From Vermamoeba vermiformis (taxonomy: Eukaryota): DNA of 64,000 nt. Below are positions 1 to 64,000 of this stretch, piece after piece (positions within the stretch are counted from its first letter, which is position 1; every line of letters begins with the position of its first letter). Position numbers and translations under genes: made by a program. Below the pieces are notes generated by a model. It saw only the letters and a list, made by a program, of their open reading frames with translations. It was not told where the DNA came from and did no database searches. The DNA lies in NCBI GenBank assembly GCA_045837725.1, contig JBEWZL010000069.1, positions 1 through 64,000 of the forward strand, read 5' to 3'.

Positions 1-24380: not shown

Positions 24381-25285
24381 ATGGCGCAAAACGAGGATAT
24401 TACTAACAGTAACTACGGAAAGAAAGAGTTTTGGGATGGTCTATATGCGGATGATACAGCTAAGCGAGATTCGGATTGGTATCTGAACTACGAGGCTGCT
24501 AAGACTTTATTCGAGCCGATCTTGAAGAAAAATCATAAAATATTAATTATTGGGTGTGGCGAATCAGGTAATAATTTTTTTATGCAATATTAAGCGGTTT
24601 GAAACTCGCCTGATTTTTAATTATTTTGCGCCTTTTAGATTTTGGTTTCAAACTCTACGATGATGGATTTCAAGACATTACCTGCATCGACATATCCGAA
24701 GTTGTCGTGGAAAAAATGAACAAGGCCAAAGAGAGTCGTAGTATTAAGTGTAAGCAAGTTTCAAAGCACATCAGCTTGGAAGCGACCACTAACTTCCTTG
24801 CTATTAGTTATTGCCATGGACGCGAGCAAATTATCATTTGATGCTAAGTCCTTCGATATCATCATTGACAAAGGTAAAGAAATGTCAGAACGTAAATCCG
24901 GATTCAAGTTTGTGAACTGGCGAATTGGTTTACGTCTTTAGCTCCTTCTAAGGCATTAATATATTATTGAAGGTACTCTTGATGCATTGCTTACCGAAGT
25001 GGAAACGTTTTCAGTAGCAACAGACATTGCAAAACAGATCAAACGAGTTTTGAAGCCGGATGGACAATTCTTGATGATTACTTTTGCTGGTCCTGAAGTC
25101 TATCAATATGTGCTCGAAGAAGAAGGTGGTCTCGTTATTAAAGATTTGGGTACGTTGCAACTCGGTTTCATTACTCGATCTCGATACTCTCTTTTAATCG
25201 TCCGACATTAACGTCATATATTTCAGCGGAGATAGCACTACCTTGGGGTTCATATTATTTTTATCAAGTTTCTTCCGCGGAATAA
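24381..25285 (+). CDS. SAM-dependent methyltransferase (EEF1AKMT4/METTL13-like)
   Basis: YGKKEFWD..Y, DWY, ILIIGCG, CIDIS, FDIIIDKGTLDAL, RVLKPDG. Confidence 0.8.
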
Positions 25286-25353
25286 ATTCTATTCTTTTTG
25301 GGATCAAAAACGTCTATTCTTTTCTAACCGCAAAAACAAACGACCACGCAACA

Positions 25354-27448
25354 ATGGCAGGAATACCTACTCTTAGAACCGATGAAGCTATAAAGCGCTA
25401 TTGATGACGGAACGAGATTTAGAATTGGTGCAGAAGTGGAGCATTTGGAATTATCGACAGGTACCCTAATTACCAATTTATTTTTGGTTAAAAATACTAC
25501 TAATAGGAATTAATAGGAACAATAACCTGCCGTGCGTATGTTGAAGAAGCTTTAAGTAATAACACCTCCATCACCAGCTTGAAAATAAAGCACGCTTGGC
25601 ACACTGATCCGCAAAAAGTAGTGCCGCTTTTAGCTAGTGTGCAACACTCCAAAATTTTGCAAGAGCTTACCATAGTCAGTGAAAAAGACGAGATTTATGA
25701 CGCGCTAGGTGCTCTGCTAAAAGAGAATACTTCTATTAAGTCGCTCTCTATTACTGGTAAGTGGTGTAGTTTGAGAATTATAGACATTAATATTTTTCAG
25801 GTTTAGGCTACATGAAGAAATCGGAAGAATTTACCGCAGGTTTGGCAAGCAATTCGTCCTTGAAACTACTCGAGTTGCTTCCTTTTGCAAACCATAGCAT
25901 CGTAATGATAAACGAAAATTTTCGAAGAATTATCGCTGCGTTGCGGTTAAATCCAACAATTAAAAATTTATCAATCAAAAGTAAGTCACTCGTAACTATT
26001 CCTCTTGTTAATTCGTGAATAGGTGGCTCGGGAGAAGCTCGCTTCAGCATAACGCCCGACAGCACCCTGTCAGGTATGAACGCGCGAGTAGTATTATGTT
26101 TACTAACCCAAGTATCAGTTGCTCAGGCTCAGCGCGTATGCATCAGCATTGAACGAGAGGCACCCGCAGAAGAATTTCTCTTGTCTAGTAGTCCCGACTG
26201 GGAGGCGATGGCCAAGTTCTTGAAAGAGACCTGTCCTGCACGTATTACCGAAGGCCAGATCTACCCGCAAGATTGCAATTTGAGCAACAAGACTTTCGCG
26301 GACCAACTCGCCGTCCACTCAATTAGTCGACTGCTCAACGAAACGAAAGAGGAGACTAGTGCACTGGCATCCTCGCTCGCCGAAAAGAAGAAGAAATCCG
26401 AGTCTCTTGCTGCCAAACTGGACGAAGTACGAAGACAGCTTCTGGCATTGGAAACAGAACTGGGCCAAGTCAACGAGGAGATCAAATCGGAATCACACTC
26501 TTTAGCGGCAAAGAACTCTGCAGTGAACAACCTTCAAGCGAACTTGACCAGATTTCAAGCCTCGCTGAAGTCAAACGAACCAGCGTTAAAGAGATGGCAG
26601 CAGAAGTTGCAAACCGACCTCAGCACATGGAGTATTGAAGATGTGTCGCTCTTATTGGCAGAAGTTGGTTTGAACAGCTACGCACCAGTCTTTGCAACCA
26701 ACAATATTGATGGCTCAGCACTCGCGTGTCTTGACACCAATGATTTGATGACTCTTCGCCTGTCATTTGAAGACACCAAGAAGCTGCAAATGTACGTTCA
26801 CTTGGTTCAAACCCATCGCGATATCTACACGATACCTCCAGGAGTGCTGCAATGGAACAACGACACCGTGTGCACGTGGCTCGAAGACAACAAGTTTGGT
26901 CACTTGGTCGATGTCTTCAAGAAGAACCATGTACGTTAAATATTATTGTCGGTATAAGACCGATGTTAACATTGTGTTTCGTGTAGGTTACTGGTGTTGA
27001 ACTTGCATTCTTGGAGAAAGCGGATCTGACCAATCATTTGAAGATCGCTACTCTCGGCGACGTCGTTAAGCTTCAAAAAGAAAGCTCTAAGCTCAGAGAT
27101 TCGCTACGCAATGAACAAATCTTGGAACTGAAGGACAACAATAACGATCAACTAGCTCGTCAACTTGACGAAATGAAACGATTCAACGAAGAGCTCAAAT
27201 TAACTCTCAAACAACGTGAGACGAAGATACCCGAAGCGTTCATCTGTCCAATCACACAAGACATGATGCAAGAGCCAGTGGTCGCGAGTGACGGTCACAC
27301 GTACGAGAGAACAGCAATCGAACTGTGGCTGAAGAACAACAATACTTCTCCCATGACTGGTCTTCAATTGTCAAACAAACAACTCACTCCTTCGCACACT
27401 TTGAAGAGTATGATCCGCGAGTTCATTGACGCGAACAAGAAAAAATGA
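25354..27448 (+). CDS. LRR(RNI-like)-coiled coil-SAM-SAM-U-box E3 ligase, array copy A (apparent frameshift in exon 1)
   Basis: LRR-like ENTSIKSLSI; SAM motifs WSIEDVSLLL..VGL..Y..F..NNIDG and WNNDTVCTWL; U-box [35 protein letters not shown]. Exon 1 needs a frameshift near 25395 to match the paralogues. Confidence 0.8.
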
Positions 27449-27831
27449 AGTTTACAATACGAAAGGCCTCACCAATATTTGTTCAACAATAAACTGTAAT
27501 TCATGACGCTTAAAAAAATGAGGTGCCGATATTAATTGGCCAACCAAATCGAGACGTTCTTTCTTGTGGATTGCGTTGTCACGGAAGAGTTTTCTGTCAA
27601 ACAAGTTTCGGCGCCGCGCTAACGCAGTCAAATTCTGTAGATAGAGCAACCACGAGGCGATTTTGGAAAATACTCGAAAAGGTGTTCGCAGATCGCAAGT
27701 AGCTATTTCGCCCAAAATCAGCTCCTACCCAGCTTTGTAAATAATTACACCTTTTAATACAATAATATTTATTACTACAATTACGGCGAGAGAAGAATCA
27801 ATTCAATTTAAATCGTCAGTCAGTCTCGAAG

Positions 27832-30588
27832 ATGGCAATCCGTAATCCAGCAGCTGCGACTCCTCACGAGGCGCAATCAAATGCAGCCAAAAAATATTGC
27901 TTTGTTGAACAAAGCATGGTATGTATTATTTCTAAATATTTAATTGAAAAGGTAGATTCGAGCGATCTCCTCTCCTGGACACATTTGCAAATTGATACAA
28001 TATTAATTATTACAATTATATTTATTGATTATTTCAAATATATTTACATTACCATATTAATTATTATCCAAATTGCAGACACATCCCAAATTTTTGCACA
28101 GTAATTCAACAAGTCACATTTGGGCCTTCGGAGCAATAGCCGAACTCGTGGGTGCGTACTACTGAATATTACTATAGTTACGTAGCTAAAACATTGCACA
28201 GATAATGCGACAGATCCGGATGTTATGGCAACCAGATTTTGGATCGATGTCGAAGAAGAAAAAAACGGCCAACCTCGATTATGCTTCACCGATAATGGCT
28301 ACGGCATGGAAATCGATAAATTATACAAAATGCTGAGTTTTGGATATTGTGAGAAGGTACGTGACTGACTGACACGTATGGTGACTGACACGCGCGAATC
28401 CACTGCTTTTCGAATTTCAATTCCAAAGCTCTGTCTGGGGTTAAATTTACTTTATTATTAAAAACATGTCTAATTTCATAACCGTCAATGCAGGAAGAAG
28501 TCAATGGACATAAACCGATCGGTCACTACGGCAATGGATTCAAATCCGGTTCAATGCGTTTAGGCCGAGATGTAATCGTTTTTTCGAAATCAAAAAGTAC
28601 TTATAGCATTGGCATGTTGTCTCAAACCTTTTTATTCGCTGAAAATGCAACTTCAGTCCTCATTCCGATGGTTACGTGGGATGCGACTGGAAGTAAGTCC
28701 AATTAGAACACTGTTGCTACTTAAAAGTTGCTTACCGTTATATTTAGAGTGTCTTACAGAGCTTCAAGCTGCTGAGCAAAGTCTAGGTGCTATTCAAACC
28801 TACTCACCGTTCAAAACGATCCACGACATGATGAACAGATTCAAAAGAATACCTAATGGTACCAAGAGAGGCACTGGTACTCATATCGTTGTATATAATT
28901 TGCGAACAGTTGGTAAAGGTACGTATAATTAACTGGATCAACGTCAACAATAGCTAAAAATTTCAACAGAGCGGGATGCGCCATACGAGCTCGATTTTGA
29001 AACAGACCCATGTGATATTAGGATAGCCAATGTATTGGTAAGCGTTAAGGTCTTGGATATGCACCATATAATATGAATTCAGAGTCCTAAAGGCAAAAAG
29101 CTGCATTTCCAACAGCACCAAAATGGCCAGGGCACGCAGGTTAAAAGTCCGATTGATTTCTCGCTGCGAGTAAGTCTAGCAGTCCTATCTGCTTCTTTTG
29201 CAGCTAATGACACTATCTGCTATTAGGAATACTGTTCTATATTATATTCAAAGCCGAGAATAATTATCGTCTTGCGACGCACAAAGGTTCAACCAAAATT
29301 TGTAGATGCTTCACTTGCCAACCGTATGTTTGATGTTTATGTAAGTAACGGCTTTAATCTAAGCATATGAGCTTATATTTATTTCGCTACAAGACACTCC
29401 TTGGCACATTTCATTAATTTTTTTTGTATTGTAGAAAAACACGAGGATTACATTCGGCATGAACGTGGATAATCCTAATTTGTATGGCATCATGCTCTAC
29501 CACAGAAATCGCCTCATCAAACCATACTTGCGCGTCGGAATTCAAAATCAGATCAATCCAGATGCAGTTGGCGTCATTGGTATTATCGAGGCAGACTTCT
29601 TGCAACCGACGCATAATAAGCAAGACTTCGATATAAATACAAGAGTGTACAAGAACTGCATCCAGACACTCGCCACCAAGCTTGAGGCTTATTGGGAGTC
29701 ATACAAAAACAAATCTAGGTGGCAGCAAAAGCTACGCACTGACTTAGCTGACTGGAGCTCGGAAGACGTCCAGTTCTTGCTCTCTGAGATTGGACTCAAA
29801 GCGTACACCTCCGCTTTTGCAAGCCACAAGATTGACGGCGCCTTACTTTCAGCACTCGACACTTGTGATCTTACGTCAGCGAACCTCAAATTAACTTTTA
29901 AAGAAGCCAAACGTGTATTAATGTATGTCTATCTGGTTCAAGCACATCACGACATCTACACGATACCTCCGGGAGTGCTGCAATGGAACAACGACACCGT
30001 GTGCACGTGGCTGAAGGACAACAAGTTTGGTCACTTGGTCGATGTCTTTAGGAAACATCAGGTAAGTGAAATTTATTTAGACCACCAGTGCGATTGACTT
30101 GAGGTAAATAGATAACAGGAGCCGAGCTTGCTTTCTTGGAGAAAGTGGATCTAAACAATCACTTAAAAATTCAAGCTCTGGGCGACATCATTAAGCTGCA
30201 AAAAGAGATTTCGATACTTAAGAATTCGCTATCGAATGACCGTAGCTTGCAAAATCAACGCCAGAAAACCAATAACGTAAACAATGACTACGTTGCACGT
30301 CAACTCGAAGAGATGAAGCGATTCAACGAAGAGCTCAAACTGACTCTCAAACAACGTGAAACCAAAATACCTGAAGCGTTCATCTGCCCGATCATGCAAG
30401 ACATGATGCAAGAGCCAGTGGTCGCGAGTGACGGTCACACGTACGAGAGAACAGCAATCGAACTGTGGCTAAAGAGCGGCAACAGCTCTCCCGTGACAGG
30501 TCTTCAATTACCTAACAAACAACTCACACCTTCGCACACCTTGAAGAGTATGATCCGTGAGTTCATCGATGCCAAAAAGAAAAAGTAA
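27832..30588 (+). CDS. MORC GHKL-S5 ATPase fused to SAM-SAM-coiled coil-U-box
   Basis: MORC motifs as in the 1..1824 copy. Within one exon (ORF 29459..30097), [10 protein letters not shown]...LEAYW runs straight into WQQKLRTDLADWSSEDV (SAM). The last exon encodes the U-box. Confidence 0.87.
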
Positions 30589-30809
30589 CGAATGCACTTC
30601 GGTTATAAGATTTATCCTGCTCTCCACGCTTCTCCTTGCAAAAACCACCGTAAACCGTGAAACATTTCACTACTGCTTCTGCCACGCGTACCTTGGCACC
30701 TATTCTTTTGTGGAAAAGAATAGAATTCAATTTTGTGATTCATTTCAAAAAAGAAACACGACAAAACCGAACCATTCCAATTAATTTGATAACCCTACAA
30801 ACACTAGTG

Positions 30810-32955
30810 ATGGAAGCAATACCCACTCTTGGCACCGAGGCGGATATCAAAAACGCTATTACCCATGGCAAGCGTTTTAAAATTGCCTCATCAGTGAAGA
30901 GAATTGAGCTTTGGACAGGTAAATAAAATTTGAATAAAGGTTTTGATTAACCCTTAATTGCGGTAGAACAAATATTGAATCACTATTGCGTTGCGGATGC
31001 GCTGCAAGAAAACAATTCAATCACAGCAGTAAAACTAAACCACTCGTGGCAAACTCTTCCTACTAAATCGGCGCCTATTCTTGAAAGCTTACATGCATCA
31101 AAAGTCCTTCAAGAACTGGAAGTTGAGAGCAACAATGAGCGATTTTTTTCTTCTGTGGGAAATCTCTTAATGGAGAACTCGTCTCTTAAGTCCCTCTCGA
31201 TCATTGGTAAGTACTGTTTCGCTCTAGTAAATATGCTTATTTCAATTTGATAGGCTTCGGTTGCATGAACTCAGATCAGTTTTACAAGGGGCTGGAGGAT
31301 AATTCAAGCTTGGCTACGCTTGACGTAAGAACGTCAAGCTTGGCTACGCTTGACGTAAGAACGTTTGATAACTACAATCAGAGAGAAAAGATACACGACG
31401 ATTTCAAAAGAATTGTCGCTGCACTGCGGAAAAATCCTACCGTGTTGCGATTTGAAATTAGACGTGAGTTGAATTACTAATCATCTAATATTTAATCACT
31501 CTGATAATCCCTCTTTAGAGAATAATCCTAAATCCAAAAGTCTTGGATCCGTCGTATCTCCACACGCCGTTGTGACTGGTATGCAACTTAATACTTTCGA
31601 CTGCTGCTAACGGTTTCCAGACGATCTAGTGCACCTGTCCTTTCTAATCGAAAGAAGGTCCACAGACCAACTCGATGAACTCATTAGTAACTGCAATTGG
31701 GAACAGCTGGCCCAGTTTCTAAGAAGCAACTGCCAGACCGTACTCGTGAAAAAATTTTACTCTGAAGGACACAACTTGAGCACTAAAACCTTCGTAGATA
31801 AGCTGGCAATTCATGCGTTGCAGAAAATGGTAGAAGATGCGACCAACGAAAAGAACAAAATTCAATCCGAGACCGAGGAGAAACGCAAGCAGTTTTCGGC
31901 GCTAACCAAGAAACGCGACGAACTCCGAAAACAGCTGGATGGAGTCGAAGCAGATCTCATCAAAGTCGACTCGCAGATTCAGTCGAATAGCACGTTGCTA
32001 TCCGAGAAGAGCGCTGCCCAGCTGTTCCTTCGCGAAAATATGCAGGGCTTTGAAAATGCACTGAAGAAGAACGAGCCGGCTCTCAAGAAATGGCAGCAAA
32101 AGCTTCAAACGGACATTGGCACGTGGTCCTGTGAGGACGTGTCATTTTTGCTCACGGAGATTGGCCTTGGGAAATACTCGCAAGTCTTTGTGGCGAACAA
32201 AATTGATGGAACAGTGCTAAAAGCGCTCGAAACGAACGACTTGATATCGACTCTCGAAGTGTCTTTCAAAGAGGCCAAGAAACTTCTTATGTACGTGCAT
32301 CTAGTTCAAACCCAACACGACATATACGCAATACCTCCGGGAGTGCTACAATGGAACAACGACACCGTGTGCACGTGGCTGAAGGACAACAAGTTTGGTC
32401 ATCTCGTTGAAATATTCGTGAATCATCAGGTAGCGTTTGACATGTTAATACTACTCCTGTTAACCATACGCACAGATCTGTGGTGCGGAATTTGTCTTCC
32501 TAGAGAAGACAGAACTGACACGTCATTTGAAAATCCAAGCGCTTGGTGATGTTATTAAACTCCATTTGGAGATAGCGAAACTAAAGGACTCGCTAAAAGA
32601 CGAACACGGACTACAAGCACAACTTAAGACTGGCAACAGCAATGCAAGCAACAAGCAATTGGAGCGTCAACTCGAAGAGATGAAACGATTCAACGAAGAG
32701 CTGAAAAGCGCACTAAAGGAGAAGAAAACGAAGATACCTGAAGCGTTCATCTGCCCGATCACTCAGGACATGATGCAAGAGCCAGTGGTCGCGAGTGACG
32801 GTCACACGTACGAGAGAACAGCAATCGAACTGTGGTTGAAGAACAACAATACTTCTCCCATGACTGGCCTTCAATTGTCAAACAAACAGCTCACTCCTTC
32901 GCACACTTTGAAGAGTATGATCCGTGAGTTCATTGACGCTAACAAGAAAAAATAA
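30810..32955 (+). CDS. LRR-coiled coil-SAM-SAM-U-box E3 ligase, array copy B
   Basis: Starts MEAIPTLGTEADIK; LRR-like exons; same SAM and U-box motifs as copy A. Confidence 0.85.
31304..31363 (+). repeat. Perfect 2 x 30-bp in-frame tandem duplication (SSLATLDVRT x2) in the LRR region
   Basis: tcaagcttggctacgcttgacgtaagaacg occurs twice in tandem. Confidence 0.95.
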
Positions 32956-33124
32956 GCAACGTAACGATGCACCCGCATTACGGAATAATCATCATTTTTA
33001 TGATAACGATTAATAAATTACATTCTAGATCTATTCTTTGGAGAATTGGATCAAAATTTGTGTTTCTTGCCAATCAACCATTTTTCTGATCGCGTTACAA
33101 AGCAAGACTACAAGCAGTGTAAAT

Positions 33125-35224
33125 ATGATTAACACAAAAAACGACGTTGCAAGCCCAAGGAAGAAACGCAAAATAGGATCGGATGTAAAAAGTGTGGAAA
33201 TTGACCCGGGTAATTATTAATCATAATTATTTTGGCAAAAGAATTATTAATATTCGAAATTAATCAGGACCCCGCACTAATTTTCTCTACCTGGAAGAGG
33301 CTCTGCAAAATAATAAGTCACTGACGGATGTGACGATTCTCGCTGGCGGCGGCAGGAAATTCCAAACCGAATCTCTTGCTTTAATCCATTCACTTAATCA
33401 ATCAAAAACCCTTATTAGTCTTACTGTTGAATTTGGAGACCACCTCATTCTTACACCTCCGATCAGCACTTTTCTGCGACAAAACTCGTCAATTAAAACC
33501 CTAAATCTCGATGGTACTATCGCAAATATTTCTTTATAATTTCTAATATTATAAATTAGGTGTAATTGTACCCTCTTACGCAACACAACTTTTGGATGGG
33601 CTGGCTGCAAATTCTAGCTTGACCGAACTGACCCTGAATATAACCAGTGCCTACGGTCAATTCGAGTTTGAGAAGAAACTCAAGGAAGCACTTCTGAATC
33701 ACGGGAATATAACAAAATTTACTAAACGGGGTAAGAATTTCTGATCTCGGTCGATCTGTTTCTGATGAATGTTTCGCAGGGCACCAAAATGATAATTCAA
33801 TAGGTAGGTACAACTTAGACTAAACAATTATAATACCAACGTATTCTTAGTGACGCATACGGAGTTTTCCATTGAGCGAACGCTGTTCAAAGACAATCAG
33901 TTATGCACCATCGAAAATTTTATAAAGAGCAGCAATTGGGAAGAGCTGGCGAAATATTTGCAACAACATTGTGGCGAACACGTGATTCCAGAAATTTATC
34001 CGAGCGACCTTAGTTTAAGCACCAAAACATTCATCGATAACCTTGCCATTCATTCACTGAAAGGTTTGTTCCAAGAATCGCAGAAACGAGGCGCTACATT
34101 GCAAGGGCAGCTCGATGCCAATAATAGGACCATTGCTGGATTAAATAAGGAACGAAATGAATTACAACGAAAACTTAACGAGGTCGAATCAAGGATGAGA
34201 GCCGTAAACACAAATATACAAAAACAATCACGAGAATTGACTGACAGTACTCGTGTTCAAGAAAATCTTGCAACGAATATCCGTAATTTTCAAGCGTCGC
34301 TAAAGAAAAATGAACCAGCACTCAAAAAGTGGCAAAAACGCTTCAAACTGACTTTGCTACTTGGTCCAAGGACGATATAACGTTATTACTGAAAGAGACA
34401 GGCCTTGCACGATACTGTGGCTCCTTCCTGTCAAACAACATTGACGGCACGGTACTTCTGCAGCTCGAAACAAATGACCTGATCTCCGCTCTTGAGGTCT
34501 CATTCAAAGACGCCAAGAAGCTCTTGATGTATATACATTTGATCCAAACCCATCGCGATATCTACACGATACCTCCGGGAGTGCTGCAATGGAATAGCGA
34601 CACCGTGTGCACGTGGCTCGAAGACAACAAGTTTGGTCACTTGGTCGATGTCTTCAAGAAGAACAAGGTATGCGAAATACATTTAGGTCCCGAGCACGTG
34701 CTAATATAAAGGTATGATAGATCACAGGAGCAGATCTTGCGTTCTTGGAGAAAGCGGATCTGATCGGTCAACTACGGATCAAAAAAATTGGTGACGTAAT
34801 CAAACTTCAAAAAGAGATTTTGAGGCTAAAAGAATCAATACTAGACGACCGAAAGTTGCCAAATCAAAACATAGTCAACAATAATAACAACGTGGCTAAT
34901 AGTCAACTCGAACACCAACTGGAGGAGATGAAACGATTCAACAAGGAGCTGAAAATTGCACTTAAAGAGAAGAAAACGAAGATTCCTGAAGCGTTCATTT
35001 GCCCGATCACACAAGATATCATGAACGACCCTGTCTTCGCGAGTGACGGTCACACGTACGAGAGAACAGCAATCGAACTGTGGCTGAAGAACAACAATAC
35101 TTCTCCCATGACTGGTCTTCAATTGTCAAACAAGCAACTCACACCGTCACACACTTTGAAGAGTATGATCCGCGAGTTCATTGACGCGAATAAAAAAAAT
35201 GAATTATTACACTACCAAATGTAA
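33125..35224 (+). CDS. LRR-coiled coil-SAM-SAM-U-box E3 ligase, array copy C (two 1-nt losses in A-runs)
   Basis: Same architecture as copies A and B. Frameshifts near 34335 (caaaaa) and 35195 (A8) relative to the paralogues could be sequencing errors. Confidence 0.8.
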
Positions 35225-36681
35225 AACCGCAAATCACACCCGTGATTTTTGTCCCAAATCACGGAGTATCTCGTGTGATGTAAATTTATCACGCAAGATT
35301 CTACTCACGGCGTGAGGCAGCAGCTTTTGATACATACAATAGCACCTATGTATCATTTCAATATCAACACACGAAGTTTAAATTAAATTGTATCTTTATT
35401 TTTGTTCACACATTAACGATGAGATTATTAAGTATATGACATACGGTTGGACTTCAACATCGCATTTATTGCAGCAGAAATTTCATTCCAGTTAAGTCCA
35501 CTGCGTTGAATCAGGCTTAACTGGAGATTTCGCTTCCGACCTAACACGTTGCGCGTTGCCTAAGAAAAATGTATCAAATTATATATTTATTAATTTATTG
35601 ATGTGGATTATAGAAGATTTTACCTTGAAGGTCAAATCCATTTCGCAGATTAACACATCCAGTTCGCTGCCTAGAACAAAAATTTAAAAAAAGATAATTG
35701 TAATTGCAAACTTACCTTTAGTAGTAAGATATCATCGCCAAAATATTTTGAGACATTTCTTAACAAATAAAATTAAATTAATGTTCGTAATTTATTAATA
35801 TTAAAATTGATCTGGTCCGTAATTACTTACATTTGGTATCGCTGACACTCATAGAATAAAATATCTTACGTTCATTTGATATTGTCTGCATCACAGATGC
35901 AAGAAGCAATTAGATGAGTTTTTAAATTCGAAATTAATTACATACCACAGTTCATTTGCACTAATTATTAGTGAATTAAAGAGGTAATATTGCTAACATG
36001 CAGCTCTTTGTGGTGAAGTGTTGTTTAGTTTAATTTAATTTTTTCTTTGCTGCAGTTAAGCCCGCTACAGCGCAGCTGACTTAACGGGAAATTTCATCGG
36101 TCTCAATATCCTGCGGTTTGGTGGCTTTCAACAAATAAATTGCATTCTATAATAAAAACAAATACTATTAATATTAAGTGCTAGAATTGTCCTTACTTAT
36201 TACACTGTTGCCGGCACTGCACAGCTATGCATCATTTATCGCAGTGCTTGGTGCCACGGTGTGGAAATAAATCACTAGAGATCACGTGCCGAGATCACTG
36301 AGAGAATATAATCTCGGCGAGTTTCCGGGTTGCTACTTTTGGTAGTGTAAATGAAACTACCGAGGCAAGAATACTAAAAGTTCACAATTGTGATTTGCGG
36401 GGGAGAATTGGTTTTACAACTTTAATACCGCTCTAATTATATCTCCGAGCTGCACAATAATTGGCTTAATTACTCAATGCGGAAAGCTAGTCGTAATTAC
36501 TAAACTGCTTTGTGGTGCAGATCAGTTCGTTTTTCAAACTCAATTCAATTTTTCAATTGAACAACACAATACTTTCAATGGAAGATATTCCTTGTCTGAA
36601 CAATGATCAAGATATAAAAAGGGCTTATTTCGCAGGAACCCGCTTTAAAATTGCGCCGTCGATAACTCATCTGGATGTGTG

Positions 36682-36726
36682 ATCGGAAGGTATTGTAAAA
36701 ACCCATTTGGGTGTATTTCATTTATT
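36682..36726 (+). repeat. Left terminal inverted repeat
   Basis: atcggaaggtattgtaaaaacccatttgggtgtatttcatttatt. Confidence 0.9.
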
Positions 36727-36805
36727 CTTTGTGTGTAAAGTTTTCTTTTGCTTTTCTATTGTTCTTCAGTTTATTAGGCAGAATTAGCTAACACCAGAAT
36801 AAATA

Positions 36806-38246
36806 TCAAAGTTTGTTTGCAAGTAAGAAGGCAGTACGGAATGAGCTGTCTGCCTCTGCTTGCTGCTGTTGTTGTAGAATTGTCATGAACTGGGCCTGTT
36901 GCTGTGCCATAGAGTGTCTGTGCTGCATTTGCTGCAACTCCAGTATACTTTGGAGATATTGGTTGCTTGCATTGTTTGCAGTATTCAACACAGAAGTGGG
37001 AACTGGGCTGGGTGTCAATCCTGTAGTTTGAGGACTCAAGTGGACAGCTGGAACTCCAACTAATTCAGTTGTGTTAGTGGCAGCAGTGGGTGCAGCTTGC
37101 GGTGGTGGGAGCTTTGGTAATGTTGGCTTGTGAATGGACTTTGTCTTGTTCTTAAGTGGGATAACTTCATCTTCTGACTCTGATGGAGAAAAACTTTGCA
37201 ATTGTCGTCGTTTGACCAAAGAAGGCTCTACTACAGCAATAGGTCTCTTCTGATCTTTAGCAACAAGTCCCTTGCTTGCTCCTGTAAACGTCTTTGTCAA
37301 AACCTATCGGTAATAGAATTTGCTACCTTTTTTGCTTGGCGCAGCTGGCTTTACCAGTGTTCTTGAGGCATGTACTGGCTGGGTCCTAGAAGCCTTTTTT
37401 GCTGGCTCTGTTTTCACAGTAGGTTTTGGAGAGACTTTTCTAGTCTGGACAACGTAAATAAATAGGGTTATTTTGTTTCTGACATACCTTTGCTGCATAA
37501 TAAGCCTTAAACAATTCATCCAGGCACTCCTTTTGACTATTGCTAGCTTTGCCTTCAACTGACTTGACATCACTGAACTTGACTTCAATTACAGATTTAA
37601 GGGAAGGATCTGCAAGGAGAACCTTGTTGAATTGCTTATTGCGAATGATGAATAGCACTGTATGCAAGCCAATGACATTTTTTACAACCACTGTATCTCC
37701 AACTTCGACAGCAAAGTCATCCATCCGCCGAGTCACTTTATAATAATAATTGCCATTCCAAGGCTCTCCATGGTACTTGTAGAACTCAGTATATACCTCT
37801 AAATCAGCAACAAGTCAGAGTTGATCCAACAATGCCTTATTACTTACCTTTGTCATCGGCAGAGTTCAGCCCGCGGAAGGAAGATTTTTCTTCTTGGACA
37901 GTGTCATTGCTTACTATAATTGATTTATGTATGAGTAACACTTACAATAATAAATTAATATGTACCTTCATTATTGGAGTTACCAATAGGAATTTTGGTT
38001 TGCCGATCAGGATCGAGGGACTCAATTTTTTCTTCTAGCCATTAAAAATTAGTTTCCTTATAAATAAAGAGACATCATAATGTTGGGAAAATTATAGAAT
38101 AATTAAGAGAGTTAATTACCAGCTATTAATGATTCCCGAGTGGATTTTGGACTGGGCGGGGGATTTTGCTTTGGCTGCTGGGCTTCACTGTCAACTGATG
38201 CAGCAGTAGGGTTGTCAATTAATACCTTGTCAGTATCCTCACTCAT
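36806..38246 (-). CDS. Transposon accessory gene, unknown; central beta-rich segment (BAH/Tudor-like start), P/T- and Q-rich C-terminus
   Basis: Six exons splice in frame from ATG 38246 (MSEDTDKV) via EVYTEFYKYHGEPWNGNYYYKVTRRMDDFAVEVGDTVVVK to the stop at 36806. Confidence 0.6.
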
Positions 38247-39093
38247 TGTGGTGTTCATGTAATGATTTCCGAGGACAATTGGATTTGGTTACCCATAAAA
38301 GGAAATTAACCAGGGCACTTGCTACGGAGAAGTTATTTGACCATTATTTCATTCCAATAATACCATTAAACAACACCTATAGTTCAAATCACCTATTATA
38401 TACCTCATACAACACATCATTATCAAGGCAACTCAATGGATTCAAAACTAATGTAAGTCAAGGTGGATTTAACTTTACATCTTGCTCGGAAATTATTACA
38501 TATGAAGACATATATCAATTTATAATTATATATGCATTACAATAATTTAAATATGCTAGTTTAATGGCTATTTTGAATTTTTGAGGAGAAAATTGATGGC
38601 ATAATTTCATATCCAGCTCGGAAATTGTTAGGTATCAACATAATACATAATAATAACATATGTATGCTGCTTATATTATATATATCCCATATCTATCATT
38701 TTGGGGCTGATCATTGCATATTCAAAAAGCCTATTATCTGTTCTGTCTCGTGCACCAGTCAAATCCTTGCCGTAAGAGGGTTTTCAATCTATAGTATCAT
38801 TACTAATTAACCAAATTGTTTCAAACATGGTGTATGCATTTGTACATATACAATGAGCAATACTAAAGCTTTGATATATATTTTAAAGATAGTTTTGCTA
38901 GTTCAGTTCTGCCGATCTAGATCAGACAAGATCCACTACTCATGAGTAAAAGAGAATTGAAGTAACTCCTATCCCTATTCATTGTGCTTACAATTATTTA
39001 TGCTATTAGTAATGGCAGTAGCTGGACTATTGAGTTAATGCAAGTAAAGTTCTCTCAGGTCATCTTTGTTGACAATTTCTGTGCCTTACCCAG

Positions 39094-39389
39094 ACTTTGC
39101 CGAACTCTATTAAGTATATATATGGTATTACAATACCTCATGTAGTTTATGTATGCAATTGATTTTGGTAAGAAAAATCATGATTGCCCAACACTGGTGT
39201 AACGTAACTTTAACTTCAACTTCGTGTGCAGCACGACTTTGCCGAACTCAACTAAATATAATGCTGGCAGTTATTCATTGCATCTAATATATATATAGCA
39301 CTGTTATGGCTAGCTAAAATCGTAGGGGTTCACAGTGGTGCGCATCAACCCTCTTGCTGCTGACGTAAAACAGCACTACTTTGCCGAAC
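39094..39389 (+). repeat. Three copies of ACTTTGCCGAAC at an exact 142-bp period
   Basis: Copies start at 39094, 39236 and 39378; the intervening sequence is dissimilar. Confidence 0.7.
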
Positions 39390-39504
39390 GACTCTTACTA
39401 TTCTATGCTATTGATCATCATATAATGATACAAAATTGACCAACAATATAGATTTTAAAAATCACTATTCATGTGCAGTTCATTAATACTGTTACTTCAG
39501 GAAA

Positions 39505-42500
39505 ATGACATTCCAAGGCTTTCAATGGGGCTCTAACAGTAAGTTAAGCACTATTAATAGAATGACCTAACAATGGTAGATATGAATGACCTATGCACTA
39601 TTGAGACAGTTGGCTTCGTTCTTCGGCTAGTGCTGCAAAAATTGCCAGGACACAAGTTTGAGAGTGACTTTTTTAAACTATTGACGGGTTGGATTAATAA
39701 TGGACCACTATCCAATGAAAGGCTACACCAATTAAAATTGGATCTGATAGATGCCCTTGGTCCTGTTGTAGGCTGGGTGCCTTGCAAGACTTATGTCTCA
39801 ATTGGTGCAATACTCACGGCAGCTTTCAAAACTCTGTCAATTGCCGAATCAGCATTATTTGTCTCTACTCTTAAAGTTGTTAGCCACTGCAAATGTCCTA
39901 CAACAACAAAGCTATTTCATCAAGTGGCAGTTTTTGTTGAAGAAAAACTGACTGACAGTACACTCTCACTCCAAGCTGCACTCAACCACTTAGCAGACTA
40001 CAACTGCCAGCTACCCATCAACTGCTATGATTGTGGAATACAACCTGTTGAACATCGTAAGTTCAATTAGAAGAAATGAATTTGATATTAAACTGTGTAG
40101 GTACATTGGAGTTGCCACAAGTTTTGACTGTCGAGTTAGGAAGACTCAAAAGGCAATTTAGCAACCCAAATATAACCATCGAGCCAGTTTTAACTGTCAA
40201 CAATTGTCAGTATTACCTATTAGCTGTAATGATGTGCCCCACACTACATGCTATTTTGTGCAACAGTCAGTCTTGTATTTCTATGATGGCATGCAAAATG
40301 AAGGAATTGCCACTCCAGTGGCAGAAACACTTGAAACAAGCAAATCTAAGATATATTATGACCACATTGTGTACTTAAAACGACAGGTAATTTAACCTGG
40401 TTTAGTTCTTCTAAGCATTAACTCTTGGTAGAATTCTGCACCTGTTTCGAAAGCCATCAATGCAAAAGACCTATTTACTACCTTGCAAGTGCAGCCAGAA
40501 AGTACCCCAATTGCCTCGCAGAATCTGTTCCAAGTCCTAACAAAGAATATCATTCCATCTGAAAAACTCAAGTCATTAAAAAAACAAAAGTTACTTGGGG
40601 CTGATTCAATTAACAAAGGTACTTATAACTTGCAAATTTTACATCTAACTAACATTTTCCAGTTGCAGCTACAAACTGTTGTAAGGCTAGATGTACTGAA
40701 CTCTTCACTACCAGCCAGATTCTGGAAAGCCGCAAGATGGTGGCTGAGCTCAATGACAGTCAGAAAACTAAGTGGCTGATGAAATTTTTTGAAACAAACA
40801 TGAACATTGATAGCCCAGCTGTTGCTTTCCTGGTAGGAGGTGTATCAGTTTGTCAGCTTGCATTTTGCAGAGTTTATGGAGTGTCTGTCGACAAGGTTAT
40901 TCAATGCAAGCAACAATACCTAAATGGAACAAAGGCTCATATGCATGGTAATTGCTTTCGGGTGTATGACTCCCCAAAGAGAGACTCAGTAGCCGCTTGG
41001 ATCCAAAACTATTGCAATACATATGGTGATTATGTGCCAACTAAAGATGAAATTCACTTACCATCACACATGACGTAAGTTCTTGTTCTGATACTGTGAT
41101 TGCTAACCAATGCAAGTGTGAAGGAATGGTACAATCTGTTTTCTGGTGAATTTGCCAATCTTCACCCAGGAGCTGACACACCAAGCTATGAAACTTTCAA
41201 GCAGGTCAAGCGCAAATGGTTTGCAGTAAGTTACTATGTGCATCTTTCAATTTTGCTAAAGATTTTAGAATGTTAAACGCCCGAAGGAGACTCGACTTGG
41301 CAAATGTTCAACCTGTTTATTGATTAAACAACGGCGACTACAGTGCCCTTCAGAAGATAAGCTGTTGCAATTGAAACAGCAGATGAATGAACACATAGAT
41401 TATATTACAAAGGACAGACAGATGTATCGGCAAAGAGCAGATATTGCCATTAAGCAACCCTTCTTGAAGATGAGCATCATTACAGACAAAAGTGGCAGTT
41501 TTCAACTTCCTCAGCACCATCCAATGCCAAAAGAATGGGCGAATATTAACCTTTTGCAAGCAAGCTTTGTAGGCTTCATTAACCACGGGCTGAACAAGAA
41601 AGAGTTAGTGTTTTTCAAGGAGTCTGATTACATTGCAGATGCAGACTTTTACATCTCACTCCTGTTCCATCATTTGAAAGAATCTTTGCTATCAATTCAA
41701 CCACAAAATAGACCGACAACACTGTATTTACAAGTAGATAACAGTGCAGCTGAAGGCAAAAATCAATATTTGCTTCAATTTGCAGCATTACTAGTGCACA
41801 ATGAGTGGTTTGAAGAGGTTTTCATTCATTATTTACAACCTGGCCACACACATGAAGATATTGACCGACTATTTCAACCATTTCATACTTACTTCCAATG
41901 GAAAGTTATTGAAACTATGAATGATGCTATTACATTTGCAAAGTCAATCTATCCCAAGGATGTGTATATTCATGAACTCCAATGGCCCATTCTTTCCTGG
42001 AAAAAGTGGTTTCTCACATTCTGCTCATCAATGAGTGGTCACAAAGACAAATATGCTTTTTGGCTAAAGAAAGGACTTGATGGCACTCCAACACTCCTGT
42101 TCAAACAAAAATCTCTCGATGAAAATTGGATTGAAGTTGAAGAATCAGTGTTTAGTCATTCTCCGTCAGCCGAACCTGTAGCACTTCAACCAAACCCTGT
42201 GTCCAAGGAGTTGATAGCCACAATAGTGACAAAGACCTCTAAATTTCTTTCTGAAAAGGTGAGGATTGTACTTTACTATTCAGTTACTAACATGTTGCAG
42301 GGCATCGAATATTACAAAGGTCTGGAGAGAACAGAAGAGGTGAAAGTTATGACAGAATTGTTCCAGATTGGCCAAGTTAAACGTGAAGGACCAGAGCTTG
42401 TGGTCTCATCAGAAAAAGAACCAACAATGGTCAATTTAAAGAAGCGCAAACGGCAGGTTGAAGGTACCTTCAAATCATAGGTTTATTCTTAATTGTTACT

Positions 42501-42697
42501 CATTTTTGTTTGCAGATGAGGCAGAATGGGTAGTTAAAAGTATTATAGACCACCGAAAAGTTGGACGTAAGTTAGAGTGGCTGGTACTTTGGGACGGAGG
42601 ACAACAGTCCTGGGAGCCACGTAATTGCTTCATAGATGCAGACCAAAGCAAGAATGAAGTATGGGCTGACTATGAAAAGAAGAGATTGAGCAAATGA
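39505..42697 (+). CDS. USP-like cysteine peptidase - Sola-type transposase - chromodomain fusion (one frameshift near 40230)
   Basis: USP-like boxes: GFQWGSNNMNDLCTIE, CYDC..LELPQVLTVELGR, YYLLAV, PHTTCYF..FYDG. Transposase: CCKARC, VCQLAFCRVYGVS, HGN, IHLP, KCSTC, LYLQVDNSAAEGKN, GHTHEDIDRLF. Spliced (42464..42515) to a chromodomain EWVVKSIIDHRKVGRKLEWLVLWDG..SWEP. Confidence 0.75.
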
Positions 42698-42705
42698 TAG
42701 TCTAA

Positions 42706-42750
42706 AATAAATGAAATATACCCAACTGGGTTTTTACAATACCTTTCGAT
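42706..42750 (-). repeat. Right terminal inverted repeat
   Basis: Reverse complement reads atcgaaaggtattgtaaaaacccagttgggtatatttcatttatt. Confidence 0.9.
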
Positions 42751-45649
42751 TGTGGCCGTCAGAAGGTTTCAAGTTTAGTAAATAATTTAGATAATTTTTA
42801 ATGAATATAACATAGGCAACAACGAATATTTCATCGAAGCCCTACGAGGAAATACTTCACTGCGGGTTATAAAATTCAATCGCTCTTTCTTTACAAAACC
42901 GCAATCAATAGCGTCATTAATTACCGCACTAAAAACATCCAATACATTAGAAGATTTGACGATAGAAAACAGTGCAAAAGAAATTTACGAGGCAGTGGTG
43001 CAGCTTTTGAAAGAGAACACATCCATCAAAACTCTTACTTTAACGGGTACGCCTCTTCGTTGGAAATTATGTAATATAACGGATCCTTGTAGTTGATAGT
43101 GCGGTCGTGGGAATTTTAGCTAGCGGACTAACGGAAAATCGAACCCTGATCCACATCAATCTGCTCGCAAGCTTTGGCTTGGCAGAACTACCACATGTTT
43201 CGAAACATTCAAGCCTATAGTCGAAGCGTTACAAAATTCCCCTACAGTTAAAAAAGTTTTAATTCGAAGTAAGAAACTCTACAACCTAAGCGTAAAAAAG
43301 TAACCCACGTTGCTAGGACAAAACGAAGAACCATATCGCGAAATTTATCCGAACGAATGCATCACATGTACGTAGTCAATGACTTATTAGACACTCTCGT
43401 AACATTTCTTCAGTGGAACGGGCCACAAAGCTGTCAATCTTGATCGAAAGGAAAGGACAAAGCCCCGCACAGTTAATTGCAAATAAGAAATGGGACGAGC
43501 TTGCTTCGTACATCAAAGACCATAGCACGGAATATCTAGCCTTTAACTTGCACTACTCTTGCCAGGTCGATTTAAGCACCAAGACGTTTATCGACTCCTT
43601 AGCTATTCAGTCTTTGCAGCCGTTGTTGGAAGAAATGCGGACGAAAAACAACGAGGCTGAAGTCGCTTTAGACGTCACAAAAATTGAGTGTCAATCGCTG
43701 ACCGAACAACGAGACAAATTACGAAAGCAGCTTGCTGACGTTGAAATCAAACTGGCAAAAGTCACCGCACAAGTCAAATCAGACGCAAAAGACTTGGAAG
43801 ATCGTAAATGAGCTGAACAAGATTTACAAATCAATCTGCAGGTGTTTCAAGCTTCACTAAGGACGAACGAACCCGCGCTTCAGAAATGGCAGAAAAAACT
43901 TCAAGTAGATATTGCTGAATGGAGCTGCGAGGACGTGTTATTCATGCTAACTGACATTGGACTGCAAAAATATTCAACTTCATTTTCGGCGAACAAAATT
44001 GACGGCGCAGTGCTTTTGACACTTGACGCGAGCGATTTGACAGCCACTCTGGAGCTATCTTTCAAAGACGCTAAGAAGCTCCAAATGTACATTTACTTGG
44101 TTCAAACTCATCACGACATCTACACGATACCTCCGGGAGTGCTGCAATGGAACAACGACACCGTGTGCACGTGGCTCGAAGACAACAAGTTTGGTCACTT
44201 GGTCGATGTTTTTAGGAAGCATCAGGCAAGTTACTATAGCTGTTGTAGATTCTACTCGGTCCTAACTCTATGTTTGTTAGATAACTGGCGCTGAACTAGC
44301 ATTTTTGGAAAAGTTGGATCTGACACACCACCTTCAAGTCAAAGCACTTGGTGACGTCGTAAAATTGCAGAAAGAGATTGCAATACTTAAAGACTCCCTG
44401 TCTGATACACAAGCTTTAGTTAGGGCCAATACGAACAACAACAAACAATCCGCCAAAGTCAATGACAAACCAGCACAAGATGAACATAAACATGAAGATC
44501 ACAAGGAACAATTTGCACCAGTACCGGAGTTCAAGGGCTTTGACTCAGTGCTTTCGTTTGGGTTTAGTCCCAGCCGACAAGGAGCCGGCCCTTCTTTTGC
44601 CAGCACCTCTTTGTTTTTTCCTGCCCCAAGTAACAATGATGCGACTAAACTCGGTCAACAAGAGAAAACTTCTACACCAGTTGCATCGCCGGTCCAATTC
44701 GGATTCAGTTTCGCTCCTATTGCAAACCCATTCGGAGCAAGTTTTGGTACTCAAAATTCCGTTGCAAATCCTTTGCCACAACTGCAACCGAAGCAGATCT
44801 CGCAAGGAAACTCAGTTGCATCGTCTGTCCAATTCGGATTTAGCTTCGCTCCTGTTGCAAATTCGCCATTTGGATCTAGTTTTGGTACTCAAAGTCACGT
44901 TGTGAATTCTGCTACTCAACCACAGCCAAAGCAGCTCTCCGTAGACAACTCGGAAGTAAAGATACGACACTTCTCGGTGCCTGAAACTGACCATGACGAA
45001 GAAAGCGATAGAGACGCCAATAAGCAAGTGAAATCGACTCCGCCTCCTTTGCCCTTGTTAGGAGAACCTGCACAAAACAACGAGAAAGAGCCAACGGTTG
45101 CCGATCGAACAACGCAATCGAATGCAAACGAAGAAGAAACTGAAGAAGCAGCCATATGTCCCATCACCCATGACGTGATGAAGGATCCAGTGGTCGCGAG
45201 TGACGGTCACACGTACGAGAGAACAGCAATCGAACTGTGGCTGAAGAACAACAATACTTCTCCCATGACTGGTCTTCAATTGTCAAACAAACAACTGACG
45301 CCAGCACAGAAGTTGGATCCGAACAAGAAAAAATAAGAGTTGCGTTTCTTTAGAAATATGAGCACCAATAAACCTTTTTTTTGTTGTCTTCGTTGACACG
45401 ATTCAAGGAAATTCATTGTTTCTGTGGTTGACGGATGCACTTGTTACGAGACTCGATTGAACCAAATTTTTCGTTCGCGTCTCTACTTTAGAAAAAGCTT
45501 CCGACATCGTTAAATAGTTATTTTGCAAGCTATATTTGTTAAAGCGTGCAAACTCCGTTGTGAACTCAGCCCAGATTTTCCGCGTGTCACTTTTTGTCTT
45601 TTGACTTTCTTGCCGTTGTATTACATAGTTATTACGTCACAGCTCAACC

Positions 45650-46429
45650 ATGGACAACGTAACCCTTTTTAAGAAGATATTCTCGGATAATGACCGAATA
45701 GCGGACTCGGTATGTTCGAACTAACTGGAATTCCATTTGACGTAATGCGTTGTGGTGTATTATTACTTAACAAAATAATTAGTACCACAAATATTTGAAT
45801 TCTGGAGCAACGATGCCAAATTTTTGGTGTAATAAAGAAGATCTCAAAAGATTCAGCTTCGAAAAAGGTAATTTCGCATAAATTCGCTGCAATTAATTAA
45901 TTAAATAATAATTTAATCCTCTGATGAATTAGAGTCGCTCAAGTCTATGACGGATTTATTATGCGTTTGTGAGCCAATTAAACCCGAAATTTCCAGATCT
46001 GCTTATGAGTGCTTGAAACGGAACGAAAATGATGATCACGTTTTGTTAAAGTGCGAGAAGCAAGTCGACGGTAAACTCATTTGTTCTCAACACAGATAGT
46101 CTTATTGACATTTGGCATAACTAGAGCTGAAAACTGTATTCAGAGGCGTATCGACTAAGTTTTTTGAGGATACAAAGCGGGTTGACCATATTTCACGCGT
46201 TTGCTCCGGATCACTGGACAAATATCTATCAAACTCGTCAGCCAATACTTTTGCTGAATTCCATGCTTGCTTTGTGCCCATGTTTTGTAAGGACAAGTTG
46301 AAACGAGCCTTAGATTGTGTAAACAAGAATAATGAAGACTTGCATGGCTGCGAGAATGAAATTGACGACATGTTGAAGTGTTCTATCGATAATTGGACTC
46401 GGCACGTGGTCAAGGTGGCAAATGGATAG
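45650..46429 (+). CDS. Cys-rich protein with a twin CX9C (CHCH-like) motif
   Basis: Four exons in frame; C-terminal CKDKLKRALDC-x10-CENEIDDMLKC. Confidence 0.6.
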
Positions 46430-46585
46430 CAAAGTTGTAACGATTAACAGCGCGACAAAAACTTGATGCGAGTGAAACTACACTTTTCCAATCTTGATCG
46501 AGTGACTATATTACAACAATAAAGAATCACTATTTGCTCTACGTGGAATTGATTTTATTTCGTCAAAAAAATACAACCAATGAAT

Positions 46586-48235
46586 CTATTCAAAGAAGCC
46601 TGGTGAATTACCAGCCAAAATCATGTCGTAAGGGTAGTCCAAGGGACGAGTAGAGGCCTTGTCCAAAGCAGCGACTTGTGTGTCGGTCAAAGTGAACAAA
46701 CCAGCTTCAATGTTCTCTTCAAGTTGTTGCACGGTCTTGGCACCAATGATCACTGATGACACGGCTGGTTTGTGCAGCAACCAGCGAAGTGACACTTGCG
46801 CCACGCTCTTGTTGACTTCCTTCGCAACTTCTTCGATCTGCAAATATTAATTAGTACGAGAAAAATGAGGTCAAAGTTGGTCGTGTTCGAGGGTACCTTG
46901 TCAATGACGTTCCAAGTAAAGTCGTTGTTCCAACGGGAGAAATTAGTTTGAGACCAACCGATCTTCTCGGCCCAAGCAACTCTAGAGCTAGAATCGCTCG
47001 ATACGTCGTGTTGGCGAGAATATTTGCCGCTCAAAAGTCCACCTGTCAAAGTGTCAAAATGTCATCAGATGCCTCTTTCAACTTCGCTTTTCTCATCAGA
47101 TTCGATCGATCATTTACCCTTCAAAGGAGACCAAGGCAAAATACCAAGTCCTTCGTTCTTGCAGACTTCAAAAGCCTCATTCTCGGAGTTACGCTCGAGC
47201 AACGAGTATTGTTGTTGCAAGCTGACGTACTCTGTTATATGATACGATATTAATAACACTATACAATTACATAATAATATGAAAATTGTGATTCGTTTGT
47301 CATGCTATTGAAATCACTGAAAAAATGTCCGCGGTCGGATGTGGATCTGAAAACTTACGTTCCAAACCGATGTGCTTGCTCAAATCGATTGCCTTTTGCA
47401 ATTGCCAACCATTATAGTTGCTGGCACCAATATAACGCACTTTGCCTACACGTACGAGGTCGTTCAAAGTGGTCAGAGTCTCGAGGAGTGGCGTGCTGGC
47501 ATCCCAAAGATGGATCTGGTACAAATCGATGTAATCCGTTTGTAATCTCTTTAAAGACCTGAATTATGATAAAATTAATATAATGTATCGCGAGTATGAA
47601 GAAACGACTAGATTTGATCTAACTGCAAATTGAGATTTTTTTGTTTAAAGCCATTGCAATTCAAAAAAAATATTACGGTCTGAATTCCTTAATAAATATT
47701 AATAATAATTCTTACGCCTCGACTGATGCCAGAATGTGCTTTCTGGATGCGCTCTTATCGTTGGGACCAGGACCGACTGAGTTGCGGAATTTTGTTGCAA
47801 TAACAAAGTTGTCGCGCTTCTTAGTCTTCAACCAATTACCAACTAGCATATTTATAATTAATTTAATATTTGACACTGAGATAACTCGATCTGGATGTTG
47901 CTTACCAATTTGTTCGGAATGGAATGGACCATAAATATCGGCAGTATCGATAAAATTGCCTCCAAGCTCAGAGAATCGATCCATAATTTGAAACTGGATT
48001 CTGAGGGTAAGGAAATTAATTTGAGTTCACTGAAAATTTTTCGTCTTACCTTCATCCGTTGTAGGCATGTTCCAAGAGCTAGGACCGAAAGTCATCGCGC
48101 CTAATATCACATTTAGCATATTACTAATTTAATTCCGATTTTTAATTCATTACCTAAGCAGATCTCGGACACTTTTAAACCGGTGCTGCCCAGATTTCGG
48201 TACTTCAATTTCTTTTGTTGTTTTTGCTCAGCCAT
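46586..48235 (-). CDS. Aldo-keto reductase
   Basis: [74 protein letters not shown]. Confidence 0.92.
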
Positions 48236-48674
48236 TGTTAGTGCAAGAGTTGTGTTCTCAATGTTGGTTTCAATTGAATGATGACGGATGCGGTCTCCTG
48301 ATTTTATGTTGAAACTTCGGCCAAACGGAGAATTATGGATATTTATTGATACGAGTTGCACCGATTTGCCGAAGTATTTTCTTTAATACGGACAATGGAA
48401 TCTTCTACTCGGAGAAAATATTGATATTGGGATCATATCACTAGTGGCGCTACTCTTACCTTCCAAAACGATCCAGATCGAATCTTCCTCGAGATCGAAC
48501 GTTTAACCCAGGAGATATCACCACGTTGTTATTGCAAATTTACATTGCATATATTGGAACTGCAATACGGTTTAGATTCAGGTAAGCGTGGGCAGATCGC
48601 GTGCATTTTAAATATTTATATTAGTTAAATTGGTTTAATTTTATTGTACAATTTTCCGAAAATTACACTACAAA

Positions 48675-50915
48675 CTAGACCGCTTGTGAGTGAATTCCTG
48701 ATTGGGTTCTCACTCGTGAACTAATCATTGCTTCCTCTGCTCGTCGTTTGTTACGCCTGACAATCATTATAGGCACAACGATCGCTGCTGCCACGACAAT
48801 AGGCAAGCATATAATTAGTGCTATTGCATAATCAGGTAAGCTTGGTTGACCTTGCTGCTGACACGTGTCCGAAGGTGTCACTAAAAGTGTCAACTTGGTG
48901 TTTTCATAAACGACCTCCGCTCGATCACATTCGCCTTGATTTTCATACACGAGATTAACGCTGTCAAATTTCCCCGTATAACACGCATACGTCATCAAGT
49001 CGACTTCGTCCGTTGGATCAAGTTGACTGAAATCTACTTCGACCACTAAATCTCCGCTGAAATCTGGACACTCACTACCATTAATGTAAATAGCTGATCC
49101 GGGCGTCATTGTCACCGAAGAATTCGCTGAAAACTCGACTGACGTGACAACAACTTCACCTTCGATTTGTGTGTCATCGGTAATAACACCTAAAATAGAA
49201 CCAATCAGATGTCAATGACAGCTTTACTGTCGCACGTACATTTTGCAAGATCGCCTTTGCATCGCTGAGGTGCACAGCACAAGCTCGTATTGTATACTGA
49301 GCATCCAACTAGCAGCGTGAAATTTTGACTGAAGCAGCCTGACAGACCGACGTTGTTTTGAAATTGCCTTATAAAGGTTATTAGTATCATAATGACTGTA
49401 ACAATAGACGTACAGTAGCGTCATTGAGTTGGGAAGCTTCGGAACTGCTCCGGACAATTTATTGCCGTCCAAAATCCTGCGACGAGTTAATCAATCATTA
49501 TCACGATGAAAAACAATTACTGCGGACTTACAGCCAGAACATGACCGATTGAGTAAACTCAGGAATAGTGCCAGTCAAGTGGTTGTTGCTCAGAATTCTA
49601 TGGTCGCAAAACGTCAGTGCAAAAGCCCTGCAGACTCTCATCAATGTGATACTCACAAATTTTGCAATTGAGTGTTGCCCGTAAACGAAGGAATCGTTCC
49701 GTTGAGAAGATTATCGGATAATTTTCTATCGTGACATTAGTACTTTTCGAGACCGATACTAACTTAGCAAGACTTACAATGTCGTCAAATTCTTCAAGTT
49801 CTCTATGCTCGACGGTATTGTTCCCACGAAGTTATTGCCGTTTAAGCTCCTAAATTTCCTTATTAGGAAAGTGCTTCAAAACTGAGGGTGCAACTCACAA
49901 TTCTTGAACGGCTGACATGTCGCCTAACCAAGACGGCAATGTTCCATCGAGATTATTATCCTCTATTTGAAGTGTTGTAAGCGATTTTAAGTTCGCTAGT
50001 GTGCTGGGCAATTCTCCTTCGAATTTATTATTGCCCAAAACTCTGTACGGCAAGAAAAGGCTTGAAGTTAGTATTAAAGTATTATAACGATTTTTTGAAT
50101 AGTTAATCCGTACAATACGGTCAGTTTAGTTAAGCTGCCGAGCCAGTCCGGAAGAGAACCGTTGAAGTTGTTGAAATCAGCCCGAAACACTGTCAGATTT
50201 GATAGTAAAGACAATGAAGGCAGTTCTCCGATGAAACTGTTATTATCCAATCTCCTATAGTAATGAAACGAATAATTAGAATGCGGATGTGGATTTGGTC
50301 GAAGTTTGTACGTACAATAAAGTAAGCCCTAAAAGATTGCCAATAGTTGAAGGAACAGTTCCGGTAATGTAATTGTCGCTAAGGTCCCTAATAAAGAATC
50401 AATTAATGCACCAATCCCAAGAACCCAATTCGGATCCACAAGAACCGAAAATTACTTGGTCCAGGATATTACTGGAATCGTATTCCACTTACAAATTCTT
50501 GAGGTCTACCAAATTTCCAATGGAAGTGGGTAAGGAGCCACTAACATTAAGCCCGCTGAGTGACCTAAACCGAATGCGATCAAAATTATTTCAGATTAAA
50601 GTGTACATTAATAGATGCGTTGTATAATATTATCGCAGATGTATTTGTATAATAATTTTATCCGTCACCTTAATGGACACAATGAAAAAATTATTATCGA
50701 GAAACTTACAAAGATCCAAGGGTGCGAGGTACGCTGACCGAGCAGGTAACTCCGGGCAGCTTGCAAGCTGTTATGAGCGTGGCATTTGCATATTCGGGAA
50801 TATTGAGGGCAACACCTAAATCTTTAAGGGCGACGACCTGAGATTGATCGATCGAGCAATTACCAAACTGCAGCAAGCAACAGTACGCAAAAAAAATAAC
50901 CAAAATCCTCGTCAT
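48675..50915 (-). CDS. Secreted-type LRR receptor-like single-pass membrane protein
   Basis: Signal peptide MTRILVIFFAYCCLLQFG; many short exons with plant-type LRRs (NxLxGxIP); TM YAIALIICLPIVVAAAIVVPIMIV followed by RRNKRR. Confidence 0.82.
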
Positions 50916-51136
50916 CGTTGTTACTTGCGATCGATAGTATAAATGAACTAATTGTAGCGATTAAGAAATACTATGTTTTGCAACAATTTTACGGGTTACC
51001 AAAAAAGGAAGTGCTGGTACGGACAATTTAGAAAGATGTAACATCTACGAACACAAATTATTAGTACCCATATTTATACAATAAAAATATACAAGAAGAA
51101 TATTTGAAATTTAAAGCTTCTAGATCTTTTCACTTA

Positions 51137-52865
51137 TTACTTGCTCTGACTTTTCAATGCCAGCAAGGACTTCTTCAACTGATCCACGTGACCAGGTTTA
51201 TCGACGCCGCAAACAGTAAGCATTTTGTTGAACTCCGCTTCGTCATCCATAAGCTCGATCAGGTAGTCCAGATCGTCGTATCCGGACTGTTCAAAGGCTT
51301 TGGCGTACTTTTTCAATCCCGCGAACTTGAACTTGGCGAAGATCGATGCAGTGCTGCTACTGCTCATGGATTGGTTGTCGAATGGCTCTTCTTTGCTCTC
51401 GCTGCTCAGAACCAGTTGTAACGGCTTAGTCTCGACGACCACGCTGGCCTTGCTGTCCGCTTCTTCTTCTTCTTCACTGATTTGCAAGGATGTAGTGTTG
51501 ATGGTCATACCGGCGTCCTCTTCGCAGCTGATCTGAATCGAGGCAGTAGACTGATTCAGCTCTCGTTTGATGACCTTCGTCAGATCCACTTTCAATCTCT
51601 TAGCTTGATTAGAGTAAACCTCACTGTCCTCTTCTTCTTCGCTAGATCGCTTTCTCTTTCTCTCGTTGGTATTGTTGTCGTTGTTGTTGTTGTTACGGAT
51701 TGATGTGCTTTCTGCAAGCAGATCGGGATCCACGCTGAACCTGCACAAGCTTTATTAGCGCTTGACAGAGGAGAATATATTGGCTACTTACAAAGACATG
51801 TCCTCATCGGCAGGTATGGGCTCGTCCTCTTCAATAGCGTCCATATCAAGTTCATCCTCTTCGGGTTCATTTTGCTCCTCAGCTTGAACATCATCATCGT
51901 CGTCGAAATTGTCAACAGCACCAAGCGCATCTTCCCAGCTCTGAATGCACGGCTTGAAATTGTCTCTGAGTGTGATCAGGTCATTACCAATGATCTTGTG
52001 CACGTGATCAAGAGCTTGCTCGAACGTCATTTTAAACAGCGCTATCGCGAAACCTAGGACAATTGCCAAGGCTCTGTATGTGGATTAGAATAGCCCTCAA
52101 TGTTTACTTAGGGTATATATATTACCTGGTTCCTGTTTTGTCGAAGACAAGTACGGATTTGTTCGTCTCGTAACAAGATCTGAGAAAATTGAGAGCTTGC
52201 AGCAACGTTTCAAGCTCGATGAAATCAACCTCCTTGATGGGCACGTGGTGGCACTCGTACTCATTTTCATAGTGATTTTTTGTGTCGTCGCCAACGTTAA
52301 GAACGGCTTGTACGTCGATATCTAAAAATTGTTTGGTTAAGGCTGGGATAAGTGGCTCGTCACTTACGTTTTGTGCAGAGGTCTATCTCGGTCTTGCGTA
52401 CACCAAGGATAACCCCACGGAATATCTCAAAGCCGCGAGATTCAAGTTGCGCCTGTCGTTCTTTGAGCGAATGCTTTGCATTGAGACTTTTCTGCAAAGC
52501 TTCGCGGGCAGCTTGCCTTTTCTTTCGAATACTAAATATCGTTAAATTAGTGTCAAGTAATTTGTTGGAAGGTATTATTTAATAACTGCATAATTTTTTG
52601 TGAATTCTGAGTATTGATTGACAGATTCGAAAAAAATCATTGGATTAATTTACTTGTTCATTTAAAAATATGCTACTTACGCCTCTTTCTCTTCCTCGGT
52701 CTTAGGATTTACCACGCGGCCGCTCTTTTTTGGAGAAGCTCTGATCTTCGTCGGACTTTCAAAAGGTTCCTGCTTGGCTCTCAAGCCTCGGGTATCTCGA
52801 TGCTCAAAGTCGGCCCTGCTCCAATACTTGCCGTCAAGTAATGTTTTTAATTCTTCTGAGCTCAT
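51137..52865 (-). CDS. Dual-specificity-phosphatase-like (probably inactive) protein with a C-terminal SAM domain
   Basis: VQAVLNVG, HHVPIKE, VLVFDKTGTRALAIV, MTFEQALDHV; SAM-like GLKKYAKAFEQSGYDDLDYL...GVDKPGH. Confidence 0.65.
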
Positions 52866-53010
52866 TAGTGAGGTGTGGTCGCTCGACTGAAGTTCAAAAA
52901 TTAAACGGTCAGATCGAGCGCCAAAAATTTATGAAACTATTAACAATTTTATTTGCGCGGCTTCTTTCAGCCAAAAATGTACATTGTTTAGTGGAATAGC
53001 GATTATTTAA

Positions 53011-56000
53011 TTATATGCTGATTTGTTTCGTGGATCGTCGAGTCTTTGGTGGAGCAGCTGTGCTTGCTTGCGTAGGAGGAGATTGTTGAAAAGCGACCTT
53101 AAATACCTCATCATAATGAGATACGTAATGAACTTCAAGGTCCCTCTTAATATAGTCGGGCAACTCTTCAAAATCTTTCTTGTTGTTGGTAGGGAAGATC
53201 AAGGTGGTTACACCGGATCTCTTAGCAGCAATTGTCTTTTCCTTAACACCACCTAAATAGCATATTAGAATTTCTTCATAAACTGGCTGCGACTAAGTGT
53301 GTTCAGGCGAAATCTAGATCGCGTGATCCGCGCACTTATGATGTCTTACCAATAGGCAGGACTTTGCCAGTGATAGTGACTTCACCAGTCATAGCGAGAT
53401 CCTTCTTGACTGGTTTGTTAAGAGCCAAAGAGAGCAATGAAGTGACCATTGTAATGCCTGCAGAAGGTCCATCTTTAGGTGTCGCGCCAGCAGGAATGTG
53501 CATGTGCATTGAGGCCTAGATACGTCATATTAGCTCGAGTACGGTGTTGATGGTAAGATCTACTTACTGTTTCGAAGAAGCGGTTGGCAGGATTGTGTCG
53601 CAGCAAGTGAGCCTTGGCGTAAGTGTACGCGATCTCGGAGCTTTCTTTCATGACTTCACCCATCTTGCCTGTCCTTCGCAAACCAGGCTTGCTGCCGAAC
53701 TTATCTACACTCGATTCGACGTATAAAGTAGCGCCACCCATCTCGGTCCAGGCCAAACCCATGACAACACCAAGAGGTGTCTCTTCGAAGAATCTGTCTG
53801 TGCTGAAGGCAGGCTTGCCGACGTACTTCTGTAAGTTTTCTTTGGTGATAACCACGTGATCAGTTTCGCCTTGAACGATCTGCAAAGCGACTTTACGGAA
53901 TATCTTTTCAATCTTTTGTTGAAGGTTTCTAACACCAGCTTCACGGCAATAAGATTGGATCAATTCTTGGGCTGCCATTGGAGTGACAGTGACTTGTTCG
54001 GGCTTCAAACCAGTCTCTTTCAACGTGGTAGGAATCAAGTACCTACAGTAATTAATTAGTACGGCTTATTACGAGAAGCGAGTGATGTCAACTTACTTGT
54101 TCAAAATCTCCATCTTTTCTTCGAGCACGTAGCCGCTCAAACGAATTACCTCCATACGGTCAAGCAATGGTCCAGGAATCGTGTCTTGAAGATTGGCCGT
54201 GCAAATGAAGAGCACCTTTGACAGGTCATAAGGAACGTCCATGTAGTGGTCCAAGAAACCAGAGTTTTGTTCCGGATCCAACACTTCAAGCAAAGCTGAT
54301 GAAGGGTCTCCTCGCCAGTGCTTGGTCATCTTATCAATCTCGTCGATCAGAATGACAGGATTTGATGTTTGAGTGCGCTTGAGGGCTTGAATGATCTTGC
54401 CGGGCATAGCTCCAACATAGGTACGACGATGACCCTTGATTTCAGCCACGTCGTTCATTCCACCGACAGAGAAGCGATAGAACTCACGACCTAAGCTGCG
54501 TGCAATTGACTTGCCAATGCTGGTCTTACCAACGCCAGGCGGGCCGACCAATAAAATGATCTTGCCTTGCACTGAGTTCTTCATAGCACCGACTGCGATG
54601 AACTGCAAGATCTTCTCCTTGACATGTTGCAAGCCATAGTGATCTTCATCGAGGATCGTTTCGGCCTTCAACAAGTCAAACGACTCTTGAGAGTACACGC
54701 CCCAAGGAATGTTCGTCAACCAATCCAAGTAGTTCTTGGTCACGTGGAACTCGACAGACGATTGTTCCAAATTGCTCAATTTGGTCTAAAAACCATACAT
54801 TAGTTTCAGTCATTTTAGCCAAGATTTAACCAACGTACCATTTCGTCATTGATGACAGTCATCGCGTGCTCGGGCACGGTGTACTTTGCAAGTCTTTCCT
54901 TGAACTTGGCAATAACTTTGCTCTTCTCATCGCCCTTAGCACCGAGTTCGCCCTTAATGACCTTGATTCGCTCGCTGGCCTGGAACTTTCTGTTTGTCTC
55001 GCTCAATTGGTGCTTGACTTTCCTGCACGCGAAAAAAATGTTAGCCTGTATACCTAGAAATAGTATCTAAAGCAAACGTACTCTGAGACTTCGTGGTCCG
55101 TATGAATCAGCTCGTATTTGAACTTGACGAATCTAAGCGCCAGCTCCAATCTCTCCTTCAAATTGTTGCACTCCAAAATTTCAATTAATTTATCGGCGTT
55201 CGAGGGGTGAGGCATAGCAGAGGCAATAACTTCAGGGATGATGAATGAAGTGTTTGCTGGTTCTTTGAACAAAGTTTCTCGGTCGGGAATGAACAACAAG
55301 CGAGACATACTATAATAAGCAAGTATAAGCATTATGCAATAATGAATGGATATGCGATTAAACTTACACTGCGCCCTCGCGTTTTAAGGTTTCCACGATC
55401 TTGTTGTACGTGAAAATCAACTCGAAACTGTAGGCCTTGATAGTCTCGTCAGCAGAGTCTACAGGATCGTCTTCGAAGGGCACAATGTTCACGTGCATCG
55501 TGGTGTCGTTAGGGTGACGCACGACGGAAGTGGCTTTAATGCGCGAATGGGACATGAACATCACTTGCGCGTATTTCTCGCCCAAGGTAATGTCCTTAAT
55601 CTCTGCTAATACTCCGACTTTGCGAATTTGATTTAACTGCGTTGGGTTCGCTGGACTATCTCTCGCCGTCATTAAGAACAATCCTACTTTAGTTCCGTCA
55701 CGCTTGATTTTTTTCAAGGCGTCCAAATGCATCACATCATAGCTCAACACTTTGATGCCTAATTTTACATAAAATTAGTTTATGATTTATAAATTGAGAT
55801 TTTTGTCCTTTGCATACCATTGGGATAAATAGGCACGTCCGATAAAGGCAATACGGCAACTTTTTTAGGCACTGTCACTGGTTTTTTGCCTGCGTATTGT
55901 CCCGATGTTTGAATTGTTTCTTCGGCTTCTTCAGCTTCAAGAACTTCATCATTGTTATTGTGCTTAGAATTTGCGATAAATCTACGGTCCTATATTAAAA

Positions 56001-56738
56001 ATAAAAATATTAGTGTTGTTCTCTCAGCGCGTGGAATTGTGTTGGAAAATTATTATTGAAATTTCCGTAACAATAAGGAAGTTACTAGAATATGGATAAA
56101 CGACGTGTAGAACTATGTATATCCTCCATTATTAGGGCACTGCAATTAAATATTGATTTCAATAAAATATTAAAGAAAATTTTGATAAGAGTGGCCAAAA
56201 CATATGCCGTTGCTAGTTGATAATTTTAATCGCATTAAAGTATTGAATGCAAAATAATGTCCACAAAATAATAATATAAAGTGGATTACTTACTAGTCTA
56301 TCGAATTTCTCTTGGTAAACGACGGATGTAGTTAGCGACGATGCTCCGCTGAATATACTCGCGCCATTCGTGCTATTAATATTGTTATATCTACCGGTAC
56401 GCGTTACTGAACTGCCTCTTTGCTTCGTCACGAGATCGGATGTGGACAATTTTCTCTGCGCTATCTGAGTGCTGAAAGCCGCAGTAGTCGTCCGGCTAAT
56501 ATTATTTGACGTTAATATTCTAGGAACAATTTTACCTATTTTATTAATTTCATTAATTCGAGCGCATCCAAAGTTGAGTTCAGAATAAATGAAAAAATTT
56601 TCAAATATCAAGAATGATATATTAGAGTTAATATTATATAATGCAATTTATGGCGGCACTCGTTTAATAAATAAATTAATTTGGAACGAGATGTCGCGTT
56701 ATTATGAAAATTGTAAACCTACCACCAGCCCGCAACAT
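53011..56738 (-). CDS. LONP1: Mitochondrial Lon protease
   Basis: Presequence-like [73 protein letters not shown]. Confidence 0.93.
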
Positions 56739-57108
56739 TCTCTATGTACAAATACTATATATCTATATAAACAAATATAAACACTATGTTTTGTTGCCGG
56801 AGGTGTTGGCTACTCCTTTGAAAATGAACGTTGAAATTGAAACAGAAAATAACGACAAAATATTATTCGCGCGACGTGTCCCGACTTAATTGCCCACAAA
56901 TTAAGTTACCAGAAGGTATTTTCCTAACGGCAGTACTTTAAAAAATAGCAACTCGACTTTGCCGCAAACCTGAAGGAACCATCTGATTTTTTTTTCAAGA
57001 TGCATCTGGATCTGGATTCGCACCATCCTGGACGCTTAGGAGACATTCGACATCTTATACCTTTAGCTACGTTTATTATTCACGTGCTAACATTATGATA
57101 TTGATACT

Positions 57109-58227
57109 TTAGTTCTTCTTTTCTTCAGTCTTGGCCTCATCCCTTTTCTTGAACATTTTTTTCTAAAAGCATCGTTAGATCTACATACATAACCACACGA
57201 CGATAATATATGTCATATATCATTCATATAGGGCGAGTATTTTCGCCTTTATCTCATTATTTAAGACTTACCATGGCATAAGCGTCTTCGCCGTCAGCAT
57301 AATATTGAGCTTCGATATCAGAAACCCTATTACACGCAAATTAGTATACTAATCCATATCTAAATATAGGTCTGCTCTATTCTATTTTTATACACTTACT
57401 CGAATCCTAAGACATCTTTGTACAATCCCAACGCAGCTCTGTTTCCTCGTCGCACGTGTAAGCTAACATATTCAGCACCGTGATTTTCAATCATAGCCTC
57501 AACTGTTAAGAATTTTCATTAAGGATAATAATATATGAGCTGAGTATATTAAGAATATAGTATTTAGGTCGAATTAGGATACTGGCTTGATTCATCAACA
57601 ATGAGGCCAAACCCATCTTTCGGTGTGTCCTCATAACTGCGAGTGAAGTAATGTGGCCGTGAGGTTGATCTCCGGGCTTCAAGTCCTCCTCCCTAATAGA
57701 GTAATGTTAGTAACTGCCCGCTACATAATATCCTTGGACCAGCAGCATCGAGCCAATTGTACAGAAGACTCGAATTGTGTTGATTCTTTTAAGAGTAGCT
57801 ATTGGTTGCTTACATTTTAGCAAGAACGTATCCGACAATGTGTCCTTTGTAATCTTCAGCGACTTGAGACAAATGTGGCCTTCAATAATAATATTAAAAA
57901 TAATGAAAAAATTATTTTGCGAATAGTGATCATTCTTTGCGCTTACCAAGTCAATAAGTGATATAAATAATATTTCATTTGATAATTTTCGGGCAAGCAG
58001 GTCAAGTTGGCCTTCTGCATCTCGAAAAGGTCGTCAACCTGGATTAAAAATATCTCAGCCACTATAAATCTAGATAATATTACAAATGCGCCGTATATGC
58101 TATAAATAATTTATAATAATTTTTTTTAAACGTATAGCATCGATATGACACGATTATAGTCGTCAGATCCGGTCAACGCTGGATTTCGCTTTAAACTTAC
58201 TGTAGCTCTTCGAATAGTAACCGACAT
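57109..58227 (-). CDS. NAA10: N-alpha-acetyltransferase 10 (Ard1)
   Basis: [60 protein letters not shown]. Confidence 0.92.
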
Positions 58228-58409
58228 GTTGTATTAATCTCCTGTTATATATACAAGCTGGTCACTGGTGCTGTTACTTTGGTTTAGTCACACAAACAAT
58301 TAATTTGTTAGGCACCAAAAGTAACCCTTGTGCTCAATAAGTAGTCGCGACAGACAATAGGGAGTAATATATCGACAAGTCAAAATTTTATTGTATTCAC
58401 AAAAGGTGT

Positions 58410-60410
58410 TTATCGGCGTCGCTCTCTGCTTGAATCTCGTTTGCTCGATCTGTATCTATCGGCACTACGACTTCTACTTCTTCGTCTATCTCTGTCTCTG
58501 TTTCTATCTCGACTGCGGCTACGACGAGAATCGCGACCACGATCTTTCTCACGAGAATATCGATCACGAGAACGGCTTCTGCGTCGTGAATCACGTCGAG
58601 GACTGCGCGATCTAGATGTCTTTCTGCGCTTGTGGTCATCACGACTACGACTGCGACTACGAGTCCTCTTCCTTGAGTCACGACCTCTGCTGGAACCGTT
58701 TCTGTCGTCACTGTATCTCTCTGCATGCGGGCTGGGCACATCCGATCCTGTGCTGGGAGGCTGAGAAAAATGGGTTAGACAATCGAACAAGCACGTGATG
58801 CATAGGAAAATTATAAAGGGTAATGTGGCTCGGTGTTGATGATAACAAGGGTGTCCTAGTAACATCGGGAAAACTTATTTGCGGCTCAATCGAGATCTTA
58901 CCTCATCATTGCCCGTCAAGATCTGTGTGCTCGAGGTGTAACGCGTCATTGATGGCAAGCTATATAGACGTGTGATGTGCCATGCAATTTCATCTAACTC
59001 TGTAGCAAAGGTCAATTCAGGTCACACAAAATATAGCCGTTACAAAAAACTTACGAGCTTTGGTCGCGTCAAAAAGTTCCCACCAGGCTGGACTCTCTGG
59101 CAAAGGAATTTGCAGCATTCTAGCGGCCATATATATCGCTGCTGTGGCTATGACTTCTGACGGGAATTTGAGGTACACTATTGTCCGCAAACTAGAAAAA
59201 GAAGGTTCGTTAGGGCTGGATCCAAATCCGTGTAAACAGGAAAGGAAAAGTCGAAAACAACTGCAAAACCTCTCCAGATCGACATTCTGCCCAATGTACA
59301 CACGTTGGCATGCCAGACGCACTCCAATGGTCGAGGGTAACCTGAAATCAGATCTAGTCGTTGTCGCGTGTTAAACCGACCACAACTTCCTAACATAAGG
59401 CCCTATATATCTAGAATTGATCGTTCACATGCAAGCGGGCACATAGGGCAAGAATCGATCATGGAGAGCAGTGCAGTTGAGTTCCGAGTTAATTTAGGAT
59501 CGTAATTAAGGTAGGTAAGCCTGTGACGGCCAAATGTTTGGTTTAGCGTTATTAATTACCCAATAAGGGCCTAAAAAAGTGTATTAGATTACGATGTTAA
59601 ATATATGCACGCCGCACGAGAAGTCACCCGCAAGTTATTCAAAGATTAAGATATTTTGTAATTGCAGATGCGGTCAAAGAACTTGAATATTACCTGTCAT
59701 TTAAGTAATTCCATGCTAGTTGTGCCAACTCTTTGTTATTGCTAAGTGCGAGTACTCCCAAATAGTTCACGATAAATTTGTGCGCGTGCTCTACGAACAC
59801 ATTGAATCCGAGCTCTTTGAGCAGATGTCGCTCCTGCCGAATTAGTTCATTCTTCATATCTACATATTTCTACGAAACGCACGTGAGTTTTCGCGTTTCA
59901 ATGGAGAAGCAATGATTGCTTACCTGTCGCGTGAAGTCGATCGGCTGATGTGTTTTAATTCCTTTCCGTATTTCGTCGATTCGATTAAAAACATTAATAA
60001 TATCTCTCGACCTTCGAGGATGTTCTTCCACTTTTGCAGCACAGAATAAAGCGGCCATGGCCAGCATCTGGAAGAAAAGGAAAAGAAAAAAATTAGTACT
60101 TTCTTCAGTGGCCACAAAAAAATTCTACCTTTGCGTCGTACGATTTAAATGACCGTCTAAAATAAAATCTGTGGAATAAAACTTGCGCAGTGGCCATTGC
60201 AACTTGCGGCCTAAATATTAAATTAATATTACTGTGCCGCGCCAACAAATTCACTTACAATTGTAATAATATTCCAGCTTCTTGAATTAATTCGCAGCCA
60301 AATATTCGTAGCTTCACCTCTGTCTCCGCATCAACCCCATCTACGCGAGAAGGAGAGTTTTCTATTAATTCGGAAGGGACTAATACATTTTGCAACTGGT
60401 GAAGCATCAT
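58410..60410 (-). CDS. CCNL: Cyclin L with a C-terminal RS domain
   Basis: SPSRVDGVDAETEVKLRIFGCELIQEAGILLQL, MATAQVLFHRFY, AAKVEEHPRR, AWNYLNDSLRT; RS-repeat last exon. Confidence 0.9.
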
Positions 60411-60498
60411 GGTGTTGCACGTTGTGATGGCATAAAACAATAAAAAAAAACACACAAACAGAGGACAATTGCAGACAAAAACAAAAAAAAAAAGAATT

Positions 60499-60571
60499 AG
60501 CCTCCTGCGGGGGTCGAACCCGCGACCTTTGGCTTAGAAGGCCAACGCTCTACCATCTGAGCTAAGGAGGC
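60499..60571 (-). tRNA. tRNA-Arg, anticodon TCT, no intron
   Basis: Reverse complement: GCCTCCT-TAGCTCAGATGGTAGAGC-G-TTGGC-CTTCTAA-GCCAA-AGGTC-GCGGG-TTCGACC-CCCGC-AGGAGGC, followed by an oligo-T Pol III terminator. Confidence 0.95.
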
Positions 60572-60624
60572 TTGGTGATCGTGGTTTTCGCAATTTTTGC
60601 GCCAGGTTCGGTACGAAGACCCAT

Positions 60625-62094
60625 TTAGTTATCTACAAAGGTGGAATTGAAGTAGTACTGCATCAATCCTGTGAAGACGAACAGTGCCCAAAGCAACGCA
60701 CCGTTCGTGGCATTTAGACGCTTGAAGAAGACGCCAGTTGCAGAAGCGGCGGATGCGCACAGCATAATAAGACTCATGCTTATCGGGTAGTTGGGAGACT
60801 CCCATTTATATTCGCGCGAAACGCCATAGAAGCACAAAATCTAAATCTTGTTAGTTCATTTTCTCGCTGGACACGGCGACTTACTCCAAGAAGGAATGAC
60901 GTTTTGGTGATCGTGCCACCAATGAGGTTACTGAAGGCGATATTGATGCTACGGGCGCGGCCTCTTCGAGACAGTGAGATACTCTCAAGAATTTCAGGCA
61001 TTTCAGAAGCGATCGGAGCCAAGAAAAATGCCAGTAAGATTGGGTTAACCTCGAGGGTTTTAGCCGTTAAAACAACGGATCTAAGGACCTCAAATTAGTA
61101 AAAGGGCGTTGAAGTTTGCAGGCGACACGTACCCAATAAAAGGCTCGGAGAATACAGTAATGAGGAATCCTCCAACGACCAAAAACAAAACACCTTTTCT
61201 GATTGACACTTCACCTTCCGAATCACTGTCCTCGTCATCACCATGAGCGACTGTGCCTGCTTCCTCATCCTTAACATGGTCGACCATAGGTCCATCGCCG
61301 CTGGCAGGATTTTCTGTAGGCAAAGGCGTTGGCGTCTCTGTAAAGTGATTAATAAACTTCACTAAAGTTAGACAGATCTTCGTGCTTACGTTCAGGGGTA
61401 ACTTTCTTCTTAAATAGAGAGTATAGCAAAAAGCACGCATAGTACATAATGGCCAATACTCCCGTGATAATTTGAAAACCAAACGTGGCCAGAAGGATCG
61501 GAAAAATTAAAGAGACTCCCAATATAATACATTGCAACCGGATCTGCGCGATTATATAAAAGTAATTAATGAATTAATAATTGTAATAAAATCATACCGA
61601 TGCGAGTAACTCAAAGTCCTTTGTTCTGCTAGCCCTTGATCCGATGTATAAACAGGCACCCAATGCAACGGTGCACACGACTACACCATAAAATTAGTAT
61701 ATGAACATGATTAATATAAGTGATCATATTTAATACCAATTGTGCTTCCAGACACTGCTCCAACGGCAAACCGAGGATTGTTACTTGTCAAGGCAACGAT
61801 GAAAAATATTGTTTCAGGCGCTGTTATATAGATTATACTAAATTAGTGCTATTCTTGTGATAGTAGCAGAAAATTAAAATTAGAATTTAATTTTTCATTT
61901 TTTCTAGATCTGACCGTTTGCATCCGCCACTTACCTGTATTCAGCCATGCTATAACTAATCCACCAATAATAGATGCATCATATTTTTTGCCTAAGATTT
62001 CACCTCCTTCACCAACGCACCACGAGGCTATAACAAGTAACGCAAAACTCACGATCCCCGTGAAAATGCTTGGTGTGAATAATCCAAGCACCAT
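60625..62094 (-). CDS. Ca2+/cation exchanger family membrane protein
   Basis: Multiple TM helices; alpha-repeat-like IIGGLVIAWLNTAPE and FFLAPIASEMPE...NIAFSNLIG, with an acidic central loop. Confidence 0.8.
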
Positions 62095-62267
62095 ATCGTT
62101 GTGGTAAAGATATATTAAATAATAAAGAATAAAGTTTGACGTTTCAACTTTTTTTTTGGCCGAGCAACGTTGTCAAAATTTGGTCGCCGTTAGTTTTGTT
62201 CTTTCGTTTTTAGCGGATCCCACAGGAGAACGAAGAAGACCATATATATTATAGCTCCTAATCAGCA

Positions 62268-64000
62268 ATGCCTCTTTACAATTTCAAGACCATCCAGGTC
62301 GTCCCATCGGCCAAAGAGTTTGTGGATATCATTCTTTCCAAAACTCAACGAAAGACCCCTACAGTTATTCACAAGCATTATGCTATTTCTAATATCAGAA
62401 AGTTTTATATGCGCAAAGTCAAGTATACACAGCAAACGATCCACGATAAGTTGACTCAGATCATCTCAGATTTCCCCATTCTTGATGTACGTATAGGCAA
62501 AATAATATTTATGCTACAATCTATAATGCATGTGTTAATTATGGCGCGATTCGCAGCGCTTGGCGTTAATTTTTTAATTTCAAATCCAAATCAGATTGGG
62601 ATTCGATCGCGAATAAAATTTATCAACGATATGATTTCGCTTAAAATATTGCTATTGACATTATCGATATTTTTATCTCATTGATGCGCGTACAGAAGCT
62701 AACAATCATGTTAAAACAGGAAATTCATCCCTTCTACTCCGATCTGGCCAACGTTTTGTATGATAAAGATCACTATAAATTGGCTTTGGGTCAATTGAAC
62801 ACTGCCAGACACTTGGTCGATACTATTGCTAAGGACTACGTGCGCCTCTTGAAGTTCGGAGATTCGCTTTACAGATGTAAACAGCTCAAGAGAGCAGCTC
62901 TGGGCAGGTAAGAAATTTGCATATTTACCATAATATAATTTTTCGCCTTTTTACAGCGTATTATTTATCAACTGACGTTCTGATCGCTTGATCGCGATCG
63001 AATCTTGAATGACTTTTTGTATTGATCAACGTCCTAATTATTTTATTAATATAGAATGGTTAAATTGGTTGCTAAGAATGCTCCCGCTTTTGCTTATCTC
63101 GAACAAGTAAGTGTCACTCAAAACTCGGCTCGATCTTTTCCGGTTTAACACCATCGTTTTTTTTGCAAATAGAATTAATATTATACAAATAGAATATTAA
63201 TGATTAATTTAAATAGGTTCGTCAACATATGGCCCGTTTGCCATCGATTGATCCCAACACTAGAACTCTTTTGCTCTGCGGTTATCCTAACGTCGGAAAA
63301 TCATCTTTTATGAACAAGGTACGCATTATTATAATATAATAAGGACTATTTATAATATTAAAGCGAATGAAGCAAATTTACTCATAATATTATTGCGTAG
63401 GTTACTCGAGCCAATGTCGATGTTCAAGAATATGCTTTCACCACCAAATCACTCTTCGTTGGTCACACTGACTTTAAATATTTGCGCTGGCAGGTAAGAT
63501 TCGATTTTGAATGCGTGCATTCGCTGTGTAACAGCTCGATCCCGTCTGTAGATCTTATCGAACAAATTAGTTTTGCTTAACATTAATATTAGCGTCTCTG
63601 CATAAGTACATGTGGTTGTTTATACGTATACTATTAATAACACTATCATTATAGGTTATTGATACCCCGGGTATTTTGGATCACCCTATCGACGAAAGAA
63701 ACACTATTGAAATGCTTTCTATTACTGCTTTGGCGCACTTGAAGTGCAGTATTATCTATATTATTGATATTTCTGAGCGTTGCGGTTACAGTATTGCCGA
63801 ACAAGTAAGTCTTCAGCGAACTGGAGTGGATGCATCCGTTAACTTACGAGCAAGAATTATATAAAATTAATCGTTATGTTATATAGGTCGCTCTTTTCAA
63901 CAGTATTAAGCCTTTGTTTGCCAACAAGCCTCTTCTCGTTGTTTTGAACAAGACGGATCTTCGTCCTGTTGAGAACTTGAACCCTGAAGAACGTGCCTTA
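62268..64000 (+). CDS. NOG1: Nucleolar GTP-binding protein 1 (runs off the window end)
   Basis: [59 protein letters not shown]. Confidence 0.95.

Follow-up and report, generated by a model that had tools for sequence, protein, structure and literature searches.

MORC ATPases act as chromatin compactors and as silencers of transposons and viruses, and their output is regarded as mechanical or as relayed by partner proteins. In a Pfam census, a CW zinc finger was found in 102 of the 118 MORC representatives scanned among the matches listed (of 150 such matches, 21 short MORC fragments and 11 matches to the SAM half described below were left out); this agrees with the initial annotation, which took MORC modules to be normally followed by a CW finger and/or a coiled coil. 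For MORC3, one source (PMC6614601) describes an ATPase that requires DNA binding and is autoinhibited by its CW domain, and another (PMC12409349) describes MORC3 as a known target of viral factors that is 'guarded' in human cells. On the ubiquitin side, WDSUB1 and WDSUB1-like U-box ligases place a SAM domain beside a C-terminal U-box, with seven WD40 repeats in WDSUB1, and a choanoflagellate gene combining two SAM domains and a U-box without WD40 is described by Marin (2010, PMC3087547). A 'sensor – tandem SAM hub – effector' layout is also that of SARM1 (ARM – SAM-SAM – TIR). Finally, an uncharacterised protein of the catfish Clarias gariepinus (P0190), known as a database prediction only, has a CW-less MORC GHKL+S5 module joined to a FIIND-UPA-CARD tail of the innate-immunity signalling type; no paper among the matches listed names a MORC-FIIND-CARD fusion in its title.

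In the window, by which we mean the whole 64-kb stretch of Vermamoeba vermiformis DNA that was analysed, a MORC ATPase and a SAM-SAM-U-box module had been proposed to belong to one gene, and we recovered them in a single open frame of ten exons and ~685 codons (27832–30588, forward strand; ATG at 27832, stop codon at 30586–30588), with GT-AG at all nine introns (18 splice borders intact; Table 1). Pfam scans and homology searches were run on single exons, so that the HATPase_c_3 scores of the exon 3 and exon 4 pieces (22.4 and 26.1 bits, respectively, against a cut-off of 25 bits) are fragment scores. Exon 9 (29435–30061) gave Morc6_S5 (PF17942; 86.7 bits, cut-off 26.2; profile positions 57–139 of 139) followed by two stretches matching SAM_1 (48 bits) and SAM_2 (44.5 bits), and exon 10 gave a U-box (PF04564; 77 bits, cut-off 21.4; profile positions 1–72 of 73) with PUB12, LubX, and CHIP as its best sequence relatives in the PDB (E 1e-14 to 1e-5). 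GHKL motifs I–III (ELVDNA, DNGYGM, and motif III) align with those of five relatives, the first half of S5 aligns with the transcript-derived P0001 and with a neighbouring MORC gene (copy A), and both the GHKL motifs and the 'THNKQDF' block of S5 have the same letters in the fusion and its relatives. The downstream part of exon 9 opens with the end of a long helix (~8 residues, RWQQKLRT) and goes on through SAM1 to about the middle of SAM2, all belonging to a family of tandemly arrayed neighbouring genes; the intron that follows, within SAM2, has an identical position in the array members. Introns 1–8 are those of the MORC parent and intron 9 is that of the array. Pfam found no CW zinc finger on the exons of the fusion gene, where the frame passes from S5 into SAM: in place of the histone-reading CW domain and of the coiled coil at the MORC C-terminus stand a SAM pair, a short helix, and the U-box. 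The predicted product of ~685 residues keeps the whole ATP-binding, dimerising GHKL+S5 module of MORC.

Table 1. Features of the fusion gene, its parent, and the recipient array in window coordinates.
Feature	Start	End	Strand	Basis or remark
Parent MORC gene (copy A), 5' flank and exons 1–9	1	2096	-	window edge reached before its CW exon
Array member A: LRR-like, long helix, SAM-SAM, U-box	25507	27448	+	Pfam; alignment to fusion C-terminus
Fusion gene, 5' flank	27583	27831	+	copied with MORC exons; blastn against window 2096–1825 (-): 219 matches, 29 mismatches, 5 indel events
Exon 1, start codon	27832	27918	+	N-terminus agrees with transcript-derived P0001
Exon 2, GHKL motif I (..AIAELVDNA..)	28079	28151	+	98.6% identity to copy A
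Exon 3, GHKL motif II (DNGYGM)	28202	28356	+	HATPase_c_3 E 1.3e-4; alignment with relatives
Exon 4, GHKL motif III	28494	28692	+	HATPase_c_3 26.1 bits; alignment with relatives
Exon 5	28748	28918	+	acceptor 28748 rather than 28760, by homology to P0001 and copy A
Exon 6	28970	29037	+	gene model; comparison with copy A
Exon 7	29083	29169	+	gene model; comparison with copy A
Exon 8, first half of S5	29227	29340	+	gene model; alignment with relatives
Exon 9, MORC part: remaining S5 up to last helix (..LEAYWESYKNKS)	29435	29716	+	Morc6_S5 86.7 bits, profile end 139/139
Exon 9, array part	29717	30061	+	SAM_1 and SAM_2 matches; 61–70% aa identity to array members A, C, D, E
Exon 10: remaining SAM2, helical linker, U-box, stop codon	30112	30588	+	U-box 77 bits
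Array member C	30951	32955	+	Pfam; alignment to fusion C-terminus
Array member D	33264	35224	+	frame broken by one base at WQ|K site
Array member E	42791	45336	+	long low-complexity insert ahead of U-box

As an architecture, MORC-SAM-SAM-U-box is new as far as our searches reach. Database searches returned no fused MORC-U-box homologue and the main texts of the literature searched describe none, in agreement with the initial annotation, which knew of no such fusion; none of four ORF-type translations from exons 9 and 10 has an exact match in a collection of 15 billion proteins, and the fusion gene is seen in one assembly only. Compared with CW-type MORC ATPases (MORC3/MORC4-like; copy A and P0001), it has the same N-terminus, GHKL motifs, S5, and intron positions 1–8 but lacks CW and the MORC C-terminal coiled-coil/low-complexity tail. 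As in WDSUB1, a SAM domain directly precedes a C-terminal U-box; no WD40 appears in any Pfam scan of its pieces, and the N-terminal partner is a MORC ATPase instead. It has the C-terminal SAM-SAM-helix-U-box in common with P0201 (LRR_6 ×4, SAM, SAM, U-box; also from Vermamoeba vermiformis) and with P0200/P0331 from metatranscriptomes (exon 10 identity of 44–64% in a MAFFT alignment), but bears the MORC module in place of the LRR-like repeats and the long stalk helix of that family (~110 residues in a model of P0331), neither of which it retains. SARM1 shares the layout and differs in its effector, which is TIR and not U-box; the structural likeness, drawn from the P0331 model, is weak (Foldseek ranks SARM1 SAM1-2 first at E ~1e-4, with TM 0.36–0.43 and rmsd 10–11 Å), and there is a weak sequence match to C. 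elegans TIR-1 (E 0.002). The catfish P0190, with FIIND-UPA-CARD where the fusion has SAM-SAM-U-box, arose independently.

The two halves of the gene have distinct and traceable sources. For the MORC half, a single blastn alignment pairs 27583–29680 with 2096–1 on the opposite strand at 88.4% identity across 2135 alignment columns that take in the introns, and this duplicate is the sole high-identity repeat within the window. Copy A retains an intact frame of 401 codons; the corresponding ~400 residues of the fusion are 91% identical to it and 82% identical to P0001, dS between the two copies is 0.158, and a tree unites them as sisters, with P0001 and a metagenome relative (L002) outside (support 97/98; 14 informative sites versus 2 versus 0). 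Homology of exon 9 to the parent-type locus L002 ends at 29715; in L002, the parent exon extends 12 codons beyond the breakpoint, followed by an intron and then the CW exon. Homology to the array members begins at ..RWQQKL (29717), with MORC sequence upstream. The C-terminal module had been described as shared with the flanking genes, and we found it in four neighbours, with 61–70% amino acid identity in the SAM part and 70–77% in the last exon; in a MAFFT alignment, exon 10 is 71–80% identical to members A, C, and D. dS between this half and members A, C, D, and E exceeds 1, and it is as distant from them as they are among themselves. Both breakpoints of the inserted copy lie within coding exons and in frame, and the junction coincides with a domain border. 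We infer an inverted segmental duplication in which ~250 nt of 5' flank and exons 1–9 of the neighbouring CW-type MORC gene would have been copied, the copy ending 12 codons short of the parent's exon 9 end and being joined exon to exon, in frame, to one of the tandemly arrayed LRR-like/long-helix/SAM-SAM/U-box E3 ligase genes, an old member whose sensor-like N-terminus and stalk helix were presumably deleted. The replacement of an array member's N-terminus by MORC, as the initial annotation had envisaged, is supported by the start of array homology at 29717. The copied flank may include the parent's promoter. That this is a real chimeric gene born of such a duplication and fusion is, in our judgement, very probable; for the reading as a whole, i.e., a lineage-specific, intact chimera with the described origin, product, and likely mode of action, we give a probability of about 0.55. 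With parent copy, both breakpoints, recipient array, and later selection all visible within one 64-kb window, the locus would make a clean case of new-gene birth via exon-to-exon fusion as opposed to intron-mediated shuffling.

The MORC half has diverged rapidly. On the fusion branch we counted 26 non-synonymous and 15 synonymous changes (omega ~0.47; binomial p = 0.019 against neutrality), compared with six non-synonymous changes in the parent (p = 5e-4; ~four times faster), and the protein branch is ~24 times that of the parent (0.093 versus 0.0039). The fast non-synonymous rate could reflect relaxed constraint, and it lends weight to the strongest competing explanation, namely that the locus is a young chimera without function, a rearrangement by-product of a birth-and-death tandem array that is hardly or not expressed and is drifting toward a pseudogene. 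We hold this to be unlikely, with a real chance nonetheless of being right. It draws further on the frame break already present in array member D, on the transposase-like DUF7869 ORF in the array region, and on the failure of database searches to find an orthologue, and it has to contend with an intact 685-codon frame with its 18 splice borders and with an omega below neutrality. Moreover, the non-coding parts of the duplicate have accumulated 16 indel events in 927 nt, a rate that predicts ~21 for the exons; the exons show two, both in frame and none frame-breaking, a deficit with P ~2e-3 even if only one lineage was constrained. The differences between fusion and copy A likewise avoid conserved columns, falling in 7 of the 162 invariant columns compared with 24 of the 192 variable ones (Fisher p = 0.008). 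At the level of sequence, this pattern shows the signature of a MORC half still under purifying selection despite its fast change.

Expression data bear on the same question. Three RNA-seq runs labelled as the same species (two samples from one study, with 46–48% of each run read) gave no reads on 27400–30250 or across the junction, as a silent chimera would lead one to expect. Exon 9 of the parent gene had no reads in these runs either; all 97 windows of 150 nt along exon 9 differ between parent and fusion by six letters or fewer, so that the 95% filter would have let parent reads through as well, and since none were seen the negative is non-specific and says little. The only signal at the fusion gene consisted of 3–4 partial reads per run at 30295–30338, with ends fitting nowhere in the window; the consensus of these loose ends has no match in the window at up to three mismatches, pointing to a paralogue or strain outside the window as their source. 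Weighing these observations, we lean slightly toward a fusion gene that makes a functional protein.

If it does, the chimera of MORC and ligase could work as follows, a scheme that we regard as tentative and, in its specific form of a DNA/ATP-gated E3, as somewhat doubtful. The MORC module would bind DNA and close on ATP, as in MORC3/4; without CW, clamping would be free of CW-mediated autoinhibition and of H3K4me guidance; the SAM pair would keep several copies together; and the U-box would recruit an E2, leading to ubiquitination of proteins at the clamped DNA or of the fusion protein itself. Against this scheme stands the missing long stalk helix of the array proteins, which bears on how the fusion would self-associate. 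A direct coupling of MORC module and E3 in this manner would permit a direct test of an enzymatic read-out of MORC clamp closure, and a functional MORC-E3 would connect MORCs with the 'sensor – oligomerisation hub – effector' plan on which innate immune receptors are built.

A role as an integrated bait offers a different account of the same layout. By analogy with integrated-bait immune receptors, the MORC module would serve not as a chromatin clamp but as a mimic of the cell's own MORC, with which an oligomerising E3 catches a viral or parasite attacker, whose binding would trigger ubiquitin signalling or its own destruction. The module occupies the exact place of the sensor-like N-terminus of the array members and is fast-changing yet constrained, the catfish P0190 carries a CW-less MORC module on its FIIND-UPA-CARD tail, and MORC3 is targeted by viral factors and guarded in human cells (PMC12409349). 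The array SAM pair, too, is most like the SAM1-2 hub of SARM1 among solved structures (Foldseek, P0331 model), although that match is the weak one given above. The ATPase motifs, unneeded in a pure bait, are however all retained, this organism is without a known pathogen or effector, and the argument proceeds from a resemblance of layout; we consider a bait quite improbable. The broader proposal of a free-living, amoeba-like protist with the ATPase module of its own MORC silencer wired to a SAM-oligomerising U-box ligase as sensor or bait, such that an attack on MORC or foreign (giant virus) DNA would be turned into ubiquitin signalling, strikes us as only a little less of a long shot. Were it true, the fusion and the catfish MORC-FIIND-CARD protein would together mark the MORC module as a portable 'tripwire' used recurrently in eukaryotic innate immunity. 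In view of the lack of RNA-seq reads and the unusually fast MORC half, both the bait role and the non-functional young chimera retain some probability beside the reading of an intact, functional fusion.

The fusion itself stands on exon 9, in which '...LEAYWESYKNK' was said to run on within the same exon and does so, being followed by 'SRWQQKL...' in one unbroken reading frame across 29716/29717. We think it very improbable that the locus is transcribed without yielding a fusion protein, i.e., that an internal start, polyadenylation, or alternative splicing produces a truncated MORC or the SAM-U-box part alone: internal driving is possible in principle, the array half having its own intron (direct support is nil), but exon 9 is one open exon of 627 nt with neither a stop codon nor evident use of a canonical splice donor at the junction. 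The continuity of the DNA, on which the initial annotation had seen a risk of misassembly, is borne out by a 260-nt contig (record 6) from DNA run X1, which covers 29666–29925 with four other letters and bridges the junction with 51 and 209 letters on its two sides, at a depth of 403 that is similar to those of its neighbours (857 and 391); run X1 has no loose ends at the junction. In the MORC part, 6 of the 13 X1 variant letters are the same as the letter of copy A, pointing to a second, less derived haplotype. Run X1 may come from the assembly's own sample. That the assembly mistakenly fused two distinct genes at 29716/29717, a MORC paralogue and an array gene, is scarcely credible: the array region is repeat-rich and the junction is bridged only by reads of a run from which the assembly itself may derive, but the frame stays open across the join, which falls on a domain border, a variant-haplotype contig bridges it at normal depth, and each half is distinct from all other copies in the window (by 12% from copy A and by dS >1 from the array members), so that the join is not a collapse of those copies.

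The neighbours of the fusion had been called LRR genes, a description that holds in part. Seven exon pieces from the N-termini of the array members gave no Pfam match to an LRR family and, for six of them, no family at all at E ≤ 0.05; the seventh (30951–31247) gave solely a sub-threshold hit to Herpes_PAP (E 0.037), which we rejected as unrelated. BLASTP of one array N-terminal piece against P0201, which among named proteins stands nearest to the array family (46% identity), likewise returned nothing meaningful. A profile comparison nevertheless matched the array N-terminus to the LRR_6 region of the Vermamoeba relative (probability 59%, E 9e-5), and a low-confidence β-α repeat model matched the C-terminal half of tropomodulin; the LRR nature of the array N-termini is only moderately supported. 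Scores in the ESM Atlas were 0.79 at most. A Lon protease exon, compared for taxonomic placement, is 97% identical to one metatranscriptome protein, and its matches in named organisms (chytrids, zoopagomycetes, oomycetes, Thecamonas, and others) reach 56–75%. The transposase-like DUF7869 ORF lies within the array region, and P0180, at 2145 aa, contains eight stretches matching the SAM half.

The gene at 27832-30588 (+) comprises ten exons with acceptors 100% AG and donors 100% GT, and its ATG-to-TAA frame is open over ~685 codons; placing the exon 5 acceptor at 28748 adds four codons to the alternative of 681, and the donor of this exon (28918 vs 28912) carries a two-codon uncertainty. P0001, the MORC relative used in this placement, is an 898-aa protein encoded on a 3-kb contig, presumably a transcript. 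In Pfam scans run on single exons, the Morc6_S5 match of exon 9 reaches the very end of the profile and is followed by SAM_1/SAM_2 matches in two stretches, with the junction ..LEAYWESYKNKS|RWQQKLRTDLADW.. at 29716/29717. The initial annotation was thus correct that a MORC module continues within one exon into a SAM-SAM-U-box module. An alignment with five relatives showed the same GHKL motifs and conserved S5 block in all. By its ATPase module, the predicted protein belongs to the MORC family, outside the CW subgroup, and by its tail it is a putative U-box ligase with SAM next to U-box, as in WDSUB1.

Exons of the fusion gene and U-box ends of the neighboring array members
Feature	Position	Strand	Basis or domain
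Exon 1	27832-27918	+	fusion gene model
Exon 2	28079-28151	+	fusion gene model
Exon 3	28202-28356	+	fusion gene model; HATPase_c_3 (Pfam)
Exon 4	28494-28692	+	fusion gene model; HATPase_c_3 (Pfam)
Exon 5	28748-28918	+	acceptor placed by comparison with P0001 and copy A
Exon 6	28970-29037	+	fusion gene model
Exon 7	29083-29169	+	fusion gene model
Exon 8	29227-29340	+	fusion gene model
Exon 9	29435-30061	+	Morc6_S5, then SAM_1/SAM_2 (Pfam)
Exon 10	30112-30588	+	full-length U-box (Pfam)
U-box end, member A	27233-27390		nucleotide comparison
U-box end, member C	32740-32897		nucleotide comparison
U-box end, member D	34988-35151		nucleotide comparison
U-box end, member E	45145-45302		nucleotide comparison

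Self-comparison of the window found one high-identity repeat, between the part before the junction (the MORC half) and copy A, the parent CW-type MORC gene: 27583-29680 (+) aligns with 2096-1 (-) in a single alignment of 2135 columns at 88.4% identity, with every intron and 249 nt of 5′ flank included. The frame of copy A is intact over 401 codons, and the gene extends beyond the window edge; it lies head-to-head with an SNF2-family gene starting near 2325 (+) (SNF2-rel_dom), and the duplicated block holds about half of their common intergenic region. Two metagenome loci from a related species, L001 and L002, encode the same MORC gene type (~72% nucleotide identity). In L002, the exon runs 12 codons beyond the point where the fusion departs and is followed by an intron and then the CW finger, an order (MORC module, then CW) shared by P0001. 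Homology to the array members (the LRR-like/long helix/SAM-SAM/U-box genes A, C, D and E) begins at ..(K/R)WQQKL, which in the AlphaFold model of P0331, an array-type relative, forms the last turn of a ~110-residue helix preceding SAM1 (pLDDT ~90 for the SAM pair, <50 for the N-terminus). Since the L002 exon passes the breakpoint and the array homology starts within a helix, both breakpoints fall inside coding exons, which rules out intron-mediated shuffling. Introns 1-8 were inherited from the MORC parent and intron 9, within SAM2, from the array. The C-terminal half stands at dS >1 (saturated) from members A, C, D and E, equal to their mutual distances, and the MORC half at dS 0.158 from copy A; on these divergences the former is an old array member and the latter young. 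Between the stop of member A and the duplicated block lie only ~135 nt; the event therefore removed the N-terminal exons that the recipient had carried.

A collapse of the window's other copies is excluded as the source of the junction, as both halves differ from all of them. In the DNA sequencing run X1, 95 records were placed on the window (62 at >=99% and 33 at 95-99%), and one of these (record 6, 260 nt, 29666-29925) spans the junction, differs from the window in four letters, has a depth similar to its neighbors and shows no loose end near 29716. In the MORC half, 6 of 13 X1 variant letters are those of copy A, a pattern that a second haplotype of the fusion, less derived than the first, would be expected to show. 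Since the run may come from the assembly's own sample, this bridging supports the junction and is not independent proof. From three RNA-seq runs that carry the same species label (one study with two samples; 46-48% of every run was read), 3, 4 and 3 reads were obtained, each matching only in part, at 30295-30338, and with ends foreign to the window, and none on the MORC half or junction. Reads from copy A exon 9 would likewise pass the filter and none were found, so that either neither fusion nor parent is expressed in these samples or the strain has diverged; with the parent's reads missing too, the negative result is therefore compatible with expression of the fusion.

The tree, which also holds P0001, L002 and two coral MORC3-like proteins, pairs the fusion with copy A as sisters (support 97/98; 14 informative sites vs 2 and 0 for the alternatives), and the duplication is therefore later than the split from the P0001 species. 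Polarization by L002 assigns 26 non-synonymous and 15 synonymous changes to the fusion branch and 6 and 9 to the copy A branch, leaving 17 sites ambiguous; the non-synonymous rate is higher in the fusion (p=5 × 10–4), the synonymous rate is not (p=0.31), and omega is ~0.47 vs 0.18, the former below 1 with p=0.019. The two copies are 93.7% identical in exons and 86.9% in introns. Exons have 2 indel events (6 and 3 nt) against ~21 expected at the non-coding rate, introns 11 (none a multiple of three) and the 5′ flank 5, and differences affect 7 of 162 invariant vs 24 of 192 variable columns (p=0.008). Taken together, omega, indel counts and column distribution indicate that the MORC half is coding sequence that selection has maintained, though in a changed or relaxed regime.

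Searching 5.8 billion clustered proteins with exon 9 gave, among the longer proteins, 49 matches from 793 candidates, all with Morc6_S5 and most with zf-CW, none with SAM or U-box listed and none above 54% query coverage; the corresponding exon 10 search gave 5, none with MORC domains. An exhaustive HMMER search of 1.84 billion representatives yielded 549 matches at E <=0.001, and none of the 150 listed joins the MORC half to the part after the junction; one candidate with two matching stretches, P0055, is a tandem MORC with CW. Among metagenome contigs the search found two loci, both matching the MORC half only. Of the 139 MORC-half representatives listed, 118 entered a Pfam census, which found zf-CW in 102, Bromodomain, Tudor-like, SMP/C2 and FIIND-UPA-CARD in one each, and U-box, RING-type families or SAM in none. 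A literature search on MORC with U-box and SAM returned an unrelated review as its sole match; for GHKL with U-box the terms were unrelated where examined, PUB12 being mentioned as co-expressed with AtMORC7. The partners named in the portions consulted of Iyer et al., 2008 (PMC2292703) are SMC-hinge, HTH, BAM and TAM/MBD, and these portions mention no U-box, RING or ubiquitin; those of a 2026 preprint on Tiamat GHL ATPases likewise mention no U-box. The earlier statement that no described MORC-U-box fusion was known agrees with these protein, metagenome and literature searches, within the limits of which the fusion is undescribed; the combination is young and so far from one lineage.

The fusion retains a catalytic MORC module intact by sequence, has lost the CW and MORC tail, and has gained a tandem SAM pair and U-box. 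The nearest relatives of its U-box are PUB12, LubX and CHIP, and the array-family SAM pair is closest, weakly, to the SARM1 SAM1-2 hub and liprin SAM repeats; PMC3087547, in the part consulted, describes WD40-SAM-U-box and a choanoflagellate 2xSAM-U-box. According to parts of PMC6614601, the ATPase activity of MORC3 requires DNA binding, which its CW blocks until H3 is met; because of this, the CW-less module would be free of CW control, and also of H3K4me guidance. Read most simply, the protein would be an ATP/DNA-gated clamp delivering E2 to anything held by the clamp. A bait role of the MORC module would also fit the layout: the module occupies the place of the array members' sensor-like N-terminus, MORC3 is known to be targeted by viruses and is guarded in human cells (PMC12409349, in part), and the catfish protein P0190 (Clarias gariepinus, database record) has a CW-less HATPase_c_3 + Morc6_S5 module on a FIIND-UPA-CARD, inflammasome-type tail. 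No paper on such a MORC/FIIND/CARD protein was among the matches listed.

Vermamoeba vermiformis is the source of the closest named array-family relative. Member D (33808-35224 (+)) has a one-base frame change at its WQ|K site (34314-34380), where the fusion's array homology begins, and may be a pseudogene or contain a homopolymer error. Member E (43383-45336 (+)) has a ~230-residue insert rich in FG/S/P between SAM2 and U-box, of a type also seen in P0202 (NCBI), an internal direct repeat (44678-44801/44813-44939) and an altered C-terminal end. The U-box ends of A, C, D and E have 87-92% nucleotide identity to E vs ~70% in the gene remainder (A vs C: 95.6%, 0 amino-acid changes), which suggests gene conversion; the fusion's is less homogenized (88%). 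Just upstream of E, at 41269-42694 (+), a DUF7869 ORF (E 8e-39), a domain typical of transposase-like genes, precedes a short ORF, chromodomain-like by eye with no Pfam match, and the two may mark a mobile element within the array region. Upstream of the array lie a trypsin-like peptidase (11271-12162 (-); Trypsin_2, E 4e-15) and a subtilase (14978-16197 (+); Peptidase_S8, E 2e-12). A 546-codon open exon at 16682-18322 (+) has LRR-like repeats and weak LRR_6 and F-box-like matches (E 0.02-0.03). An N- and E-rich ORF at 51137-51751 (-) has a SAM-like domain (SAM_NCD1, E 3.5e-4) unrelated to the array, and a mitochondrial-type Lon protease (53475-55774 (-)) is 97% identical to the metatranscriptome protein P0208 vs only 56-75% to named species.

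Follow-up and report, generated by a model that had tools for sequence, protein, structure and literature searches.

The first 64,000 nt of contig JBEWZL010000069.1 of Vermamoeba vermiformis (forward strand; hereafter, the window) contain a spliced gene, at 39505–42697, in which a sequence-only reading had recognized a Sola-like transposase fused to a USP-like deubiquitinase domain and to a chromodomain. This raises the question of whether a single gene codes for three such domains, what each of them is, and to what kind of genetic element the gene belongs. The answer that we prefer as a whole, and that we consider probable, is that the gene codes for the transposase of a class II (cut-and-paste) DNA transposon that is complete and present in many copies.

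A two-gene element in a host coding exon

The gene lies in a complete transposon of 6,069 bp (36682–42750) bounded by terminal inverted repeats of 45 nt, situated at 36682–36726 (left, plus strand, beginning ATCGGAAGGTATTG) and 42706–42750 (right, minus strand). The two repeats are 93 % complementary, differing at only three of 45 positions, and are the best of the 20 inverted pairs listed, the runner-up being at most 27 nt long. Directly outside them are the two copies of a TGTG target-site duplication (36678–36681 and 42751–42754), completing the combination of inverted repeats and flanking duplication by which class II TIR elements are recognized. An Rfam search of 36000–43500 gave no match.

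Once the element and one TGTG are removed, the host sequence reads on in an open frame (...SITHLDV|WPSE), with a GT donor after it. The interrupted gene, which contains LRR, coiled coil, SAM and U-box sequences, has its upstream exon ending at 36681 and continues at 42755–45333 (plus strand); by entering a coding exon, the element has inactivated one of the paralogues in an array of host LRR-SAM-U-box genes. The five U-box ORFs found, with E values between 4e-22 and 6e-14 and a SAM ORF ahead of each, bear out the earlier proposal that the element landed in a ubiquitin-ligase array. This location looks fortuitous, since three other copies have unrelated sequences on their flanks, and the idea that the element prefers ubiquitin-ligase genes as targets was discarded for the same reason. 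This one insertion is in a gene exon and does not suggest heterochromatin targeting.

Two genes face outwards from a central region (38259–39504), each ending at a poly(A) signal within its inverted repeat: an AATAAA follows the transposase stop codon in the right repeat and, on the minus strand of the left repeat, another is found just past the end of the second gene. Inspection of the sequence noted no poly(A) signals outside the inverted repeats. The central region presumably carries divergent promoters and contains three occurrences of a 19-nt motif (..GACTTTGCCGAAC) with an exact spacing of 142 nt (39087, 39229 and 39371); TRF reported no tandem array in this region. A direct repeat at 37748 and 39503 was considered as a duplicated gene start and rejected, the second gene being on the opposite strand.

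This second gene, designated gene A (36806–38258, minus strand), is intact and consists of six exons, separated by five GT-AG introns of 43–85 nt, which code for 390 aa. Its product comprises one globular domain (ca. 105 aa) and an extended tail that is Q-rich and of low complexity. Gene A is kept in the diverged copy L006 at 61–71 % aa identity, and its eight relatives are all close (66–98 %). It showed no significant match to Pfam, with only VRR_NUC (E 0.031) and LpqV (E 0.0041) appearing below the cut-off, and no match in a PDB sequence search.

The transposase gene extends from an ATG at 39505 to a stop codon at 42695–42697 and contains nine exons, with eight GT-AG introns of 41–52 nt that join all of its ORFs in phase, bar one frameshift; intact, it would code for a single spliced protein of ca. 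949 aa. The spliced length of 2,840 nt (2 modulo 3) implies a single break of the frame, situated in exon 3, which intact relatives place at 40237/40238, very near the position 40230 suggested for it by the sequence-only reading.

Domains of the transposase

The core of the protein is encoded by exon 7 (41269–42258, plus strand) and matches Pfam family DUF7869 (PF25273) with E 7.9e-39 and 133.7 bits, against a cut-off of 26, over profile positions 2–190 of 192 (ca. 41533–42114). Three acidic residues of this exon, D73, D157 and D199 (in ITD, QVDN and HTHEDID), are invariant in all five sequences compared, including homologues at 29–32 % identity, and are the candidate catalytic residues. Upstream of it, exons 5 and 6 (40663–41074 and 41117–41225, plus strand) code for a Cys-rich region (CCKARC...) that is common to the distant homologues P0001 and P0010, and which probably binds DNA. 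A tblastn search with the core did not retrieve any match from a phage collection.

Sola transposases reportedly have a DDD triad and generate target-site duplications of 4 bp, and the element presents both features, in the form of its TGTG duplication and its D-D-D triad. The core family bears out the transposase part of the original proposal, and the duplication and the triad are consistent with the Sola label, which is a putative one here. According to the available text of a 2017 survey, Sola cores match no Pfam family (PMC5751038); DUF7869 is newer than that survey. Neither Sola-labelled sequences, nor GHTHEDID-type strings, nor the HTH motifs searched were found in the accessible portion of the supplement of PMC3985635, and our literature search found no paper mentioning DUF7869.

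After the core, exon 8 (42301–42463, plus strand, from the gene model) codes for a linker in which a basic stretch, KKRKR, might act as a nuclear localisation signal, and exon 9 (42516–42697, plus strand) for a well-supported C-terminal chromodomain and the stop codon. The Pfam Chromo profile (PF00385) matched exon 9 with E 0.012 and 15.9 bits, below the curated cut-off of 25.1, and gave 15.7 bits for the metagenome copy L004. In a sequence search of the PDB (E ≤ 1), 26 of the 30 matches were chromodomains of HP1/CBX, CDY or cpSRP43, the best being CBX1 (E 4.6e-4), and the remaining four were Ycf48-like. The alignments place Trp at the first two positions of the aromatic cage and Gly at the third, likewise in L004, in which the domain is 92 % identical; the cage is therefore of two aromatic residues instead of three, exactly as had been read from the sequence.

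Exons 1–3 (39505–39538, 39580–40056 and 40101–40386, plus strand) code for an N-terminal domain of ca. 265 aa, whose USP-like nature is only partly supported. It contains a G..N....C box at the junction of exons 1 and 2, CxC, CxxC, LPQVL..L.R, Y.LLAV, a His, YDG and YDH.VY..R, and all the motifs cited previously for the protein (NDLCTIE, HCKC plus NCYDC, LPQVL, H...YDG, DN..EGKN and GHTHEDID) were found in the sequence. USPs are characterized by a Cys box, a His box and an Asp/Asn residue in this order, with the zinc ribbon of the fingers between the boxes. The corresponding candidates follow the USP order here, a pattern that was picked after inspection of the sequence and without a statistic. 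The candidate catalytic Cys, the CxC, the CxxC, the His and the YDG are kept in every lineage covering them; the metagenome copy L001 deviates in having Gly for the Asn situated five residues before the candidate Cys, and LS for the LP of LPQVL. We take this to be a cysteine-peptidase-like domain, most similar to USP/UCH, in which Cys, His and Asp are candidates for the catalytic triad and CxC...CxxC would form a zinc site.

The principal alternative, which we regard as rather unlikely, is that this is not a USP-type domain but a lineage-specific zinc-binding domain, acting in end binding, multimerisation or regulation, whose likeness to USPs is due to chance or convergence. None of the HMM or profile searches found a USP, which favours this alternative: Pfam UCH and UCH_1 (PF00443) were not matched at E values up to 10 by the exon 2 and exon 3 pieces of the window, L001 and L004, tested exon by exon, and PDB searches with exon 2, exon 3 and a profile of each did not retrieve a USP. 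Neither did a phmmer search with exon 2 against 1.84 billion proteins, which returned three close fragments and P0005 (2,716 aa, E 8.6e-4), a repeat-rich protein that was rejected as spurious; so few close relatives in a set of billions of proteins likewise suit a lineage-specific domain. Structure prediction was of no more help to the USP assignment, since both AlphaFold models were too poor to use, that of exon 2 with a four-row alignment reaching a pLDDT of 50.4, and that of the L004 N-terminus with a six-row alignment (L004:1195–1833, reading through an in-frame intron of 54 nt, with X at two stops) a pLDDT of 36.8. Foldseek found no match in the PDB for the exon 2 model at E ≤ 0.001, its top rows being helical bundles with E ca. 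1, and the low-confidence models are all-helical over the first 100–140 residues; against this, a low-confidence model shows the succession strand-strand-strand-helix-strand that is expected around the His box of USPs.

The comparison with ESM-Atlas weighs on both sides. Exon 2 had no match, but the intact exon 3 of L004 obtained a top score of 0.95 pointing to UCH, with 196 of 256 features shared; 14 of the 30 matches belonged to the UCH-bearing set, the third in rank was a cluster with 98 % UCH, and the recognition figure was 2665. By the figures of ESM-Atlas itself, a shuffled protein attains 0.95 about once in 100, which tempers the score, although chance matches rarely reach 170 features, and the ten best family-bearing matches all agree on one family or clan. 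Six USP-like motifs in canonical order and spacing, and the retention of the candidate Cys, His and Asp and of four zinc cysteines in all lineages, also speak against a non-USP domain. The USP-like N-terminus proposed in the sequence-only reading is therefore only partly backed, by the language-model match and the conserved motif order, but not by any HMM match.

One gene, its frameshift and its copies

A DNA run of the source organism (X2) contained 653 contig pieces with 90–100 % identity to the element (414 with at least 99 %, 198 with 95–99 % and 41 with 90–95 %), and read depth was 3,000–14,000 within the element versus ca. 627 on the flank, depth not being equal to copy number. In contigs from this run and from an environmental run (X3), and also in locus L004, the element stops precisely at 42750 and a different flank follows in each of the three; several copies that share these ends are thus present at separate loci. 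The three-part architecture and the intron positions recur in the diverged metagenome copies L004, L003 and L001, with GT donors in all eight introns of L004 and in seven of seven of L001, and intron lengths of 39–50 nt. Between the window and L004, the dN/dS was 0.11 for the N-terminal domain (264 codons), 0.04 for the core (330), 0.06 for the chromodomain (60) and 0.23–0.32 for the linkers, values that are approximate because dS exceeds 1 and which support purifying selection on all the domains. The recurrence of the architecture and introns, together with the value for the N-terminal domain, indicates therefore that the fusion is real and selected. The claim of one spliced gene with three domains holds in that a Cys/His/Asp zinc-ribbon-like domain, a DDD core and a chromodomain are joined and recur in these copies; what falls short is the USP identity of the first, for which the HMMs gave no match.

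It is quite improbable that exons 1–4, with the peptidase-like domain, and exons 5–9, with the transposase, are instead two adjacent genes. The junction between exons 4 and 5 is predicted from splice logic, P0001 and P0010 are complete transposases that do not have the N-terminal domain, and copies in which this domain is broken seem to have multiplied, all of which would fit two genes. Conversely, exon 4 (40432–40618, plus strand), a poorly conserved linker with 58 % aa identity to L004 and a dN/dS of 0.23, is not closed by a stop codon and is in phase with exon 5 through a GT-AG intron of 44 nt that is kept in L004 and L001. Moreover, in all three lineages exon 5 has no Met before the conserved Cys cluster, and therefore needs the upstream exons, and the only poly(A) signals noted are those of the inverted repeats. 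A single transcript for all the exons would thus be the natural outcome of the splice sites. Two RNA-seq runs bearing the species label of the organism contributed zero reads and one partial read on 36500–42900, and are uninformative on expression and splicing.

The frameshift consists in a deletion of 7 nt at 40237/40238 (plus strand) in relation to intact relatives; it shifts the frame inside the peptidase-like domain, and this copy is dead because of it. A search for copies free of the frameshift, as had been advised, was successful: an environmental copy with 99 % similarity has the 7 nt (run X3, one contig, 8.54/8.54 depth), and the corresponding codons are found in L004 and L001 too, whereas the window does not have the x-G-S/A residues at this point. 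An assembly error in an otherwise intact and autonomous copy, which could explain why the downstream frame is open for ca. 2.2 kb across six introns and the inverted repeats differ at so few positions, is very unlikely. The independent DNA run of the same organism has the form of the window, at a depth of ca. 3,329/3,801, and none of its contigs contains the 7 extra nt (0/3801 depth), bearing in mind that contigs can drop rare variants; one of them has a further loss of 1 nt.

Other lesions in the peptidase-like domain were found in L003 and L004 (a 1-nt deletion in exon 2) and in L005 and L006 (a stop in exon 2), and the domain, which P0001 and P0010 lack, may be dispensable. Finally, domestication of a transposase as a host gene, for which the strong purifying selection on all domains and the multi-exon structure could be invoked, is almost certainly the wrong reading. 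It is contradicted by the inverted repeats, the target duplication and the interrupted host exon, by the number of diverged copies and the variety of their flanks, by L005, where a short MITE-like derivative has these ends as well, and by the independent inactivating lesions in most copies.

Possible activities and known relatives

In the cut-and-paste transposase that we favour, the DUF7869 core, of RNase-H type, would cut and rejoin the element ends with its D-D-D triad, the core and the Cys-rich region would bind the inverted repeats and perform excision and integration, and the chromodomain would tether the enzyme to modified histone tails, biasing its landing sites. The peptidase-like domain could strip off ubiquitin, or a modifier resembling it; the substrate would be either the transposase or, where transposition takes place, chromatin or repair factors. 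The peptidase fold and activity and the targeting to chromatin are deductions from the conserved residues and domain matches, and the stripping of ubiquitin to resist silencing, which the sequence-only reading had put forward, is pure conjecture.

A bolder version, which we offer as tentative and rather doubtful, is that of a recently active family whose transposase combines, on a DDD core, a working USP-class deubiquitinase and a chromodomain that reads histone marks, as a "reader plus eraser". If so, the enzyme would deubiquitinate histones, repair factors or itself on marked chromatin, opening the site or escaping degradation. Host chromatin and ubiquitin-based control would then be dealt with in a manner new for DNA transposons, and the peptidase domain would represent a USP lineage that is new and so divergent that current profiles miss it.

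Deubiquitinase-type proteases (USP/UCH, OTU, Ulp1 and VTD) are already known in transposons (PMC2836005, PMC11417382, PMC9741609). As far as the available text of PMC2836005 goes, Trichomonas vaginalis contains a transposase_11 fused to Peptidase C19, Ginger1 elements carry OTU or Ulp1, in agreement with the mention of Ulp1/OTU proteases in the sequence-only reading, and MULEs carry Ulp1. Common to these and to the element described here is a DDE/D transposase with a papain-type ubiquitin-system protease in one protein, the peptidase identity being here a candidate one, and the T. vaginalis fusion involves the same peptidase class (C19/USP). In that text, however, these proteases are recognisable by standard profiles, and C-terminal in Ginger1; ours is N-terminal and too divergent for HMMs, and is associated with another transposase family and an added chromodomain.

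Helitron-like elements with UCH domains (PMC11417382) and zebrafish Helentrons, whose VTD deubiquitinases are active and have been suggested to protect transposition proteins from degradation (PMC9741609), are, in the parts of both papers available, further mobile elements stably carrying a deubiquitinase-type domain (VTD, OTU or UCH). They differ in being rolling-circle elements with a RepHel protein, as opposed to a DDD cut-and-paste enzyme, and the VTD active site is Asp-x-His, whereas the order of the candidates here is Cys...His...Asp, as in USPs. The chromodomain has its counterpart in chromoviruses, where, according to the available passages of PMC6839031 and PMC12477816, the chromodomain of the integrase directs integration to heterochromatin (Gao et al., 2008). 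The likeness is that of a C-terminal chromodomain on a DNA-inserting enzyme; the chromoviral enzyme, however, is a retroviral-type integrase, and that in the window is a DUF7869 transposase that does not have the third cage aromatic, for which chromatin targeting would be an extrapolation. For the enzyme of a mobile element to carry both a chromodomain and a probable ubiquitin-protease-like domain is unusual, though additions of this kind have precedents.

Transposons have repeatedly acquired ubiquitin-system proteases (Ulp1, OTU, VTD and UCH), and the element described here is a tractable case, with 6 kb, known ends, a near-intact gene and natural intact variants. Judged by read depth only, copies whose peptidase-like domain carries a lesion seem to have multiplied, a point relevant to any requirement for the domain in cis. 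Likewise, thanks to its chromodomain, this cut-and-paste transposase allows chromatin-directed integration to be tested in something other than a retroelement, with potential interest for targeted insertion tools.

Our literature searches found no Sola element with a peptidase-like domain or a chromodomain. Sola is a superfamily of eukaryotic DNA transposons (Bao, Jurka, Kapitonov & Jurka, 2009). Its Sola1–3 are listed in Repbase (PMC4455052), and Sola1 elements have a mean length of 5,445 bp in the available data of PMC10294476; the element of ca. 6 kb is within the Sola1 length range there, and resembles Sola in its cut-and-paste type, inverted repeats, 4-bp duplication and three invariant Asp. 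DUF7869, a Pfam domain of unknown function, finds here a biological context, as the probable catalytic core in a TIR transposon whose target duplications are of 4 bp.

Boundaries of the element and its insertion site

The window is eukaryotic DNA with a G+C content of ca. 40 % and contains a real, neatly bounded DNA transposon of 6,069 bp (36682–42750), with two genes and a transposase composed of three modules. It is delimited by terminal inverted repeats of 45 nt (36682–36726 and 42706–42750; 93 %), which stand out because the other pairs among the 20 listed reach at most 27 nt, and TGTG is found directly outside each arm. Excision in silico of the element plus one TGTG leaves an open host frame (...SITHLDV/WPSE) and then a GT donor, and this rejoined frame runs into an LRR ORF at 42791; therefore, the insertion cut a host gene within one of its coding exons. 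The interrupted gene, with an LRR N-terminus and downstream coiled-coil, SAM and U-box ORFs as far as 45333, is the fifth in an array of SAM-U-box genes. The insertion in a ubiquitin-ligase array proposed in the sequence-only reading was thus borne out by five U-box ORFs (E 4e-22 to 6e-14).

The array (26019–35221 and 43383–45333) comprises at least five tandem paralogues with a coiled coil-SAM-U-box layout, and one of its genes includes a MORC S5-like domain (29435–30094). The organism's DNA run contains a second haplotype of the left host flank (36552–36629; depth 409/627), which differs by eight substitutions and one 1-nt deletion within less than 80 nt.

The transposase gene (39505–42697, plus strand) and a second gene, gene A (38258 to 36806, minus strand), face outwards, each stopping just ahead of an AATAAA within its repeat. 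Gene A is intact, with six exons and 390 aa, and no matching family was found for it. The 1.2-kb centre of the element contains a 19-nt motif (..GACTTTGCCGAAC) repeated three times at an exact spacing of 142 nt (39087–39105, 39229–39247 and 39371–39389), just upstream of the transposase start, which could represent a set of promoter elements, or sites inside the element to which the transposase binds. TRF did not report the 142-nt units around this motif, as they are otherwise too diverged.

The transposase gene and its frame break

What reads as a single spliced gene, in agreement with the sequence-only reading, starts at ATG 39505 and consists of nine exons (39505–39538, 39580–40056, 40101–40386, 40432–40618, 40663–41074, 41117–41225, 41269–42258, 42301–42463 and 42516–42697, all on the plus strand), separated by eight GT-AG introns of 41–52 nt that all join open frames in phase; the motifs quoted in that reading were all located in it. 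Intron positions are conserved in the diverged metagenome copies L004 and L001, with GT donors in 8/8 and 7/7 introns, respectively, and AG acceptors as aligned in 7/8 and 6/7, both exceptions being alignment slips; lengths vary among copies between 39 and 50 nt, the drift expected of introns. In each of the three lineages, exon 5 begins with V(A/T)AT.CCKARC and depends on the upstream exons, because no Met precedes its Cys cluster.

The spliced length of 2,840 nt is a multiple of three plus two, and therefore there is exactly one frame break, located in exon 3. This exon is a single frame in L004 and L001 (...Y.LLAV..C.GSHTTCYF...Y.YDG...YDH.VY..R), and that of the window is without three residues, x-G-S/A. 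The copy free of the frameshift sought in the sequence-only reading was found in an aquifer-metagenome contig, ca. 99 % identical to the window, where 7 extra nt behind 40237 restore the x-G-S/A codons and bring the spliced length to 2,847 nt. An assembly slip was ruled out as the cause and the frame break is real, because at 40237 the 7 nt were present in 0/3,801 depth of the organism's own run, as read from contigs, which can hide rare variants; one contig of this run was minus one further base (472/3,801 depth). The window copy is dead, and the form lacking the 7 nt seems to be common to several copies.

Lesions occur as well in the metagenome loci: a 1-nt deletion in exon 2 of L003 and L004, the former with an additional stop in exon 3, and a stop in exon 2 of L005 and L006. 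The start codon is CTG in L001 (1340–1378) and L002 (99–137), and the core of L001 (3123–4139) has RHTHKDID in place of GHTHEDID, its N-terminal domain being intact; L001 and L002 look like decaying copies.

Transposase core, chromodomain and N-terminal domain

Exon 7 matched the Pfam family DUF7869 (PF25273; E 7.9e-39, profile positions 2–190 of 192). Its alignment with two distant transposase homologues, P0001 and P0010 (29–32 % identity), and two close homologues contains three invariant Asp residues (D73, D157 and D199, numbered within the exon), which lie in the motifs S.I.D, LYLQ.DN and HTH..ID, a putative catalytic-type signature in the form of a D-D-D pattern. In the last exon, Chromo scored under the Pfam curated cut-off (15.9 vs 25.1 bits, E 0.012). 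Nevertheless, 26 of its 30 matches to PDB sequences (E ≤1) were HP1/CBX, CDY or cpSRP43 chromodomains, the best being CBX1 (E 4.6e-4), and the remaining four were Ycf48-like. The claim that it retains two of the three cage aromatics agrees with the alignment, in which Trp stands at cage positions one and two and Gly at position three.

The USP-like nature proposed for the N-terminal 265 aa was upheld only in part. The order of its motifs is G..N....C (spanning the exon 1/2 junction), CxC, CxxC, LP.VL..L.R, Y.LLAV, H, YDG and YDH.VY..R, with 11 residues between CxxC and LP.VL..L.R; both order and spacing resemble those of the USP boxes. The candidate Cys, His and Asp and the four putative zinc cysteines are kept in every lineage covering them. 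Additionally, when exon 3 of L004, which is intact, was used in a language-model feature search, the best match scored 0.95 (196 of 256 features in common), a score reached by a shuffled protein ca. once in 100 by the tool's own figures. Of the 30 matches, 14 fell within a set bearing UCH (PF00443); a 98 %-UCH giant-virus cluster stood at rank 3 and a 100 %-UCH cluster at rank 9 (recognition 2665). Against this, Pfam at E ≤1 returned no family for six of the eight ORF pieces, including all the N-terminal ones, and UCH was absent from the matches of the N-terminal exon pieces even at E ≤10. USP was likewise absent from four PDB sequence/profile searches with these exons; phmmer with exon 2 against 1.84 billion proteins retrieved just three close fragments apart from one spurious protein, and an Atlas search with this exon had no match. 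Two AlphaFold attempts on the domain gave models of unusable quality (pLDDT 50.4 and 36.8), and Foldseek with the first of them found no matches at E ≤0.001. The domain was queried in pieces, as unspliced stretches. On balance we lean towards a USP-type fold, and the domain is probably a peptidase.

Nei-Gojobori dN/dS values between the window and L004, approximate because dS is 0.6–1.4, were 0.11 for the N-terminal domain (264 codons, 76 % aa identity), 0.04 for the core (330 codons), 0.06 for the chromodomain (60 codons), 0.23 for the Cys-rich region and 0.23 and 0.32 for the linkers; dS was saturated between the window and L001. These low values argue that selection, as judged from the sequences, has kept the N-terminal domain and the chromodomain as parts of the element.

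Distribution, classification and precedents

Parts of the transposase gene were present in 20 public runs from 13 studies, among them DNA runs of the source organism and metagenomes from aquifers, water, soil and biofilms. Four runs were mapped onto 36500–42900. The DNA contigs of the source organism yielded 653 pieces (414 with identity ≥99 %, 198 with 95–99 % and 41 with 90–95 %) and a depth, which is not copy number, of 3,000–14,000 within the element vs ca. 627 on the left flank. One contig from this run and one from the aquifer metagenome exit the element precisely at the 42750/42751 boundary, each into a different sequence.

Seven loci with exon 2 relatives were found in the JGI/ENA metagenome collection, and six were analysed (L001–L006; 68–78 % identity on exon 2). 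L004 contains the whole gene, with the N-terminal exons, core and chromodomain exon (92 % protein identity), and ends at the same terminus as the window element, ATCGAAAGG... L001 and L002 represent a more distant lineage that has the N-terminal domain; L001 has the core in exon 7, its contig stopping short of the last exon, and L002 stops before the core. Gene A and the central region occur in the same arrangement in L006, L005 and L003. Beside a partial full-length copy, L005 (1243–2335) also contains the repeats as an inverted pair ca. 1.1 kb apart, flanked by ACTA and ACTT (alike in 3/4 positions), which is probably a non-autonomous MITE-like derivative.

Sola elements, according to a 2009 abstract, reportedly have DDD transposases and 4-bp duplications; the D-D-D pattern and 4-bp duplication of our element both fit, and it is plausibly Sola-like, judged by these two features. 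The right-flank tetramers observed vary (TGTG, ATTT, AGTT and AGAT), and therefore there is no TTAA preference. Repbase lists Sola as a superfamily divided into three groups (PMC4455052), whose cores matched no Pfam family in 2017 (PMC5751038), and we found no mention of DUF7869 in the literature searched.

Transposon-borne proteases of the ubiquitin system and targeting by chromodomains are already known kinds. Described cases are Ginger1 transposases with OTU or Ulp1, MULEs with Ulp1 and a T. vaginalis protein joining transposase_11 and Peptidase C19 (PMC2836005), 20 domains, UCH included, stably carried by Helitron-like elements (PMC11417382), Helentron VTD domains that are active deubiquitinases (PMC9741609), and LTR-integrase chromodomains that steer insertion into heterochromatin (Gao 2008, cited in PMC6839031). 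What is new is the transposase family and the way in which these domains are combined; no transposase uniting such a protease with a chromodomain was found in the literature searched, which covers few subscription journals. P0001 and P0010 contain the Cys-rich region and core only, and therefore the N-terminal domain and chromodomain joined the transposase later, in the lineage of the element.

Elsewhere in the window, two long open frames (16682–18319, 546 aa; 2721–3914, 398 aa) matched no Pfam family at E ≤0.001. Ordinary host genes code for a Lon protease with substrate-binding, AAA and S16 domains (53478–55774, minus strand), a subtilase (14978–16194, plus), a trypsin-like peptidase (11274–11861, minus), a SNF2-family ATPase (3890–4324, plus) and NOG1 (62262–62681, plus).
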